Below are positions 1 to 64,000 of a stretch of 64,000 nucleotides of DNA, one piece after another (position 1 is the first letter of the stretch; each line of letters begins with the position of its first letter). The notes under the pieces are model-generated. The model made no database searches, was not told where the DNA came from, and worked only from the letters and a program-made list of their open reading frames with translations. The position numbers and the translations under genes were made by a program. Source of the stretch: a virus; the IMG/VR virus record IMGVR_UViG_3300010885_020282, positions 1-64,000 of that record; one strand, written 5' to 3'.

Positions 1-1053
1 AATGTATGGGCAGTAGAATGCGGCTGCGTCAGCTTCTGAAGAACCTTTGTAACCAACCAACACAGGTGTTGAGTCAGATGCATAAGAGTCAACGAACACA
101 CGCATAGCGCCGTTCAATGTACCAACGAACTTGGTGTTTGTAGGTGCTTCGAAAGTACCTTCTGTTGTGCGAGCAAACGCAGAAGTAGTTGCAGATTGCA
201 ACACTGTCAAGCTAGCAGGAGAAACAACAGCCCAGTTACCAGCGCCACGACGTGTGCGTTGAGCGATCAAGTTAGCAACACGGTTAACTAGAACTGCCAA
301 AGCGGCATGTTCGTCACCAACGAATGTAGCTGTACCTGAAACGGTAGCTTGGTTGTATGTGAACTCAGTTTGAGCCAGTGAGCGCAATGACAAGAGAATC
401 TCTTGGTCAATCTCAGCTGTGATCTCTTGAGCCAATGCTGCCATGATTTCGGCTTCTACGTCGATACCATGCATAGCTTGTGCGTCTTGAGCAGCTTCAA
501 ATGTCCAACGAGCTTGCAACTTACGTGTTTTAGCTTCAACAGCTTGCTTCAAGATTTGAACAGAGATCTGACGACCGCCGTTGCCTTCCATGGTAGCTGT
601 TGGGCTACCAGCATAACCTTGAGCGGCAGTTTGTGTAGTGGCAGCGTTATCAGCACCGCGAGCGCCTGCAGAGTATGCAACAGCGATCTTGAATGGTGAC
701 AATGCTTCTTCACCAGCAACTACAGAAGTAGCGGCTGCTGTTTGGTCAGTCATTGTTGATGCATAACGCACACGCAGAGTGTGAATCTGACCAACTGGGC
801 CAGTCATTGGCTGAACACCAACGATTTCGTTAGCAATAACTGTGGGCATCACACGTCGAATCACGGGAAGAATCACGCGGTTTAGTGTAGCGATGTTACC
901 AGATACTGTAGAGCCAGCAGATGCGTTCTCTTTCAAGTACTTGCGAGTGTTTTCTAAAATAACACTCATTGAGTTGCGACGATTGCCTTTAAGGCCTTCC
1001 ATAAGGGCTTCTTTGGTCTCGTCCCAACGGCTTTCTAATAGTTCTTGTGACAT
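1..1053 (-). CDS. gp23: Major capsid protein (T4 gp23-like), 3' end runs off the window; missing from the ORF track
   Basis: Manual translation from ATG at 1053: MSQELLESRW...VIRRVMPTVIANEIVGVQPMTGPVGQIHTLR...AAFYCPYI. GVQPMTGP and FYCPY are gp23 hallmarks. SD AGAGGAG lies upstream; follows gp21 and gp22. Confidence 0.97.
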   Translation of the reverse strand, partial: MSQELLESRWDETKEALMEGLKGNRRNSMSVILENTRKYLKENASAGSTVSGNIATLNRVILPVIRRVMPTVIANEIVGVQPMTGPVGQIHTLRVRYASTMTDQTAAATSVVAGEEALSPFKIAVAYSAGARGADNAATTQTAAQGYAGSPTATMEGNGGRQISVQILKQAVEAKTRKLQARWTFEAAQDAQAMHGIDVEAEIMAALAQEITAEIDQEILLSLRSLAQTEFTYNQATVSGTATFVGDEHAALAVLVNRVANLIAQRTRRGAGNWAVVSPASLTVLQSATTSAFARTTEGTFEAPTNTKFVGTLNGAMRVFVDSYASDSTPVLVGYKGSSEADAAAFYCPYI

Positions 1054-1077
1054 TTAAGTCTCCTCTGTTACTATATT

Positions 1078-2166
1078 TTATAGACCAGCCAGGCGTTTGA
1101 TGTCAATCACATTACTGCGATCTTCTTCTTGCGCGGCTGGCACGGTTTTATCACCAGTTACAACACTTACGCTTTCACTAATTACCTTGCGGGCTCTTGG
1201 TGAGGCATCAGCGAGTACAGCTGGTAGATACTTCTCGTATGCGTTTTTCAGACGAGACGTCTGTACGCTCTCTAAGAGATCTTTCATAACAACTTGCTTT
1301 TCTCTGTTTAATGGAGATAGCAATTCTTCCATGACCGCACTGCGTTCATTGGAATCTTGTATACGACGGATTTCTTGATCTTTAGACTCCACAAGGGTTT
1401 TGGCCTTCTGGACGATCTTGGTGGCTTCACTTAGTTTTTGATCTTTACTAGCTAGTGCTTGTTTCAATTCACGCACAACTTTGTTTTCACTTAGGTGTGT
1501 GTGGTTAAATTCAGCGGCATAAGCTTCAAAAATCTTACGTCCAAAGTTGTTCTCGCGAGCAACTTGGATGTCTTCTTTAAGCTGAGTGAGTTCTTGCTTG
1601 AGATGGCCGGTAACAGCCTTGTTCATTCTCTCAGCACTTTCTTTAACAAAACGTGCTTTGAGATTTTCTAGTTTGTTTCGGGCTTCGCTTACCAAACGAA
1701 CTTTAGTTTCCACTAAGTCACGCTTGTCTTGAGCAAATTCCTGGATCTCTTCCGCAAGTGCTCGCACAACAAATTTCTCTAATTTAGAGAGACTTTCGTT
1801 GTGTTGCTTGCGGTCTTTACGCAGTTCGCCAATTTCTTCAGCCAATTTAGTAACCATGAAGTCATTAAATTTTGTAGATGATTCTTTCATCTTGGCTTGG
1901 AACTTAACGCGATCTTCAGCAAGAGATTGTTTTTCAGCAGTCACTTGTTGAATTTCGGCGGTGAGACCTTCTGTTACCATGCGATCTAGGGCTTCCACCA
2001 TTGTTGATTTGTCATGCTCGTATCGTTGTGCAAACTCTTCGCGGAGTTCTGCACGGACTTGTTCACGAGCTTCGTTTAGCTTTGATTCCCACGCTTCGTT
2101 GAGTTCACGGCTAACATCTTCGTTGATTAGTCCAGAGTCGAGCAGGGGTTTAATAGCATCAAACAT
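1078..2166 (-). CDS. gp22: Prohead core scaffolding protein (gp22-like)
   Basis: Long E/K-rich coiled coil located between protease and capsid genes; SD AGGAGA. Confidence 0.85.
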   Translation of the reverse strand: MFDAIKPLLDSGLINEDVSRELNEAWESKLNEAREQVRAELREEFAQRYEHDKSTMVEALDRMVTEGLTAEIQQVTAEKQSLAEDRVKFQAKMKESSTKFNDFMVTKLAEEIGELRKDRKQHNESLSKLEKFVVRALAEEIQEFAQDKRDLVETKVRLVSEARNKLENLKARFVKESAERMNKAVTGHLKQELTQLKEDIQVARENNFGRKIFEAYAAEFNHTHLSENKVVRELKQALASKDQKLSEATKIVQKAKTLVESKDQEIRRIQDSNERSAVMEELLSPLNREKQVVMKDLLESVQTSRLKNAYEKYLPAVLADASPRARKVISESVSVVTGDKTVPAAQEEDRSNVIDIKRLAGL

Positions 2167-2178
2167 GCCTGGTTCTCC

Positions 2179-2805
2179 TTAGATTTTGAGATCCTTGATG
2201 AGCTTCATTACTTCACTCTTCAAGTATCTCTGTACTTTGTTGTCTTTGCCAGCATCTCGCGCCATCTCAAAAACCTTGTGACCATGTTTCATGTTCATCA
2301 AACCTTCGTAGATAGCTTTGGGATATGCATTTGGCGCACTGGGTTGGGCAACAATGTCGACAGTGACTATTTCAAAATCACTGACGTGTCCATTAGCGTC
2401 GTTCACGTTTCCGGAACCACGACTTGAAACTCCTAGTTTCACACCCGATTCCAACATGGTTTTTACCAGTTGGCCCATGGGGGTGGGTAGAATCTTTAAC
2501 TTACCATAACCGTTGGGACCGTCCATCCACATGTTCATAATGAGGTGGCTCACTCGGTCTAGATTAATTTTGAGGTCATCCGGGTGATCAACTTCGCCCA
2601 TGACTGAATAACCTTCTATAATTTGTTCGTTTAGTGTTGCCACTGCACGTTCAATTTCATTCACAGGGTACACACGTTCGTTGGCGTTTTTGACACCGCC
2701 TTGAATGCAGATGCCCTTCATAAAGAGGTCCTTACCTTCACCAGAGCCTTCGACAATCATGCCAGCCTGGTTAAAGGTAAGATTTTCTCTAAGGTAAAGA
2801 GCCAT
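2179..2805 (-). CDS. gp21: Prohead core protease (gp21-like)
   Basis: Motifs NANERVYP, GEVDHP, GVSSRGSG, DIVAQPSAPNA typical of the T4 gp21 family. Confidence 0.95.
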   Translation of the reverse strand: MALYLRENLTFNQAGMIVEGSGEGKDLFMKGICIQGGVKNANERVYPVNEIERAVATLNEQIIEGYSVMGEVDHPDDLKINLDRVSHLIMNMWMDGPNGYGKLKILPTPMGQLVKTMLESGVKLGVSSRGSGNVNDANGHVSDFEIVTVDIVAQPSAPNAYPKAIYEGLMNMKHGHKVFEMARDAGKDNKVQRYLKSEVMKLIKDLKI

Positions 2806-2818
2806 TTACCTGTAGTCC

Positions 2819-3631
2819 TTAGTGTGTAACAGACTTAGTGTTAACGCCAGTAGCTTGTGCCAAGTGTGGCTTGGTAGCTGGGCTTAACTTTACACTGCCT
2901 TGAGCGGGAGTGTTTTGCACTTTACCGATCAATTCTTTTGTAGTTGGGGCTGGACGTCCATTACCGCCGTCACCTGTGGCATGCACTGGCTTGGCCATTG
3001 CACCACGTGCACCGCTGTTGGCAGCTACTGGGCTTTTGCTAGCAACACTAGGGTTGCTGGGTTTAGCAACTGTTTTCAAAGTGATATTTTCGTTGAACAT
3101 GCCTTCAGTTTCAAACTCATCGTCTGCAACTTCCACATCAGTCATTTCGTCACCAAATTCGTCACCTGATACTTCATCTTCACCGGGCATGTCGCCGTGG
3201 TCTTCGCCGGCTTCGTTACCCATTAGGTCTTCAAATTCAGCCATTAATTCATCTAGCTTGTCTTCTAGATCAACAACACGGTCTTCTAGACCGCCTTCGT
3301 CGTGTGCATCTTCAATATCGTGAGTTAGGTCAGCACCGGCTTCTTCTGCACCGTCATCAAATTCAGCATCAGACTCTTCTTCTTCTGACATGCCTTGTTC
3401 TTCAGTTTCTACATCATCGATTAAATCGTCTGATTGATCGCCGCCGAGCATGCCTTCTTCGATTGATTCTTCTCCCTCTTCGGTAGCTTCCTCAATTGAT
3501 TCTTCTTCCTCTTCCATCATTGTTTCATAAATGGCGCGGCTTTTTTCTACTACTATTTCGTGGAATAGTTCTTTGGCTTTTGCTTCTTCGTCGTTGATCA
3601 CGTATTCGATCAATTGTTCAAATTTGTTCAT
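2819..3631 (-). CDS. Highly acidic prohead core-like protein (gp67/gp68 positional analogue)
   Basis: Extremely D/E-rich; lies between portal and protease. ATG at 3631 is preceded by GGAGGG, preferred over the ORF-track start at 3643. Confidence 0.6.
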   Translation of the reverse strand: MNKFEQLIEYVINDEEAKAKELFHEIVVEKSRAIYETMMEEEEESIEEATEEGEESIEEGMLGGDQSDDLIDDVETEEQGMSEEEESDAEFDDGAEEAGADLTHDIEDAHDEGGLEDRVVDLEDKLDELMAEFEDLMGNEAGEDHGDMPGEDEVSGDEFGDEMTDVEVADDEFETEGMFNENITLKTVAKPSNPSVASKSPVAANSGARGAMAKPVHATGDGGNGRPAPTTKELIGKVQNTPAQGSVKLSPATKPHLAQATGVNTKSVTH

Positions 3632-3737
3632 GAGTCCCTCCAATGTAAATGGCTCTGTATAGTCTATTTACAGATAATGCAAATAAACATGTGTTTAATG
3701 GAGATTTTTTAAGTTTTTTTGACAGTTTTTGTCAAAA

Positions 3738-3956
3738 TCATGCCATTGGCTGGGCTGGAGGTGCATATTGACGTTGCACTCGTTCTATTCTATCTTTAAA
3801 CTCAACTTGACGAACATCGTTGAGTTGTCTCATCTTGTTTATTTGCTTGAGGGTGAGTTTTGTCTTGCGCAGGTCACCGAGTTGTGGTTGACTATTGTCT
3901 TGCGACAAATCTTGGTAGGCAGACTTTTCCCGTTGGTATAGTTCAAGCAAAATCAT
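3738..3956 (-). CDS. Small head-module protein, unknown function
   Basis: 72-aa ORF co-directional with the head genes; TATAAATA 5 nt upstream of the ATG. Confidence 0.7.
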   Translation of the reverse strand: MILLELYQREKSAYQDLSQDNSQPQLGDLRKTKLTLKQINKMRQLNDVRQVEFKDRIERVQRQYAPPAQPMA

Positions 3957-3961
3957 ATTGT

Positions 3962-3969
3962 TATTTATA
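3962..3969 (-). promoter_or_regulatory. T4-type late promoter TATAAATA
   Basis: Exact consensus overlapping the portal stop codon, 5 nt before ATG 3956. Confidence 0.6.
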
Positions 3970-5752
3970 CAGTTGGGGCAGCGCCTGCGGCTGGCGGTGC
4001 AGCCGAACCTGCGGCTGGTTGAGCGCCAGGCGCCATTTGACCCGGTGCACCAAAGCCTGCTGTAGCATCACCTATGTTGGTCATATCTTGTCCGGTAGTG
4101 ATATCACTTTCAAGATCAGCTGGGGTAATTCCCACACCTCGCAAGTCAGAACCTTGAGCATCCGGCGCTTTAACATCAGCACGTTCTTCATCCCATAGTT
4201 CTTCGTTTTCACGAATCTCATCTTCTGTCAATCCTAGATATCGCTTGAGCAAGAAACGTTTGCTCAAGTAAGGAACTTGTTCTAAACTGGTAAATGTACT
4301 AACACGATCTTTGTCTAACTCTGCTTCGCGATAGCTGGCAAAGTTTTGTGGTTCATTGAACATGATATCAAACAAACCGCTATCAATGTTAAATCCGCGC
4401 CAGCGCATGAACATTTTAAATTCGTCGTCAAGCTTTTGCATGATCAAACGCTGTAAACGTTCGCAGTACTGGTTAAAGCGATATTCTTGTATTAGTGCAG
4501 TACCCACACGTCCGTCGTTCATGGGTCGATCTGAGTCGTCTGGGCCTGTGGGCAAGTAACTACTAGGCACACGCAAGCCACGGCACATTTTGTTGTTAAA
4601 ATACTTTAAGTCGTCAATTTCGCCTAGATTTGATCCGCCCGCAAGCGTGTCAACACTTGATCCACGACCGTCTGCTGTTTGTGGGAAAAAGTAATCTTCG
4701 TTAATAGATAGTGGATTATAACTACTATCCATGATGTTTTGCCCACCGCCTGTGTTACTTGGAATTCTACGCTGGTGAATTTCGTTTTTGACACGTTCAA
4801 CAAACTGCATGGCCATGTGCGAAGGCATGTTGCCCACGTCAATTTTAAACACTCTACGCTCAGGTGCACGTGCCACACGATAGATCAGTACAGCATCTTC
4901 TAGCAGTTCTTTTTGCTTGAATACTTTAAAAATAGTCTCTAATATGCTATTGCCAAACGGCCAATAGTAGTCCAATCCTTCAGTTAAACTCAAGTGAATC
5001 ACATGTTTTGCATCCAGAACAGACTCGTTCATAGCGGCAGCAAAACGGCTTTGGCCTGCACCGGCGCCGCCAGCACCTGCATTTGGCGCTGTGTAATTGT
5101 TTGGTGCTACCCATCCTGCACTAGCTGGATTTGATTGAAAATCTGTTGTGGTCTTGGCAGCCATTGTCAAGTTTTGAAAGTTAGGGTTGATGTCACGAAT
5201 CACATACTGCTCGGGACGCTTGCCTTCGCTTTCGTTTACAATGACCCTGGCCACCTTGGTCATGTCAACCCAGTACATTTCAAATGTTTCGGGATCGCGC
5301 ACAAACACTTGATCTCCGTACTTGATGGTATTACGGAAAATACGGAAAATACGTTGATCTAATTTGTTAAGTTTTGTCCACTGCTGTAACTGTTGTTTGA
5401 TAATTCGAACTTCGTTGTCAGTGGGCGTTTCGTTATACTTGACTTGAAATGGCACGTTTTCGTCATTGCGCATTTGGGTGCTGAATTCAGCTAGGATATC
5501 CAGACATGCGTTGATTTCGCTGTCCATGTCCATTTGTTCGTACTGATTGTAACGTTCAACTCGATTGGGATGTCCAGTATAGACTTCGGGCAATCTGCTG
5601 GCATAGTTACGATACACTATATCAGCATGTGCATTAGCACTTGCACGGCCGTCGTTTCGACTGTATCCCGGCATGCCATCAGAATCACGTCCAGAAAGCG
5701 GGCTTAGTTGGCCGCCGGTGTTTGCAACTTTAAAATATTTTTTCCATGCCAT
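3965..5752 (-). CDS. gp20: Portal vertex protein (gp20-like)
   Basis: Motifs LLEDAVLIYRVARAPERRVFKIDVGNMP, EDYFFP, L.G.NLGEIDDLKYF. Confidence 0.96.
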   Translation of the reverse strand: MAWKKYFKVANTGGQLSPLSGRDSDGMPGYSRNDGRASANAHADIVYRNYASRLPEVYTGHPNRVERYNQYEQMDMDSEINACLDILAEFSTQMRNDENVPFQVKYNETPTDNEVRIIKQQLQQWTKLNKLDQRIFRIFRNTIKYGDQVFVRDPETFEMYWVDMTKVARVIVNESEGKRPEQYVIRDINPNFQNLTMAAKTTTDFQSNPASAGWVAPNNYTAPNAGAGGAGAGQSRFAAAMNESVLDAKHVIHLSLTEGLDYYWPFGNSILETIFKVFKQKELLEDAVLIYRVARAPERRVFKIDVGNMPSHMAMQFVERVKNEIHQRRIPSNTGGGQNIMDSSYNPLSINEDYFFPQTADGRGSSVDTLAGGSNLGEIDDLKYFNNKMCRGLRVPSSYLPTGPDDSDRPMNDGRVGTALIQEYRFNQYCERLQRLIMQKLDDEFKMFMRWRGFNIDSGLFDIMFNEPQNFASYREAELDKDRVSTFTSLEQVPYLSKRFLLKRYLGLTEDEIRENEELWDEERADVKAPDAQGSDLRGVGITPADLESDITTGQDMTNIGDATAGFGAPGQMAPGAQPAAGSAAPPAAGAAPTV

Positions 5753-5767
5753 AGTTGTATACTTATG

Positions 5768-8700
5768 TTATGCAGTTGATACTTGTAACAATCGAGATGT
5801 TGTGCTGTTGTTAGATCTTTGCAAGTTGACCAGATCTGACAGCAATGCTAGCATTTGAGGATCACCTGTGGTGTTAGTTGATGTTGGGCGATTGTTGAGA
5901 TCTAGTATGGCAGTACGTATGGCTTGCACAAGATCAGTGTTGTTGTCTTGTGGGGTAACATCAGTTTTGAGTTGCTCAACTAATCTAGATAGCGGCGAGT
6001 CTGCTTTGCCTAGTACTTCTGCAAAATTAACAGCACTAACTCGTTCAATTATTTTAGCAAGTCCCGAGTTCTCTCTAGCAAGTGCTTCTGAAAAATTAAC
6101 TGTTACTGGTATTGTTTTACCATCGGGCAAGGGAACAAATGCTTCATTTTTACCAGCTTCGGCGGCTCTAACCAAAGTGCCATTATTGCTAGAATTAATA
6201 ACCCCACCGTACTTGGCTTCGATTGCGCTGAGAAACTCACCTCTTCCCACTAGTGATCGATTGTTGCCAACACCTTGATATGTGCTCTTGCCCGACGAAT
6301 TAGGCAATGCGGCCCATACTCCTGCAAGCCTATCAGCAAATGCATCTTTACTCATGCGACCTGCTTTGTAGTCTTGATATCCGCTTTGATTCAATAGTGC
6401 GCGACCTAATTTGTCTTGAGTCATTGCATCAAATCGATCCTCTGGGCTCACAACACCCTGTGCCAGCAATCCATTAAGAGTCTTTTGTATGATTTGATAT
6501 TTGCCAGCGGCGCTGCCTTGCCCTTGTGCCACACGTTGCGCTTGAAATTGCAATACCTCAGCTACTGTCATTTCAGACAGTGGTGCGTTGGCTCCGCCTA
6601 CCATTTTGTTGTAGTCACCACCGCTTTCGTACTTGGCAATAAAATCCAAAATCTTTTGTTCGCTAGCTGGCAATCCCGATGTTGGAGTTGCCATACCCGC
6701 AGACGATGCCGATGGACCTTGTGCTGACGATGCTTGGCTACCAGCTATGCCACCGTACAATCCACCAGCAATAGCACCAACTGCGGCGCCAATACCGGTA
6801 CCAATACCTGGAACCACACTACCAATTGCGGCGCCAGTGGCTGCACCACCAACTGCACCCATTGCGGCACCACCAGCTACTCCCGGACCACTTGATCCAA
6901 CTGTGGTTTTGCCGCCAGGTGTTCCCAGTGTACCGGGTGCAACTTTTGCTGGTACACCAGTTATACCTTCAACAAATTCTGCAAACCCTTTCATGGCCTT
7001 GGTAGTGGGGCTGACACCGTACTTGACTAAATTTTGCAAACTATCTCTAGTGTTCATTTGCTCTCGACGCAATTCAACCTGGGTACCAACCAAGCCATCA
7101 GCACCTTTTTGTTGACCTTTTTGTGCTTCTTCAATGTCCTTGGCGCTCTTGGTTAGATCTTGATTGGCTCTAGCACCTAGATTTGCGGCTTCAACAAAGT
7201 TGCCAAAGCCCGATGATGCCACAGCACCAGCTTGCCCTAGACTGTTAAATCTTGTGGCAAATTCCTTGCCTGCCTTGTTAGATGCATCGTAGGCCTTTGT
7301 TGCGTCCATTGCACCACTGGCTAAGCCTTCAACAACACCAGTTGCGCTACCAATTGTTTGGAAGAACTTAACACCAGCTGGGCTAGTAAGTAGGCCTGAA
7401 GCTGATTCAGCATAACCTTGTGCCAGTTCTGGTGCTTGTTTGGCCAGTATTGCATAATAGCGTTCCATTTGATCGGCGGCTGCAACCTGTCGTTCATCAC
7501 CCGATGCTCGCATGGCTTCTGTTTTGGCACGGAACGCCTCGACTGATCTTGCTTTGTTAATGGACTGTTCCATCTCAGAACGTTGTACGCCAGTTAACTT
7601 GGTTAACCCGTCCATCTCTTTGAGATAGGCTGCGGCTCCTACTTGTAGTTGTGTTTGTGTTTTGTTTTGTGTTTGGCCCACACGAGCTTGCAAACCAACA
7701 TATGATGCTAGGCCTTCGTTGATGTCTTCAACTTTCATGCCCATGTTCATCAAGCTTTGACCTATTGGTCCTCGAGTTACGCCTTCGCCAAATTCAACAA
7801 AGTCTTTTCGACCTTGCATTACAGAACCCGACAACAATGCCAAGTCGGTTGAAGATTTAGATATTAAATCTGAGAATGCCTTGAGTCCTACTTCGTCGAG
7901 CCCGTATCCTAGCCGTTGCGCTGACGCACCAAGCCCAAGCAAGCCATCTGCTGAACTGGCGCCAACTTTGGATAATTCTTGATAGGTATTGAACAGTCGG
8001 TCGCTCATCTCCGCGGCCGCTTCGGCATAGTCTCCTACTGCTTTAAGTCCGGTACCGGCTGCAAATGCGCCAATACCCAGTGCCTGGAATCCAGGGATAA
8101 GTGCAACAATGCCACCTAGCACTTGTGCCGCTGTGCCTAGACCTTGTGCAAATGTATTAACCGACTTGGCGGCAACTGCGGCGCCTTGTTTGCCTTGATA
8201 GATTGCCTTGCTGTATTCACCAAAGCTCTTGGCAAGAGCCCCGGCACCATCGGCTAGTAATCTAAATCCCATGTTTGCGGCAACACTGGTGCCGCCTAGA
8301 TTTTCAAATTTTTCTCTAAGTACCGCAGTACCAGTTACACCGCGACTGTATTCGTTGATAAGATCGCCGGCTGTTTTTATTTCTTTTTGCTTGGATGCAT
8401 TTTCTCTACGTTTGGTTGCAGTAGTTACTTGTTCGTTGAACTTTTCTGAGGCGGCTAATTCTTTGTTGTATTTTGCCAGTTCATCTGCACTCATGGCCGC
8501 ACGTTTTTGTGCTTCAGCTAGCTCGTCATCTTGTTTCTTTTTTTCCTTGACTGAGTCTTCTTGTTGTTTGGTTGCAGCTTCTTGTTGCTCAGTTAGCTTT
8601 TTGGTTGCTTCTGTTGCATCATCTATTTCTTTGGTGAACTTGGCGATTTCAAGATTTTCTTTGGTTTTGCTTTTGGTATTTGCATCCAGCTTAGCCGATA

Positions 8701-8842
8701 GCTTTGCTATTGCCATGACTATTTTGTCACTGCCGTTATCAGTGTTGGATTTAGTCGACGGAGTAGAGGACAGGCTCTTTAATGCCGGCACCAACTCCTG
8801 CAACTGTCGAACTAGATTGTCAATATCAAATTGATCTGCCAT
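5768..8842 (-). CDS. Tape-measure-like protein with a glycine zipper and a C-terminal lysozyme-like domain
   Basis: Ala/Gly-rich helical 1024 aa; ILDFIAKYES...MTVAEVLQFQ...SAAGKYQII (lambda-lysozyme-like); AEAG.NEAFVPLPDG motif common at tape-measure C-termini. Confidence 0.8.
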   Translation of the reverse strand: MADQFDIDNLVRQLQELVPALKSLSSTPSTKSNTDNGSDKIVMAIAKLSAKLDANTKSKTKENLEIAKFTKEIDDATEATKKLTEQQEAATKQQEDSVKEKKKQDDELAEAQKRAAMSADELAKYNKELAASEKFNEQVTTATKRRENASKQKEIKTAGDLINEYSRGVTGTAVLREKFENLGGTSVAANMGFRLLADGAGALAKSFGEYSKAIYQGKQGAAVAAKSVNTFAQGLGTAAQVLGGIVALIPGFQALGIGAFAAGTGLKAVGDYAEAAAEMSDRLFNTYQELSKVGASSADGLLGLGASAQRLGYGLDEVGLKAFSDLISKSSTDLALLSGSVMQGRKDFVEFGEGVTRGPIGQSLMNMGMKVEDINEGLASYVGLQARVGQTQNKTQTQLQVGAAAYLKEMDGLTKLTGVQRSEMEQSINKARSVEAFRAKTEAMRASGDERQVAAADQMERYYAILAKQAPELAQGYAESASGLLTSPAGVKFFQTIGSATGVVEGLASGAMDATKAYDASNKAGKEFATRFNSLGQAGAVASSGFGNFVEAANLGARANQDLTKSAKDIEEAQKGQQKGADGLVGTQVELRREQMNTRDSLQNLVKYGVSPTTKAMKGFAEFVEGITGVPAKVAPGTLGTPGGKTTVGSSGPGVAGGAAMGAVGGAATGAAIGSVVPGIGTGIGAAVGAIAGGLYGGIAGSQASSAQGPSASSAGMATPTSGLPASEQKILDFIAKYESGGDYNKMVGGANAPLSEMTVAEVLQFQAQRVAQGQGSAAGKYQIIQKTLNGLLAQGVVSPEDRFDAMTQDKLGRALLNQSGYQDYKAGRMSKDAFADRLAGVWAALPNSSGKSTYQGVGNNRSLVGRGEFLSAIEAKYGGVINSSNNGTLVRAAEAGKNEAFVPLPDGKTIPVTVNFSEALARENSGLAKIIERVSAVNFAEVLGKADSPLSRLVEQLKTDVTPQDNNTDLVQAIRTAILDLNNRPTSTNTTGDPQMLALLSDLVNLQRSNNSTTSRLLQVSTA

Positions 8843-8855
8843 GGTAATATACGCC

Positions 8856-8863
8856 TATAAATA
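8856..8863 (+). promoter_or_regulatory. T4-type late promoter TATAAATA
   Basis: Exact T4 late consensus upstream of the gp26-like gene. Confidence 0.65.
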
Positions 8864-8896
8864 TTGCTAACACCATATTTACCGAAAAGGAATCAC

Positions 8897-9733
8897 ATGG
8901 ATTCAAACCCCTTACAGAAATATTTCCGGCAACCTGCAATTTACGTCCGGTTGCCCAGCCAAGGTAAGTTTTACCCACAAGGCACATTAGACATGCCGCC
9001 CAACGGCGAATTACCAGTTTTACCAATGACTACCTTGGACGAAATCACTTATCGCACCCCAGATGCCTTGTTCAATGGCTCTGCTGTGACCAATGTGATT
9101 GAAAGCTGTGTGCCCAACATTAAATCTGCATGGGCTATGCCCAGTTTAGATATTGATACTGTACTAGTAGCTATACGTATTGCCACTTACGGACACGAAC
9201 TGGATGTTTCAACCACTTGCCCGGCTTGCAATACCGAAGCCGATTACGGGGTAGATCTACGTGTGGTAATGGATCAGATATCTGCGCCAGACTACAATAA
9301 AACCATGACTATAGGTGATCTGGAAATTTATTTTAAACCCATGACATATCAGCAAATGAACGAAAACAGCATGATTCAGTTCCAAGAACAAAAAATGTTG
9401 CAAATGCTAGAAGCTGCCGAAAATGACGAAGACGCTAGGAGACAACAACTAGGCGAAGTTTTAAAGAAAATTACCGAAATAACCACTCAAGCACTGGCAC
9501 AAAATATTGCCATGATTCGCACACCACAAGCACAAGTAATTGACCCTGTGTATATTGCCGAGTGGTTAAGTGAGAGTGATCGTGCTACCTTTGCCAAAAT
9601 ACGAGATCACATTGTGGCAATCAAACAACAAGGCGAACTTCAACCCTTGGGTGTTCAGTGCGGCAATTGTAATCACGAATACCGCCAGGCATTTACACTA
9701 GATATGTCAAATTTTTTCGAAGTCGCCTCCTAA
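8897..9733 (+). CDS. Baseplate hub assembly chaperone (gp26-like)
   Basis: RLPSQG.FY, PMTT.DE, LVAIRIATYG, two CxxC pairs (CPAC, CGNC), ends ...NFF; ATG 8897 follows AAGGA. Confidence 0.75.
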   Translation: MDSNPLQKYFRQPAIYVRLPSQGKFYPQGTLDMPPNGELPVLPMTTLDEITYRTPDALFNGSAVTNVIESCVPNIKSAWAMPSLDIDTVLVAIRIATYGHELDVSTTCPACNTEADYGVDLRVVMDQISAPDYNKTMTIGDLEIYFKPMTYQQMNENSMIQFQEQKMLQMLEAAENDEDARRQQLGEVLKKITEITTQALAQNIAMIRTPQAQVIDPVYIAEWLSESDRATFAKIRDHIVAIKQQGELQPLGVQCGNCNHEYRQAFTLDMSNFFEVAS

Positions 9734-9791
9734 TTCTTGACTCGGAAAAAATTGCATTGCAAATCGAGCGCATGGAGAAGGAGGCTGCTTC
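9712..9791 (+). other. Putative -1 programmed ribosomal frameshift signal (T TTT TTC plus downstream stem-loop)
   Basis: In-frame slippery heptamer at 9712-9718; GCCTCCT 9725-9731 pairs with AGGAGGC 9779-9785; the -1 frame is open to 9948. Confidence 0.65.
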
Positions 9792-9948
9792 TATCAAAAC
9801 AGAAGCTCTCAAGATGTGTTGGTACATGCGTGGCGGAATATCATTTGAAGAAATCATGCACATGAGTAACGCAGAGCGTGACTTGATTGGTACCATAGTA
9901 AAAGAAAACTTAGATACTACAAAGAAAACAGGATTAGCATTTTTCTAA
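9772..9948 (+). CDS. gp51-like small chaperone segment, probably also expressed as a -1 frameshift fusion to the upstream ORF
   Basis: WYMRGGISFEEIMHMSNAERDLI resembles the short T4-like gp51 family; frame is open back through the slippery site at 9712-9718. Confidence 0.65.
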   Translation: MEKEAASIKTEALKMCWYMRGGISFEEIMHMSNAERDLIGTIVKENLDTTKKTGLAFF

Positions 9949-10451
9949 TGGACATAGAAAAAGTCAAACAAGATATCGAGCATTGGATTGTAAACTTTGT
10001 GGAAGTTCCTCATCCGTCGCTAGGCGGATTTCCACCTTGTCCTTATGCACGGTCAGCACGGCTAAAGCAAAGCTACGAAGTTTTCATTGGCAGCGATCCT
10101 TACTTTGATCTCAAGAATCGTGCTAGACACGGCATGGGCAACAAGGAAGTAATTGTATATGCTTATGATCCTGTAGAATGGCCACATGAGCTATTTGCTG
10201 CCAGTTTAGATCATGCTAACCGAGACTTTTTGTTGGCTGCTGATCTGTTAACACTAGAAGATCACCCCGATGATGTTGAAATAGTCAACGGTATCTGCAT
10301 GAATCAAGGCACTTATGCACTTGCTTTGGTGCAGAGCCTTAGCGATCTTGATGCCAAAGCAAAGCTTATGGCACGAAAAGGATTTTACGATTCATGGCCA
10401 GAAGATTATCTAACAGACTTGTTCCAGCATAGACAGGACCCTCGTTTATGA
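9948..10451 (+). CDS. Hypothetical protein, DUF1415-like
   Basis: HWIVNFVE...PPCPYARSA and a later DHP motif resemble the DUF1415 CPFA/FHP motifs; TAATG-coupled to the previous ORF. Confidence 0.5.
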   Translation: MDIEKVKQDIEHWIVNFVEVPHPSLGGFPPCPYARSARLKQSYEVFIGSDPYFDLKNRARHGMGNKEVIVYAYDPVEWPHELFAASLDHANRDFLLAADLLTLEDHPDDVEIVNGICMNQGTYALALVQSLSDLDAKAKLMARKGFYDSWPEDYLTDLFQHRQDPRL

Positions 10452-10879
10452 CTTATCAGTTTGCTAGAATCAACTTGGAAAAAACCACTTATCAACCCAC
10501 TGTGGATTGGTACTATATCACCAAACCCGATGTTGCTGAACTACAAGACATTTACCGAACGTATTGCATCTACAAACACTTTGCCAGTGTGATGCCGTTG
10601 TTTGACAGCCAGTTCACAGAACCCGGTATAGACCTTATTGGCTACAGAGATCAGGGAGAACTGGTAGCGTTTTCCATGATGAAACGTTACGATGACAAAA
10701 ATTTATTAGCCGCACAATTTGCTTGGAACTATCGTAAACCTAAACTACGTTTGGGTATCTCAAGTTTACAAACAGAATGTGCAATCTACAGAGAGCGTGG
10801 ATTCCAGTACTTGTACCTGGATCAAGCGCACCTGTACAAACAGGACCTTGAAGGTTTTGAAATACTAGGACCACTATAA
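10448..10879 (+). CDS. Aminoacyl-tRNA-protein transferase C-terminal-domain-like protein (ATE_C/Bpt, GNAT fold)
   Basis: ELQDIYRTYCIYKH, GYRDQGELVAFS, LRLGISSLQTEC, GFQYLYL...YK parallel the ATE_C motifs. Confidence 0.6.
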   Translation: MTYQFARINLEKTTYQPTVDWYYITKPDVAELQDIYRTYCIYKHFASVMPLFDSQFTEPGIDLIGYRDQGELVAFSMMKRYDDKNLLAAQFAWNYRKPKLRLGISSLQTECAIYRERGFQYLYLDQAHLYKQDLEGFEILGPL

Positions 10880-10880
10880 C

Positions 10881-11219
10881 ATGGCAGACATTTACACAAT
10901 TTGGGCAGACAAAGAAGGCGACATCTCAGACTTAGACTGGGTCAACGGCATGAAAAGTTTCTTTGAACATTTGAAATTTGAAGGCAAGCTGGAAGACTAT
11001 CGCATCACTAGATGCAAGATGGGATTCCGTTCAATTGCAGACATGCCAGAATGGATGATACTCATGGAGTTCCGGGACATGGCTCAGATGGATCTAGCAT
11101 TCAAACGTGTTGCACCTCTCGCAGGTGAACTAGAAGCCAAACACAAATCATTCAATCAATTTGTTTCAGGCACAATACAACATGCATTGTTCCGTGATTG
11201 GCCTGATACGTTTGTATAA
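10881..11219 (+). CDS. Hypothetical protein, DUF6614-like (dimeric alpha/beta barrel)
   Basis: DIYTIWAD...YRITRCKMGF...PEWMILMEFRDMAQMDLAF...H pattern. Confidence 0.5.
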   Translation: MADIYTIWADKEGDISDLDWVNGMKSFFEHLKFEGKLEDYRITRCKMGFRSIADMPEWMILMEFRDMAQMDLAFKRVAPLAGELEAKHKSFNQFVSGTIQHALFRDWPDTFV

Positions 11220-12283
11220 TGCAACCCATATGCGTGGTTAGTTCGTCCCCGGTTGGATGCACATTCCTTGACTGGAGTTTGCATTTTCTTTCAGGACAAG
11301 ATCAATACTACCATGTTGAACAGCAACAGTGGAGGCCTTTGTCACAATCGCCCCTGAGCAAACTCAATGCACACGGGCATGCTAAAAATCACCCCAATGG
11401 CTTAGATATCACACGTATTTTTGCCATGTCCATTGAGCTTGAACAACAAAAAGCAGATAACCATGACAAACTGTTTTCATTTTATTCCGCGCCTATGACC
11501 ATGCGAATAGCATCCAAGAGAGCAGGAGCAAATAGTTTTAATGAGTTTAGTGACCCAACTACATTAGCACGAGCCCAATCTCTTATCAAGCAGGACTTTG
11601 TTGATATGATACAGCATTGCTTAGATACCAATATCAATGTAGTGTATGTGCAACCGGATAATACTGCAATAACTGCACAGTGGAGATTCCGCAACGATAA
11701 TCGATTGTTTAACAATGGGCTAACTGCTACCCCAGACGAACAACAACAAGAATTTCAAAATGCGTTTTTTAGCAAAAGCCAAACTAGCTGGGCAAGTCAA
11801 GGATTAACAGAAGTATGGGATCAACGAGAACGCATAGCATTGGATTTTAGGCCGTTTGATACAGACAAGTTTTTGCTTGATCAGGATGTTGGGTTTAATA
11901 AACCACACCAACGTATTAGTAGTTTAGATTTGTGGATAAACACAGAGGAAACAACACTAGGGGCGTTGCAACAACTTGGATTACCAATTAACACCCAGAG
12001 ACGCCAGGCCTGGCAATTGATTGCACAACAATGGCAAAAGATGCATTTGCAAAATATCAAATTCTATCATGAAATTGATCATATAGTAAAAGCCATTGTC
12101 AATGGTTGGTATTACAATATAGGCGATCTTGAATTAATACAAGAAGCAATCATACAGCATTGTTTGATTTACAAACACAATCTCAATTTAAAAACGTGGG
12201 GATTATCAAAGTTTCCACGCAACACACAAGACTTACATGTGTTATTGGAAGATAACATTCATACAGTACCAGTTATCTATTAA
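11219..12283 (+). CDS. Hypothetical protein, possibly sulfotransferase/P-loop-like fold
   Basis: 354-aa ORF; N-terminal beta-strand plus SSSPVGCTFL loop; shares motifs with 16719..17519. Confidence 0.55.
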   Translation: MQPICVVSSSPVGCTFLDWSLHFLSGQDQYYHVEQQQWRPLSQSPLSKLNAHGHAKNHPNGLDITRIFAMSIELEQQKADNHDKLFSFYSAPMTMRIASKRAGANSFNEFSDPTTLARAQSLIKQDFVDMIQHCLDTNINVVYVQPDNTAITAQWRFRNDNRLFNNGLTATPDEQQQEFQNAFFSKSQTSWASQGLTEVWDQRERIALDFRPFDTDKFLLDQDVGFNKPHQRISSLDLWINTEETTLGALQQLGLPINTQRRQAWQLIAQQWQKMHLQNIKFYHEIDHIVKAIVNGWYYNIGDLELIQEAIIQHCLIYKHNLNLKTWGLSKFPRNTQDLHVLLEDNIHTVPVIY

Positions 12284-12705
12284 AGATGTACTTCGTACAT
12301 CTGTTCTTCGCTTACGCTCGAACTGTTTCTTGACTTCAGTATCATCTAGATTCTTTGGTCATACTTGCCCGTTGCCGGGCAAGATCTGACATCATCCGAG
12401 TTCGAACAGTCATCTAGTATTAGAGAATTTGTCTTTCTTAGAAGTACAACTGTGAGTGGAATTGTACTTGTTACAAAGACAGCAGAGGCGGTTGTGCGGT
12501 ACCTCTTATCTCAGCCTTGTCTCACAACGGAGCGCAGTTGATCCCATACTAGCGAAATCACTTGCGGACGGGTTGTATCTATTTCACAGAGCCCGAATCA
12601 TTTAGCCTAAGTTAGCTTGTCCTTTGACGCCCAAGTCTGAATATGGTATCTCACATATCCTCAATGGGGTTGGGTCATGTCACCCAACACAGTGTCTATT
12701 AGAAA
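12284..12705 (-). ncRNA. Putative large structured non-coding RNA (alternatively a structured DNA element or origin)
   Basis: Largest non-coding gap in the window; at least six hairpins, GNRA loops on the minus strand, and a 7-bp long-range pairing (12414-12420 with 12546-12552). Confidence 0.55.
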
Positions 12706-13134
12706 TTAAATTTTGTTTAAAATGTGACTGCCATGCACACGTACTTGTATGTGGCCGTTGTAATAATCTGTTGACTCTAATACTTTTCTTGCAAATTGTT
12801 CACGAGCCTCAATGTAACTACATTCTGACTTGCTTTTGCAATAGTAAAGTATTTCTCTGGAGAAGTTTTCGGTGCCTAATTGTTCAGTGTCTTTGGTTAG
12901 CTCAGGGCTTGAGCCCCAATACTCTCGCCAGTCTGAATCGACTTTTGATCGTATTTTCTTTTTCTTCTTCGTGCCGTTCTTTTGTTTTACAGTTTTGTAA
13001 GTTGTTTTTGAGAACTTAGCTAGTTTTTTGCCTATGTACTTGCGACCAGATAGATTATTTGTGATTAAGTAAACAAAGCCCACACATTCATCGGGTAGAG
13101 TCTCCACTGGGGTGTTTTGAAAATACCATGTCAT
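12706..13134 (-). CDS. Small stand-alone GIY-YIG family nuclease (Seg-like)
   Basis: GFVYLITN...RKYIGKK, YWGSS, FSREIL, EAREQF, YYNG; Lys-rich insert KQKNGTKKKKKIR. Confidence 0.85.
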   Translation of the reverse strand: MTWYFQNTPVETLPDECVGFVYLITNNLSGRKYIGKKLAKFSKTTYKTVKQKNGTKKKKKIRSKVDSDWREYWGSSPELTKDTEQLGTENFSREILYYCKSKSECSYIEAREQFARKVLESTDYYNGHIQVRVHGSHILNKI

Positions 13135-13190
13135 GCTGTGTGTTTTTGTTTTGCATTGTAGTTATAGTGTAGTTGCCTGTGTGGTAAAAT

Positions 13191-14210
13191 TTACCATTCT
13201 GTTGTGTGATCAGCATCAGACAAACGTGCGGGTGTACATTTGGTCTGACATTCTAAGCTGTCGAAGCGCAGAAAATCTGTGCTCCAGAACGGATCTTGTA
13301 AAATTTCGTTGAATGTTCGGTGATTGAGATTGAATTGAGATTCTGCCAGTTGATGCCAGTTTGAGTTGTGTTCGTAACGATTGGCAGTCCAACAGCAAGG
13401 GTAAAATTCTCCCCGACTGTTTAAAAACACGCCTTTGTTGCCTATCATACAGATGCCCGAATAGTTGCCTAATTGTGTTGCTCGTTTTTGAAATTCAATT
13501 CGAAGTTCCTGTCCCGGCCTGACTTTTGAGGTCAAGGCAGTTACCACACGTTCATATCTGTGTGCAGACGCCACTAATGCAGAGTCAGAGGGTTCTAGTA
13601 AATCTCTAGTGCCATAGGCACTGGGGTATTTACTACCAAATTTTGTGGATTTTGTTAGCTGAAAACAGTCAAAATTTTGTTCTTTTGCTAGAGTTTTCAT
13701 GTGCTCTAACTGGTGCTGATTGAAGTTAAATGCAATTGAATCGCACACTCTATAAGTGGCAGAGTTGTGTGTAAAAAATTCCTGTATGCCTTGCTGTATT
13801 GATTGCCAGTTGGAATTAACACGGTATTTTTCATTGCTGGCTTGATCCCAGCCATCTAGACTCCAGTGTATTTCGTCTCGATTTGTCAATATGCCTGCTA
13901 GTGACTGCCACCACTGTGGCGTTTTATAGCTGCCGTTTGTTATGATCACAAGTTCTATGCTTGGGCTTGTTTGTTTAAGCCACTCGCAAATTTCTAAAAA
14001 TTCTCGACAGTATATGGGGTCGCCGTCGTTGCCGCAAAATGTAATTTTGCGTATTTGTTGAACAACATCAGCACCCAGTTGATGCTTAAAAAATGCCAAG
14101 GATAGTTGTCGATTTAACAAACTTTCAGGAACCTCAGCACGTGGGCACCTGGGGCACTTTAGTGTGCAGATGCTCGATAACTCAACGTGCCAATGGTCCC
14201 ACTTGATCAT
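13191..14210 (-). CDS. Radical SAM protein with C-terminal Twitch/SPASM-like domain
   Basis: CTLKCPRC, GNDGDP, TNGS, SLDG; C-terminal C...G.FYPCCW...CQTKC. Confidence 0.9.
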   Translation of the reverse strand: MIKWDHWHVELSSICTLKCPRCPRAEVPESLLNRQLSLAFFKHQLGADVVQQIRKITFCGNDGDPIYCREFLEICEWLKQTSPSIELVIITNGSYKTPQWWQSLAGILTNRDEIHWSLDGWDQASNEKYRVNSNWQSIQQGIQEFFTHNSATYRVCDSIAFNFNQHQLEHMKTLAKEQNFDCFQLTKSTKFGSKYPSAYGTRDLLEPSDSALVASAHRYERVVTALTSKVRPGQELRIEFQKRATQLGNYSGICMIGNKGVFLNSRGEFYPCCWTANRYEHNSNWHQLAESQFNLNHRTFNEILQDPFWSTDFLRFDSLECQTKCTPARLSDADHTTEW

Positions 14211-15970
14211 GCTAGATCTACATCCGTGTTATAACTTGTAAAGCCGTTTTCTTTGACCACACGTAAAATATTTTCAACTCGTCCAGCAAGCTCGTCTCGA
14301 TGGCTCACAAGCCAAATAGATTTGTGTCGTTCGCGACTCATTTTCTTTAGCAAGGCCAAGCTGTTCTCAACGCCAGACGCATCCATGCCTGAATCTACCA
14401 ACTCGTCAATAAACAGCACGTTAATGGGATAATATAAACTTTCCCACACATCACGGAATGCCCATGACATTGACAGGATCAGCCGATTGCGTTCACCACG
14501 TGATAAGTTATCAAAATCCAAATCTCGACCCAGTTCACTAATTTCAACCGACAAGTCATTTTGAAATATCACTTGATGTGGCAAACCAATACGATCCAAG
14601 TAGTGTGTGAGCCTGTTGTTGAGATAACTTAAATTCTGTTCAATAATTTTCTTGCGAATGAAACTATCTTTGTTGGTCAGCAACTTTAACAAGAAATCTT
14701 GATGCTCTTGTGTACGTGTTAGATCGTTTAGTGTGTCATAGCTGACAACTTGCAATGCTTGACCTTGCATGTCTACAATTTGTTCACTGTAGGGATCAGT
14801 TTCGGCTTCTCGAGTTGTTAAATCTCTGCGCAAAGTTTCTAGACTGTTGCGGTGATTCAGTGCATCTTCTAAACAGTCATAGAACACAGTGGGTGCAACT
14901 CCTAGTGCACCCAATTCAATCAGCACCGCTTCATGTTCGGCTCGTTGCGTGTCGTTGGCCAACAGTTGTAGTGCAGTTTCTTGTAGAGTTTTTTGTCTTT
15001 CGGCTTTTACAACATCAAGGCTGTTGTCGTGAATTTCAGTTCCGCATGCAAAACACTTGTGATCGGCCATCTGCTCTAGATCTTTTTTCAACTGTTCGCA
15101 AGTTTTGTTTAGCTTGACATCATCAGCGGTAATTTGTCGTATCCACTTGTTGGCATCGTCAATTGATTTTTTCTTGACGTGGAACACTTCTAGATCTCGG
15201 TGCGACTGTATTTCGGAATCAATATCAATGTGCTCTAGACTACTGATAGCTGACCTCAATTGATCACAATCTTCGCTTTGTTTCTTGAGCCACATGGTTT
15301 GTCGTTTACGCAAACTTTCAATTTGTTCTTCGATGCGTTTGTTGGCTTCTTGTACTGCTCGGATGCGCATTTCTTCTTGTGCAATACTATCCTTTGTGAG
15401 CCGGTTGATCTCTTTGATTCGATCAGCACGTTCACTTAACAAAGTAATCCCCAACAACTGCTCAATAATCACACGTTGGTCATTTGCCTTGAGACTTAAA
15501 AAAGGTTCAGTATAAGTGTTTAAGGCCAACACATGCTTGAACATGTCGTGTGTCATGCCCAAGGTACGTTCAATTGCATCTTGTGTTTCTCGACTGTCGC
15601 CTTGTGCGTCATCAGTTGCAGTTTGTTCTTCACTGTTGACATAAAATTTAAGTACATTGGGTTTGCGTCCACGTTCTACCCTAAACTCGCGACCATTAAC
15701 AGCAAACTCCAAACTAACCAACATATTTTTGCCATTGGTTTTGTTTATGAGATTGTCTTTTTTGATGTTGGTCAATGCTTGTCCGTACAAGGCATAACTT
15801 AGTGCATTGATGATTGTGGTCTTGCCAGTACCATTGCGTGACCCGTCCCCGCCAAGATCGAGATTTTCCCCTAGTACCAAGGTCAAGTCTCGACGATCAA
15901 AGTCAATGGCTTGTGTGGCATTGCCTACACTCATGAAGTTTTTAACAGTTAAGTCTCGAATATGGATCAT
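14207..15970 (-). CDS. gp46: Recombination ATPase subunit (gp46 / SbcC / Rad50-like)
   Basis: Walker A NGTGKTT, coiled coil, zinc hook CFAC, signature LSRGE, Walker B FIDE, SH switch. Confidence 0.95.
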   Translation of the reverse strand: MIHIRDLTVKNFMSVGNATQAIDFDRRDLTLVLGENLDLGGDGSRNGTGKTTIINALSYALYGQALTNIKKDNLINKTNGKNMLVSLEFAVNGREFRVERGRKPNVLKFYVNSEEQTATDDAQGDSRETQDAIERTLGMTHDMFKHVLALNTYTEPFLSLKANDQRVIIEQLLGITLLSERADRIKEINRLTKDSIAQEEMRIRAVQEANKRIEEQIESLRKRQTMWLKKQSEDCDQLRSAISSLEHIDIDSEIQSHRDLEVFHVKKKSIDDANKWIRQITADDVKLNKTCEQLKKDLEQMADHKCFACGTEIHDNSLDVVKAERQKTLQETALQLLANDTQRAEHEAVLIELGALGVAPTVFYDCLEDALNHRNSLETLRRDLTTREAETDPYSEQIVDMQGQALQVVSYDTLNDLTRTQEHQDFLLKLLTNKDSFIRKKIIEQNLSYLNNRLTHYLDRIGLPHQVIFQNDLSVEISELGRDLDFDNLSRGERNRLILSMSWAFRDVWESLYYPINVLFIDELVDSGMDASGVENSLALLKKMSRERHKSIWLVSHRDELAGRVENILRVVKENGFTSYNTDVDLA

Positions 15971-16722
15971 GCAGGTTTATTTGGTAATGATTCTTGGTAA
16001 TGCTTATACAGCATAGTCTCAACGGCAGCAAGCTCACGCTCAGATCGCCAGGGCAAATTTAAATATGGCATAATGAATTGTTTGATAAAATCATAATGTA
16101 TCAACGGAATAGGCTGGGTAATCCCCAAATCTAAATCGCTAAATTTGCTGTGGTATCTAAAGTCATGCATTCCTTTGAAAGGAGTGTGCCAACTCCAGTT
16201 AATGTCGTTTGCAACATTGTGTTCTAGATACAAACTATCCCATGTTAGCATAAATCGATAATTGACTTGATGTTGGTTAATCAACAGTTTAGCATAGTCA
16301 ATAAACAATTGCGACCTTAATTGGTGCTGAGACAATGAGATATATGTTCTATGATAATCTTGCACTTTGGTAACTTTTGAACTGCTTGACAACCAAAAAT
16401 CATGATTTTTTAATTTTACAACATTGTCATGATATACTGGATCACTTGATATAACCTCCTGCCACGCTTGGTTGGATGCATCCAGTACTAGATCCAATCG
16501 GTTGGGTATAGTCCACTGTAGCAATACTGCATCCGATGATGCAATATGTTGTTTCAGTACATTGACCAAATACTCGTTACCGGCACCGTATCTAGAAAAG
16601 TCACAGACTGTGAGATCATGAGTCATCAACTCGATAATTTTTGGCCACTTATAGTATGTTGGATACCAGTTGGGTACCGCAACACTGTCGCCAAATCCAT
16701 CTGCTAATGTCAACAAGTTCAC
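15967..16722 (-). CDS. Hypothetical protein, degenerate SGNH-like fold
   Basis: LLTLADGF, SRYGAGNEY, VLLQWT..NRLD; paralogous to 53230..53931. Confidence 0.55.
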   Translation of the reverse strand: MNLLTLADGFGDSVAVPNWYPTYYKWPKIIELMTHDLTVCDFSRYGAGNEYLVNVLKQHIASSDAVLLQWTIPNRLDLVLDASNQAWQEVISSDPVYHDNVVKLKNHDFWLSSSSKVTKVQDYHRTYISLSQHQLRSQLFIDYAKLLINQHQVNYRFMLTWDSLYLEHNVANDINWSWHTPFKGMHDFRYHSKFSDLDLGITQPIPLIHYDFIKQFIMPYLNLPWRSERELAAVETMLYKHYQESLPNKPA

Positions 16723-17519
16723 TTTATTAAATCTCGTATTTGATCAGTATTGGTAAAAAAATCAGCAAAGTCGTTATGTGGGACTTCAATTTTGTATCGC
16801 AACCAAATATAATAATATATCACAGCCTGAGTCCAGATGTCTGTGATGTGTGTTAGATCTTCTGAGTACTTGGTTACTAAAGATGATACAACTCTATCGG
16901 CAATCCTAACTGGGTCAAAATATCTAGCATTTGACTTGCGCCAATCAAACCACAGATCATGACAGTGTTCTATTTTTGCAACAGCATTTACTGCACTAAA
17001 AAATTCGTCATAGTCATCGTACAGTTCTTCTATATACAATGCATTATCATCTTCGGACTTCCATGCACTCCTGAGGTCATGGTCTCGCAAAAATAAAAAA
17101 TATTTTTCTCGTTGTGCCCAGGGCATGTTTGTCCCCCAGTCATCAACTGGCAACTGATTCTCAATACTGCTACCCATGGCTTTCTCAATCATGGTACGAG
17201 CAACTATTGGCCAACTACGATCAGAATAGCAGATCTTCACAAGAGTTGAATCGGGGAAAGTAAGTTTAAACTGTTCAGACTCGTTGTTGATGCCATTGTC
17301 AATTAACACACAATAGTTTTTATCGGCAAGGAATTCAATTCCGCCTGGCCAGCAATCGTGCAAATATTTAGGAACTACTAAATCAAGATTGTGACTGTTT
17401 CCGTTGGTGGAGAATGCTAGATGATTTTTTGGTCTAACAAAGCTTTTGCCGTGCAATGTTAATACAGCATTGATAAAGTGGCCGAACCCGCCCGACGGAT
17501 ACCAAACACAATAAATCAT
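16719..17519 (-). CDS. Hypothetical protein, possibly sulfotransferase/P-loop-like
   Basis: VWYPSGGFGHF N-terminal loop, GNSH, W.QRE; ATGA overlaps on both sides. Confidence 0.55.
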   Translation of the reverse strand: MIYCVWYPSGGFGHFINAVLTLHGKSFVRPKNHLAFSTNGNSHNLDLVVPKYLHDCWPGGIEFLADKNYCVLIDNGINNESEQFKLTFPDSTLVKICYSDRSWPIVARTMIEKAMGSSIENQLPVDDWGTNMPWAQREKYFLFLRDHDLRSAWKSEDDNALYIEELYDDYDEFFSAVNAVAKIEHCHDLWFDWRKSNARYFDPVRIADRVVSSLVTKYSEDLTHITDIWTQAVIYYYIWLRYKIEVPHNDFADFFTNTDQIRDLIK

Positions 17520-18532
17520 AAGCTTTGATAAATTTGCAACAATAGTTTGGGATCGTACATTTTGCTGTCGATTTTGGTGATCTGATCAGTTACAATTTGA
17601 TCCACTGATTCAAATTTAACTTCGCCAGGCGCCAGATCTTCTTCCAAGGAACTGCGTTTGTTGGGCATCAAGGCCATTTCACGAAGTTTGTATTGCTGTA
17701 TAAATGTTTCTTTGATGAAGTTGGCTTCTTCGTAACTGATTTCGATATCCAGTTGCACTCGAACATTCATGTTGGGCTTGAGTAATTCACTACCACGATC
17801 AATCATGGTACTTAGATCCCATACATTGTACATGGGCTGACCAGGCCAGGCATGGAACTCGGGCTCTTGTCCCCATTCCAGTATCATAACACCTCGGTCA
17901 CCGTCGCCTGCATCAGCATAGTTGTGTGGAAAGCAGTTGCCAATATAGGTGATATTCTTTTTGGTTTGCCTTTTGTGGAAGTGACCGGAAAACACATGTT
18001 CAAAGCCATGAAAGTCTTCTCTGCGTACTTCACCATGATCCGGCATTTCTACCATGGCATTCATCAAATATCCGGGCAGTTCAAAATGCCCAAACATGTA
18101 CTTGCCTTTTAGTTTGGGGATACGTTTGTGGTCATCGCCGCAGAGCCAAGGAGCAATGACAACATCACCACTAGTAAACCAATCGTTACATATCTGTACG
18201 TTGGGGAGATGCTTTGCCCACTCCACGCTTTGTATATCACGCTTATCTCTGTAATACAGATCGTGATTCCCAGGGATAAAATACACAGATGAAAAGTTGT
18301 CATTTAAATGTTCCAGTGCTTGAAGGCTGTAGTTTAATGTAACAATGTTGATGTTGGCACGTGTGTTGTGCCAGTCACCCAAAAACATCGCAGTCTCGCA
18401 CCCCTCTTCTCGAGCTTTGGCAGTGGCCCATTTGACAAAGGTCAAACAGTCATCGTTGTGCAATTGACTGTTTGACTTGAGACCAAAGTGGATGTCGGTA
18501 AAGACTGCGGCTTTTTTAAATAGATTACTCAT
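17516..18532 (-). CDS. gp47: Recombination nuclease subunit (gp47 / SbcD / Mre11-like)
   Basis: Metallophosphoesterase motifs DIHFG, GDWH, GNHD, GHF, SGHFH. Confidence 0.95.
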   Translation of the reverse strand: MSNLFKKAAVFTDIHFGLKSNSQLHNDDCLTFVKWATAKAREEGCETAMFLGDWHNTRANINIVTLNYSLQALEHLNDNFSSVYFIPGNHDLYYRDKRDIQSVEWAKHLPNVQICNDWFTSGDVVIAPWLCGDDHKRIPKLKGKYMFGHFELPGYLMNAMVEMPDHGEVRREDFHGFEHVFSGHFHKRQTKKNITYIGNCFPHNYADAGDGDRGVMILEWGQEPEFHAWPGQPMYNVWDLSTMIDRGSELLKPNMNVRVQLDIEISYEEANFIKETFIQQYKLREMALMPNKRSSLEEDLAPGEVKFESVDQIVTDQITKIDSKMYDPKLLLQIYQSL

Positions 18533-18538
18533 CCCTGT

Positions 18539-18567
18539 AGTATACTACTCATCGAGGCTAGACACAA
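18539..18567 (-). promoter_or_regulatory. Possible sigma70-type promoter for gp47, predicted leaderless transcript
   Basis: Minus strand TTGTGT, 17 nt, TATACT, then 6 nt to the ATG at 18532. Confidence 0.4.
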
Positions 18568-19441
18568 CCGGACCGGACAATGCAGCCATGTTTTTTCCGG
18601 CATTCTGGCGAGTCCAGCTGGGGTTTAGGCCGTTCATTTCCAAAATGTCATCACGGATGTTTTGATTTTTCTTTTCAATGTTTAGGATACGAGTAAAGCT
18701 ATTAGTGATAGCGGCAGTATAATACGCAAAAGGGTTCTGCGATTTTGACTCGTCAAATTGCAATCCGATTTGACTGAGTTGTAGCAAGGCTTGTCCTCGC
18801 ATTTCTTCGTTGTAGGTGTATCCACGCCAGTTGCTCCTTGTTGCATATCTCTCGCATAATTTCATAAACATCATGGCCAGCTTGCGAGTCATCTGTCCAT
18901 GGTCACGACTGTATTCTCCAGTTTCTAAATCACCTTTCCAGTGGCTTTTGCCCACAAGGTACGGTACCTTGTGATCTGTAACACGATAGTGCCAAAACGG
19001 AGGAAAGTTTACTCGAACATGTACTGGATCTAAAATAGGTTCATCTATGAGATCTGCTAATGGATCCTCTTCTATGGGCTCGTCAAACACAAGAATTTCT
19101 TGAAGCTTTTTCTTTTTTACAGCAGTTTTGGGTACTTTTTTTGGCGCCATGGGGATGTGTTCCCATGTCATGACTCTAAAAACTATATCAGTATTGGGAA
19201 TATTTTTTTCATTGACTTCGACTCCTGACTCTTTAGTAAGTCTTGCCGCACGATTTCGGCGTGCTTCGGCCACGGTCTTTTGATTTATTTTGCTAACGCT
19301 GGGTAAAATAATATCATACTGATGATCTGTTACAGGATCTAGGTAGCTACAATATGCATTTTTACTAAGGTGAATCTCTTTTAAGATATCTCGATTGTTG
19401 AGATAGTTGACTTTTGCTGGGGGTTTTGGTAGTAATGACAT
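18545..19441 (-). CDS. gp55: Late transcription sigma factor (gp55-like)
   Basis: YLNNRDIL, NWRGYTYNEEM, FDESKSQNPFAYYT, ILNIEKK; T4-like 55-47-46 synteny. Confidence 0.9.
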   Translation of the reverse strand: MSLLPKPPAKVNYLNNRDILKEIHLSKNAYCSYLDPVTDHQYDIILPSVSKINQKTVAEARRNRAARLTKESGVEVNEKNIPNTDIVFRVMTWEHIPMAPKKVPKTAVKKKKLQEILVFDEPIEEDPLADLIDEPILDPVHVRVNFPPFWHYRVTDHKVPYLVGKSHWKGDLETGEYSRDHGQMTRKLAMMFMKLCERYATRSNWRGYTYNEEMRGQALLQLSQIGLQFDESKSQNPFAYYTAAITNSFTRILNIEKKNQNIRDDILEMNGLNPSWTRQNAGKNMAALSGPVVSSLDE

Positions 19442-19469
19442 TTGATGCCGTGTCTCCTAAGTTGTACTT

Positions 19470-19497
19470 ATTGTAGCATAATCGCAACAGTTGTCAA
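19470..19497 (-). promoter_or_regulatory. Sigma70-type promoter for gp55
   Basis: Minus strand TTGACA (19497-19492), 16 nt, TACAAT (19475-19470) with extended TG; SD AGGAGA follows. Confidence 0.7.
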
Positions 19498-19556
19498 CCT
19501 TTTTCTTAATATATGCCGTTTATTTTCTAGGTAAATATTACAAAGGTACACAACAC

Positions 19557-22500
19557 ATGGGTGACGATTTTTTCAGTAGCTTTAGCTATAGCTATGGCAC
19601 ATACAATTCCAGCACTGGCTTTAACTCAATAGGCGGTTCAGGTTATGCTGGACAAAATGTCACATTTCAAGGCACCACTGCGTCGGGATTTGATGGATTT
19701 ACGTCAAATCCATTTATTACCAGCTCAACAACATCGGGATTTACCCAAGATCAATCCATTGTGGGCACAGCAAATTACCAAATTGGAGTTGACTATACCA
19801 ACAATGCTGTCAGCGGATTTGCCAACCCCAATACTGGAGGTGCCCAGTCACTGACCTTGGATAACACGTATTATAACATTCAGGCTGGATCTGACGCATA
19901 CCTAACAACGCAGTTCAACACCCTGGGCTCTATTGCTGAAATTCAAACATTGACTGCCACAGTGATTGCCAACACACAAGGTGTCGATGACACATATATT
20001 ATTTCAGACATAGTTGACGACACCATATTGACTAGAGCTGATGATGGAGTTTCGCTTGCTGTGCCGCTATCGGTTAATCAATTTAACGTACAAATCAAAA
20101 CAGCAGAATCAACCACGGTTGCTGACAGCACTAGTTCGGGGTTGTCAACAACCACACAACAACAACTGGATCTAGCACTGGAGACTGAATTTTCATTCCT
20201 TGTAGGTTCTTTTCCTAACTTGGCCACTGCCGCTGGACGTATCCTAGCAATTCAAAATGCAAACCAGGCAGGTAATCTACTAGAAGCTGATGGAAACGGA
20301 TTTACACTAACCACTCAAGAGCGTAGAGAATTAGAAAAGGTTGTTGATTTTGGACTGAATGTTGCAATTACCACAAGAGATACCCTGAATCAAGCACAGG
20401 ATGTAATTGATAGTGTGAGAAATATATCAATTAGTGATTCAGGCTTGTTGACATTTACAGAAGCCAAGAAAGCATTGATCAACGATTTTTATGATGGACT
20501 TACTGTAGAACAAAAATCCATAATAAACAACTCTGGAATAGGAACGACATTTAATAATCTCATAGGTGATGTTAACAATTCTGGACAATCAATTATAGGA
20601 ATATCAAACCTAGGTCTAGTACCTTACACTGTGGCCAACGACACATTGGGATTAGACACCACGCAACGTATCACTGATGCCCTGGTTGCACAATACATCA
20701 GTCAAAATGGCAGCATAACCGAAGAACAAATTCAAGCCATTGAAACTTTGGTACTGACACAAAACGCAATCAACACACAAGATCTTGTGGCGGGCAACAT
20801 TGGTGTAGCAGAGACAGAAATAAACATTAACTTAATCAGGAAGGTCAGCACTGATGCAGTAACAGATACGACCTTGCCCGATGCAAATCAGGGCGACATT
20901 GCGATTCAAACTGTGGAAGTTACAGCTAACACCAGCGTTTCAAAAGCCATTAGAGCGTCACTGGGACTAGACTATCAGGGACCCATTGTTGAAAAGTTAA
21001 TTGACAAAGCTATCAATCTAGCATTGAATCAAATACCCGGATATAGCGAGATTAACAGTGTAATTGGTACAGCAAACAAAATTGTAAAAATTGGCGATAT
21101 TGCAACCAATGTTGACTTGTCGCCAGCAGAGACCGCACTAGCCCTGGCAAAACTTTTTGTACCACAAATAAATTTAGTTGTTACTGGCTATAATCTTGTT
21201 ACTGGCGGAGGAGCTGGTGGTGGTGGTGGAGTTGAAGCTCTTGAACCTATCCCAGTAAGCATCACAGACCCACAAGCCGGTGGCGGTGGTGAAGAAGAAA
21301 TACCACCAGGTGACATTGATTATGGGCCAGTGGCAGTCAGTACTGAAGCTGATCCACTGGCTGCTACTACCACTGCAACAACTGCAGAAACTGATACAGC
21401 GGCTTTCCAGGATGCTAATTTAACATCAATAAAATCTATAGGTACTTTTGTTGCTGTGTACAATGTGGAAACTGGCACATACGATGTTTATGATCTTAGC
21501 ACCAATGAAGTAGTTGCATCGGGATTTACGCAAGCGCAAGCAACTGAATACGCTGACGCATTAAACGTTGGCGATGAGTATGAGGCATTACTGGTACAAA
21601 CTAGAGCAGATGCAGAAGCAAGACTCAACGAAACTCCAGCCGATGTAACTTCGGCACAAGATCCTAGCTTGTACCCACATGGTTTGCCTTATGACGATGA
21701 CGGCAACTTGATGCCTGGTTGGGCGCTAGACGAAAACAACAATCCGGTGTGGGTTGGTGGTGATTACGTTGAGCCCGCAACAGCACAATCAGCAGCCAAT
21801 AGTTTCTCATTAGCGTCTCAAATACAAACTCTAAAGAATAATGCTAATGCACAAGCTACTCGAGAAGTTCAACGAGGGCAGGCAGCGCAAGGCGACTGGC
21901 GAGTAAAACTGCGTCTAGCTGAAGGTGCAGATTATTTGTACCGCGACCCAAAAATTAACGAAACTGGTCTATTGTGGCCATTGTATATTACTAATGGTGT
22001 GGTATTTCCGTACACGCCTACCATCAACACAGTTTATGCTGCCAACTACAGCAGTTATGATTTAACACATTCAAATTATCGAGGATATTTTTATCAAAAC
22101 AGTTACGTTGATGAAATTAACATTACTGCTACGTTCACTGCGCAAGACACTAGCGAAGCCAATTATTTGTTGGCAGTAATACACTTTTTCCGATCAGCTA
22201 CAAAAATGTTTTATGGGCAAGACGCCAATCGAGGACAGCCACCGCCCTTGGTGTTTTTGCAAGGACTTGGAGAATTCCAATTCAATTTGCACCCATGCGT
22301 GATACGTAGTTTTAACTACAATTTGCCAGGTGATGTTGATTATATTCGAGCCAGAGTGGCCAATGTTAATGGAACTAATTTGCTATCTCGTCGAGATCGT
22401 GCTTCAACCCCGTCTGGAACTAGTTGGCTCAGCAATATTCGTCTTGGTGCGGCCGGGCTCAATCTTGGCGGCTTAACGCCACCGCCAGCGCCACCTACTC

Positions 22501-22646
22501 TAGGAACTACTAGCCCCACGTATGTTCCAACTAAATTAGATGCAACCATAACATTATTGCCGATTCAAACTCGCAATCAGGTCAGCAAACAATTCAGTCT
22601 TAAACAATACGCAAATGGTGACTTACTCAAAGGAGGATTCTGGTAA
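19557..22646 (+). CDS. Baseplate tail-tube cap/initiator (gp48/gp54-like C-terminal domain) with a long N-terminal extension
   Basis: C-terminal GVVFPYTP...ITATFTAQ...EANYLLAVIHFFRS...PPPLVFL...PCVIRSFNY tube-fold pattern. Lies directly before the gp53-like gene. ATG 19557 follows TAAATA. Confidence 0.65.
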   Translation: MGDDFFSSFSYSYGTYNSSTGFNSIGGSGYAGQNVTFQGTTASGFDGFTSNPFITSSTTSGFTQDQSIVGTANYQIGVDYTNNAVSGFANPNTGGAQSLTLDNTYYNIQAGSDAYLTTQFNTLGSIAEIQTLTATVIANTQGVDDTYIISDIVDDTILTRADDGVSLAVPLSVNQFNVQIKTAESTTVADSTSSGLSTTTQQQLDLALETEFSFLVGSFPNLATAAGRILAIQNANQAGNLLEADGNGFTLTTQERRELEKVVDFGLNVAITTRDTLNQAQDVIDSVRNISISDSGLLTFTEAKKALINDFYDGLTVEQKSIINNSGIGTTFNNLIGDVNNSGQSIIGISNLGLVPYTVANDTLGLDTTQRITDALVAQYISQNGSITEEQIQAIETLVLTQNAINTQDLVAGNIGVAETEININLIRKVSTDAVTDTTLPDANQGDIAIQTVEVTANTSVSKAIRASLGLDYQGPIVEKLIDKAINLALNQIPGYSEINSVIGTANKIVKIGDIATNVDLSPAETALALAKLFVPQINLVVTGYNLVTGGGAGGGGGVEALEPIPVSITDPQAGGGGEEEIPPGDIDYGPVAVSTEADPLAATTTATTAETDTAAFQDANLTSIKSIGTFVAVYNVETGTYDVYDLSTNEVVASGFTQAQATEYADALNVGDEYEALLVQTRADAEARLNETPADVTSAQDPSLYPHGLPYDDDGNLMPGWALDENNNPVWVGGDYVEPATAQSAANSFSLASQIQTLKNNANAQATREVQRGQAAQGDWRVKLRLAEGADYLYRDPKINETGLLWPLYITNGVVFPYTPTINTVYAANYSSYDLTHSNYRGYFYQNSYVDEINITATFTAQDTSEANYLLAVIHFFRSATKMFYGQDANRGQPPPLVFLQGLGEFQFNLHPCVIRSFNYNLPGDVDYIRARVANVNGTNLLSRRDRASTPSGTSWLSNIRLGAAGLNLGGLTPPPAPPTLGTTSPTYVPTKLDATITLLPIQTRNQVSKQFSLKQYANGDLLKGGFW

Positions 22647-22945
22647 TGTCTAATTATACTAGCACCAGTCCTTATTTTACTACTCAATACACTCAATTTT
22701 ATCTTGACGTAATGACCAACCGGCCAATCCCAAGAGAGAGTGATGATGTATATTTTAAATTAAATCAAACATATCAGTATAGACCTGACTTGTTGGCCTT
22801 TGACCTTTACCAGCAACCCGGACTTTGGTGGGTATTTTATCAACGCAACCCTAACACATTAACAGCACCGCCCTGGGATTTTGAAGCTGGGGTTCAGATT
22901 TATTTGCCTAAAATCAGTACGTTGCGCACCGCCCTAGGGTTTTAA
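22646..22945 (+). CDS. Baseplate wedge protein, LysM-like (gp53-like)
   Basis: YRPDLLAFDLY...LWWVF..RN...G..IYLP. Confidence 0.8.
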   Translation: MSNYTSTSPYFTTQYTQFYLDVMTNRPIPRESDDVYFKLNQTYQYRPDLLAFDLYQQPGLWWVFYQRNPNTLTAPPWDFEAGVQIYLPKISTLRTALGF

Positions 22946-22948
22946 TAG

Positions 22949-25900
22949 ATGGCAACCATTCAAAGTCTAGAAGCAGAACGCCAACTGTTGTTGAGTCGCC
23001 GAGAAGTCCTGGCAGCGCGATACCAATCTGGCGACGAATCAGTATTACCGGCTATTCAACAAATTAACGAGCAGTTGAGAGCAGTTGTACTCGCAATAGA
23101 AGAACTGCAAAGCGCAGGGCCTGTGGTCAGCACTGGACAAACTGTTGCACTGGCACAGGCAGCTCGAGATGATGGTGCCAATACACAAAACCCACAACCC
23201 ACTCCCGAAAATGCAACCGGCAATGCTACTACAACGCCAACGAATGCTCAAAAATTTGAACCAAATTTAACTGTTGGCACAGACGGCCGCATACGCACCG
23301 GTAGTCAAACACAAGCTGTGCCCTCACCAACTGCAGCCAGTCCAATTCCGGCATTAGAAAACAGAAATGGACAGTTTAGTAATGAGATGGAATCTCAAAA
23401 CGAAGTATTCACTGCTCCAAACACAATTGGGGTTGCAACTGCCAGTGACGACGGAACCACAGAAGGTATTATAAATGCTGGCGCAATTCCTGGAGCCACT
23501 ACAAATGCTACTCCCGGCGGCAGTAACTCTATTGTTACTCTTGCTAACAATACTGCCCGCCCGATTATACCACAGCCCAATGTATTGGACAGTTTAGCAA
23601 ATTACACTTATACTGTTAGTATCTATCTCATGAGCCCCGAAGACTATCAACGTTTAATGACTTCAGGGAAAAAATTTATACCTGGCTATCAACTGTTGAT
23701 GCAAAGTGCAGGTGCTCCACAACAATCAGGAATACAAGCTCAAAGTTTTGGTGATGAAGAGCCTGGCGGAGTTAGTATAACACAAGGAAGAAATCAATTC
23801 TTTCCTTTAGACTATTACCTCGACGACCTAGAAGTCAAGAGTATAATTGCAGGCAAAGGCACAGGTGGTGCACACAATGTAGCTGAGTTAAAGTTCAGAA
23901 TAATTGAACCAAACGGCATAACCCTATTGAACAATCTGTATAAAGCAACTGATCAATACATCAATCGTGGCGGAGGTGCCAGTAAAACTACAGCCAATGG
24001 CAACTATTCTGCACAAAACTATCTTATGGTAATACGTTTTTATGGGTATGACTCACAGGGCAATGCTGTAATTACCCCATCAACTGCTGACCCTGACGGT
24101 CGCAGTGATAGCCGCGCCATAATAGAAAAGTTTATACCATTTCAATTCACAGCAATTAAATTCCGCATAGCCAACAAACTTACGGAGTATCAATGTGAAG
24201 CAGTGTGTCCCCAAAACGTAATTGGCACTGGCCAAGGCCGCGGCGTAATTCCTTACAACATTGAAATTACTGGAACAACGTTGCAAAACTTGTTTAATGG
24301 AAACATTGTTTTCAGCAAGCCTGGTGCAAGCACAGCACCGGACAAGGCCACGGCAGCACCTAATCCAACACTCAATAGCGGATTAACACAGGCGCTTAAT
24401 TTGTTTCAAGCAGAACAAGTTACCAGCGGCACATACGACATTGCAGATCGATACAAAGTGGTTATCAGCCATCCTGAAATTGCCAACGCCAGTATTGTGC
24501 CACCTGGTGCAACCAACAGGTTAAACACCCCTTTGGTTAATGCCACAACCGCGGCACAAGCCAAGGATGGCAATAAACAAAGTGTACAAAATAATGCCAA
24601 AACATTCAGTGCCACTGCTGGCATGAGCATAGTGCAATTTTTAGAAATGGCTGTGCGTAGTAGTGATTATATTTTTAAGCAACAGACAAAAATAAAAACA
24701 ACAGACCAATTTGGTAAAGAAGTAGATATTCCAACTGGTACTGCTGGGCAAGCATTTGCCTGGTATCGAATTGGAGTTGAATCAAAACCCATTGGCACAA
24801 AACAAGACCCCAAGCGAAATGATTTTGCTTATGAAATTACATATGAAATTGCACCTTACGGAATCAACGATATCAAGAGTGAGTATTTCCCCAAAGGCAA
24901 ATTTCGCGGTGCTCAAAAAAAATACAACTACTGGTTTACAGGCGAAAACACTTCGGTGATAAACTTTGAGCAAGACTTTAACTATTTGTATTACGTCACT
25001 GTCAACAGTAGACAAAATCCCAAGTCCACAAGTGACTATCGGCAGACGGAATACTATCATGAACAAGAGAAACGAGTGTTTTCACCAAGTAGTGGAGCCA
25101 GTGCTCAAGGCACAGACGGCCCTGAAATTGAACCCAGCGCCAACGCCGCTGACTATCTGTACAGCCCTGGTGATCAAGGCAGAATAAAACTTACCATTGT
25201 GGGCGACCCTTCTTGGATACAACAAGGAGAAATATGGAAAGGTGTGCGCAGTACCAAGGCCACAGACTCAAATCAAACTGATGTTTATTTTGATGCGTTT
25301 TTAAAAGACGGTACCATAAACTTTGATGCACGGGAAGCCTTGTTTGAACTCACATTCAACAAACCAGCTGATTACAATTTACAAACTGGAGTGATGCAAG
25401 TTACTGGTGCAAATGTTACCACACAAACATACATTTACAAAGCTACTACTGTGATGAGCAATTTTAGGCAAGGCAAATTTACTCAAGATCTTGAAGGTGT
25501 GTTATTGATATTTCCAGATGCATCGGCAGCCAAAGCAGCCGCAGCCACTTCAGGAAGCGCATCAACTACTGCTACTGAAACCAATCAGTCAGCGGCCGAG
25601 ACTGCACGCCTGGAAAGATTAAATGCAGCCGCGGCACAAAGCGGATTAAAAACTGGAACTCCGGTTGCTACTACATCTGTAACAGGTACCCAACCAACCA
25701 GTTCGTTGGCTAAAGGTACCAATCAACTATTAAATCCTGTAACACCCCCAACAGTGACAGATTCCCAATTGATAGGAACACCAGCATACAATCAAGCCAG
25801 ACGAAACGGCAGTACTCCACAAGAGGCATTGGCCATTGCAAGATCAGCATCAGCATCGGGTACCAACAATTATGCAGGCACAGCATTACCTGGCATTAGA

Positions 25901-25951
25901 ACCAATGCCAACACAGGTATAGTAAAAGACGACAGCGGCGTAGGCCAATAA
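22949..25951 (+). CDS. Baseplate hub protein (gp27-like position), with S/T/A-rich termini
   Basis: Between gp53- and gp5-like genes; PNVL..LANYTY, F.IIEP.G, LTIVGDP, F.QGKFTQ.L motifs. Confidence 0.6.
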   Translation: MATIQSLEAERQLLLSRREVLAARYQSGDESVLPAIQQINEQLRAVVLAIEELQSAGPVVSTGQTVALAQAARDDGANTQNPQPTPENATGNATTTPTNAQKFEPNLTVGTDGRIRTGSQTQAVPSPTAASPIPALENRNGQFSNEMESQNEVFTAPNTIGVATASDDGTTEGIINAGAIPGATTNATPGGSNSIVTLANNTARPIIPQPNVLDSLANYTYTVSIYLMSPEDYQRLMTSGKKFIPGYQLLMQSAGAPQQSGIQAQSFGDEEPGGVSITQGRNQFFPLDYYLDDLEVKSIIAGKGTGGAHNVAELKFRIIEPNGITLLNNLYKATDQYINRGGGASKTTANGNYSAQNYLMVIRFYGYDSQGNAVITPSTADPDGRSDSRAIIEKFIPFQFTAIKFRIANKLTEYQCEAVCPQNVIGTGQGRGVIPYNIEITGTTLQNLFNGNIVFSKPGASTAPDKATAAPNPTLNSGLTQALNLFQAEQVTSGTYDIADRYKVVISHPEIANASIVPPGATNRLNTPLVNATTAAQAKDGNKQSVQNNAKTFSATAGMSIVQFLEMAVRSSDYIFKQQTKIKTTDQFGKEVDIPTGTAGQAFAWYRIGVESKPIGTKQDPKRNDFAYEITYEIAPYGINDIKSEYFPKGKFRGAQKKYNYWFTGENTSVINFEQDFNYLYYVTVNSRQNPKSTSDYRQTEYYHEQEKRVFSPSSGASAQGTDGPEIEPSANAADYLYSPGDQGRIKLTIVGDPSWIQQGEIWKGVRSTKATDSNQTDVYFDAFLKDGTINFDAREALFELTFNKPADYNLQTGVMQVTGANVTTQTYIYKATTVMSNFRQGKFTQDLEGVLLIFPDASAAKAAAATSGSASTTATETNQSAAETARLERLNAAAAQSGLKTGTPVATTSVTGTQPTSSLAKGTNQLLNPVTPPTVTDSQLIGTPAYNQARRNGSTPQEALAIARSASASGTNNYAGTALPGIRTNANTGIVKDDSGVGQ

Positions 25952-25969
25952 ACAAAAGAGAGATGATAG

Positions 25970-28768
25970 ATGGATAATATTCAACGCAGTAAAGGTCGTA
26001 GCACAAATTACAAATTTGATCGTGGCGGCATGCCTACGGAATTTGGCCCGTTTATTGGAGTTGTTAAAAATAATATTGATGCGGCACGTAGCGGTAGGCT
26101 ACAAGTTTACATTGAACAATTTGCAGGCAAAAACCCGAACGATAAAAATTTATGGCGTACGGTGATGTACGTTCCACCATTCTACGGGGTTACTCCTAGA
26201 AACAACGCCACCACTAGTGCAGGAGCCGGCAATTATAAAGGCAATCAGCAAAGTTATGGCATGTGGTTTACCCCTCCTGACATTGGAGTCAAAGTCATTT
26301 GCTTTTTTGTAGAAGGTGATCCCAATCAAGGCTATTACATTGGATGTGTCCCCGAGCCCGGTGTGTCACACATGATCCCTGCTGTGGGTGCCACAAGCAA
26401 ATACGTGGCCAAGAACGCACAACAAACTGCTGAAATTGCTGCCTCCGGCGGCACACAGATGCCTGTTGTAGAAATCAATAACGAAAATCCTGCCACTTAC
26501 GAAAACCCTAGATTTGTTTCGCAACCAAAACCCATACACGATTATGTGTATGCCATCATGTATAACCAAGGTTTGTTGGGCGATAACATACGTGGCCCTA
26601 TATCATCTAGCTCACAACGTGAAAGTCCTAGTTCAGTATTTGGTATGAGCACACCCGGCCGCCCAATTTATCAAGGCGGGTTAACCGAAAAAGACATCAA
26701 AGAAAAACTAGATGCAGGCACAGTTAAGTTATCCGACATCAAAGTAGAAGGACGTCGCGGTGGTCATAGTATTGTCATGGATGACGGAGACTTGAGAGGC
26801 CGAGACGATCTTATACGTATTCGAACAGCCAAAGGACACCAAATTACCATGAGTGATGAGGCTGACTGTTTTTACTTTGTTACAGCCAATGGTCAAACCT
26901 GGATTGAACTAGGCAGTGAAGGCACGGTGGATGTTTTTAGTACCAACAGCGTGAATGTGCGAAGTTTGGGAGAGATCAATCTTCAAGCGGATAAAAATAT
27001 CAATATCAATGCCGGTGAAAATCTAAATATACGAGCCAAAAATATACAAATTGAAAGTCAGGAAACTACAAAAATCAGTAGTTCCAAAGATTTTACTTTG
27101 TATAGCAAAACCAAATTGGGGTTGTTAAGTGATGGCACACTTGCTTTACAAAGCAATAGTGGAGGATGGAAAACATCAGGTGGGCTCGGCTTCAAGGCCA
27201 GCCGAATTGATCTTAACGGTGGTCCAGCACCAGACTCAGTTGATGCGCCCAAGCCTATACAGGCCTACAAACTGGATGATACCAAGTTGGTAGCTGGTAA
27301 AGGTTGGCAAGTTGAATCAGGCACATTGGATACAATCGTGCCTCGAGCACCTACACATGAACCATATCCTTATCACAACAAAGGAGTTGCAATACAAGTC
27401 GACGTGTCTGCACAATCATCAACAGCGCCAACACCAGCAGTACAAAGTACATTGACTTCAGTTGCTGCCTTGCCAGTAACAACACCTTCTGCAGCCACTG
27501 GATTGGTCAACACAGCCACAGCGTCTGTCACAAACGTACAAGCCGCATTAACAACTGCTACTGGTAGCCCACCCGGGGTCGCTGCCGGCATCAATGCCGC
27601 GGCAGTACTAGCAACACCAATTGCAGATGTCAAAATTGGCAGCCTAAGCACAGCTCAGGTCACTGGGTTGTTGGCACAAACAAAATCGGCCGTGGGGCAA
27701 GCATCGGGCGTTATATCAGTTGACAAAGGTATTGGACAATTTGGCCTCAGTGCTGACAAATTGGAAGCTGCTGGATTGTTAAAACAAGGCACAGTATCTG
27801 CAATGAAGGCGGGTCCTGCACCAATACCAACAGCCGCTGACATAGCGTTGGCACAAAAAATTGTGTCACAAGGTGGCTCTATGACACCACAACAGGTAGC
27901 AATGGGCAACAAGATTAATGCAATGCTTGCATCGCCCACAGTATGGACCGGACAAAGTGGGTGTTATGGCCTAACATCATTGTTGGGCAATGACAAATTA
28001 CAAAGCAATGTACAACAAAACTTGATGGTGTCCAGCCTGGCAGGCCTAAAATCATCTGGTATAGCAACAGGAACAGAATCGCCACAACAATTTAGCGGGT
28101 TGTTGCAGGCTGCAACAAACATAGGTGTTGGCCCATTGGCTACTGTTGTTAAAGGTATAGCATCAGCTGACGTTAAATCAGCTGTATCGGCTACAATAAA
28201 AGGCGCTCAGTTTGCTACAAAATTTGTTGATGATAAAATTGGACAGTTTGCTGGGTTTGCTAAAACAGCAACATCTGCCACAAACACAGTGGATCGAACC
28301 GTGCTAGATCAACAAGTTAAAAATTCTCTTGGTGATACCAAAATACCTGTACCAGAATTTAAACCAGTAGTGCGAGTATCTGACAGTCCGTCTTCACTAG
28401 ATGCCCCAAGACAACAACTTTCCACAGCATTTGACAAAGCCAATGTATGGCTTGCTGAAATTCAAACAGCAGAAGAAGCCATCTATCGACAGTATGTTAT
28501 ACTAGACAATAAAGCAGTGGTAACTCAAGCAGAAATTGATGCTATAGCATCACAAGCATCATCTGCATTGACCAAGTATGATAGAGAAAAATCAACTTAT
28601 GTTGCTCCGTTAACTACTCTAGCGACCACTGTTCCGGCTGATTTAACCGAAGAAGCACAGACTTATGTTGACACACTAAATCGTTATATTCGATTGGTAT
28701 TGGGCATAGCAGAAGCTATTAAATTGCTCAAAGCTTCACTGGAACTACGTGCTAAGAATTCCGTATAA
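25970..28768 (+). CDS. Baseplate central spike (gp5/VgrG-like OB-fold plus beta-helix) with C-terminal extension
   Basis: GVVKNNID..RSGRLQVYI, GMWFTPPDIGVKVICFF.EGD...GYYIG, GH.I.MDD, RIRTAKGHQI, beta-helix repeats, PTHEPY. Confidence 0.85.
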   Translation: MDNIQRSKGRSTNYKFDRGGMPTEFGPFIGVVKNNIDAARSGRLQVYIEQFAGKNPNDKNLWRTVMYVPPFYGVTPRNNATTSAGAGNYKGNQQSYGMWFTPPDIGVKVICFFVEGDPNQGYYIGCVPEPGVSHMIPAVGATSKYVAKNAQQTAEIAASGGTQMPVVEINNENPATYENPRFVSQPKPIHDYVYAIMYNQGLLGDNIRGPISSSSQRESPSSVFGMSTPGRPIYQGGLTEKDIKEKLDAGTVKLSDIKVEGRRGGHSIVMDDGDLRGRDDLIRIRTAKGHQITMSDEADCFYFVTANGQTWIELGSEGTVDVFSTNSVNVRSLGEINLQADKNININAGENLNIRAKNIQIESQETTKISSSKDFTLYSKTKLGLLSDGTLALQSNSGGWKTSGGLGFKASRIDLNGGPAPDSVDAPKPIQAYKLDDTKLVAGKGWQVESGTLDTIVPRAPTHEPYPYHNKGVAIQVDVSAQSSTAPTPAVQSTLTSVAALPVTTPSAATGLVNTATASVTNVQAALTTATGSPPGVAAGINAAAVLATPIADVKIGSLSTAQVTGLLAQTKSAVGQASGVISVDKGIGQFGLSADKLEAAGLLKQGTVSAMKAGPAPIPTAADIALAQKIVSQGGSMTPQQVAMGNKINAMLASPTVWTGQSGCYGLTSLLGNDKLQSNVQQNLMVSSLAGLKSSGIATGTESPQQFSGLLQAATNIGVGPLATVVKGIASADVKSAVSATIKGAQFATKFVDDKIGQFAGFAKTATSATNTVDRTVLDQQVKNSLGDTKIPVPEFKPVVRVSDSPSSLDAPRQQLSTAFDKANVWLAEIQTAEEAIYRQYVILDNKAVVTQAEIDAIASQASSALTKYDREKSTYVAPLTTLATTVPADLTEEAQTYVDTLNRYIRLVLGIAEAIKLLKASLELRAKNSV

Positions 28769-28771
28769 ATA
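28764..28771 (+). promoter_or_regulatory. T4-type late promoter TATAAATA
   Basis: Exact consensus overlapping the gp5-like stop codon, 5 nt before the gp25 ATG. Confidence 0.65.
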
Positions 28772-28776
28772 TTATC

Positions 28777-29151
28777 ATGCCAACATTTATCGGATATAAC
28801 ACCATTAATCAGTACAAAAAATTTACACTAACTGATTTTGAGTTAGTTAAGAGAGACCTGTCCAACGCCCTTAACATACAACAAGGCGAGCTCCCCGGTC
28901 GCCCTGGATATGGCACCACTATTTGGAGCTATGTGTTTGAAAGCCAAACCCCAGACACAGTGGCATCAATCCTGGCAGAGATACAGCGTGTAGCCGGAGG
29001 TGACCCAAGAATTTACATTTCAAGTTCAGAAGTATACCCACAAGAAAATGGCATGCTAATAGAAGTACAAGTACAAATGGTGTCAAGCTCTACTGCTGAA
29101 CGCTTGAGTATATTTTTCGATCAAGAGAGTCGCCGAGCAAGCTTTATCTAA
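28777..29151 (+). CDS. gp25: Baseplate wedge / sheath initiator (gp25-like)
   Basis: LVKRDL.N.L....GE.PGRPGYGT.IW..VFE, DPRI. Confidence 0.88.
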   Translation: MPTFIGYNTINQYKKFTLTDFELVKRDLSNALNIQQGELPGRPGYGTTIWSYVFESQTPDTVASILAEIQRVAGGDPRIYISSSEVYPQENGMLIEVQVQMVSSSTAERLSIFFDQESRRASFI

Positions 29152-29198
29152 AACGGCGCACTTTATTTGAATGGTAAATACTCAAACAGTGAGTAGAC

Positions 29199-32100
29199 AT
29201 GGCAAAAACAGCAAGACAAACAGCAATTTTTGGTGTAGAGGATTGGCAAAGACTCTACCAAACCTATCGCGAAGCCGATTTTCAAAGTTATGACTTTGAA
29301 ACATTACGCAAGAGTTTCGTAGATTATCTGCGTCTCTACTATCCTGAAACATTTAACGATTACATTGAATCAAGTGAATTCATTGCCTTGCTTGACGTCA
29401 TGGCATTTATGGGTCAAGCTCTGGCCTTCCGCAATGATCTTAATTCTCGAGAAAACTTTTTAGACACAGCCGAAAGACGCGACAGCGTGGTTCGTTTGGC
29501 AAATTTAGTTAGCTATACTCCAAAGCGTAACACAGCGGCTCAGGGATTTATTAAAGTAGTGTCTGTATCTACCACTGAAAGTGTTCAAGATTACAATGGT
29601 ATTAATCTTGCCAACTCTACAATTGACTGGGATGATCCTACCAATCCCAGTTGGTTTGAACAATTTACTACTATCATTAATGCTGCCTTGGTTGACAGTC
29701 AAAAGTTTGGCCGCCCTGGCAACAGCAAAACTATCCTTGGTGTGGGCACAGCTGACTATACTATCAATCTCATACCTGGGTTTTTACCTATAGTTCCTTA
29801 CACTTCTACTGTCGATGGCATCAACATGCCATTTGAGATTGTAAGCTCAACAACACTGGGTCGTGATTATGTTTATGAACCTGCTCCACGACCTGGCAGT
29901 GCGTTTAACATCATGTATCGTAATGATGGCGAAGGGTTTGGCAGCAACAATACAGGATTTTTCTTTTTGTTCAAGCAAGGTGTACTGCAAGACCAAGACT
30001 TTAACTTGGCTGAAGCAATCCCCAATCAAACTGTAAACATCAACATTGAAGGTTGTAACGAAGAAGATCATTGGTTGTACAAACTTGATGAGCTAGGCAG
30101 TGTTGCTACTCAGTGGCAATATGTAGAAAATATTTTTGCTGGTGCAGTTGAGCAGTTGGCGCCTAATCAACGCACACTATACTCTATTACTAGTAGAGCA
30201 AACGATCAAATTACCTTGACATTTGGAGATGGTATATTTTCCAGTGTACCAGTTGGCACATTCCGAACTTATGTTCGAGCATCTAATGGACTTGATTATG
30301 TTATCAATCCTGAAGAAATGCAAAATATCACAGTGCCTATTAGCTATACAAGCCGAAGTGGGCGCATTGAAACATTGACTTTTATTTGTAGTGTTACTAC
30401 TCCAGTTACCAACGCACAAGCACGAGAAAGCATTGCTGAAATCAAGCAACGTGCCCCGGCAAGGTACTACACACAAAATCGCATGGTCAACGGTGAAGAT
30501 TATAATAATTTTCCGTTTACCAAGTTTAATTCTATTATCAAATCCAAGGCAGTGGCACGTAGCGTAATTGGCACCAGCCGATATATTGATCTTACTGATG
30601 TAACTGGCAAATACTCAAGCACTAATATTTTTGCAAGCGATGGCGCAATCTATCGCGAAAACGTGTTTCCTAGTTTTGAATTTGACTGGGTCACTAGCAA
30701 TGATATCGTAGACGTTATCCTCAATAGTGTAGAACCACTAGTTGGTAGTCGAAGCATGTTGCAATTCTATTACGATAACTATCCTCGCCCATCACTTACA
30801 GTATTAAACGCTGGGTGGAGCCAGGCCACTAATTTAGTTAACGAAACTACAGGATACTTCTACCAAAACAATGCATCATCTCCGTTGCCAATTGGATCAT
30901 ATACTAACAACAATGCTCAGTACGTTACTGTGGGCAGTTTAGTAAAATTTATTAGCCCACCTGGCTACTTCTTTGATGCTAACAATCGTCTCAAGGCAGG
31001 TACACCAGTACGTGCAGATGAAAAAACAGTAATTTGGGCCACGGTAACTGCTGTAGTACTTGAAGGTACATCCCAGGGTGTTGGTAATTTACCCAACGGT
31101 GTTGGGCCTGTTACCCTTAACAATTTTGTGCCAACCGGAGCATTAGCTGATGTTGTGATACCCAAACTCATCAGTGACTTGCCACAATCCCTTGAGCAGG
31201 CCATGGTTCAGCAAGCTGAACTTTATCGAGATTTTGGTATTGGTTATAATAATCTCACATCAACTTGGTATCTTATTACCAGTACTAACTTGGCACAAGA
31301 TGCGCCGTTTAGCCGTGCCTATGCACAAACTACATCGGGTACAAATCAAGATGCATCTTGGTTGGTACAGTTTATCACAAACGGCCAAAACTATGTTGTT
31401 ACGTCTCGTGGTCTTGATTATAAATTTGGTAGTGTATTACAAACCCGTTTCTTCTACAGCGGAGAAGAAGTAGTTTACGATAGTAAAACAGGGCAAGTGG
31501 TTAACGATTTTATTAAAGTTTTAAAAACAAACGCAAGACCTGACAGCAATCTGCCTTTGCCCAGCGACATATTAACCGATATCATTGGGCAACCTATCCA
31601 GGGTGACGGGTTTGTTAATGACTATGAAGTTATTGTAAGTTTTGCAGACTCAGATGGCGATGGTCAAGCTGATGATCCTGACTTCTTTAGAGTCATTGTT
31701 GGGCCAATACCAACAACCCCTAGTGCATCATCACCATATGTGTTTTTCAAACAAGAAACCGACTTTGATAATTTAGAGCGTTATCTATTGGTGGAGCCAG
31801 GTACAGTTAATGCAACTCTAGCTACATTAGATGATATTGAATTAGTAAAATCAGAATACATTGATGGACAAGTTTTTTATGCATACCAGTCTGGCTATTT
31901 CTATGAATTGGTGGTCACAGTAGTCAACGGCACTGTGTTGCGCAACTTAGTAATACGTACAGATTACCAAGTCAAAGTTGGACGTGGCTCACTGGGATTC
32001 CAATATCGACACAATAGTGCTCTTACAAATGTAATTGATCCTGGAGCAACGAATATCATTGACTTGTATCTAGTGACCAACAGTTACTATACTGCGTATC

Positions 32101-32708
32101 AAGATTACATTAAAGACACAACTGGTACTGTGGCCGAGCCAGCCCCTCCGACTATATCAGAACTCAGCACCGCATACTCTCAACTTAACGATTATAAAAT
32201 GGTTAGTGATAACATTGTCATGAACTCAGTTGTGTTTAAACCACTGTTTGGCGCCAAGGCTCCATCAGCACTGCAAGCCACAATCAAGGTTGTGCGAGCA
32301 CCGAACACAGTAGCATCAGACAGCGAGATCAAAAGCCAAATGATAGCTAAAATTAATGATTATTTTACAATTGATAAGTGGGACTTTGGTACTAACTTTT
32401 TCTTCTCTGAGTTGGCAGCTTACTTGCACCAACAACTGGGATCTATTGTGAGTTCTGTGGTACTTGTTCCATTGAACCCGCTAAAATCTTTTGGCGACTT
32501 ATACGAAATACGGTCAGCGCCAAATGAAATATTTGTTAGTGCCGCTACAGTAGCAGATATTGAAGTTATAGATGCGCTGACACAAAGTAATATTCGCAGT
32601 CAAACATCTGTGTCAGGGCTTTACCCTGTTACAAGTATTGGAGCCACTGGTTCCACTATCGGACAAACCGGTATTGCACCTTTGACTACAAGCGGGAGTA
32701 GCACTTAA
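29199..32708 (+). CDS. gp6: Baseplate wedge subunit (gp6-like)
   Basis: DFETLRKS, ENFLDTAERRDSV.RLA.LVSY.PKR, FGDG, ESIAEIKQRAP..Y.TQNRMVNGEDY. Confidence 0.9.
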   Translation: MAKTARQTAIFGVEDWQRLYQTYREADFQSYDFETLRKSFVDYLRLYYPETFNDYIESSEFIALLDVMAFMGQALAFRNDLNSRENFLDTAERRDSVVRLANLVSYTPKRNTAAQGFIKVVSVSTTESVQDYNGINLANSTIDWDDPTNPSWFEQFTTIINAALVDSQKFGRPGNSKTILGVGTADYTINLIPGFLPIVPYTSTVDGINMPFEIVSSTTLGRDYVYEPAPRPGSAFNIMYRNDGEGFGSNNTGFFFLFKQGVLQDQDFNLAEAIPNQTVNINIEGCNEEDHWLYKLDELGSVATQWQYVENIFAGAVEQLAPNQRTLYSITSRANDQITLTFGDGIFSSVPVGTFRTYVRASNGLDYVINPEEMQNITVPISYTSRSGRIETLTFICSVTTPVTNAQARESIAEIKQRAPARYYTQNRMVNGEDYNNFPFTKFNSIIKSKAVARSVIGTSRYIDLTDVTGKYSSTNIFASDGAIYRENVFPSFEFDWVTSNDIVDVILNSVEPLVGSRSMLQFYYDNYPRPSLTVLNAGWSQATNLVNETTGYFYQNNASSPLPIGSYTNNNAQYVTVGSLVKFISPPGYFFDANNRLKAGTPVRADEKTVIWATVTAVVLEGTSQGVGNLPNGVGPVTLNNFVPTGALADVVIPKLISDLPQSLEQAMVQQAELYRDFGIGYNNLTSTWYLITSTNLAQDAPFSRAYAQTTSGTNQDASWLVQFITNGQNYVVTSRGLDYKFGSVLQTRFFYSGEEVVYDSKTGQVVNDFIKVLKTNARPDSNLPLPSDILTDIIGQPIQGDGFVNDYEVIVSFADSDGDGQADDPDFFRVIVGPIPTTPSASSPYVFFKQETDFDNLERYLLVEPGTVNATLATLDDIELVKSEYIDGQVFYAYQSGYFYELVVTVVNGTVLRNLVIRTDYQVKVGRGSLGFQYRHNSALTNVIDPGATNIIDLYLVTNSYYTAYQDYIKDTTGTVAEPAPPTISELSTAYSQLNDYKMVSDNIVMNSVVFKPLFGAKAPSALQATIKVVRAPNTVASDSEIKSQMIAKINDYFTIDKWDFGTNFFFSELAAYLHQQLGSIVSSVVLVPLNPLKSFGDLYEIRSAPNEIFVSAATVADIEVIDALTQSNIRSQTSVSGLYPVTSIGATGSTIGQTGIAPLTTSGSST

Positions 32709-35700
32709 TGGCATTGAATAGAACCGTAAATTTATTACCTGAAATTTTTCGTACTGATACTAATCGCAAATTTTTAGCGGCAACATTAGATCAACTTACT
32801 CAGGAACCCAATCTTAAAAAGACACAAGGTTATGTGGGCCGCAGGGTCGGACCAGGCGTTAACCCAGCTGATAATTATGTAGTAGAGTCAACTGCTGTAC
32901 GAACCGACTATCAACTTGAGCCGGGTGTGGTATTTTTAAAACCCAACACAGGCACAGCCGAAGATGCAATCACGTATCCTGGCATGATTGATTCTTTGGC
33001 ATTGCAAAACGCCAAGACAAACAAACAAGATCGATTGTGGGAAAGCGAATATTATTCCTGGGACCCATTTTGCGATCTAGATAAGTTTACCAACTATAGC
33101 CAGTACTATTGGTTGCCTGGCGGCCCTGACTCAGTCAATGTATCTTCAACAGACATTCCGTTGACTGATGATTTTGTAGTCACTCGCAACGTACTTGATT
33201 ACACTTTTTCTGGCGTACCGGGCAAGAACCCCATAGTATATTTGGCACGTGGCGGTACTTATAATTTTACTACCAACCAAGCCGGCTATGCATTTTGGAT
33301 ACAGTCAGCTCCGGGTATTACCGGCACACTGCCACCTACTCCCAACATCAGCAGTAGAGCTGTATTGGGTGTGGTTAACAATGGTTCAGAGACTGGAGTC
33401 ACTACATTTTATGTGCCCGCAAAAACTGCACAAGATTTTTATTATACGTTACCTACTCTAACATCAGTTGACTTAGTTTCTGATCTTCAATTCAGTCAAA
33501 TCAACAACATTCGATTGTCTGCATTTTTAGAACAATACCCCACTGGCATTGACGGAGAGTCTCAGCTTGATGGCAAGACTTTGATTTTTAGTAATACTAT
33601 TCAAGATGCAGCTCAGGGTGGCTGGCAAATTATCACTGATAGCAGTGTCACCAACATTACCTCACAAAGCCAACGCTATAGCGTGTGGACAGTTAGATAT
33701 GTGTATGATAGCGGACTTGATCCCTTGATTACTTTGTCTAGTACTGCCACGGTACCAAACCTCACTAAGTTTAGCATACTATACGGAGCCACATATAGTG
33801 TTACTCAGTGGTATAAAGATTCATCAGGTTATTTTGAGCAAGTTCCTTTGCTAAGTGCTGTTCAAGATGTGCTGTATTACCAAGACGGTTCTAATCCAGA
33901 GATTCGCGGAGAAATTCGATTAATTGATTTTCAAAATGTAGAACCAATTGACATTAATGACATAGTCGGTGCAAAAAATTACACATCTCCAAACGGGGTC
34001 GTGTTCACTAACGGACTCAAGGTTCAATTCCGTGGGCCGACTGTGCCAGCCCAATTTGAAAATCTTGAATACTATGTTGAAGGTGTAGGCACAGGCCCCG
34101 GCGGACAGTACCGTGTAGGATTTATTGACGGTGAAGCATACTTTGGGATGTACCATTTGGTTAACAATCAAAAGGTAACTGGGACAGCATCTGACACTAC
34201 ATTCCAACAATACATTTACGATACAGTTGAGGAAAGCCTTGCCAACATAGGCGCCGGAACACCCTTGGGAGCACCACTTCCACAAGTATCAGTGCCTGGA
34301 GCAGATCTCGGCAACGGCATTAGACTAGTACCAGTGGACAGTCTTGTTACACCTGAGACGTACACCAAAAATGAATTAATACCATATGACAGTTTGGCAT
34401 ATGATGTGGGCCCGTATGACGATAGTTTAAATTCTCCATTGATACAAGATTATATCACTCAAAATCGTTCTAGCAGTGATAGAAACGCCTGGAGTCGTAG
34501 TAATCGCTGGTTCCATATTGATGTTATTAATTACACGTCTGAGCTTAACAACATTACTCCGGTAATAAACAATGCTCAGCGAGCAAGTCGACCTATTATT
34601 GAATTTCGTGCCAATCTAAGACTTTGGAACATGGGCACATTGGCCAAAGACCCTGTTAATATTATTGACTTTACTGAAACAGATGCCCTTAGTAATATCA
34701 ATGGTCAAACTGGGTATGGCATTGATGGATATACATTTTTAAGCGGCACTCGAGTTATTTTTGCTGCCGACCTAGATGCCCAGGTTAGAAATCGCATATA
34801 TGAAGTAACATTCATTGATCCTGACAACAGCGGCAAGTTGATAATTGATCTTGTACCGGCGTATGATAGTGATTTACAATTGTCACAAACAGTGGTATGT
34901 CTAAACGGGGCAACTTTGCAAGGTATATCATTTTGGTTTGATGGTGTAACATGGCAACGAGCGCAAGAAAAAACCAATGTCAACCAACCGCCTTTGTTTG
35001 ATGTGTACGACATTCAAGGACGAAGTTTTGGTGATAGAACAGCCTACCCAAGTAGTTCATTTGAAGGTTGTCGATTGTTTGGTTATGCAGAGGGCATGAC
35101 CTCAACAGTCGACGCGGTGTTGGGGCTGTCGTTGAAATATCTCAACATCAACAACGTAGGTGATATTGTATTCCAAAATTATTTGTACTCAGATAATTTT
35201 ATCTATGTTACTAATAATATCAGTACCGAGGTTCCAGTAAGCACAGGGTTTGTACGACAATACATTGATCGAGTTACATTTAGCAACCAAATTGGTTGGC
35301 AAACTGCCGCCGCAACCAGCCGCAGCCGTCAAGTGTTTAGATTTGTTGCCAATGGTTCTCCGTTGGTGCTTGACGTGCCAGTTGACCAAGCACAATTACT
35401 TCCTGCAGTACAAGTCTTTATTGGCAGTTCATTTATTGACCCAGGACAATACTCTGTTGTAGTGTTGGGCAACAACACAACAATCACATTTAGTACACAG
35501 CCTGTTGTGGGATCAATAATTGAAGTTTTGGCCACATCAAACCAAGCAAGCTCAGTTGCATTTTACGAAATTCCTATTAATCTTGAAAACAATGCACAAA
35601 ATGGAAACAGTACTAGTTTTACACTTGGTACAATTCGTACACACTATGAAACAATTGCACAGAACTTAAAACTTTTAACTGGTCCTATCAACGGGGCTAA

Positions 35701-38700
35701 TAACTCTCGTGACCTTGGAGATATAATTCCATACGGCACAAATATTATTCAAAATTCATCTCCATTGTTGTTGGCTGGTGTATTTTTGCGTAGACAACAA
35801 TATGAGTTGTTTAACTCTTTGAACTTTAACAGTCAAGAATATACCAAATACAAAGCATTGCTCTTGGACTTGGCAGCACGGGGTAATTTTATTAACTCGA
35901 CACCTACACAAGTACTAGACACTATCACCCAGGAAATAGCACTCACACGTAACGAATCATTCCCATTCTTCTGGACTGATATGTTGCCCGCAGGCGAAAC
36001 CTACACAGATCTAAGTTATACAGTTACTCCAATTACAACAGGAACATTTGATACCACCGCAGTTTATGATCTAACATCATCAAACTATCAAGCAGTACTG
36101 GTATACTTAAACGGAAATATTTTAACTCTAAATCGCGACTACACAGTGCCAGTTGACACAGCAACAGTGTTTGTGTCAGTTCCGTTAGCAGTAGGCGATG
36201 TAGTTACTATTCGTGAATATGCTACCACTTACGGAAGTTTTGTTCCTAATACTCCCACCAAAATGGGATTGTACCCAGCTTGGCAACCCAAGATGTATCT
36301 TGACGAAACATACCTTACTCCCACAATGGTTATTCAAGGCCACGATGGTAGTATCACAGTTGCATTTGATGATGTTCGAGATGCGGTGTTGTTAGAGTTT
36401 GAAACTCGAATATACAACAATCTCAAAATACACAGTCGTATACCTCTTACTGTAGCTGATGTTGTACCTGGCCAGTTCCGTGACACAAACTATACGCTGA
36501 CAGAAATCAACAATATTTTAACCCCGGACTTTTTGAGCTGGATTGGGTGGAACAAACTTGATTATGTGGCACAAGACTATGTGGCGGGTAACCCTTTTAC
36601 ATACAACTACAGTCAAAGCGGCAATAAATTAAACCAGCAACCACTACTGGGCGCCTGGCGCGGTATCTATAACTATTTTTATGATACCATGACACCAAAC
36701 ACAACCCCTTGGGAAATGTTGGGGTTCACTGAAGAGCCGGACTGGTGGCAAGACTATTATGGTCCAGCACCATATACATCTGGTAACTTGGTGTTGTGGC
36801 AAGACCTTGAAGCAGGGTTTATTGCAGATCCAAACAATCCACGATTTGCTCCCGAGTATGCAAGACCAGGATTGACACAGGTAATTCCTAGTGGGTCACA
36901 AGGAGAACTATTACCGCCTACTGAATCAGTTGTGGGCAACTATGATACCACAAGCTTCCGACGTAGTTGGGTGTTTGGTGACGACGGCCCTGTTGAAAGT
37001 ACCTGGAAGACTAGCAGTGCTTGGCCATTCTCTGTGATGCGGTTATTGGCATTGACCAAACCTGCAGAATTTTTCAGCTTGTTTGTTGATCGAGATCGTT
37101 ATGTGTATGATACAACACTAAATCAATATTTGTGGGATCAACGCTATCGTTTAACTCCAGAAAACATTGCCCCTCTTAACGGGTCAAAAGTAAGTCGTGC
37201 CAGTTACATGAACTGGATCATTGATTATAATAGACAGCGTGGTGTTGACAGTTCTGTTGATCTTGCGGTGCAACTAAATGCGCTGGATGTAAGGCTGTGT
37301 TGGCGCATGTCGGCATTCTCAGACAAGCGATACCTTAAAATTTACACTGAACGCAGTACATTGGGCGGCACCAACGCTAGCTTGTTGTTGCCAGACGAAA
37401 GTTATCAATTACTGTTATATCAAAATCCTCCATTTAACAAGATAACTTACAGTTCAGTTGTCGTGCAAGTAGTCGACGGAGGCTGGGCGGTGTACGGGTA
37501 TAATAATTCAGCCGCCTACTTTGAAATTTTAGCATCAAAACCCAATGGTCTTTCTGTTACAATTAGTGCAGGCGGAAGTGCTGAACGTGTTCCTGTAGAA
37601 TACACCAACACAATAGTACAGGTACCTTATGGGTATGTGTTTACAAACCGATCTGCTGTGTGCGACTTTTTGTACAGCTATGGCGAATTATTAACCCAAC
37701 GCGGCCTAGAGTTTGAAGGAATAGAAAACGGCTACATAATGAACTGGCAACAAATGGCCCAGGAATTTTTGTACTGGAGTAATCAAGGATGGCAAACTGG
37801 AACTAGTATCATCAACCTCAATCCAGGCGCCACAAGCATTAGTGTAACTCAACCAGGTGCTGTTGTGGAAAGTATTTTCCCACCACGACTGGATAGTGTT
37901 GTTCTCAATCAAAATCGAACTGCAATACCTCCAGCTGAGTTGGTGATTGATCGCTTGGAAAATACATTTAAAATTACCAGTGTCAACTCTAATACCATAA
38001 ACTTTTTAAATTTACGATTTACTGCATATGAACACTTGATGGTACTGGACAATCGTAGTATTTTTGCTGATTTACTTTATGATCCAATAACTGGTGCCCG
38101 CCAAAGTCGAGTGTTGGTAGCAGGATGGCTAAGTGGCGATTGGAACGGCACAGTTAATGCCCCGGGCTTTGTGCTCAATCAAGACAACATTCGAGAATGG
38201 GTACCAAACCGCAAGTACTCCAAGGGCGAGATCGTATTGTTTAAAGACCAGTATTGGTCTGCCAATAGCATTGTACAGCCATCTGCTACATTTGATTTCA
38301 ATGCATGGATCAAGAGCGATTACAATGAAATACAACAAGGGTTATTGCCCAATGCCGCTAATGTCAGCGACCAACTGGCACAATCATACAGCGTATACGA
38401 CGCTAATCTCGAAACCGAGATTGATTTATTCAGTTACGGATTGATTGGATTCCGGCCGCGCCAGTACATGCAGGCTCTAAATCTTGATGATGTAAGTCAA
38501 GTACAGTTGTACCAGCAATTCCTTGGCAGCAAAGGCACACGCCCAAGTTTAGAAATATTTTCATATGCAGACCTTGGCAAGGAAACAGCACAGTATAACA
38601 TCTATGAATACTGGGCAATACTTCGTAGCACCTACGGAGCAAATGCCAACAGAAGTTATTTTGACTTGTTATTAAATGCTTCTAAATTAATTAGTGATCC

Positions 38701-41700
38701 AGCACTGGTGCAAATTATCAATCCAGGCACCACAAGTCAAGCAGATCAGACAGTATTTGTTCAAGATATATTAAAGAGCAATTACAAGATTACATCTCCT
38801 AACATACTGCCTACTACTCTAGTAGTTCCAGATAATGCTCTGCCTACTGCAGGATATGTAGACTTGGAAGACGTAGACATTACAGTATTTGATTTAAGCA
38901 ACAATGCTACATTAAATTCTCAATTAGACAATATTGGTGTGGCTACTACTATCTGGGTAGCTCGTGTTAACACATACGATTGGGCAATATATCGTAGCGA
39001 AAAGGTGCCAGGTGCCATTGTATCAGTTGAAGACAATCTCAACAACAATAGCATAGTTACTTTTAATCAAGCTCACGGCTTGACTGCTGGAGACACTGTA
39101 ATCATTAAGTATTTTTCTGATGCCATCAATGGTGCTTATCAAGTATTAAGTGTTCCTTCTATCTACACTATAATTGTTGACTATGCATTTACCGGATTTC
39201 AAACCACTGAAGTTGGTAACGGTTTTGCATTTACACTTCAGCCATGTCGAGTACATCAACCATCGGACATAAAATTACTGCCATATGCAAATGAATTGCT
39301 TCCTGGATCACGTGCCTGGGTTGATGACAATTCGTTTGGTCGTTGGACAGTTTTAGAAAAAACTGATCCATTTGTTCAAGCTGAAACTTTAACTCCGTTC
39401 ACACCAGTCACTGGCAGTCGCTATGGTTCAAGCATTGCGCAAGGACTGTTAAACGTAAGTGCACTAGTCGGGGCACCGGGATACAATCCTGCTAATCAAG
39501 CAATTGTACCGGGTGCGGTGTATGTATATGTTAAAACAGACCAAGATGTATATGATCAAAATACTGTTTTGACATTGAATGCAACAAACGCATCCGGGTA
39601 TGGCAACTCAATGGACATTGGTAACAAGAGCTGGGCCATAGTAGGAGCAAGTGATAGTAACTACGGACAAGGATATGCCGCAACAATATATGTTGCACCG
39701 GGCACCAGTGTGTTTGAACAGCGACAGTTGCTAATATCGCCCACACGAAAATTTGACGGTGGCGAATTTGGATACTCGGTGACCATGAGTCTTGACGAGC
39801 ACTGGATATACGTTAGTTCTCCAGGGCATAATGAAGTGCATGCCTATGCTCGCACAGAAGTACAACAACAATTTGTTGACTACATCACAGACGGCGTAAC
39901 TGCAACGTACAATTGGAGTGATAGCATCCTTATTGATTACACCAAGCCAGGACAATTGTCTGTTAGATTAGAAGACCGCTTGTTATCGTACCCAGGTGAT
40001 TATCTAGTTAATTCAACTAATATTGTGTTAAATTCTGCTCCAGTTGCAGGACAACAATTATCCATCAATAGAAATTTCGTAGTACAACTAGATCAAAAAT
40101 TCATGACTGGAGTTGTGGCAACTGGCGGCAGTGGCAGTGGCGCAACATTTACAGTAAACAACGTTCGTGGAGTTTATACAGTAAATCTTGACAATGGCGG
40201 AACAGGGTATACTGCAGGCAACACATTAACAATACTAGGTACTGATGTCGAGACTCAGGACTCACCTGCCAGCAATCCTGCAAATAATATAACAATCACA
40301 GTTGACACAGTTGACGGCAGTGGAACAATTCTTAGTATTGTTGATCCAGTAAACGGCCAAGGCGTTAGGACTCAAGACCATTTTGACTTAACTGATTATC
40401 TTGCCACAGCAGTTGACATTTACTCGTTTACAGTAACAGTTAACGACGTGCTAATGCGCCCAGAGATAGATTATGATTTCAATAGTGACAGTAGTTTTAT
40501 TGATCCAATGATCCTGGTGTTTACCACACCTCCGCCACCTGGCGCAAGAATTATAGTCAATAGCTCAACTTATTTCAGTTATGTGGCCACACTGCCCACA
40601 GACGGACTAGGGTTGACCGTTGGTGATCGATTTGGACACTCTATCAGCTGTAACTCAACTGGTAGTCATGTCACGGTCGGAACCCCCAATATCAACAATG
40701 ATTCTGGACGTGCATTTGTGTTTGATCGCAATATCCAGCAATTTATAGTAAGTGATGCTACACAAACTGAATACTATACTGAACAAAGTCTCGAGACCCC
40801 GGGGTCAGTCATGGTGTCGTTAAACGGCACATACTTGTTGCCCACCGCACTTAATTTCAATAGTGGATTTGAGGTTGATGTTAGCAATCCATCTAACCAA
40901 TTTGTTAATATAACTGCCACATTGAATGTGGGGGATGTGATTGAAGTATCAACTAATCAATTTACACTGTTAGAAGTTGTTGACTCAGTTGATGCATCTA
41001 GCGAAGCTCAATTTGGATACAAAGTTGATCAGTGCATAAACGATTGTAGTTGGTATGTGTCAGCCCCGTTTGATTCGTCTATTTTGACAGGCGCTGGCCG
41101 AGTTGAGTTCTGGCAGAATCAGAGCCGTGTGTATGGTACTACAACTTCCACAGTTGCAAACCCAACATTGACAACAGGCGATTTTATTCGTATTGACAAC
41201 ATGTTTGTGGCTATAGATGGTACCACAGTGGCTGATTTTGTAGATAGTGTCAATTCAGCTAATATTCCCAATGTTGTTGCTTCCTTGACTTCTAATTTGA
41301 CGCTAGAAGCCGATGGAACATCCAAAGTATATGACATTGGTAACATTTATGCAGCCGCAGGCACCATAGACGAAACTATCGTATATGTTGATAATGTGTT
41401 ACAGACGTACAACACTGATTATGTGTACAACAATACCACACAGCAAATTACATTTACTAATGCACCATTTAATACTGCTGAAATTTTGATTGTGTCTGGC
41501 CGCATGACAATTAGTGTTAAAAATTATGATGCTAGTACACCAGGTAACAGACTGCAAGTGTTGCCCGGAACTGGCACATTGTTTGACGATGTGGGATTCA
41601 ACACTTACATACACGAACAAACCATTGTCAGCCCAGTGCCGCAAGTCGAAGCACACTTTGGCCAAGGATTGTTTATCAGTGATGATACCACAACATTGTT

Positions 41701-44700
41701 AGTGGGTGCACCCAATGGCAGCATGATTCGTGCTACTACATTTGACCTAGACCAAACAAGATTTGATTCAGACAGCACAAACTTTGCTGACCCAACTCCC
41801 AATAGTGGTGCTGTGTATTCGTTTGACTCTTTGCCATCAAATAATCCAACTGCATCTAACCCTCTACAGTTTGTGTTTGGACAACAATTTGTTAATAACA
41901 ATGTTCAATCCAAAGATCAGTTTGGGTATGCAGTTGACCTATCAACTGGATTGTTGTTGATTGGTTCTCCAGGTACTGATTTTAACAATGACAGCCAGAC
42001 TGATTTTGGCCAAGTGATACAATATCACAATCTTGAAAATCTTCCAGCCTGGCAAGTGATACGATTGCAACAGCCATTTGTTGATGTAAACTTGTTGGAT
42101 ACTGTGTTTATCTATGACAACACCACTAGTCAGCCACTTGAATACTTTGATTATTTTGATCCTTTGCAAGGCCGAATACTTGGTGCAGTAAGACAAAATA
42201 TCAATTATATTGGAGCAGTGGATCCTGCCGCATACAATACTGGCGCTTTGAACAACTATGGCGTGCGGTGGGCAGAGGAGTATGTGGGACAAATATGGTG
42301 GGATACCAACAACGTTCGATTCATTGACCCACACCAGTCACAACAAACCACACGTGGCCCTGAACCTGATATTGTTTATGCAAGCCGTCGATGGGGACAA
42401 GTGTTCCCCGGAAGCTCAGTTGATGTTTATCAATGGATTGTCAGCTCAGTACCGCCGATTGACTATACTGGCCCCGGAACTCCCAAAGATACCACTAGTT
42501 ATACGGTGTTAACATCACTGGACTCACAGGGATTTTTAACCACTCAGTATTATTTCTGGGCCTCAGGTCTAACCACAGTAGCTACATCGTCTAACAAGAC
42601 TTTGAGTATTACTTCACTGGCAAGATATATTGAAAATCCTCGCAGTAGTGGCATTCCTTACATTGCGCCTATAACCTCTAGCACAGTAGCAATCTACAAT
42701 GGTTTATCCTATATAAATTCGCTAGACTCGGTATTGCATATCGAGTACGACAAGCAAGCCACAGATGATGCTGTGCACGTTGAATATCAATTGATTGCAC
42801 AAGACCGTCCAGAATCGTTCTTAAATGCTACGTTATACAGAAAATTATTGGACAGTTTGTCAGGCGAAGACACTGCCGGCAATGCAGTTCCTGACCCGTT
42901 CTTGACACCTACAGAACAATACGGCATACAATTCCGTCCTCGTCAGAGCATGGTTATGAATCGTTTCTTGGCGTTGAAAAACTATATTACACAAACTAAT
43001 ACAGTGTTGGCGCAGTCCCCAATAGCCGAAACACGACAATTCAATTTGCTCAACAGCTCAGAACCTGAACCAAGTTCAGCATCAGGTGCATGGAACAAAC
43101 GTGTGGCCAATCAAGAAGAACTTAGCTATCAAGATTTGTTAGCAGTTCCACTGGGTTACAAATACCTTGTGGCAAGTGACAGTACACAAAATGGTCTTTG
43201 GACCATTTACGAAGTACAAGCTAGCATACTACCTGGTGTGCGTGACCTAGGTCTTGTACGGGTACAAAATTACGATACTCGACGTTATTGGAACTATATC
43301 AATTGGTACAGCCCTACATATAACCAGTACCAAAGAATTCTACTTGAAGTACCAAATAGATCTAGCCTAGACACACTTACAGTGCCAGTGGGTAGTGCTG
43401 TGCGTGTGACTGCTAATTCAATTAACAAGTGGGAAATTTATTTGTTAACAGCAACTGGTTGGATACGAGTTGGATTACAAGATGGCACGATTGAATTGTC
43501 ATCTGTGATTTGGGACTACACCGCTGGAAGATTTGGATTTGACAGCGAAGTGTTTGATGCACAATATTATGATCAAGCACCTATAATTGAGACTCGACAA
43601 ATCATCAAAGCCATTAACGAAGAATTGTTTATTGGAGATCTGTTAATCGAACGTAATCGATTGTTGGTGTTGATGTTCAATTACATTCTCAGCGAACAAT
43701 TGGCTCCTGTCTGGTTGACTAAAACTAGTTTGATTGATGTTGACCATACCATTCGTGAATTGCTGCCATACCCAATATACCGCGCAGACAATCAAGACTT
43801 TGTGCTCAATTATATCAATGAAGTCAAGCCATATCATGTGCAAATCCGTGAGTTTAATCTTAAATATCGCGGATCAGATCAGTACTTTGGTTCATTGACT
43901 GACTTTGATTTGCCTGCGTATTATGATAATGCAAGAGACATGTTTATTAGTCCAGTGTTGGATAACACAGGTACACTCAGCACCACAAGTAGCTTGCCCA
44001 GTAGTGATCCAATTTGGTATACTTTCCCTTGGAATCAGTGGTATCAAAACTATCTACTATCAATTCAATCAGTTGTAATCTATGCTCCTGGTTCAGGCTA
44101 TACAGAACCACCGATCGTTATAGTTACAGGTGATTGCATACAACCTGCAGTTATGACTGCACAAATTAACACTGCTGGTGAGGTTGTAGGCATTACCATA
44201 GTTGATCCAGGCCAAGGCTATAGTACCACTGCTGTAATCACACTAGATAGCAGTACTGGTACTGGTGCAGAAGTATATGCAGTCATGGGCAATAACATGA
44301 TTCGCAGTATCGCAACCACCATCAAGTATGATCGTTATCAATACAGCACCACAATACTGACATGGGAACCCAATGTCAGCTACAATGCCGGACAGCAAGT
44401 TCGCTATGCTGATCGAGTATGGTCAGCAAATGCCAACAATACAACATCAGTTGAATTTGATTCTTCACAATGGACGCTGGTTCCTGCAGGTGATCTAAGC
44501 GGTGTTGATCGTACCATGGGATACTATGTACCTACTGTAAACCAGCCGGGACTAGATCTTGGACTATTGATCAGTGGAGTTGACTACCCTGGAGTACAAG
44601 TGTCTGCGCCAGGATTTGATCAGAATGCTGGATTTGATGTTGGCAATTTTGACATGACTCCGTATGACAATATTTCAATCAGTGCTGAGGGATTTGTAAC

Positions 44701-46861
44701 ATACGATCCTGCTATACTGGATGCAATATATGCAAGCAACTTTGTTGACCCATACTTGGGCACTCGACCAACGGATGTTAATGTAGACGGCGGCGCATTT
44801 GTTGACACGTATGAAAGTCATGCACCCGAAGAACTTGTACCAGGCATCACATACGATACATTAGACTTGCGAGTTTTTACTACCCCTGGTGCAGATTGGG
44901 CTGGAGACGGACACGGATTCCCGCTACGCGAACGTAATTTTGTTTACAACTCGTTGGTGCCTAATTTGGATTTTTCTGGATTGTTGTACAATCCTGTCAC
45001 CATCGAAGTTTATAATCAAACAACCGGAGTTAATTTAAATCTTGGAGTTGATTACGTAGTTGACTGGGTAAACTATGTGGTTACAATTACATCACCTATT
45101 GTGAATGGCAATGTGTTAACTGTAGTTGCTTATGCACTTGGTGGCGGCAATCAATTGTTCACTCAAACTTATGTTGGAGATGTAGTTGGAGATGCATTAA
45201 TTGTGCCAATGACTGAATCGTTGGTTACTGACGCTGTGGTATTCGTCAATGGATTTCAATACACTGATTTTACATTCACTTCTGTTCCACCAAGTGGCTA
45301 TACCTTGATTGAGTTTGCAACAACATTTACAGATCAAGATCGTGTGAGCGTGATTTTGTTTGGGGGCGATACTGCAACCAACAGTTGGAGTTTGCCAGTT
45401 ACTCAATACATTGTTAGTGACGGTAGTCTGACATATAATTTGACCAACAGCTTACAAGGTACTAACCCCATCAACGTTATAGTCAATAAAAATGGCATAA
45501 GAGCAATTCCTTCAGAAACATCTGAATCAATTGGAACCGGATTCCAAACAGTATTCCCGTTGCCCGATGGCCGACTGTACGACTTGGATCTTGTGTCTGA
45601 CAATGATGTTGCAGTTTTTGTTAATGATGTTCAACTGATATTGGGTGTGGGATTTACTGTGCAACCACCAGGTACAGTGCCTCGATCAGTTGTGCTGGCT
45701 AGCGCACCACCGCCAGTTTCTAGAGTTCTTGTTAGTGTAAGGACTAGAGCACAGTATTGGATTGTCAACAATCAAATTACGTTTATACCTTCACAGGGAT
45801 TCATTCCCACAGTTGGGGACATTATTTCTGTAACAACATGGAATAACACCAATCAGCAAAACATTCTAACTCAAGTGTTTGCTGGACCTGAAACATCTGG
45901 TACAGTAATAACACAACCGTACGATTCAACTGTTTACGATGAAGGCGCTGCCGCAAACGCACCTGGATCTTACGACTACTCAGAAGGTATATTGATACAA
46001 AATAACCGATTTAATGTTGGAAGATTAATTACTGATCCTGAACGGTTGGTTGTAACTCTCAATGGACGTTATTTGTTTAACAATCAAGGGTATACTGTGT
46101 CGGACACCTATGTGCTGTTAACTGGCCCAATAATTAATGCTGCCTCCATTGTTGTTATCACAAGCTTTGCTAATGATGTTGTGCCAGACTCAATGGCGTT
46201 CCGGATATTCCAAGACATGCGTGGACAGCAATATACCTATCGCATTACCCATGAAACCAGTACAGAACTAGTTGCACCACTGCTGGCTTCTGATGATGTG
46301 GTTTATGTAGCTGACGCATCTGTGCTGGGAGAACCTGAACTTGCGTATGGCATTTTTGGTATTATTACTATCAATGGAGAGCGTATTACCTATCGTGATC
46401 GTGACACAGTTCTCAATACTGTAAGCGGATTACGTCGTGGTACAGCAGGTACTGGAGCAGCTGACCACGCCATCGGCGCCCCAGTATATGACATGAGCCG
46501 TGGCAATTTATTACCAGCTCAGTACCAGAATTACACACAGGCACAAAACTTCTTGGCAAACGGCAGTACTACTACATTCGTGGCCACTGATATTTCAGTA
46601 GCAGATGTTGACTCTACTGAGCGTTTAGAGGCTGTTTTGGTGTATGTAGGCGGAACATTGCAAACTGATGGCTATACTATTGGTTCAGCTGACCCATTAA
46701 CTGTGGTGTTTACTACCGCGCCTGAGTCAGGTTATCAGGTGTCAATACAGGTCAATCGTGGGGTAACTTGGTACGCACCCGGAACCAGCACTCCTAGCAA
46801 TGGTGTTCCTTTACAACAAACCAACACCGTGGCTGCAAGATTCCTGAGAGGTGTTATTTGA
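32708..46861 (+). CDS. Giant 4717-aa baseplate/adhesin protein (gp7-like position) with FG-GAP-like propeller and CBM-like modules
   Basis: Follows gp6; N-terminal LLPEIFRT...FL, YINEVKPYH motif, seven FG-GAP-like repeats, two W.PN..Y..G..V....W modules. Confidence 0.75.
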   Translation: MALNRTVNLLPEIFRTDTNRKFLAATLDQLTQEPNLKKTQGYVGRRVGPGVNPADNYVVESTAVRTDYQLEPGVVFLKPNTGTAEDAITYPGMIDSLALQNAKTNKQDRLWESEYYSWDPFCDLDKFTNYSQYYWLPGGPDSVNVSSTDIPLTDDFVVTRNVLDYTFSGVPGKNPIVYLARGGTYNFTTNQAGYAFWIQSAPGITGTLPPTPNISSRAVLGVVNNGSETGVTTFYVPAKTAQDFYYTLPTLTSVDLVSDLQFSQINNIRLSAFLEQYPTGIDGESQLDGKTLIFSNTIQDAAQGGWQIITDSSVTNITSQSQRYSVWTVRYVYDSGLDPLITLSSTATVPNLTKFSILYGATYSVTQWYKDSSGYFEQVPLLSAVQDVLYYQDGSNPEIRGEIRLIDFQNVEPIDINDIVGAKNYTSPNGVVFTNGLKVQFRGPTVPAQFENLEYYVEGVGTGPGGQYRVGFIDGEAYFGMYHLVNNQKVTGTASDTTFQQYIYDTVEESLANIGAGTPLGAPLPQVSVPGADLGNGIRLVPVDSLVTPETYTKNELIPYDSLAYDVGPYDDSLNSPLIQDYITQNRSSSDRNAWSRSNRWFHIDVINYTSELNNITPVINNAQRASRPIIEFRANLRLWNMGTLAKDPVNIIDFTETDALSNINGQTGYGIDGYTFLSGTRVIFAADLDAQVRNRIYEVTFIDPDNSGKLIIDLVPAYDSDLQLSQTVVCLNGATLQGISFWFDGVTWQRAQEKTNVNQPPLFDVYDIQGRSFGDRTAYPSSSFEGCRLFGYAEGMTSTVDAVLGLSLKYLNINNVGDIVFQNYLYSDNFIYVTNNISTEVPVSTGFVRQYIDRVTFSNQIGWQTAAATSRSRQVFRFVANGSPLVLDVPVDQAQLLPAVQVFIGSSFIDPGQYSVVVLGNNTTITFSTQPVVGSIIEVLATSNQASSVAFYEIPINLENNAQNGNSTSFTLGTIRTHYETIAQNLKLLTGPINGANNSRDLGDIIPYGTNIIQNSSPLLLAGVFLRRQQYELFNSLNFNSQEYTKYKALLLDLAARGNFINSTPTQVLDTITQEIALTRNESFPFFWTDMLPAGETYTDLSYTVTPITTGTFDTTAVYDLTSSNYQAVLVYLNGNILTLNRDYTVPVDTATVFVSVPLAVGDVVTIREYATTYGSFVPNTPTKMGLYPAWQPKMYLDETYLTPTMVIQGHDGSITVAFDDVRDAVLLEFETRIYNNLKIHSRIPLTVADVVPGQFRDTNYTLTEINNILTPDFLSWIGWNKLDYVAQDYVAGNPFTYNYSQSGNKLNQQPLLGAWRGIYNYFYDTMTPNTTPWEMLGFTEEPDWWQDYYGPAPYTSGNLVLWQDLEAGFIADPNNPRFAPEYARPGLTQVIPSGSQGELLPPTESVVGNYDTTSFRRSWVFGDDGPVESTWKTSSAWPFSVMRLLALTKPAEFFSLFVDRDRYVYDTTLNQYLWDQRYRLTPENIAPLNGSKVSRASYMNWIIDYNRQRGVDSSVDLAVQLNALDVRLCWRMSAFSDKRYLKIYTERSTLGGTNASLLLPDESYQLLLYQNPPFNKITYSSVVVQVVDGGWAVYGYNNSAAYFEILASKPNGLSVTISAGGSAERVPVEYTNTIVQVPYGYVFTNRSAVCDFLYSYGELLTQRGLEFEGIENGYIMNWQQMAQEFLYWSNQGWQTGTSIINLNPGATSISVTQPGAVVESIFPPRLDSVVLNQNRTAIPPAELVIDRLENTFKITSVNSNTINFLNLRFTAYEHLMVLDNRSIFADLLYDPITGARQSRVLVAGWLSGDWNGTVNAPGFVLNQDNIREWVPNRKYSKGEIVLFKDQYWSANSIVQPSATFDFNAWIKSDYNEIQQGLLPNAANVSDQLAQSYSVYDANLETEIDLFSYGLIGFRPRQYMQALNLDDVSQVQLYQQFLGSKGTRPSLEIFSYADLGKETAQYNIYEYWAILRSTYGANANRSYFDLLLNASKLISDPALVQIINPGTTSQADQTVFVQDILKSNYKITSPNILPTTLVVPDNALPTAGYVDLEDVDITVFDLSNNATLNSQLDNIGVATTIWVARVNTYDWAIYRSEKVPGAIVSVEDNLNNNSIVTFNQAHGLTAGDTVIIKYFSDAINGAYQVLSVPSIYTIIVDYAFTGFQTTEVGNGFAFTLQPCRVHQPSDIKLLPYANELLPGSRAWVDDNSFGRWTVLEKTDPFVQAETLTPFTPVTGSRYGSSIAQGLLNVSALVGAPGYNPANQAIVPGAVYVYVKTDQDVYDQNTVLTLNATNASGYGNSMDIGNKSWAIVGASDSNYGQGYAATIYVAPGTSVFEQRQLLISPTRKFDGGEFGYSVTMSLDEHWIYVSSPGHNEVHAYARTEVQQQFVDYITDGVTATYNWSDSILIDYTKPGQLSVRLEDRLLSYPGDYLVNSTNIVLNSAPVAGQQLSINRNFVVQLDQKFMTGVVATGGSGSGATFTVNNVRGVYTVNLDNGGTGYTAGNTLTILGTDVETQDSPASNPANNITITVDTVDGSGTILSIVDPVNGQGVRTQDHFDLTDYLATAVDIYSFTVTVNDVLMRPEIDYDFNSDSSFIDPMILVFTTPPPPGARIIVNSSTYFSYVATLPTDGLGLTVGDRFGHSISCNSTGSHVTVGTPNINNDSGRAFVFDRNIQQFIVSDATQTEYYTEQSLETPGSVMVSLNGTYLLPTALNFNSGFEVDVSNPSNQFVNITATLNVGDVIEVSTNQFTLLEVVDSVDASSEAQFGYKVDQCINDCSWYVSAPFDSSILTGAGRVEFWQNQSRVYGTTTSTVANPTLTTGDFIRIDNMFVAIDGTTVADFVDSVNSANIPNVVASLTSNLTLEADGTSKVYDIGNIYAAAGTIDETIVYVDNVLQTYNTDYVYNNTTQQITFTNAPFNTAEILIVSGRMTISVKNYDASTPGNRLQVLPGTGTLFDDVGFNTYIHEQTIVSPVPQVEAHFGQGLFISDDTTTLLVGAPNGSMIRATTFDLDQTRFDSDSTNFADPTPNSGAVYSFDSLPSNNPTASNPLQFVFGQQFVNNNVQSKDQFGYAVDLSTGLLLIGSPGTDFNNDSQTDFGQVIQYHNLENLPAWQVIRLQQPFVDVNLLDTVFIYDNTTSQPLEYFDYFDPLQGRILGAVRQNINYIGAVDPAAYNTGALNNYGVRWAEEYVGQIWWDTNNVRFIDPHQSQQTTRGPEPDIVYASRRWGQVFPGSSVDVYQWIVSSVPPIDYTGPGTPKDTTSYTVLTSLDSQGFLTTQYYFWASGLTTVATSSNKTLSITSLARYIENPRSSGIPYIAPITSSTVAIYNGLSYINSLDSVLHIEYDKQATDDAVHVEYQLIAQDRPESFLNATLYRKLLDSLSGEDTAGNAVPDPFLTPTEQYGIQFRPRQSMVMNRFLALKNYITQTNTVLAQSPIAETRQFNLLNSSEPEPSSASGAWNKRVANQEELSYQDLLAVPLGYKYLVASDSTQNGLWTIYEVQASILPGVRDLGLVRVQNYDTRRYWNYINWYSPTYNQYQRILLEVPNRSSLDTLTVPVGSAVRVTANSINKWEIYLLTATGWIRVGLQDGTIELSSVIWDYTAGRFGFDSEVFDAQYYDQAPIIETRQIIKAINEELFIGDLLIERNRLLVLMFNYILSEQLAPVWLTKTSLIDVDHTIRELLPYPIYRADNQDFVLNYINEVKPYHVQIREFNLKYRGSDQYFGSLTDFDLPAYYDNARDMFISPVLDNTGTLSTTSSLPSSDPIWYTFPWNQWYQNYLLSIQSVVIYAPGSGYTEPPIVIVTGDCIQPAVMTAQINTAGEVVGITIVDPGQGYSTTAVITLDSSTGTGAEVYAVMGNNMIRSIATTIKYDRYQYSTTILTWEPNVSYNAGQQVRYADRVWSANANNTTSVEFDSSQWTLVPAGDLSGVDRTMGYYVPTVNQPGLDLGLLISGVDYPGVQVSAPGFDQNAGFDVGNFDMTPYDNISISAEGFVTYDPAILDAIYASNFVDPYLGTRPTDVNVDGGAFVDTYESHAPEELVPGITYDTLDLRVFTTPGADWAGDGHGFPLRERNFVYNSLVPNLDFSGLLYNPVTIEVYNQTTGVNLNLGVDYVVDWVNYVVTITSPIVNGNVLTVVAYALGGGNQLFTQTYVGDVVGDALIVPMTESLVTDAVVFVNGFQYTDFTFTSVPPSGYTLIEFATTFTDQDRVSVILFGGDTATNSWSLPVTQYIVSDGSLTYNLTNSLQGTNPINVIVNKNGIRAIPSETSESIGTGFQTVFPLPDGRLYDLDLVSDNDVAVFVNDVQLILGVGFTVQPPGTVPRSVVLASAPPPVSRVLVSVRTRAQYWIVNNQITFIPSQGFIPTVGDIISVTTWNNTNQQNILTQVFAGPETSGTVITQPYDSTVYDEGAAANAPGSYDYSEGILIQNNRFNVGRLITDPERLVVTLNGRYLFNNQGYTVSDTYVLLTGPIINAASIVVITSFANDVVPDSMAFRIFQDMRGQQYTYRITHETSTELVAPLLASDDVVYVADASVLGEPELAYGIFGIITINGERITYRDRDTVLNTVSGLRRGTAGTGAADHAIGAPVYDMSRGNLLPAQYQNYTQAQNFLANGSTTTFVATDISVADVDSTERLEAVLVYVGGTLQTDGYTIGSADPLTVVFTTAPESGYQVSIQVNRGVTWYAPGTSTPSNGVPLQQTNTVAARFLRGVI

Positions 46862-46876
46862 CATAAATATTTTACT

Positions 46877-47026
46877 ATGACAGACAATAAACAAACCTCA
46901 CCGCCTACTACAAATGTTGCACCAAAGTCGCATAAACCTGACGATGCGGGCAACATAGTAATCAGCGGGTTTGTGCGTATTAGTGACCCAGAAACAAAAG
47001 AAACTATCCTTGAGGTACGAGAATAA
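46877..47026 (+). CDS. Unannotated 49-aa ORF (MTDNKQ...GNIVISGFVRISDPETKETILEVRE)
   Basis: Manual translation. TAAATA lies shortly upstream, the stop overlaps the next ATG (TAATG), and the C-terminus resembles the N-terminus of the next gene. Confidence 0.75.
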   Translation: MTDNKQTSPPTTNVAPKSHKPDDAGNIVISGFVRISDPETKETILEVRE

Positions 47027-47628
47027 TGTTAACTATCCCAGTGGCTGTGCAAGGATTCCTGCGCATTTATGACCCCAACAACCAAGAAACATTTGTTGAA
47101 AAACAAAATGCGATCCATTACGAAAACATGAGTATTGCGTTGGCTCAGAGTATTGCTGATAAAAATATCGGATACATCTATGCCATGGCATTTGGGAATG
47201 GTGGATCTAGCGTGGATCCCACAGGAGTTATTACGTATTTGCCCCCAAACACAACAGGACAAAACGCAGATTTATACAATCAAACCTATATCAAAGTAGT
47301 AGACGGAAATTCAGCTGCCAATACTGACCCTACTCGCAATAACTTAACAGTGTTGCACACATCGGGGCAAGTTTATACAGATGTTCTAGTAACTTGTTTG
47401 TTGGACTACGGCGAGCCGCCCGGACAACAAGCATTTGATAATAGTACAAATTTTAACGGTGAGTATGTGTTTGACGAACTGGGACTTAAAGCTTGGGAAG
47501 GATCATCTTCTGATCTCATTCTTTTAACTCATGTAATATTCCATCCTGTACAAAAAAGTTTGAATCGACAGATTCAAATAGATTATACAGTTAGAATTCA
47601 AACGCTAACCAACCTTAGCGTGGCATAA
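47026..47628 (+). CDS. Baseplate/tail-fibre attachment-like structural protein
   Basis: MAFGNGG, FDELGL, LLTHVIFHPVQKS..R.IQIDYTVRI; located in the baseplate module. Confidence 0.6.
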   Translation: MLTIPVAVQGFLRIYDPNNQETFVEKQNAIHYENMSIALAQSIADKNIGYIYAMAFGNGGSSVDPTGVITYLPPNTTGQNADLYNQTYIKVVDGNSAANTDPTRNNLTVLHTSGQVYTDVLVTCLLDYGEPPGQQAFDNSTNFNGEYVFDELGLKAWEGSSSDLILLTHVIFHPVQKSLNRQIQIDYTVRIQTLTNLSVA

Positions 47629-47680
47629 ATATCTATATATAAAATGCCCATAAATAAGGTAGACACGGAGTAAACAACAC

Positions 47681-49042
47681 ATGGCATATACCATTAATTT
47701 AACGGATGGCAGTATATTTGCAACAATTGCAGATGGTACCATCAACACAAGCTCTAGCATGATCCTAGTAGGTAAAAACTATGCTGGATATGGTGAGTTT
47801 TTAGACGAAAACTTTATACACTTGCTGGAGAACGGTGCTAATAATACCGCACCGAGTGCTCCGTTAACTGGCCAACTTTGGTGGGATAAAACCAACAATG
47901 TTATGAAAGTTTACAACGGTAGTACTTTCAAGGTTATATCAGCAAGTACAGCGTCTGCTAGTGCACCTAGTTCAAACGTAGCAGGCGACTTATGGTTTGA
48001 CACAGTTAATCAACAGCTAAAAGTCTACAATGGCAGCGCCTGGATCTTGGTTGGCCCTGCATCAACATCTGGCCAAGGCACATCTGGTGCAATTGTTACA
48101 ACTCTAGTAGACAATCTCAGTAACGACCACATTGTAATTCAATTATGGACCAATGATGTCATAGTTGGTATCATATCTAAAGACTTACCAGCATGGACTC
48201 CTGTTCCTTCTATCACAGGATTTGCTACAATTAGCCCGGGCTTCCAACTTAGTTCAACAGTTTCTGGTGCATACTTCCAAGGTACTGCTACCAATGCACT
48301 GGCCTTAGGCGGCGCAAATGCATCAACATTTTTGAGAGCCAACACAAACGTTACAACATCCGGCACGTTTGGTATTTTAAACAACGGTGGTCTCACAGTT
48401 GGAGAAAACCAAGATGGTAAACTACTGGTTAACGGGGTTAATTCCACAGTGAGTTTACAAAATCAAACAGCAGACGCTAATATCAGTATCATTGTCAATG
48501 ACGGTGGCGTACAAACCACAGCATTGTCTGTTAATGGCGCAACATCTCAAACAGGTGTGTTGGGCCTAACAAACTTAAATGCTAATGGCATTGGAAACTT
48601 GGGATCAAACTCAAGCTATTTTAACACAGTTTTTGCCACAGCAACCACAGCTCTATATGCTGACGTTGCAGAACGATTTGAAGCAGACGAACTGCTAGCA
48701 CCCGGGACAGTGGTTGAACTAGGCGGTGCAAAAGAAATTACTCGTGCTACTCAAGCACTCAGCGACACTGTATTTGGTGTTATCAGTACACGCCCAGCAT
48801 ATACCATGAACGGTGGCGCTGGCGATGACAATACACATCCTAGAGTGGCCATGACTGGGCGTGTACCGGTACAAGTTACTGGTAATATTAACAAAGGTGA
48901 CCGGTTGGTAGCAGCCGGCGATGGGCTAGCCCGTGCCGCACAACCCGGTGAAGCTACAGCATTTAATGTTATTGGTCGTTCACTCGAAACCAAGCATGCT
49001 AGTGGTAAACATGTGGTTGAAGCTATCGTAACAATTAAATAA
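47681..49042 (+). CDS. Tail fibre-like protein with C-terminal intramolecular-chaperone (peptidase G2/S74-type) domain
   Basis: GKNYAGYGE...ENF..LLEN, repeated G.LW.D....KVYNG; C-terminal YADVAE...PGTVV..GG...GVIST.PAY.MN...GRVPV. Confidence 0.75.
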   Translation: MAYTINLTDGSIFATIADGTINTSSSMILVGKNYAGYGEFLDENFIHLLENGANNTAPSAPLTGQLWWDKTNNVMKVYNGSTFKVISASTASASAPSSNVAGDLWFDTVNQQLKVYNGSAWILVGPASTSGQGTSGAIVTTLVDNLSNDHIVIQLWTNDVIVGIISKDLPAWTPVPSITGFATISPGFQLSSTVSGAYFQGTATNALALGGANASTFLRANTNVTTSGTFGILNNGGLTVGENQDGKLLVNGVNSTVSLQNQTADANISIIVNDGGVQTTALSVNGATSQTGVLGLTNLNANGIGNLGSNSSYFNTVFATATTALYADVAERFEADELLAPGTVVELGGAKEITRATQALSDTVFGVISTRPAYTMNGGAGDDNTHPRVAMTGRVPVQVTGNINKGDRLVAAGDGLARAAQPGEATAFNVIGRSLETKHASGKHVVEAIVTIK

Positions 49043-49057
49043 CAAGGAAGAATTAAC

Positions 49058-50056
49058 ATGACTTATTCACTAGGTGGCTTAATACAAGCAACAGACTATA
49101 ATGGTTTTGCAGCCAACACCGCAGGTGCCAATGTCAACGATATCTGGGCAACAGGTGCAACTGATAAAGGTTACGGCCAAAGTGCCTTGGCCACGGTATC
49201 AGCAGCCGGTACAGTCACAGCCACTCAGTGGGCTGGACTAGTTAACAACATTAGCAGTATGGCCAGTCACACTGGCACCAGTATCACAGCTCGTAGTGCA
49301 CCAACAGCAGGCAACACAATCAATATCCTGGCAGCTCTAAACACTGACCTAACCAATATCACAACCAACCGCGGAAACGCGGCAGCATCTGGTACTGAGT
49401 ATGGTACGTTTTCGGGTACTACTAGTCAAACTTCTGCTGTGGGATCTGGTACTGCTGCCTGGACCATTACATTCACACACACTGTGACTTTTGCTAGTGC
49501 CAATGCATTAAGATACTTCTTTAATGCTGGCGGTATTGTGCGCCTCAAATATGGCAAAAGCTCAACTGGAACCGACAATGATCCAGATTGGAACACCTTT
49601 GCCGGGCTGTGCGGGTCAATTAATTTGACAGGTCGTGTAAACGCTACCACCAACACAATTGCCGGCCAGGCCTACACCGGAACCACCCGTCTTGGTGGTG
49701 GTGGCGGTACACAAACTACTTTGGCCACAACCACAGGATGGTACAATTTAACTGGATCACCTACAACAATATTCCAGTTAAACAACGCTACAGCACCATA
49801 TTCGGGTGAATATATTCGTACCACAGCCACAGCAACATCCAGCACAGTATTGACCTTGGTCACCACCTGGGTCAGTGATGGTAGTTCAGGAGCTGGTACA
49901 TCAGCTAATATTACAGGTGGTACAGCAACCTCAAGTCCAAGCACCACAATCTCAGGCACAGCACCTACTACATTATGCACCTACTTGCCACCTAGTTCAA
50001 CATACTTGACCACTGCCGCTTGGGGCACACCTACTATTGCTGCCTCAGTAGCATAA
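49058..50056 (+). CDS. Thr/Ser/Ala/Gly-rich virion structural protein
   Basis: MTY..G.LI.ATDYN, RYFFNAGG motifs; last gene before a terminator. Confidence 0.65.
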   Translation: MTYSLGGLIQATDYNGFAANTAGANVNDIWATGATDKGYGQSALATVSAAGTVTATQWAGLVNNISSMASHTGTSITARSAPTAGNTINILAALNTDLTNITTNRGNAAASGTEYGTFSGTTSQTSAVGSGTAAWTITFTHTVTFASANALRYFFNAGGIVRLKYGKSSTGTDNDPDWNTFAGLCGSINLTGRVNATTNTIAGQAYTGTTRLGGGGGTQTTLATTTGWYNLTGSPTTIFQLNNATAPYSGEYIRTTATATSSTVLTLVTTWVSDGSSGAGTSANITGGTATSSPSTTISGTAPTTLCTYLPPSSTYLTTAAWGTPTIAASVA

Positions 50057-50076
50057 TCTGGCAACATAGTACATGA

Positions 50077-50103
50077 AAAGGGCCTGCGGGCCCTTTACCT
50101 TTT
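50077..50103 (+). terminator. Rho-independent terminator ending the structural module
   Basis: AAAGGGCC-TGCG-GGCCCTTT hairpin followed by ACCTTTT. Confidence 0.75.
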
Positions 50104-50122
50104 GTAAATATTGCTGTATAAT
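50094..50122 (+). promoter_or_regulatory. Sigma70-type promoter (with an embedded TAAATA) heading the modification island
   Basis: TTTACC (50094-50099), 17 nt, TATAAT (50117-50122); TAAATA at 50105-50110. Confidence 0.55.
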
Positions 50123-50128
50123 ATGAAC

Positions 50129-50437
50129 ATGAATACTGATGCTTTAATTATCCACGCACGGGCTAGATTTGATCATGAAACGGCACGTCGCGTTTTAAAA
50201 GAAAAATACCAAGCCCGAATGTTGTTTGCCTACAATGGCGGTATGTGGCAGGCTGGTCCTGAACTATTAACGTTACTGCAAGCTGTGCCAGTTGAAGATG
50301 ATGTAGTGTTGCTGGATCTATATGACAATCCTGTAAAAATCAATCCTGCGGAATTGCAGTATCTAGCTCTTGGACGTTGGCAAGAACAAATGAACGCCTG
50401 GCTAGTTGAGCATGATGAAATGAGTCGTAAACGATGA
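50129..50437 (+). CDS. Hypothetical protein
   Basis: In-frame ATGs at 50123 and 50129; ATGA-coupled to the next gene. Confidence 0.7.
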   Translation: MNTDALIIHARARFDHETARRVLKEKYQARMLFAYNGGMWQAGPELLTLLQAVPVEDDVVLLDLYDNPVKINPAELQYLALGRWQEQMNAWLVEHDEMSRKR

Positions 50438-51240
50438 CCACTGGCGCACTAATACTTGCCTTCAACAATGAAGAAACAGATTATGTAGCCATGGCATCAT
50501 GGAGTGCTAGAAACATACGTCGGCATCTTGGAATCCCAACCTCAATTATAACTGACTGTGTTGATGCTGCCAAGCTTGTTGATTTTGATCACGTGATATC
50601 AGCCAATTCACAAACTGGCGGTACACGCTATTTTGAAGATTATGACCGAACAGTGACCTGGCATAATGCTGGCCGCACTGATGTATACAATTTAACACCA
50701 TATGATCAAACATTGGTGCTAGATGCTGATTATGTTGTGGCCTGTAATGATTTGAAAACAGTGTTAAATGCAACACAGGATTTTATGTGCCACCGGCATG
50801 CACTTGACTTGACAACAGGAACTCTGTTTACTAACCTTAACCAATTTGGTGATTATAATTTTCCCATGTGGTGGGCCACAGTCATAATGTTCCGTAAAAG
50901 TAATACAGCACAATACATTTTTGATTCAATGCAAATGGTACGTGCTAACTGGCAGCACTATCGAGACTTGTACGGAATTAGACAAAGTAACTATCGAAAC
51001 GACTATGCACTCAGCATTGCATTGGGTGTTGTGAGCGGGCACACACTACAAGTTGATAATATTCCTTGGCCACTGTACAGCCTTGTGCCCAGTGTGGGAT
51101 TATCAAGAGTGCACGAAGACTCGTATCAGATACAGTACACAGATTCACAAAACCGACTCAAACAAATGACTTTTAGTGGTTTAGATTTTCACGCCATGGG
51201 CAAAAAACATCTGGAGGCTGTAATTGCCAGTACTAGCTGA
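50434..51240 (+). CDS. GT-A fold glycosyltransferase-like protein
   Basis: LTPYDQTLVLDADY (DxD), WATVIMFRK, RNDYALSIA, late H. Confidence 0.65.
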   Translation: MTTGALILAFNNEETDYVAMASWSARNIRRHLGIPTSIITDCVDAAKLVDFDHVISANSQTGGTRYFEDYDRTVTWHNAGRTDVYNLTPYDQTLVLDADYVVACNDLKTVLNATQDFMCHRHALDLTTGTLFTNLNQFGDYNFPMWWATVIMFRKSNTAQYIFDSMQMVRANWQHYRDLYGIRQSNYRNDYALSIALGVVSGHTLQVDNIPWPLYSLVPSVGLSRVHEDSYQIQYTDSQNRLKQMTFSGLDFHAMGKKHLEAVIASTS

Positions 51241-51988
51241 ACGTGGGTACGTAATTCCTGCTATCGATACTGAAGATGTTGATTATCTGTCCTGTGCAAT
51301 AAAACTAGCACAGTCTATACGTCAATGGCATCCTGATGCTGATATATCTGTGTTGACTGTGCGTAGGTGTAGTGATTCTGTTTTCAATCATGTGATACCT
51401 TTACCACATGGTGACCTAGGTGGCTACGCAAATGACTGGCAAGTGTTTGCTGCCAGCCCTTATAGACAAACTATCAAGCTTGAAGCAGACATGTTGATAG
51501 CCAGCCCCATTGATCACTGGTGGACCATGTTTGAACATCGGGATGTGGTTGTTAGTACAGGATGTAGAGATTTTTATGATCAACCTGCAACCACAAGACG
51601 TTATCGTAAATTTATCGATGATAACCAGTTACCAGATGTTTATAATGCCATTACCTATTGGAGATTGAGTGCAACTGCACGAGATTTTTTTAACCTAGTG
51701 CGTAGCATTTTTGAAAATTGGGATGAATACAAACAACTGGTAAAGTTTCCTGAAGACACTCCCAGCACAGATTTTGTGTATGCCATGGCAGCACAGATCA
51801 TAGGTCCAGAATTGATCACCATGCCGTTTGCTAGTTACCCACGTATAGTACACATGAAGCGACATATTATTGGAACGCAAACAGAAGATTGGACTCAAGA
51901 ACTGGTATGGGAACAAGACCCATTGCGAATACAAACTGTGGCACAATGGGGTGCATTTCATTACAACATAAAGGATTGGCTATCATGA
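51224..51988 (+). CDS. GT-A fold glycosyltransferase-like protein (paralogue of the previous gene)
   Basis: SPYRQTIKLEADM (ExD), YNAITYWR, STDFVYAMA, FHY. Confidence 0.65.
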   Translation: MPVLAERGYVIPAIDTEDVDYLSCAIKLAQSIRQWHPDADISVLTVRRCSDSVFNHVIPLPHGDLGGYANDWQVFAASPYRQTIKLEADMLIASPIDHWWTMFEHRDVVVSTGCRDFYDQPATTRRYRKFIDDNQLPDVYNAITYWRLSATARDFFNLVRSIFENWDEYKQLVKFPEDTPSTDFVYAMAAQIIGPELITMPFASYPRIVHMKRHIIGTQTEDWTQELVWEQDPLRIQTVAQWGAFHYNIKDWLS

Positions 51989-52317
51989 TGACTGAACAAG
52001 AGTTTTGGGATATTTTACATGATGCTCCGCCCCCCAACCCTGTATTCTTTAGGTTATATTATGACGAATTAGGGACTCCGGTAACTTATACCATGGAAGA
52101 TCTACCTGGTAACTATATAGAGATTGACGCAGCCACATTTGCTTTGAGTCCAGTTAATGTGCGTGTGCGCAATAATCAGTTGATAGAAATTGTTACCATG
52201 CGTTCACAAAAACTTGTACCCGGCCAAGCTGGTAACAAATGCCATCCCCGCGATGTTGCTGTGATTGTAACAACTGATACCAGCACACTATGGAAGAAAA
52301 AAGTCTATGAAAGTTGA
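51985..52317 (+). CDS. Hypothetical protein
   Basis: ATGA overlap at 51985 preferred over the ORF-track start; FRLYYDE.G motif. Confidence 0.65.
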   Translation: MMTEQEFWDILHDAPPPNPVFFRLYYDELGTPVTYTMEDLPGNYIEIDAATFALSPVNVRVRNNQLIEIVTMRSQKLVPGQAGNKCHPRDVAVIVTTDTSTLWKKKVYES

Positions 52318-53230
52318 CATTGCAGATCTAGACTGCATTTATTTGAGTTACGATGAACCAGCTAGGGAAGAGTTTTGGGTCAAGATTCGCAACATGATTC
52401 CTTGGGCACAACGTGTGGATGGTGTCAAGGGTAGTGATGCCGCACACAAAGCGGCAGCAGCCGCAAGTGACACTGAAAGATTTATTTTAATCGACGGAGA
52501 TAACTTACCTGATCCTGCGTTCTTTAACCAAACACTCAACTTTGCCACAGCAGATCACGAGCAAGCAGTTTTTCGTTGGAGAGCACGTAATCACATCAAT
52601 GGACTCATGTACGGTAATGGTGGCCTAAGTTCGTGGACACGTACATTTGTAAACTCGATGCGCACACACGAAGCTACCGATGGGCGGGACGAAACAGTGG
52701 TAGAGTTTTGTTTTGACCCACTATACTGGGCCATGCATGATTGTTACTCTACTACATATCCCAATGGATCTCCCAAACACGCCTGGCGTGCTGGTTTCCG
52801 TGAAGGTGTCAAGATGTGTCTAGACCGTGGGCGCAAGCCTAGCACCGCTGAGTTTAGACAACGTGTGCATCAGCGCAACCTAGACAATCTAACTGTGTGG
52901 CAAAATGTTGGCTTGGATGTTGACCAGGGAGCCTGGGCCATTGCTGGTGCTAGAATGGGCACGTACAAAACAATGCTGACAGACTGGGATTTTCGTGAAG
53001 TGCAATGGTTTGATGCACTAGAAGCAATCTGGGAATCAATCAAGTCAACTGACCCTGCTGAGATTATTCAACAGTACTCTGGTCCGTTGCAAACTCAATT
53101 GGATCTGCCAACAGCAATAATGATGCCTGATCAGAGTCAATTCTTTAAACATCATTATCGCAGTAATTGGCACAATCTCGGCGTTATGACAAGAGAGATC
53201 GATGTAATAAGAAAGCAAGAGGGTTGGTGA
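52307..53230 (+). CDS. Glycosyltransferase-like (GT-A) protein
   Basis: YLSYDEP, RVDGVKGSDAAH, FILIDGDN (DxD), NGLMYGNGG, AWRAGFREGVKM. Confidence 0.6.
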   Translation: MKVDIADLDCIYLSYDEPAREEFWVKIRNMIPWAQRVDGVKGSDAAHKAAAAASDTERFILIDGDNLPDPAFFNQTLNFATADHEQAVFRWRARNHINGLMYGNGGLSSWTRTFVNSMRTHEATDGRDETVVEFCFDPLYWAMHDCYSTTYPNGSPKHAWRAGFREGVKMCLDRGRKPSTAEFRQRVHQRNLDNLTVWQNVGLDVDQGAWAIAGARMGTYKTMLTDWDFREVQWFDALEAIWESIKSTDPAEIIQQYSGPLQTQLDLPTAIMMPDQSQFFKHHYRSNWHNLGVMTREIDVIRKQEGW

Positions 53231-53931
53231 TGCGTTTATTGGTCAATGGATGTAGTTTTAGTCGTGGTCCCATTGCCTGGCCCAATCACGTGGCTCGTTT
53301 GTTAAATGCAGATCTTGTTAACCTAGCACAGTCGGGTGCAGGCAACAACTACATTGCCCAAACAACACAAGCAGAGCTTGCACGATGCGACTATGATCTT
53401 GTGCTGGTTATGTGGAGCGGGCTAGAACGCATTGATATACAAGTGGAGCGCATAGAAGATTTTGATCAAACACTGTGCACTAGCTTGTATCAAAGCAGTC
53501 AAAACGACTGGGCTGAAAAAATAGTAGAACCTGTAAACGATCAAGACTGTGTACAAAAAGACTGGGTGTTTGGTGTAGGATATTTGAATGGTGATCGATT
53601 CCTAACAAGCAATGGGCTGTTTACTAAACAATACATGTACCAGTCATTGAGCCAGCACACACAACGTAGCATGTATCACATGATCAGTTTGCAGAGTTAT
53701 TGCAAATCTCGTGGCATACCGTTTGTGGCAACATTCTATCAAAACTATGTGACTGAGTTTGATCATTTCCCTACACTAAAAGCTCAGTTAGACTGGAACA
53801 ATATCTATAATCAAGTCAACTTGTTTGATCTTGTCAAGCAAACAAAGGACTTTGATACAGATGGGCTACACCCTGGTGCAACGGCATATGAACGCTGGGC
53901 TGTTAATTTATATAATTTTATTTCAAAATGA
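53230..53931 (+). CDS. SGNH/GDSL hydrolase-like protein
   Basis: VNGCSFS (block I), NLAQSGAGN (block II), DGLHPG (block V); TGATG-coupled start at 53230. Confidence 0.7.
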   Translation: MRLLVNGCSFSRGPIAWPNHVARLLNADLVNLAQSGAGNNYIAQTTQAELARCDYDLVLVMWSGLERIDIQVERIEDFDQTLCTSLYQSSQNDWAEKIVEPVNDQDCVQKDWVFGVGYLNGDRFLTSNGLFTKQYMYQSLSQHTQRSMYHMISLQSYCKSRGIPFVATFYQNYVTEFDHFPTLKAQLDWNNIYNQVNLFDLVKQTKDFDTDGLHPGATAYERWAVNLYNFISK

Positions 53932-54905
53932 TCACACTACCAAACATAGATGGAAAAATTTGGAATCTTGAACAAAAGATTGTTGACATAATAGATTGTG
54001 TAATAAATCAACAGTCCTTGACTATTAGTCTAAACAACGAAGGGCCCGACGCTGCCGAGCTGGGCTTGTATTCTTTGTTAGACGCTATTTGTAGACAATA
54101 CAATTACCCTAAACAAAATATACATATCTTAACTTGTAATCAGTTAGAATATCATCATGAGTATTGTATAGAAAAACAATCACCTCTGTATGTGTCTGAA
54201 TCACAGCAATTTGCACTAAAGCACCAATTCCCAACAAAAACATTCGGTGACAGCTTCAAACACTTTGGTTTGTTTATAGGTCGCAGTAATTGGTTACGAT
54301 TATGGCTTGCTAGTTATATGTACAATTGTCACCGAAATCAAACAAAGATGACTTTTCACTACGATCCTAAACTGGACTTTCATCAGGATCACCTGGGCTT
54401 AGACGATCTAATCAGATTTAAATCAGACTTAATACAGGATCTAAATCCAATGCAATTGATTTCTGATTCCCCAATAGTAGATCAAACTGTAGAAACATAC
54501 CCTATACTAACACCGGCACATTTTAATATAAGCAAAGTATACCATTCTTTCTTTTTAGAAATAGTATGCGAAACGTACAGCCGTGGCGCTAGTTTTTACC
54601 CCACTGAAAAAATCTGGCGCCCAATCATCAACCGCACCCCTTTTATTGTTCAGGGTCCTCAGAATTATACCAACAACCTGCATCGTTTAGGGTTTAAAAC
54701 TTTTAGTAACTGGTTTGATGAAAGTCATGGCCAAGATGATTACAGTTATCAACCCGTGGGTATTTGTACTACATTGAATCAATTGGCTGCATATTCAACA
54801 GAAGAGTTAGAGGGCATATATATTGACATGACTGATACATTAGAACACAACTATCAAGTCTTGATGGAATTAACTGACAAAAAGATAGTAGAGATTTTTA
54901 AATGA
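53928..54905 (+). CDS. Glycosyltransferase-like protein (GT10/GT-B-type TEK motif)
   Basis: FLEIVCET...FYPTEKIWRPI...PFIVQG...LGFKTF..FDES. Confidence 0.55.
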   Translation: MITLPNIDGKIWNLEQKIVDIIDCVINQQSLTISLNNEGPDAAELGLYSLLDAICRQYNYPKQNIHILTCNQLEYHHEYCIEKQSPLYVSESQQFALKHQFPTKTFGDSFKHFGLFIGRSNWLRLWLASYMYNCHRNQTKMTFHYDPKLDFHQDHLGLDDLIRFKSDLIQDLNPMQLISDSPIVDQTVETYPILTPAHFNISKVYHSFFLEIVCETYSRGASFYPTEKIWRPIINRTPFIVQGPQNYTNNLHRLGFKTFSNWFDESHGQDDYSYQPVGICTTLNQLAAYSTEELEGIYIDMTDTLEHNYQVLMELTDKKIVEIFK

Positions 54906-56296
54906 GCCAGGACAATGAAACACTAACCAACAAAAGCAACTTCATGGGATCTGCCGAGCAAATGAAAGACTCCCTGGGTCCTGCTCTTTGCCTGGCTAAA
55001 TGGAAGCAAGTGAGTCTACACTTGCCTACTGGGCTCAACAACTCGTGTTACCATCCTCCCTTGCAATCAATTCCAGTGGAGGGATTGGCAGATAACCCTG
55101 GACAGTTGCACAACACTCCGCACAAAAAAGCACAACGTGTGTTAATGCTAAAGAATGAACGCCCTGCAGAATGCCAGTACTGTTGGAACATGGAAGACCT
55201 AGGCGAAATGAGTGACCGGCATTATCGTTCAGGTGAACCCTGGGCCGCAGTTGACCTAGAAAAAATTCGTAACAGCACAGGACTCGAAGATGACATTATC
55301 CCCAGTTACGTGGAAGTTAATTTTAATCATGCTTGTAATCTTAAATGTAGTTATTGCTCACCTCAGTTTAGTTCAAGTTGGCAAGACGAAGTGGAAAGAC
55401 ACGGAGCATACCCCACCCATCGCCCTCATAATGCTCCTGAGCACTTTAGTGGTAATCGCAGACCTATTCCTGCTAGGGCCGATAACCCTTATGTAGATGC
55501 TTTCTGGGCTTGGTGGCCCACCTTGTACCCACAACTAAAACATTTTCGCATGACCGGCGGCGAACCACTAATGGATCGAAACACCTATCGAGTGTTTGAC
55601 TATGTGTTGGCCTTGCCCAAACCCGATTTGCATTTAAATGTAACCAGTAACTTTAGCGTAGAAGATGTGTTGTTTGAAAAGTACCTGGGCTATGTCAAAC
55701 AGCTATGTGACACCAATATTGAACACTTCATGCAGTATGTGAGCCTTGACACAGGTAATTTTTTACAAGCCGAATACATACGGCATGGTCTCAACGGCGC
55801 AAGATTAATTGACAATGTGTTGCGTTACCTAGATGAAGTTCCTGCAAGAAACAGTTTGACATTTATTGTTACTATGAACAATCTCTCTGTAACAGGATTC
55901 CAAAGTTTGATGGAATGGATACTTGTGCTAAGAACTACATTTAGCGACACCTATCAACGTGTGTGGTTTGATACCCCTGTATTACGTGCACCCTCTTGGC
56001 AAAGCCTGCAAATCTTGCCTGAAAGTTATGCTGTCATGTTAGAACGCACAGCTGATTGGATGCAAGAGCGTGTTACTGCAGGATTGCACGGCTTTAAAGA
56101 TTATGAAGTGCAACGTTTGCGGAGAGACATCGCCTGGATGCGAGAAGGACAAAAGCTTGATAATATTCAAAACAAAGCAGACTTTTATCGTTTCTTTAGC
56201 GAGCACGATCGTAGACGAGATACAGACTTCTTGCAAACTTTTCCTGAAATGAAGTCCTGGTGGACAGAATGTGAAGCGCATGCTCGGCAATCGTAA
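54902..56296 (+). CDS. Radical SAM protein with N-terminal Twitch-like domain
   Basis: CLAKW...SCYHP...ECQYCW, then CNLKCSYC and TGGEP. Confidence 0.9.
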   Translation: MSQDNETLTNKSNFMGSAEQMKDSLGPALCLAKWKQVSLHLPTGLNNSCYHPPLQSIPVEGLADNPGQLHNTPHKKAQRVLMLKNERPAECQYCWNMEDLGEMSDRHYRSGEPWAAVDLEKIRNSTGLEDDIIPSYVEVNFNHACNLKCSYCSPQFSSSWQDEVERHGAYPTHRPHNAPEHFSGNRRPIPARADNPYVDAFWAWWPTLYPQLKHFRMTGGEPLMDRNTYRVFDYVLALPKPDLHLNVTSNFSVEDVLFEKYLGYVKQLCDTNIEHFMQYVSLDTGNFLQAEYIRHGLNGARLIDNVLRYLDEVPARNSLTFIVTMNNLSVTGFQSLMEWILVLRTTFSDTYQRVWFDTPVLRAPSWQSLQILPESYAVMLERTADWMQERVTAGLHGFKDYEVQRLRRDIAWMREGQKLDNIQNKADFYRFFSEHDRRRDTDFLQTFPEMKSWWTECEAHARQS

Positions 56297-57422
56297 ACTA
56301 ATACTAGACAGATTTTGTGAAGTATACTTGTTATTAAAACCCTGGGTAGATGAAATATTTTGGGATTTCTCCACAGTAGATCCTGAACCCGGTGCAATAT
56401 ACATGATTGGACGACAGCAACTGATCAACAATCGTGAAAAATTTCGGGACATGGCCGCTAGCGGATTATACACAATGGTGTTTAACAACAGTGCCGAAGG
56501 ATCGTGGACATTAGAAAGTCAAATAAAACAACTCAAACTTGAAGAACTAGCACTGGATAAAAGGATATTGTTTGTAGGCGGTGCACCAATTAACCTAGAC
56601 TTTGCGTGTTTATCACATGAGCACTTTTTGGCCAGCATACTGGACTACGATGAAAACGTTGCTGTGCAATCTCATACCGATGACATATTCTCCAAGCATG
56701 ACAAGCCATATAAGTTCTTATTTTTAAATGGTCGTGCCAGACCGCATAGGAAATATCTGTACGAACGATTCAAAAGAAATGGTACACTAGACCATGCTTT
56801 ATGGACCATGTTGGATGCCAAGCCTACTGTGGTTAGAACATTTGATTTATACGAGAACGACACAAATGTCATGGCCACACCAACACCATTGCAACGCTTG
56901 CCAGACCACTACGAAGTAGACAGATATCGTGATCCCACGTTTGGGCCAATTGTGCTGGATCAATCCAACATAAAACAAGAATTATTTAGAAATGAATGGG
57001 GTGATATTTACCTTGCACCCGAACCATATGTGGACACATATTTTAGTCTGGTTACAGAAACAGTATGTGCAGAAAGTACATACAGTTTTAGAACAGAAAA
57101 AATAGCTAAACCACTTGTCATGGGTCACCCATTTATTGTGGCATCAACGCCGGGGTTTTATCAAGACTTACACACCCTAGGATTTAAAACATTTGCCGGT
57201 ATCATTGATGAAAGTTTTGATTCAATTGACAACGCTCAACTTAGAATGGATCGAATTGTGGACATTGTAACAGATTTATGTCAGCAAGACCTTGCGAGTT
57301 TCCTTCGGGCGTGTTATAATGTATGTAAATACAATCAGCAACATCTTGTGGAAATTCAAGCAAAAGATCGAAAAGAATTTCCTGATCGTTTCTCCCAATT
57401 TATAAATCAATACATTCAATGA
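56280..57422 (+). CDS. Glycosyltransferase-like protein (TEK motif), paralogue of 53928..54905
   Basis: FLFLNGRARPHR, FSLVTET...FRTEKIAKPL..GHPFIV...LGFKTF..IIDESFD. Confidence 0.55.
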   Translation: MLGNRKLILDRFCEVYLLLKPWVDEIFWDFSTVDPEPGAIYMIGRQQLINNREKFRDMAASGLYTMVFNNSAEGSWTLESQIKQLKLEELALDKRILFVGGAPINLDFACLSHEHFLASILDYDENVAVQSHTDDIFSKHDKPYKFLFLNGRARPHRKYLYERFKRNGTLDHALWTMLDAKPTVVRTFDLYENDTNVMATPTPLQRLPDHYEVDRYRDPTFGPIVLDQSNIKQELFRNEWGDIYLAPEPYVDTYFSLVTETVCAESTYSFRTEKIAKPLVMGHPFIVASTPGFYQDLHTLGFKTFAGIIDESFDSIDNAQLRMDRIVDIVTDLCQQDLASFLRACYNVCKYNQQHLVEIQAKDRKEFPDRFSQFINQYIQ

Positions 57423-58750
57423 ATGATCTAGAATTCCGTACTACAGTATTGGACCCACTTAGCGATAGTTTTTGTGCAGCCAAATGGTACAATGCAACCA
57501 TTTGGTTGGGCAGTGGCATGACCACCAGTTGCCATCATCCCCCGGCCCATTTAGTCGACAAAGATAAAGTCGGTGCTAACCCTAGGCTGTTGCACAACAC
57601 TGATCAAAAGAAAGACGATCGCAGAAAGATGCTCACAGGCGAACGACCTGCAGGCTGCGAATACTGTTGGAAAATTGAAGACATGGGTCGCGATGCCATC
57701 AGTGACCGTGTGTATAAAAGTAAAATTTATCCTATCCACGCATTAAAGGAAGCATATGAAACACCTGTTGAACAAGATGTCAACTTACGTACCTTGGAAA
57801 TTGCTTTTGACCGTACTTGCCAGTTTGCTTGTAGCTACTGCAATCCTGCTTTTAGTAGCACATGGGTTCGAGATATACGAAACAACGGCGCTTACAAGGG
57901 CTTGGTTAGCGATGGCAGGAATCATTTTACTCATGATCACGCTGCCGCTCAACTTTACAAATTCGGAGAAAGAAATCCCTACGTGGACGCATTCTTTGCC
58001 TGGTGGGAAAGCGACCTCCATAGAACACTCCAAGAGCTTAGAATAACCGGTGGTGAGCCACTGATGTCAGGATATACCTGGAAACTGATTGATTGGTTCA
58101 AAGAAAACCAAGGCAAGTCAACCACACGACTTGCTATCAACAGCAATCTTGGTACTGATGTAGATGTTGATAGACTGCTATCCAGTATTGACGGAATGGC
58201 AATAGATCTTTACACGTCAAATGAAGCTGTGGGAGTCCAAGCCGAATACATACGTGATGGACTTGTGTGGCAAGACTGGGTTGACAATGTTGAACGTTTG
58301 TTAGCAAGCAAAAAGTTCCGTGGCATACACGTCATGTGCACAATCAATGCTTTGTGCTTGGACACCTTGGATCAACTGCTAGAGTGCATAATGGAATGGA
58401 AATCCAAACACGGTCGTGACGCTATCAGTTTTACACTCAATATTTTGCGTTTTCCTAGCTTTCAGTCCCCCTTGGTGTTGCCCAATACAACACGCATGAT
58501 TTACCGGCAAAGACTAATCACATGGTTAGAACACTACCACAATTCAATATTCTTACATGAGCATGAGCTCAATCATGTTCAACGACTAGTAGATTACCTA
58601 GACGTAGTAAAGACCCCGCACAGTGAAGCATTTGAAATGCCCAAACTCCTAAATGATTTTAAACAGTTCTATACACAGTACGATACTCGGCGTAGCAAGA
58701 ACTTTGTAAAAACATTTCCAGCATTAACTGATTGGTACAACACCTTATGA
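57419..58750 (+). CDS. Radical SAM protein with N-terminal Twitch-like domain
   Basis: CAAKW...SCHHP...GCEYCW, then CQFACSYC and TGGEP. Confidence 0.9.
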   Translation: MNDLEFRTTVLDPLSDSFCAAKWYNATIWLGSGMTTSCHHPPAHLVDKDKVGANPRLLHNTDQKKDDRRKMLTGERPAGCEYCWKIEDMGRDAISDRVYKSKIYPIHALKEAYETPVEQDVNLRTLEIAFDRTCQFACSYCNPAFSSTWVRDIRNNGAYKGLVSDGRNHFTHDHAAAQLYKFGERNPYVDAFFAWWESDLHRTLQELRITGGEPLMSGYTWKLIDWFKENQGKSTTRLAINSNLGTDVDVDRLLSSIDGMAIDLYTSNEAVGVQAEYIRDGLVWQDWVDNVERLLASKKFRGIHVMCTINALCLDTLDQLLECIMEWKSKHGRDAISFTLNILRFPSFQSPLVLPNTTRMIYRQRLITWLEHYHNSIFLHEHELNHVQRLVDYLDVVKTPHSEAFEMPKLLNDFKQFYTQYDTRRSKNFVKTFPALTDWYNTL

Positions 58751-60444
58751 ACTTTGATCAAGCACTAGACGCATGCCGTCGAGAATTTGATATTGTTGCT
58801 GAAATTGATTTAGCAAAATGGGGCACAGATTATGCTCAAGGCCAACAATGGTTGGAAACGATTTTGCGAGAGATTCGTCGCGATGTATTTGCGCCCCAAG
58901 AACTCATTGTGTTATTACATCGACAAGATTTTTTCACTCCTGATAGTCGAGTTGGGCTGATCTTAAAGAACCTACAAGTACTGCTCAACGAAGTAGATAT
59001 CAGCAATTATTTTGTACGTGTGCTCTCCAGCGATCCCAACATTGATCAAACTCGCTTGTGGTTGTTGTCAAACAGTACCGACACTGTGCCTCTGACCATT
59101 GATGCAGTTGATGACCAGTTTGATGCAGTAGAGTTAACACACCACCCGGCTAGCTTAAAAGAAACGTATCAATACGGCAGTAGCAATCCTTTAAAAATTA
59201 ATATACAAGACTTGTCCTTGCGCGAGCGTGAATTACTCACAGAATCAAAAACGTTTTGCATGTATCCTTGGATTCATTTACACGCATTTCCCACGGGTGA
59301 TGCACATCCTTGTTGCTACAGCGAAATGTCTCATCAGATTGGACACACAAAAGAAAATACCCTAGCCGAAATATGGAATGATCAGCCCATGCGTGATTTG
59401 CGCATACGCATGCTCAACAACGAGACTAGTGGTGCGTGTAAGAAATGTTATGAACAAGAAGCCAACGGGTTTTTTAGTGGACGACAAAGCGCCAACAAAC
59501 ATCACGGGCATCATGTTCAACGTGCGTTGGCTACGCATGATAACGGGCACCTAGATCAATTTGAAATGACATACTGGGATATTCGTTTCAGTAATCTTTG
59601 TAATTTAAGTTGCCGCAGTTGCGGGCATATTTTTAGTTCAAGTTGGTACAAAGATCAAAGCCAATTGGCCGGGCCCGAATGGGCGCAACGACATCAAGTA
59701 TTAAACTTTGCCGGGCGTACTCAAACTGATATCTGGGAACAACTGGTGCCGCACCTGGATTACGTGGAACAAATTTACTTTGCTGGTGGTGAGCCCTTGA
59801 TGATGGACGAGCATTATCGTATTCTTGAAGAGCTTGAACGTCGTGGCCGCTTTGATGTTAGATTAATCTACAACACCAACTTCACACAAGTACGACTCAA
59901 AGATCGCATGGTATTTGATTATTGGAAACGATTCGACAGCGTTAGTGTGGGCGCCAGTTTAGATGACATGGGGCCACGTGGCGAATACGTTCGAAAAGGC
60001 ACACGCTGGGCCACAGTTGAAGCCAATCGTGAAAGAATGATGCAGGAATGTCCACGTGTGGACTTTTATATTAGTCCCACACTTAGCATTTTAAACGCTT
60101 GGAGCCTGCCAGACTTTCATCGCAATTGGGTTGAACAAGGCTTTATCCGTGCACAAGATTTAAATGTCAACATACTGCAAGACCCTGTGCACTATAGAAT
60201 TGATATTGCACCCAGTGAATACAAAGCACGTTTAACTGAAAAGTATCAACAACACATTGAATGGCTACGCCCACAAGACGCTCTGGCCCGTGCCACGGTG
60301 GGGTTTGAAAGTGCTGTTACACTCATGAATAGCACAGACAATACTCATTTTATCGATACGTTTTGGCGCAAAACACACGAGCTTGACAGTATTAGAAACG
60401 AATCTTGGTCCGACATCATACCCGAATTAAAGGCACTATTATGA
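58747..60444 (+). CDS. Radical SAM protein with Twitch-like domain and an extra N-terminal domain
   Basis: FCMYPW...PCC...ACKKCY, then CNLSCRSC and AGGEP; ATGA start at 58747. Confidence 0.9.
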   Translation: MNFDQALDACRREFDIVAEIDLAKWGTDYAQGQQWLETILREIRRDVFAPQELIVLLHRQDFFTPDSRVGLILKNLQVLLNEVDISNYFVRVLSSDPNIDQTRLWLLSNSTDTVPLTIDAVDDQFDAVELTHHPASLKETYQYGSSNPLKINIQDLSLRERELLTESKTFCMYPWIHLHAFPTGDAHPCCYSEMSHQIGHTKENTLAEIWNDQPMRDLRIRMLNNETSGACKKCYEQEANGFFSGRQSANKHHGHHVQRALATHDNGHLDQFEMTYWDIRFSNLCNLSCRSCGHIFSSSWYKDQSQLAGPEWAQRHQVLNFAGRTQTDIWEQLVPHLDYVEQIYFAGGEPLMMDEHYRILEELERRGRFDVRLIYNTNFTQVRLKDRMVFDYWKRFDSVSVGASLDDMGPRGEYVRKGTRWATVEANRERMMQECPRVDFYISPTLSILNAWSLPDFHRNWVEQGFIRAQDLNVNILQDPVHYRIDIAPSEYKARLTEKYQQHIEWLRPQDALARATVGFESAVTLMNSTDNTHFIDTFWRKTHELDSIRNESWSDIIPELKALL

Positions 60445-61655
60445 ATATTCCACACGATCAATTCTGCGTACTGCCCTGGGTTAGTCTAGAAGCCTCGCCT
60501 ATTGGTACTGTGCGTCCGTGTTGTCTAGCCGACGATGAGATTGTAGATGACACAGGCAATAAATTTGTATTAGCCACAGCTGACTTCTCTAACATACAAA
60601 ACAGCAGTCACATGCGCCAATTGCGTGAACAGTTTTTGCGTGGAGAAAAACCACAGACTTGCCGCAAGTGTTGGAATGAAGAAAGTGCAGGGCGCACTAG
60701 CAAACGTATGCACACCCTAGATCGACTCAAGCACATGTTGCCAGATCAAGACTGGACTGTAGATGCCAAGCCACTAATGTTTTTGGATTTGAAACTGGGC
60801 AACATCTGCAACTTGAAATGTCGCATTTGTGGATCTTGGTCCAGCTCACAATTTGCCGCAGAGGAAATCAGTTTTACTCGCCCCGAGCAACGCAAGCAAA
60901 GTCATGCATATCAAATGTTAAGAGCCGGTGCCTGGCCACAAGACAACACACAGTTTTGGAATCAAATTGATGAATCATTAAATGACATACGCTATATTGA
61001 ATTCACTGGTGGTGAGCCATTCATGATTCGTGAACACTTTGTGATGTTACAAGGCATTGTAGACCGTGGCATTGCAGGCAACGTAGAAATACATTACAAC
61101 ACAAATGGTACAATTTATCCTGAAGAAGCTGAAGAGATCTGGAAGCATTTCAAAACAGTAGAAATTGCATTCAGTATTGACGACCTAGGAGATCGATTTG
61201 AATACCAACGTACTAATGCCAAATGGCCCGAAGTGCAAGAAAACATCGAAAAGTTTTTTAAACTAAAAAGATACCTACCAAGTATTATACAATTACAAGT
61301 GTGTACGACTGTGAATATTTTCAACGTTCGATACATAGATCAAGTAGCGCAATGGTTAGATGGCAGACCTTTTAATTTTGTATACTGGAACATGATGCAT
61401 GATGCTTGGTATTTCAGTATTGCCAACTTACCCGGTCCAGCCAAACAAGCAATCCAAGAGCATTTGAATTCAGCTGACATACCCCAAAAATATCAAGCAG
61501 AATTTCAACGCATTATAGAATTCATGACTCGAGGCCCAGACAGCAGTGGAGAAGTCTTACTGAGAGAAATTGCCAATCTAGACCGGCGCCGAGAACAAAA
61601 TCTCAACATAGCCATGCCTGAACTGGCTAAAATGTTGAACTACGTTGGACCATGA
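60441..61655 (+). CDS. Radical SAM protein with N-terminal Twitch-like domain
   Basis: FCVLPW...PCC...TCRKCW, then CNLKCRIC and TGGEP; ATGA start at 60441. Confidence 0.9.
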   Translation: MNIPHDQFCVLPWVSLEASPIGTVRPCCLADDEIVDDTGNKFVLATADFSNIQNSSHMRQLREQFLRGEKPQTCRKCWNEESAGRTSKRMHTLDRLKHMLPDQDWTVDAKPLMFLDLKLGNICNLKCRICGSWSSSQFAAEEISFTRPEQRKQSHAYQMLRAGAWPQDNTQFWNQIDESLNDIRYIEFTGGEPFMIREHFVMLQGIVDRGIAGNVEIHYNTNGTIYPEEAEEIWKHFKTVEIAFSIDDLGDRFEYQRTNAKWPEVQENIEKFFKLKRYLPSIIQLQVCTTVNIFNVRYIDQVAQWLDGRPFNFVYWNMMHDAWYFSIANLPGPAKQAIQEHLNSADIPQKYQAEFQRIIEFMTRGPDSSGEVLLREIANLDRRREQNLNIAMPELAKMLNYVGP

Positions 61656-62941
61656 CCGCTCCCAAAACACTATGCCTAGCGCCTTGGACGCATACATATC
61701 TATCGCCTCAAACCGAGCGCAGGATGTGTTGTGCATCTAGAGAGCCTGCACAAAGTTTTCGACAATACATAGATACTAGTGCAGGTACCGGCGAATATCA
61801 ACCAGTTAGTCTAGAACAGCACTGGAATAGTGATCACATGCGTGATGTACGACAGCGCATGATAGCTGGCGAAACTCTGCCAGAATGTGATGTATGCAAT
61901 AGCAAACTGTTGAATACTGCTGTGTACAGAGACTATTTCAACCAGTTGTTTGCACACAAACTAGACGAAGTTTATACATCTACAGATGCAACAGGTGCAA
62001 CTACAATGAAACCTGTGAGTTGGGACTATCGGTTTAGCAATCTCTGCAACTTCAAGTGTCGCATGTGCGGTGACATGTTGTCAAGCTCTTGGGAAACTGA
62101 ACAACGACAGCATGGCATGGTAGACCTTGACAATCCCAAAAACAACTGGATGATTCCTGAAGTTCGCAAAACTATTAGCCAATTTCAAGACACTCAGATT
62201 GAACAAGAATTCTCAGATGCTGTGGAACAACATCGTGTTGAGGAAGTGTACTGGGTAGGTGGTGAGCCATTGATGTACGAACAACATTGGCGTTACATGA
62301 GACGCATAGTTGAACTAGGTGACGGGCCTCGGGTGTATGCAAGATACAATACCAATCTTTCTAGAGTTGATTATCGTGGCGTTAATCTATATCGAGATAT
62401 TCTGGCTAATGTTCGCGATTGGCAGATTTGTGCCAGTCTTGACGGAACAGGGGTAATAGGAGAATACATCAGAACCGGACTTGACTATGACGAATTTTGT
62501 AGTAACTTTGAACAAGGTCTAACCTATCAACGTAGCCGGAGACAAATGCGCCTAGACTTTACACTCACACTGCCAGGCATGTTTGAAGTTGGCGCCATAC
62601 AGCAACTGGCAACTCGGTATGATGTAGACATTTTGGCCAAAGTAGTGTTCTCTTTTAGTCCAGACATTGTCATGAGTCCATTAGCGTTACCACGTGAGTT
62701 ATTGGAGCCCTGGATTGACGAGCTGGTGTCTTGTAGCACTGGCGCTGTTCAAGATGTGCTAACACAACTAAAACTACGACCCACATTTGCAGAACAATGG
62801 CCAGATCAATATCAAGCAGGGCTTGCAAAAGGCAAAGCTCGTGTGTTAAAATTAGAAAGCATACGCACAGCCTCTACTTCAATGGCTGAAATATTGAGCC
62901 AAAGGCCGGCAATAAAGAAATGGTGGGATCAAATTGATTGA
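61652..62941 (+). CDS. Radical SAM protein with N-terminal Twitch-like domain
   Basis: LCLAPW...MCC...ECDVC, then CNFKCRMC and VGGEP. Confidence 0.9.
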   Translation: MTAPKTLCLAPWTHTYLSPQTERRMCCASREPAQSFRQYIDTSAGTGEYQPVSLEQHWNSDHMRDVRQRMIAGETLPECDVCNSKLLNTAVYRDYFNQLFAHKLDEVYTSTDATGATTMKPVSWDYRFSNLCNFKCRMCGDMLSSSWETEQRQHGMVDLDNPKNNWMIPEVRKTISQFQDTQIEQEFSDAVEQHRVEEVYWVGGEPLMYEQHWRYMRRIVELGDGPRVYARYNTNLSRVDYRGVNLYRDILANVRDWQICASLDGTGVIGEYIRTGLDYDEFCSNFEQGLTYQRSRRQMRLDFTLTLPGMFEVGAIQQLATRYDVDILAKVVFSFSPDIVMSPLALPRELLEPWIDELVSCSTGAVQDVLTQLKLRPTFAEQWPDQYQAGLAKGKARVLKLESIRTASTSMAEILSQRPAIKKWWDQID

Positions 62942-63965
62942 AATAGATTTACGCAGTGAACAAGGTCACCTGCACACAGTGTACGTCAACGTACATGACA
63001 ACAGTCTAAGTCAAAAGTGGTTGGCTGCATTGAATCACCTAATCGAGCACAACTACCATCTAGAAAAAAATTACTGCTGGTTTGGCTTTCCTGGTAATTC
63101 TAGAAATCCCGAATACTTGTGTACGCAGATAAACCGCAGTATCAAGGCAATCAATGCCGCAGGACTAGGTTATACTATCAATGATTGGTTTAGTCCTGCC
63201 AATACAATAGCTTCAGATGATGGAATTGATCATGCACACATGAATGACTTGCACAGATACTTTGAAGACCTGCAAGGAGTAAGTGGTGCACTGAGTCCCT
63301 ATTACCAGGCAGCTGATGCTGAAACACGCTGGCACATACGACAGTTGAACTTGTTGTGTCATGAGCATGAAAGTTTGATACTAAGCATACGCAAAGCAAA
63401 CACAGCCCCAGATTGGCAACGACCCAGCCAACTCATGTGTTGGTTAAATGCTCCACGGTTTGCACTAGATGCTGAGGATTATGAATTGTTTGGTGTAGAC
63501 ACAATCAGTCGTGATCTTGGAGGGGTTTATCTGGGTGTAAACAAAGCTGTGGGTAAACACCATTGGGAAGTGTTCAACGATGAAGGCCGGGACAGTCGCA
63601 TTGCAGAACTAACTACCAGCACACTTAAATCGCAAACAGAAGCAGCCGGGGATTTTGATATAGAGTGGGGACAAAGTCCTGCAGGGCACGACTGGCAAGA
63701 ATCTAAACTGACAGACTTTCGCACTTGGCTAACAGCAAACGGGTTTGATCCCAAGGACCCAAGGCTAACAATTGGGCACCCGCAAGTGGCACAAGTTGAT
63801 TTGGATCGTAGTTTTGGTACAAACAATCATCGCGACATATGGAACTGCTTAAATACACACCTAGACGTGGCAGCTATACGCACAGAAACTGCCAGTGCTG
63901 AATACAATTATCGCTGGAGCGATGCAGATTTTGTTCAGCGTCAGATTGACATCATCAAAGGATAA
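62934..63965 (+). CDS. Hypothetical protein in the modification island
   Basis: 343-aa ORF overlapping the previous stop; NDLHRYFE and NLLCHEHE motifs; start codon uncertain (TTG). Confidence 0.7.
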   Translation: MIEIDLRSEQGHLHTVYVNVHDNSLSQKWLAALNHLIEHNYHLEKNYCWFGFPGNSRNPEYLCTQINRSIKAINAAGLGYTINDWFSPANTIASDDGIDHAHMNDLHRYFEDLQGVSGALSPYYQAADAETRWHIRQLNLLCHEHESLILSIRKANTAPDWQRPSQLMCWLNAPRFALDAEDYELFGVDTISRDLGGVYLGVNKAVGKHHWEVFNDEGRDSRIAELTTSTLKSQTEAAGDFDIEWGQSPAGHDWQESKLTDFRTWLTANGFDPKDPRLTIGHPQVAQVDLDRSFGTNNHRDIWNCLNTHLDVAAIRTETASAEYNYRWSDADFVQRQIDIIKG

Positions 63966-63969
63966 CACC

Positions 63970-64000
63970 ATGCAATGGATACGCAATTTAATCAATCGGA
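63970..64000 (+). CDS. Start of the next ORF, truncated by the window edge
   Basis: ATG at 63970 after AAGGA; open to the end (MQWIRNLINR). Confidence 0.45.
   Translation, partial: MQWIRNLINR

What the first reader, a model, noticed from the sequence alone, without database searches (positions are those of the whole stretch)
12284..13134. ~420-nt structured non-coding RNA candidate directly downstream of a minimal GIY-YIG nuclease
Seen: in a genome where genes mostly abut or overlap, a 422-nt gap follows the GIY-YIG stop and is packed with stems. These are AGATGTAC/GTACATCT (12284-12302), CTTGCCCG/CGGGCAAG (12364-12383), TGTCTTT/AAAGACA enclosing AAGTACAA/TTGTACTT (12430-12481), AGAGG/CCTCT (12484-12506) and GTTGGGT/ACCCAAC (12669-12688). 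A stem at ~12533-12566 has a loop (ATACTAG, 12546-12552) complementary to CTAGTAT (12414-12420), a possible pseudoknot. On the minus strand, the same strand as the nuclease, loops read as GNRA tetraloops (GCAA 12375-12372, GUAA 12315-12312), and there are several UGAGA/UGAAA T-loop-like motifs. Three AUGA(C/U)-containing near-repeats occur at 12341, 12391 and 12409. Known: nuclease plus structured RNA pairs exist (HEARO/omegaRNA with IscB). This 142-aa GIY-YIG has a catalytic domain and a Lys-rich insert but no obvious appended DNA-recognition domain. Inference: a phage ribonucleoprotein (possibly an RNA-scaffolded or RNA-guided nuclease) or a new large ncRNA class. A structured replication origin is the main alternative.
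Basis: partly seen in the sequence, partly recalled or inferred. Interest (0 to 1): 0.85.

Follow-up and report, generated by a model that had tools for sequence, protein, structure and literature searches.

The report
Knotted twin-word RNA behind phage nuclease
The 422-base gap behind a small nuclease gene of this uncultured giant T4-like lake phage encodes a real, multiply knotted non-coding RNA that is a new variant of the orphan Polynucleobacter-1 RNA family; it does not look like a guide for the nuclease, and its function is unknown.

Summary
Window 12284-12696 (minus strand) encodes a ~413-nt structured RNA just after the 142-aa GIY-YIG gene. Homologues lie in about 190 uncultured-phage loci, nearly always on the same strand behind the same gene. 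On 49 close relatives, 66 of 93 proposed base pairs show compensatory double changes. G-U outnumbers A-C about 5:1, which fixes the strand.

It is not a wholly new class. Relatives sharing the window's core and 3' domain (nhmmer E=2e-32) begin with the Rfam motif Polynucleobacter-1 (RF01718; Weinberg 2010, function unknown, noted downstream of a phage-like gene). The window has a different ~100-nt 5' domain that Rfam does not detect. A third 5' type also exists.

The nuclease-RNP idea is poorly supported:
- Nearly identical GIY-YIG proteins sit beside all three RNA types.
- A PD-(D/E)XK nuclease replaces GIY-YIG in some loci.
- A few RNAs have no neighbouring nuclease.
- No nuclease column tracks the RNA.

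The conserved 3' module carries one short word twice. The two copies are identical in 116 of 119 RNAs despite many independent changes, which points to an unidentified trans reader.

Earlier notes of this scan describe the same family on other genomes.

The parts
12706..13134 (-). 142-aa stand-alone GIY-YIG nuclease gene directly upstream of the RNA; a neighbour, not shown to be a partner
   Evidence: Pfam PF19835 SegE_GIY-YIG, E=1.5e-32, residues 3-129. 73-90% identical genes in 80 IMG/VR loci.
12284..12696 (-). whole structured RNA, about 413 nt (RNA position p = 12706 - window coordinate)
   Evidence: nhmmer homologues in 74 of 80 GIY-YIG loci and about 112 of 120 pattern loci, same strand. 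Covariation test. G-U 322 cells against A-C 65.
12601..12696 (-). type A 5' domain (P0 12694-12696/12626-12628; P1 12669-12688; P2 12665-12668/12630-12633; P3 12639-12660 with UGAGAUAC loop; P4 12604-12617). This part replaces the Rfam Polynucleobacter-1 domain of type B relatives.
   Evidence: No Rfam hit at E<=10. Helices 1-6 are 81-100% paired with double changes. The type B HMM match starts only at 12610.
12569..12595 (-). P5 hairpin (CGGG/CCCG) with an internal UGAAA-containing loop
   Evidence: Helix 7: 99.5% paired, 3 of 4 pairs with double changes.
12536..12562 (-). P6 hairpin; its loop (12546-12552, CUAGUAU) is the 5' strand of pseudoknot PK1
   Evidence: Helix 8: 99% paired, 6 of 9 pairs with double changes.
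12414..12420 (-). 3' strand of pseudoknot PK1 (AUACUAG), pairing with the P6 loop about 130 nt upstream
   Evidence: Compensatory changes read. Helix 9: 5 of 8 pairs with double changes (some columns misaligned by MAFFT).
12484..12528 (-). H-type pseudoknot core: P7 (12523-12528 with 12491-12496) crosses P8 (12502-12506 with 12484-12488). Includes the near-invariant GGUACCG..CAACCGCC.
   Evidence: Helices 10 and 12: 100% and 99.6% paired. Type B shows GUUGU/ACAAC and GUCGU/ACGAC variants.
12423..12512 (-). P9 (12509-12512 with 12423-12426), closing the junction that holds P8 and the variable hairpin P10 (12430-12481)
   Evidence: Helix 11: 98% paired, 4 of 4 pairs with double changes. P10 length varies from 14 to about 52 nt.
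12387..12412 (-). unit 1: short stem UGAC/GUCA around a loop that holds twin word 1 (CUCGGAUGAU, 12391-12400)
   Evidence: The stem was read by eye and differs in sequence and register between relatives. Twin-word identity. The single-stranded state is not confirmed by ViennaRNA.
12364..12383 (-). P12, a strong 8-bp hairpin with GCAA tetraloop between the two units
   Evidence: Helix 15. CUUGCCCG, UUCACCG and UUUGCCC versions all pair.
12332..12360 (-). unit 2: weak stem around twin word 2 (UCUAGAUGAU, 12341-12350)
   Evidence: The fixed-column test failed (helix 16, 46% paired) and the register differs among relatives. Twin-word identity.
12303..12323 (-). P14: variable stem, GA/GAA internal loop, GC/GC, GUAA tetraloop
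   Evidence: Helices 17-18: 96.5% and 100% paired, 8 of 8 pairs with double changes.
12284..12302 (-). P15 terminal hairpin, abutting the stop codon of the convergent ORF; probable 3' end or two-way terminator
   Evidence: Helix 19: 93.5% paired, 6 of 7 pairs with double changes. The terminator scan found no canonical U-tract.

Best explanation
The gap encodes a ~413-nt non-coding RNA read from the minus strand, probably as the tail of the transcript that carries the GIY-YIG gene. It is built from modules. The first ~100 nt form an exchangeable 5' domain. Then come a hairpin whose loop forms a long-range pseudoknot, an H-type pseudoknot core, and a conserved 3' module. That module has two small hairpin units flanking a strong GNRA hairpin, then a GNRA-capped hairpin and a terminal hairpin.

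It belongs to the RNA family whose other branch starts with the Rfam motif Polynucleobacter-1. The window carries a different 5' domain, so it is a new variant of that orphan family.

Inferred mechanism: the RNA acts on its own, in trans, and not as a dedicated guide or scaffold of the neighbouring nuclease. Its 3' module presents the same short word (R-GAU-R-A-D, with shared flanking letters) twice to one reader. The RNA would then work as a bivalent tether or sponge, while the swappable 5' domain adds a lineage-specific function.

Shown: the existence of the RNA, its strand, its fold, its family relationship, and the concerted evolution of the two words. The confidence given is for the whole statement; for the shown parts alone it is about 0.9, for the inferred mechanism about 0.3.
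For: RNA and strand:
- Fold z = -3.5 on the minus strand and -1.1 on the plus strand.
- 91.3% of cells paired, 66 of 93 pairs with double changes, no shuffle or slid control comes close.
- G-U 322 cells against A-C 65.
- Indels are mostly not multiples of 3, and the median stop-free run on the RNA strand is 38 codons.

Family:
- RF01718 hits 10 of 10 type B relatives at 75-122 bits, and none of type A or C.
- An HMM built from type B only matches window 12281-12610 at E=2e-32.
- The 2010 description places the motif downstream of a phage-like gene.

Independence from the nuclease.

Twin word:
- Identical triplet of variable letters in 116 of 119 RNAs, with 7 haplotypes.
- At least 22, 14 and 12 changes on a tree built with the words masked. 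Independent pairs go the same way 9 times and the opposite way 0 times.
- Mutual information equals the full column entropy.
- Type C carries ACAUGAA twice.
- The published Polynucleobacter chromosome copy carries AGCGAAA twice (my reading of the alignment flanks).
- The CUC/UCU difference just 5' of the words is kept, which argues against plain gene conversion.

No sigma-70-like promoter lies between the GIY-YIG gene and the RNA.
Against: - There are no expression data.
No third covarying column exists in the RNA or in the GIY-YIG or DUF6614 genes. The word is not enriched in the 64-kb window.
- ViennaRNA does not predict the words to be clearly single-stranded (0.46 and 0.54 against 0.40 elsewhere).
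- The closing stems of the two units were read by eye, and unit 2 failed the fixed-column test (46% paired).
- Linkage to a small nuclease gene is very strong. About 100 of 112 RNA loci have GIY-YIG upstream and 3 more have PD-(D/E)XK. A functional tie to DNA-cutting enzymes is therefore not excluded.
- Recombination may inflate the counted numbers of independent changes.
- The window itself is one of the 3 RNAs whose two words differ (GGAUGAU against AGAUGAU).
Confidence: 0.6

Rival explanations
1. The RNA is the partner of the adjacent small nuclease (GIY-YIG, or PD-(D/E)XK where that replaces it). It would scaffold or guide the enzyme, with the twin words pairing with two identical DNA sequences.
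For: Near-constant adjacency on the same strand. When GIY-YIG is missing, another small nuclease fold takes its place in 3 loci. The GIY-YIG protein is a bare catalytic domain with no DNA-binding domain. Two identical words would suit two identical DNA sites.
Against: Near-identical GIY-YIG proteins sit beside RNA types A, B and C, with at least 22 switches. The same RNA type occurs with unrelated nuclease folds. The RNA occurs with no nuclease beside it in L087, L094 and L180. No GIY-YIG column tracks the twin word. The GIY-YIG family is widespread in cultured Kyanoviridae, while blastn found none of the three RNA types in GenBank phage records, and Melnitz has no room for it. No long variable guide-like segment is present, and the word is not enriched in the window's DNA.
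Confidence: 0.1
2. It is a cis-acting 3' UTR element: a structured end that terminates convergent transcription and protects the upstream mRNA from 3' exonucleases. It would have no trans function.
For: It always sits at the 3' end of the transcription unit, facing a convergent unit, whichever gene precedes it. The terminal hairpin abuts the convergent stop codon. No promoter of its own was found.
Against: About 400 nt with two pseudoknots, near-invariant core sequence, GNRA loops and concerted twin words is far more than a stabiliser or terminator needs. No canonical terminator was scored. It also occurs in other gene contexts.
Confidence: 0.1
3. It is an ornate self-assembling RNA like ROOL, GOLLD or OLE. 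The partly palindromic loops (GGUACC in the core, UCUAGA in unit 2) would mediate homo-oligomer contacts.
For: Its size, phage origin, pseudoknots, GNRA loops and palindromic conserved loops. Such RNAs form RNA-only cages (PMC12286853, found; abstract only read).
Against: No sequence or model match to those families. At about 400 nt it is shorter than my recollection of ROOL and GOLLD (about 580 and 800 nt; from memory, not checked). Kissing contacts predict complementary covariation, not identity between the loops. GGUACC varies in ways that break the palindrome.
Confidence: 0.07
4. It is a DNA-level element, such as a replication origin or iteron array, in which the repeated words are protein-binding sites on DNA.
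For: Direct repeats that change in concert are typical of iterons. The region is intergenic and lies between convergent genes.
Against: Helices tolerate G-U but not A-C (322 against 65 cells), so selection acts on one RNA strand. Compensatory changes keep pairing, not sequence. GC content is 44%, against 43% for the window, so the region is not AT-rich.
Confidence: 0.03
5. It is decayed or unrecognised coding sequence, for example the lost DNA-binding domain of a Seg-type homing endonuclease, or small ORFs.
For: T4 Seg endonucleases carry a C-terminal DNA-binding domain that is absent here (established knowledge). The opposite strand has stop-free runs with a median of 60 codons.
Against: Gap runs are mostly not multiples of 3 (986 against 57). 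There is no conserved ORF. The window's 58-aa + strand ORF spans the segment that most relatives lack. Conservation follows base pairing.
Confidence: 0.01

Closest known systems
Polynucleobacter-1 RNA motif (Rfam RF01718; Weinberg et al. 2010, Genome Biol 11:R31, PMC2864571)
   Same: Same RNA family. Type B relatives of the window's RNA start with this 141-nt motif (75-122 bits). They share with the window the P5/P6 region, both pseudoknots, the core and the whole 3' module (E=2e-32). The habitat matches (fresh water and estuary), as does the position downstream of a small phage-like gene. The function is unknown in both.
   Different: The window lacks the Rfam-defined part. A different ~100-nt 5' domain stands in its place and gives no Rfam hit even at E<=10. 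The Rfam model covers only about a third of the full RNA. The 2010 work had 16 sequences, found none in purified phages, and did not describe the twin words, the alternative 5' domains or the jumbo T4-like phage origin.
HEARO / omega RNA with IscB, and TnpB reRNA (RNA-guided nucleases)
   Same: A structured RNA encoded next to a small nuclease gene on the same strand.
   Different: The nuclease fold differs (GIY-YIG or PD-(D/E)XK, not RuvC/HNH). There is no Rfam HEARO match, no terminal variable guide segment, and no co-variation of RNA and protein. The locus is a fixed genomic position in a T4-like phage, not a transposon end.
GOLLD, ROOL and OLE large ornate RNAs
   Same: Large, pseudoknotted RNAs rich in GNRA loops, often carried by phages, and with no known biochemical function.
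   Different: No homology was detected. This RNA is smaller and has a modular, exchangeable 5' domain. Oligomerisation was not tested.
Multi-loop sponge RNAs such as CsrB/RsmZ (resemblance in mode of action only, from established knowledge)
   Same: The same short motif is displayed more than once in one RNA for one dimeric reader. One of the twin-word variants, GGAUGA, resembles the CsrA GGA-loop motif.
   Different: There are only two copies. Half the family has AGA, or ACA in type C, instead of GGA. The motif co-varies between lineages instead of being fixed. The rest of the RNA is far more elaborate.

Membership tests
Polynucleobacter-1 RNA (Rfam RF01718) | Match to the Rfam covariance model at or above its gathering score (37 bits) | tested here: not met
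   No hit in the window at gathering score or at E<=10 on 12100-12900. Type B relatives score 75-122 bits.
Polynucleobacter-1 RNA (Rfam RF01718) | Homology to the sequence that follows the motif in bona fide members (core pseudoknot and 3' module) | tested here: met
   An HMM built from 71 type B RNAs matches window 12281-12610 at E=2e-32, HMM positions 162-453 of 455. The published alignment flanks show the same core and twin words.
Polynucleobacter-1 RNA (Rfam RF01718) | Location downstream of the GOS11034 / PSSM2_218-like gene | tested here: inconclusive
   The window's RNA and type B RNAs follow the same small GIY-YIG gene. I did not check that GOS11034 or PSSM2_218 is this GIY-YIG family.
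RNA-guided nuclease systems (IscB/TnpB with omega RNA; HEARO) | RuvC-type (and HNH) nuclease encoded beside the RNA | tested here: not met
   The neighbour is Pfam SegE_GIY-YIG, or PDDEXK_15 in L103, L152 and L171.
RNA-guided nuclease systems (IscB/TnpB with omega RNA; HEARO) | Protein and RNA scaffold co-evolve, and a variable guide segment is present | tested here: not met
   At least 22 RNA-type switches on the GIY-YIG tree, with all three types beside 88-90% identical proteins. The highest mutual information between any GIY-YIG column and the twin word is 0.24, out of entropies of 0.86-0.99. No unstructured hypervariable end was seen.
Group I intron | Rfam Intron_gpI match and flanking exons of one interrupted gene | tested here: not met
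   No Rfam hit. The RNA lies between the stops of two convergent genes.
tRNA / tmRNA | Detection by ARAGORN | tested here: not met
   0 genes in the window.
Intrinsic terminator | G+C-rich hairpin followed by a U tract | tested here: not met
   The scan found none in 11900-13400. P15 is followed by UUUAAUA only.

The most novel reading that the evidence does not exclude
The twin words are read by base pairing, with each copy holding one of two identical short sequences on DNA or RNA. The RNA would then be a bivalent bridge that brings two like sites together for the small DNA-cutting enzymes encoded beside it. The swappable 5' domain would select the enzyme or process. That would be a new kind of RNA-directed DNA transaction in giant phages, and in the bacterial islands reported by earlier notes of this scan (not checked here).
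Probability: 0.05. Interest if true: 0.9.

Novelty: new variant of a known kind. Interest (0 to 1): 0.55.

Why it matters
Large, intricately folded RNAs with no known function are rare, and they have repeatedly led to new biochemistry.

This work shows three things about the 2010 orphan motif Polynucleobacter-1:
- It is only the first third of a ~400-480-nt RNA.
- That RNA is carried by hundreds of uncultured giant T4-like freshwater phages.
- Its 5' domain comes in at least three unrelated versions, and the window's version is invisible to Rfam.

The two copies of one short word change together many times. That is a clear, testable signature of a trans-acting reader.

The work also removes an attractive but unsupported idea, that of an RNA-guided GIY-YIG nuclease.

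Tried and rejected
- Rfam at gathering score and at E<=10 on the window: no hit.
- ARAGORN: nothing.
- blastn of type A, B and C RNAs against 50,697 GenBank phage records: no match.
- Scan of prokaryote genomes with a core pattern: 10 hits. Four (L205, L206, L208, L209) carry the RNA, and three of those also phage genes, so they look like phage contigs binned into MAGs. The other six match neither the RNA model nor the neighbouring genes and look like chance.
- Public sequencing runs: no RNA holder listed, only DNA metagenomes from lakes, rivers and estuaries. Expression therefore could not be examined, and read laying was not used.
- Sigma-70 promoter and terminator scan: nothing on the RNA strand near the element.
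- Search for the twin word's partner:
  - inside the RNA: none;
  - in the GIY-YIG gene plus 60 nt upstream, and in the DUF6614 gene: none;
  - as extra copies in the 64-kb window: 24 hits against 19.6 expected.
- ViennaRNA unpaired probabilities for the twin words: no clear result.
- A first automatic helix finder was too noisy to use.
- An RNAalifold run on a MAFFT alignment gave only a partial structure. The final structure was built by hand and then tested.
- No covariance model was built, because the RNA exceeds the practical size limit of the tool.
- Considered from memory and dropped because Rfam gave no support: TPP riboswitch-like AUCUGGAUAAU, a hammerhead-like core in P14, C/D-box k-turns, and anticodon-loop mimicry.

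Full report
**The locus.** The window comes from a 74.7-kb viral record that CheckV estimates at 21% complete. Related contigs reach about 346 kb, so this is a giant T4-like phage. The gap 12284-12705 lies between two convergent genes. One is a 354-aa ORF on the + strand (11219-12283, no significant Pfam family). The other is a 142-aa ORF on the minus strand (12706-13134), which is entirely a SegE-type GIY-YIG domain (E=1.5e-32, residues 3-129). Upstream on the minus strand lie a radical-SAM/SPASM gene and, by my reading, a gp46-type recombination nuclease subunit.

**The observation.** The minus strand folds better than shuffles (z = -3.5) and the plus strand does not (z = -1.1). Rfam and ARAGORN find nothing in the window.

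**Relatives.**
- The GIY-YIG protein recovered 80 IMG/VR loci at 73-90% identity.
- nhmmer found the gap sequence, always on the gene's strand and downstream of it, in 63 of these loci with the single sequence and in 74 with a profile.
- A scan for the near-invariant core pattern gave 120 more loci, of which about 112 hold the RNA.
- The usual gene order is gp46, variable radical-SAM genes, GIY-YIG, RNA, then convergent DUF6614.
- A relative of the 354-aa ORF lies either after the RNA on the other strand (as in the window) or between GIY-YIG and the RNA on the same strand.
- blastn found none of the three RNA types in 50,697 GenBank phage records.
- The hits in prokaryote assemblies that carry the RNA look like phage contigs binned into MAGs.

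**Structure.** I built a secondary structure by hand from the alignments and tested it on 49 type A sequences (alignment A1).
- 91.3% of 4419 cells form standard pairs, against 80.3% in shuffles.
- 66 of 93 pairs show changes on both sides.
- The covariation score is 0.324, against 0.132 for shuffles (0 of 500 reach it) and 0.035-0.079 when partners are slid by 1-3 columns.
- Well supported: P0-P6, P9, P10, P12, P14 and P15, the H-type core pseudoknot (P7 crossing P8), and the long-range pseudoknot between the P6 loop and a strand about 130 nt downstream.
- The closing stem of unit 2 failed the fixed-column test (46% paired) because its register differs between relatives.
- The stem of unit 1 was read by eye only.
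- Paired cells contain 322 G-U but only 65 A-C, so selection acts on the minus-strand RNA.
- Indels are mostly not multiples of three and no ORF is conserved.

**Family.**
- The RNAs fall into at least three types. They share the 3' module, and types A and B also share the core. Their 5' parts differ.
- Rfam RF01718, Polynucleobacter-1, matches the first ~140 nt of every type B RNA tested (10 of 10, 75-122 bits). It matches no type A or type C RNA.
- A profile made only from type B RNAs matches the window at 12281-12610 with E=2e-32.
- The window's RNA is therefore a homologue in which the Rfam-defined domain is replaced by another ~100-nt domain (12601-12696).
- Weinberg et al. 2010 (PMC2864571) listed the motif from Burkholderiales and fresh-water or estuary samples. 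They had 16 sequences. They noted that the 3' half is not always detected and that most copies lie downstream of GOS11034 genes with possible homology to cyanophage P-SSM2 locus PSSM2_218. They found none in purified phages and proposed no function.

**Relation to the nuclease.** Adjacency is very frequent but not specific.
- The window's nearest GIY-YIG relatives (88-90% identical) are followed by type A, B and C RNAs. The RNA type changes at least 22 times on the protein tree.
- In L103, L152 and L171 a PF24608 PD-(D/E)XK nuclease stands where GIY-YIG usually is (E=1e-24 to 1e-26). L171 still has a type A RNA with the usual twin words.
- In L087, L094 and L180 the RNA lies in other contexts, with no nuclease gene beside it.
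- No column of the GIY-YIG gene, including 60 nt upstream, tracks the RNA's variable word.
- Homologous GIY-YIG genes are common in cultured Kyanoviridae (499 records). Phage Melnitz has only a 148-nt gap behind its copy.
- My inference: the small GIY-YIG and PD-(D/E)XK proteins are interchangeable housekeeping structure-specific nucleases of the recombination module, not RNA-dependent enzymes.

**The twin words.**
- The 3' module holds two units about 55 nt apart. In the window the words are CUCGGAUGAU (12391-12400) and UCUAGAUGAU (12341-12350).
- Across 119 type A and B RNAs, the three variable letters of the word are the same in both copies in 116 cases, with seven haplotypes.
- On a tree built with the words masked, each position changes at least 12-22 times. 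Independent pairs go the same way 9 times and the opposite way 0 times.
- Type C RNAs carry ACAUGAA twice.
- The Polynucleobacter chromosomal copy printed in the 2010 supplement carries AGCGAAA twice.
- The letters just 5' of the word (CUC against UCU) stay different, so simple homogenisation is unlikely.
- I found no third covarying site in the RNA, in the neighbouring genes or in the window.
- The window is one of the three exceptions, differing at one letter.
- This pattern of identity, not complementarity, points to one trans reader for both copies. I could not identify it.

**Conclusion.** The element is a real, large, doubly pseudoknotted RNA. It is a new 5'-domain variant of the orphan Polynucleobacter-1 family, most likely made as the 3' end of the nuclease operon. 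It probably acts in trans through its twin words. The RNA-guided nuclease reading is not excluded but has little support. Earlier notes of this scan describe the same family and the same twin words on many other genomes. I reached the Rfam link and the twin-word result before reading those notes, and I do not count them as evidence.

Noticed in passing
L103:3893-4423, L152:335-853, L171:9422-9925 (all minus strand): At the position where GIY-YIG normally sits (after gp46, before the RNA), three loci carry a PF24608 'phage putative PDDEXK endonuclease' instead. This looks like non-orthologous replacement of one small nuclease by another. It suggests both are recombination or repair nucleases of the gp46/47 module.
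   Followed up: partly
window 11219-12283 (+); L021:614-1573, L022:3443-4402, L058:3438-4421, L079:4293-5291: The 354-aa ORF with no significant Pfam family is a mobile neighbour. In the window and several loci it converges on the RNA. In others a 30-33% identical relative lies on the RNA's strand between GIY-YIG and the RNA.
   Followed up: partly
L039, L033, L025, L016, L055: about 250 nt between the GIY-YIG stop and the type C RNA: Some type C loci have an extra conserved stretch that reads like a small Cys-rich (zinc-ribbon-like) ORF between the nuclease gene and the RNA.
   Followed up: no
window 13191-14210 (-) and relatives: The number and kind of radical-SAM/SPASM genes between gp46 and GIY-YIG vary from none to two among close relatives. 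Identities to the window's copy range from 22% to 63%.
   Followed up: no
window 10448-10879 (+): The 143-aa ORF gives a weak, sub-threshold Pfam hit to ATE_C, the arginyl-tRNA-protein transferase C-terminal domain (E=2e-4, 22.3 bits against a cutoff of 25).
   Followed up: no
window 12281-12345 (-), RNA positions 361-426: In the window the second twin word supplies an AUG that opens a 21-codon frame running through P14 and P15 to a UAA. Relatives with GAUAAU lack the AUG, so it is probably chance.
   Followed up: partly
L206 and L208 (NZ_JBBAKG010000003.1 and NZ_JBBAKG010000001.1, 'Haliscomenobacter sp.' MAG, contigs of 148 and 183 kb): Two large contigs of one bacterial MAG carry the GIY-YIG-RNA-DUF6614 arrangement (L208 also gp46). 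They are probably phage contigs binned with the bacterium, which may or may not hint at a host.
   Followed up: no
window 12491-12506 (-) and relatives: The near-invariant core loop contains the palindrome GGUACC, and ACCGGU in most type A RNAs. Some type B RNAs carry GGUACA, GGUAUC or GGUAAC, so a simple self-kissing role is doubtful.
   Followed up: partly

Follow-up and report, generated by a model that had tools for sequence, protein, structure and literature searches.

Five N-terminal-Twitch radical SAM genes form the conserved core of an expanded family in a freshwater jumbo-myovirus lineage and may act in glycan tailoring

Results

In this study, we show that a 64,000-nucleotide stretch of viral DNA (the window; positions 1 to 64,000 of IMG/VR record IMGVR_UViG_3300010885_020282) carries an array of five radical SAM genes, R1 to R5, which are ancient and non-redundant paralogues, R1 and R2 of subtype A and R3 to R5 of subtype B, and represent the conserved core of a larger expansion of the NCBIfam family NF033640 in a freshwater lineage of ~350 kb jumbo myoviruses. 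Moreover, profile matches identify all five products as full-length members of NF033640 ("N_Twi_rSAM"), whose defining trait is a permuted layout with a predicted Twitch domain ahead of the radical SAM core. The permuted architecture put forward in the earlier note is not a new discovery, the curated family being already defined by that order. What is new is the genomic context of the array. The five open reading frames are co-directional, mostly overlap their neighbours by 4 bp, and each encode CxxxCxxC, GGEP and an upstream four-Cys module, as had first been noticed by inspection of the sequence:

54902..56296, plus strand: R1, subtype-A N-terminal-Twitch radical SAM enzyme, 464 aa (NF033640, 291.7 bits)
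~54989-55183, plus strand: Twitch cysteines C30/C49/C91/C94 of R1 (motif position)
~55334-55357, plus strand: CxxxCxxC motif of R1 (motif position)
57419..58750, plus strand: R2, subtype-A N-terminal-Twitch radical SAM enzyme, 443 aa (NF033640, 287.6 bits)
58732/58747..60444, plus strand: R3, subtype-B enzyme, 570/565 aa (NF033640, 400.1 bits, residues 172-569)
60441..61655, plus strand: R4, subtype-B enzyme, 404 aa from ATG (NF033640, 338.2 bits)
61652..62941, plus strand: R5, subtype-B enzyme, 429 aa (NF033640, 280.2 bits)

In R1 numbering, the module cysteines (C30, C49, C91, C94) are followed by C145/C149/C152 and then by G219-G220-E221-P222. The NF033640 scores of 280-400 bits (curated cutoff, 170 bits) cover model positions ~1-398 and agree with a six-frame search. 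All 10 ligand and motif positions are kept in 280 of the 281 distinct orthologues from 80 related loci, with all ligands intact in 52/52 orthologues of R1, 51/51 of R2 and 60/61 of R5, and the CxxxCxxC/GGE motifs are invariant. These scores and this conservation together place the pattern far beyond chance. The two proposed subtypes are real: in the tree, R1/R2 and R3/R4/R5 are separated at 99% support, and each paralogue forms a separate clade. Orthologues are 67-85% identical and paralogues 19-34% (R1 vs R2, 34%); homologues of R4 number over 7,600, and identity is 70% or higher in the best 120. The placement of the Cys module near the N-terminus stands in so far as it precedes the core in all five proteins, but in R3 (likely ATG start, 58747; Twitch module from C176 on) it lies behind a ~170-aa extension, which is reached by 20 of the 81 R3 matches across related loci, about a quarter of relatives.

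The Cys module is, on the evidence of profiles and a predicted model, a Twitch-type auxiliary-cluster domain N-terminal to the radical SAM core, in agreement with the earlier proposal. In a Pfam scan, three of the five proteins have SPASM (PF13186) ahead of Radical_SAM: R3 (residues 176-240, E 4e-12), R4 (residues 21-90, with Radical_SAM at 131-287, in the 416-aa TTG-start form) and R5 (residues 8-83); the Pfam model spans the part that SPASM shares with Twitch. The subtype-A and subtype-B N-terminal profiles are homologous (hhalign 96.6% probability, E 5.7e-10), and the sole PDB matches of the subtype-B profile are to residues 169-242 of BtrN, with the four cysteines aligned, at E values (0.4-0.8) that are not significant alone. 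The AF2 model of R1 (pLDDT 95.6, pTM 0.93; block-mean pLDDT at least 94 over residues 11-180) orders the module as C30, strands 36-40 and 45-47 (hairpin 36-47), C49, helix 73-83 and C91/C94. The published definition of the Twitch domain (PMC6231123) requires a β-hairpin and then helix α2'; a single Cys precedes the hairpin, another comes after β2', and the remaining two follow α2'. The predicted topology of the R1 module fits this definition. The same definition places the domain C-terminal to the AdoMet radical core; no such placement was found in R1-R5, and the Twitch-before-core order is the trait that sets NF033640 apart.

Across 136 NF033640 members, each of the four module cysteines is either invariant or conserved to at least 90%. 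Four conserved cysteines are available in the module of subtype A and five in that of subtype B, enough for the predicted binding of one auxiliary cluster. A two-cluster SPASM domain was considered and rejected, the seven-Cys motif with CX2CX5CX3C being absent from the module and from the other conserved columns; TIGR04085 reached 14 bits on R3 (cutoff, 27).

The modelled R1 core has alternating β/α elements over residues 136-357, forming a partial (β/α)6 barrel, and a C-terminal helical region of ~100 residues is present in R1-R5. With VIA, the R1 model matched many radical SAM structures at Z 12-14. The folds nearest to the core are those of Twitch/SPASM, viperin and MoaA enzymes, with BlsE first (residues 135-417, VIA Z 14.1, rmsd 3.0 over 218 residues; Foldseek E 2e-5), and sugar-, nucleotide- and peptide-acting enzymes have tied scores. 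SkfB, anSME and SuiB, which act on peptides, differ from the sugar- and nucleotide-acting enzymes by no more than 1 Z unit, an observation that counts against a sugar reading.

The island stands directly 3' of baseplate and fibre genes, and six 4-bp start/stop overlaps among the island genes indicate that they form one operon. The further features of the island are as follows:

49058..50056, plus strand: Thr/Ser/Gly/Ala-rich fibre-like protein directly upstream (from its translation)
50077-50096, plus strand: terminator-like hairpin (8-bp stem, 5 GC pairs, T-rich tail)
50094-50122, plus strand: promoter-like site after the hairpin (10/12 consensus match)
50434-51240, plus strand: DxD-motif protein, putative GT-A-like, paralogue of 51224-51988, syntenic in relatives
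51224-51988, plus strand: DxD-motif protein, putative GT-A-like, paralogue of 50434-51240, syntenic in relatives
52307..53230, plus strand: DxD-motif protein, putative GT-A-like, highly conserved, usual upstream neighbour of R1
53167..53931, plus strand: DUF6071/SGNH(GDSL)-like protein (Pfam DUF6071 E 1.6e-5, below the gathering score)
53928..54905, plus strand: U1, accessory paralogue of U2 with the TEK motif (BLASTP vs U2, E 8e-11 over the C-terminal motif)
56271..57422, plus strand: U2, GT-B-fold glycosyltransferase-like protein with the "TEK" motif, between R1 and R2 (AF2 pLDDT 88)
62934..63965, plus strand: U3, conserved protein between R5 and a carbamoyltransferase gene, syntenic in most related loci

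The hairpin and promoter-like site (50077..50122), both called by consensus scans only, probably mark the 5' boundary of the operon, and the fibre-like protein just before them would be a candidate acceptor of the modification. The DxD pair at 50434-51240/51224-51988 had no Pfam or PDB match. The DxD protein at 52307..53230 shows 83% mean column identity across relatives and, among Pfam models, only a sub-threshold GT2 match (E 0.052). The DUF6071-like gene is a mobile accessory of the array, occupying different slots in relatives, and U1 is found in only about one third of related loci. U2, in its AF2 model, has a GT-B fold of two Rossmann-like domains: its best 50 VIA matches are all GT-B glycosyltransferases (Z 9.3-13.5, 250-300 aligned residues, whole model), and Foldseek also returned GT-B enzymes (E ~1e-3). 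For CAZy family GT10, the only pointers are an Atlas lead (0.79) and the TEK motif. U2 orthologues account for 77 matches across 80 loci and occur in nearly all synteny rows, and U3, for which there was no Pfam, PDB-profile or Atlas lead, is mostly 59-70% identical among relatives, with a few nearer 40%. It had been proposed that the island continues past the window edge. This holds for the operon, which runs on into the carbamoyltransferase gene and directly into that of an S11 D-Ala-D-Ala carboxypeptidase, with an NAD-epimerase gene also downstream and ThyX at the contig end, but the remaining 10.7 kb contain no further NF033640 copy.

The order R1-U2-R2-R3-R4-R5-U3-carbamoyltransferase is syntenic in ~80 related loci. 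Near-complete relatives of 320-353 kb carry 6, 9, 13 and 17 NF033640 copies per genome; their 14-21 radical SAM domains and two A-type Fe-S carrier genes each bear out the heavy Fe-S investment suspected from the window. Dispersed NF033640 copies occur near cytidylyltransferase, mannose-6-P isomerase, GT8 and epimerase genes, and the first three of these are absent from the control list, which shows families with at least two members; the enrichment of sugar-nucleotide genes is weak, with orthologous loci counted more than once.

The same pairings of radical SAM and partner genes are kept in a cultured relative, Ralstonia phage RsoM2USA. Its ORF349 is the R1 orthologue (35% identity), and directly upstream lies ORF350, 40% identical to the DxD protein at 52307..53230. 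ORF353 and ORF352 are homologous to the DxD pair (E 8e-36 and 2e-23), and upstream of this module ORF355 has weak similarity to the fibre-like protein; a fibre-like gene and DxD genes stand before ORF349 there as well. ORF202 is the R2 orthologue (52% identity, E 3e-160), with DUF6071 genes on both sides (E 8e-20 and 9e-10) and a carbamoyltransferase gene two genes downstream.

Discussion

R1-R5 match NF033640 (twitch domain-containing radical SAM protein) from end to end, with the same domain order and the same invariant cysteines. However, the family is a computational grouping of ~9,400 clusters; the five-gene array and the 6-17-fold expansion belong to the phage lineage rather than to the family, and subtype A is a divergent branch known to date from phage or phage-like contigs alone. 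The earlier description of a phage-expanded family is right as to the strong expansion in this lineage and wrong if taken to mean a phage-specific family, since bacterial members occur in Bacteroidota, Bdellovibrionota, Paenibacillus and others. Bacterial neighbourhoods show no consistent glycan partner, with GT2 in only 3 of 106 neighbours, a point against a sugar reading; fusions to TPR/Sel1 repeats recur among bacterial members, and one Elusimicrobia MAG has dozens in tandem. R1-R5 do not cluster with any characterised housekeeping enzyme. We found in the literature no characterised NF033640 member, no paper on the family, and none describing how it has grown to 6-17 copies per genome in a presumed sugar-decoration operon of a phage beside tail genes.

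Among characterised enzymes, the archetypal Twitch enzyme BtrN, the 2-deoxy-scyllo-inosamine dehydrogenase of butirosin biosynthesis, resembles R1-R5 in cysteine spacing (C-x17-C-x44-C-x2-C in BtrN and C-x17/18-C-x41-52-C-x2-C in R1-R5) and in the common topology of Cys, hairpin, Cys, helix and CxxC. In BtrN, however, the Twitch domain follows the core, and the protein is a 250-aa enzyme with a shortened barrel, whereas R1-R5 have 400-460 aa. In structure, the R1 core is closest to the cytosylglucuronate decarboxylase BlsE, and the sugar or nucleoside-sugar substrates of BlsE, DesII and AprD4 fit the gene context of R1-R5; yet sequence identity to BlsE is 15%, its fold score is tied with those of peptide-acting enzymes, and the NCBIfam model rSAM_BlsE gave R4 16.5 bits (cutoff, 400). 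The maturases anSME, SkfB, SuiB and CteB have a comparable core fold (Z 11.9-13.8) and an auxiliary-cluster domain, but their SPASM/Twitch domain is C-terminal and they usually have an N-terminal RRE; in R1-R5 the domain order is reversed, there is a single auxiliary-cluster motif and an RRE was not detected.

Large phages with unusually many radical SAM genes have been described before: Campylobacter phages CP220/CPt10 have 11-12 such genes (PMC2853527), and the Aeromonas giant phage 332-Vera has eight in a baseplate/fibre (structural) cluster (PMC12390700). Copy number is higher in the lineage described here, with up to 17 NF033640 genes among 14-21 radical SAM domains, and the CP220 genes are not NF033640 members (best score 31 bits, core only). 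Mycobacteriophage virion proteins are glycosylated by phage glycosyltransferases encoded next to structural genes (Freeman et al. 2023, as cited in PMC12619734), which offers a model for the proposed virion target. The mycobacteriophage system differs in having about two glycosyltransferases and neither a radical SAM enzyme nor a carbamoyltransferase nor an SGNH enzyme.

We tentatively favour, at a little short of an even chance, glycan or glycoprotein tailoring by R1-R5 and their partners; it is the gene context, namely the GT-B fold of U2 and the partner genes of RsoM2USA, that favours glycan chemistry. R1-R5 may, as the earlier note supposed, act in one multi-step pathway. It seems to us rather unlikely that the enzymes instead act on proteins themselves, altering side chains or the backbone of targets such as the virion fibre proteins or the giant protein of 4,717 aa through chemistry like that of the SPASM/Twitch maturases anSME, SkfB, SuiB and EpeE (for instance epimerisation, cross-linking or Cα/Cβ oxidation), while the glycosyltransferases act separately. 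Peptides are the substrates of most characterised SPASM/Twitch enzymes (PMC6231123), the array adjoins structural genes, SkfB (Z 13.8), anSME (13.3) and SuiB (13.1) are structurally as near as BlsE, and the recurrent TPR/Sel1 fusions indicate protein substrates equally, since such repeats bind proteins rather than sugars. However, Pfam and NCBIfam revealed no RRE or other peptide-binding or extra domain in R1-R5, the partners conserved in two distant phages are sugar-type enzymes, and no small conserved precursor gene is evident in an operon whose tight overlaps leave little room for a peptide gene. Remodelling of the host envelope (LPS, capsule or peptidoglycan-linked glycans), against superinfection or for progeny release, would account for the S11 carboxypeptidase gene directly after the carbamoyltransferase gene, for a PagP-annotated gene near NF033640 copies in Vibrio phage K566, and for the PMT_2, GT2 and sulfotransferase genes occasionally found near bacterial homologues. 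We judge it distinctly unlikely, given that the module adjoins tail and fibre genes in both lineages and that flippase, polymerase and undecaprenyl-phosphate transferase genes were not found in the island.

That the substrates are free nucleotides or small metabolites (viperin- or MoaA-like) in counter-defence or host takeover, the position among sugar genes being incidental, is highly improbable. In fold comparison, viperin (Z 13.0) and MoaA (Z 12.8) score on a par with the best matches, and copy number differs between close relatives, as is typical of conflict genes; but the five core copies are stably syntenic, no PADLOC system was matched, and the matches to viperin models are weak and confined to the core (NF038283, 16.5-30.5 bits, cutoff 180; PADLOC pVip, 19-33 bits). 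Smaller still is the likelihood of phage DNA hypermodification, in which a modified base would receive a sugar from the GT-B enzymes and the radical SAM enzymes would then tailor that sugar. U2 has the T4 DNA β- and α-glucosyltransferases among its best structural matches (Z 12.8 and 11.8), but these are tied with dozens of unrelated GT-B enzymes; phage glycosyltransferases do make multi-sugar DNA glycans (Pyle et al. 2024, as cited in PMC12619734) and ThyX could be taken to point the same way, but none of the four near-complete relatives has a ThyA-family enzyme for hydroxymethyl-pyrimidines, ThyX alone being present, and the island lies within the structural region, not among replication genes.

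Under glycan or glycoprotein tailoring, the partial TIM-barrel AdoMet-radical core of each enzyme would bind one [4Fe-4S] cluster through CxxxCxxC, and the four invariant Twitch cysteines should fully ligate a second, auxiliary [4Fe-4S] cluster. Translational coupling within one operon links the enzymes to the GT-B glycosyltransferases, the DxD proteins, the SGNH-like enzyme and the carbamoyltransferase. The 5'-deoxyadenosyl radical would abstract a specific hydrogen from an unactivated C-H bond of a sugar, either at the nucleotide-sugar stage or in a glycan already on a virion fibre or surface protein, and the Twitch cluster may take up the electron in the manner of BtrN-type dehydrogenation. 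The products would be keto, epimerised, deoxy or decarboxylated sugars, which the neighbouring transferases may extend, acylate and carbamoylate, and it is possible that different paralogues supply different tailoring steps or specificities.

Results

Five paralogues with a Twitch-type domain ahead of the radical SAM core

The five radical SAM ORFs claimed in an earlier note are present on one strand exactly as described there, linked to neighbouring genes mostly via 4-bp start/stop overlaps. The island operon to which they belong seems to have its start behind a hairpin resembling a terminator and a site resembling a promoter, and 3' of the window edge it continues with a carbamoyltransferase gene followed by one for an S11 D-Ala-D-Ala carboxypeptidase. 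The relevant features of the window are as follows.

13191-14210 (-), radical SAM enzyme of conventional layout (SPASM domain C-terminal)
32708-46861 (+), single ORF of 4,717 aa
50077-50122, terminator-like hairpin and promoter-like site ahead of the island operon
53928-54905, U1, array partner gene
54902-56296, R1, radical SAM paralogue, subtype A
56271-57422, U2, array partner gene
57419-58750, R2, radical SAM paralogue, subtype A
58732/58747-60444, R3, radical SAM paralogue, subtype B
58732-59240 (+), N-terminal extension of R3
60441-61655, R4, radical SAM paralogue, subtype B
61652-62941, R5, radical SAM paralogue, subtype B
62934-63965 (+), U3, array partner gene

R1-R5 share 19-34% pairwise identity, and the cysteine module said to precede CxxxCxxC and GGEP is indeed there: C30, C49, C91, C94, C145/C149/C152 and GGEP (R1 numbering) are invariant in all five. 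Each protein matches the NCBIfam family NF033640 ("N_Twi_rSAM, twitch domain-containing radical SAM protein") over its full length with 280-400 bits, the family cutoff being 170 bits. The "permuted" layout proposed earlier is therefore correct as to domain order but not new, since NF033640 is a curated family already defined by Twitch-first order; it is the phage context that is unusual. Among 136 diverse members of the family, C91, C94, the CxxxCxxC cysteines and GGE are invariant; conservation is 90% or higher for C30, W34 and C49. Of the 281 distinct orthologues found in 80 related loci, 280 keep all ten positions.

Pfam places PF13186 before PF04055 above the gathering score in R3, R4 and R5, so that the expected domain order held for these three, but did not detect PF13186 in R1 and R2. 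The N-terminal profile of R1/R2 nevertheless matches that of R3/R4/R5 (probability 96.6%, E 5.7e-10) and pairs with it in each of the four Cys columns. Against the PDB, the sole matches of the subtype-B N-terminal profile were weak ones to BtrN residues 169-242 (E 0.4-0.8), in which its four cysteines align with BtrN C169, C187, C232 and C235; all four ligands of the cluster come from BtrN itself (PMC6231123). The subtype-A profile matched nothing in the PDB but CDGSH proteins, rejected as spurious (E ~0.3). The SPASM/Twitch fold is defined by a β-hairpin and a helix α2' behind it; of the four ligands, the first precedes the hairpin, the second follows β2' and the last two follow α2' (PMC6231123). 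The AlphaFold model of R1 (pLDDT 95.6, pTM 0.93; 136-sequence alignment) has the order of this definition, namely C30, strands 36-40 and 45-47, C49, helix 73-83 and C91/C94. No second Cys motif occurs in R1-R5, indicating one auxiliary cluster and thus Twitch rather than SPASM. As predicted from profiles and model, the N-terminal module of R1-R5 is a Twitch-type domain.

R3 carries an N-terminal extension of about 170 aa without a family match, which is present in about one-quarter of the related loci and missing from the others. Pfam agrees with the earlier note that the enzyme at 13191-14210, which adjoins an SbcC-like nuclease gene, has a C-terminal SPASM domain (phrog_21308), so both domain orders are present in the phage.

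Conservation and expansion of the array in a freshwater jumbo-phage lineage

The IMG/VR viral contig is 74,675 bp long (completeness ~21%, CheckV), and its first 64 kb make up the window. Besides the 4,717-aa ORF, the window codes for a T4-type portal, a tape-measure-like protein and the hub and wedge proteins of the baseplate. The portal shares ~50% identity with its counterparts in the jumbo myoviruses PA5oct, Phosso, Atu_ph07 and XbC2. Freshwater, lake and river metagenomes contain near-identical DNA (at least 82% of sampled words in three runs from three studies). When the array was searched by Megablast, none of 50,697 phage records matched. R4 has more than 7,600 homologues, of which the top 120 have identities of 70% or more and lie on contigs of up to 344 kb. 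In 80 IMG/VR loci the gene order is kept as 50434-like, 51224-like, 51889-like, 52307-like (upstream genes named by start position), (U1), R1, U2, R2, R3, R4, a variable slot, R5, U3 and carbamoyltransferase. Orthologue identity across these loci is 67-85%, and at 70-80% protein identity synonymous sites are saturated. Each of R1-R5 forms a separate supported clade in a maximum-likelihood tree, indicating that the duplications are old and the copies individually maintained.

The idea of a phage-expanded family was borne out by four near-complete relatives (320-353 kb), which carry 6, 9, 13 and 17 copies above the NF033640 cutoff, dispersed over the genome, and 14-21 radical SAM domains in total. 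All four also have two A-type Fe-S carrier genes (PF01521; e.g. G001:C1:22998-23303 and 307989-308291), and no flavodoxin was found in them. Genes for Fe/Mn superoxide dismutase, ClpS, ClpB and Hsp20 are present in control regions of the relatives. The carriers, dismutase and Clp/Hsp20 genes may be phage-borne support for the many Fe-S enzymes.

In the tree, subtype B is intermixed with bacterial members. The subtype-A clade, to which R1, R2 and extra copies belong, consists of phage rows except for those from two MAG contigs; these two have multi-copy arrays and are probably mis-binned phages. The genome scan for bacterial members started from the R3/R4 alignment and hence from subtype-B patterns, the five-paralogue alignment being too divergent, so that restriction of subtype A to phages is provisional. 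Contigs filed in bacterial MAGs on which multi-copy arrays were seen are L087 and L088 (Haliscomenobacter MAG EUL_031, 183 and 148 kb; five-copy array, 68% identity) and L092 and L095 (4 and 8 copies). All four very likely derive from jumbo phages and were assigned to bacterial bins by mistake, which would mean contamination in reference genomes; they are possibly a hint of a Bacteroidota host.

Partner genes and the cultured phage RsoM2USA

None of the island genes has a specific PHROGs family. U2 had no sequence match in Pfam or, as a profile, among PDB sequences, but its model (pLDDT 88) matched GT-B glycosyltransferases only, over the whole length (Z 9.3-13.5), including protein O-glycosyltransferases, GT10 fucosyltransferases and T4 DNA glucosyltransferases; U1 is an accessory paralogue of U2. 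The 53167 gene is DUF6071/SGNH-like (sub-threshold match), and three upstream genes have DxD motifs and a putative GT-A identity. No usable PDB-sequence match came from the profiles built for U1/U2, for U3, for the 52307 gene and for the 50434/51224 genes, nor did an Atlas search with U3 yield a credible lead.

Gene neighbourhoods in the cultured Ralstonia jumbo phage RsoM2USA supply the strongest evidence from context. Its first locus reads fibre-like gene, 50434-like, 51224-like, ORF351 (unmatched), 52307-like (40% identity), the R1 orthologue (ORF349, 35%) and a second 52307-like gene, and the block adjoins the tail sheath gene. At the second, the R2 orthologue (ORF202; 52%, E 3e-160) lies between two DUF6071 genes, with a carbamoyltransferase (45%) two genes downstream. 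The partner genes, ORF349 and ORF202 are all annotated as hypothetical, and the RsoM2USA paper makes no mention of radical SAM.

The 142 neighbours of dispersed copies include cytidylyltransferases (4), epimerases/dehydratases (3), mannose-6-P isomerases (2) and GT8 (2), whereas of these sugar families only epimerases (2) are among the families with two or more members in a control set of 142 matched genes; the excess is suggestive, not rigorous. ClpP-family proteases account for 6 of the 142 neighbours (L166-L180; best E 3e-65) and are absent from the control's list of families with two or more members.

In the window, the 4,717-aa ORF, a putative giant fibre or baseplate-associated protein immediately 3' of the baseplate wedge gene, is a candidate target of the downstream island. 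The S11 carboxypeptidase gene (L006:3553-4305, +) lies 1.5 kb past the window end, coupled to the carbamoyltransferase, and places a peptidoglycan-active enzyme in the tailoring operon.

Discussion

NF033640 is a very large family: a profile search of 1.84 billion representatives (50% identity clusters) returned 9,440 clusters at E <= 1e-30. Outside phages it occurs in Paenibacillus and Agaribacillus isolates, one complete Crocinitomicaceae chromosome and many Bacteroidota and Bdellovibrionota MAGs. Our literature search found no paper on NF033640 or on any N-terminal Twitch/SPASM enzyme, and no assigned reaction for any member. Many representatives, among them P0133-P0157, are natural fusions with two or three complete Twitch-plus-core modules in tandem on a polypeptide of 800-1,400 aa, which hints that consecutive modules act together. 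A striking bacterial expansion was seen in the Elusimicrobia MAG MJ-2014_bin-0981 (L098, L103-L115, L121, L122), with dozens of tandem-arrayed proteins of 700-1,130 aa, each joining a long TPR array to an N_Twi_rSAM module, and Sel1 fusions occur in related MAGs (L093).

We tentatively favour a reading in which R1-R5 serve a phage glycosylation system as non-redundant tailoring enzymes, with virion fibre or surface proteins as the target. Each would abstract hydrogen by a radical mechanism, with the Twitch cluster as electron acceptor. More tentatively still, it is possible that this widespread freshwater lineage uses its radical SAM toolkit for radical C-H chemistry on its own virion-fibre glycans; the toolkit would comprise the five fixed paralogues and up to a dozen variable, diversifying ones, backed by phage-encoded Fe-S carriers. 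To our knowledge, radical sugar tailoring on a glycoprotein is known from no virus.

The main rival is direct modification of protein instead of sugar. Several observations speak against a purely sugar-based reading: in bacteria, long TPR or Sel1 arrays are frequently fused to members of the family, a bulk Pfam tally of 106 bacterial neighbours (sample biased to subtype B) gave no dominant or consistent partner, and the structural neighbours of the core are tied (BlsE Z 14.1, SkfB 13.8, anSME 13.3, PFL-AE 13.2, SuiB 13.1, viperin 13.0, MoaA 12.8). That the island makes DNA glycans is a weakened alternative because the four near-complete relatives lack a ThyA-family hydroxymethylase and have ThyX only. 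Models of defence systems do not fit, and PADLOC gave only weak, core-only viperin matches.

Radical SAM accumulation in large phages has precedents. The Campylobacter phages CP220 and CPt10 have 11-12 radical SAM genes (PMC2853527), although these are not NF033640 members, and Aeromonas phage 332-Vera has eight within its structural cluster (PMC12390700). The "moraphage" paper, on another lineage, does not mention radical SAM genes (PMC12619734).

Virion glycan tailoring by R1-R5, if true, would amount to a novel form of enzymatic virion hyper-decoration, and Twitch enzymes with the reversed domain order would be a class catalysing new reactions. The phage array, which lies next to fibre genes in a fixed operon together with glycosyltransferases, a carbamoyltransferase and an SGNH-like enzyme, provides the clearest functional context so far for NF033640, and the recurrence of this context in RsoM2USA makes the function of the family directly testable. 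Follow-up is worthwhile because the family is huge, its chemistry is unassigned and a cultured phage is at hand. The answer would explain why radical SAM genes accumulate in some large phages, a puzzle noted in 2010 and 2025, and would show whether phages bring their own Fe-S supply for these enzymes.
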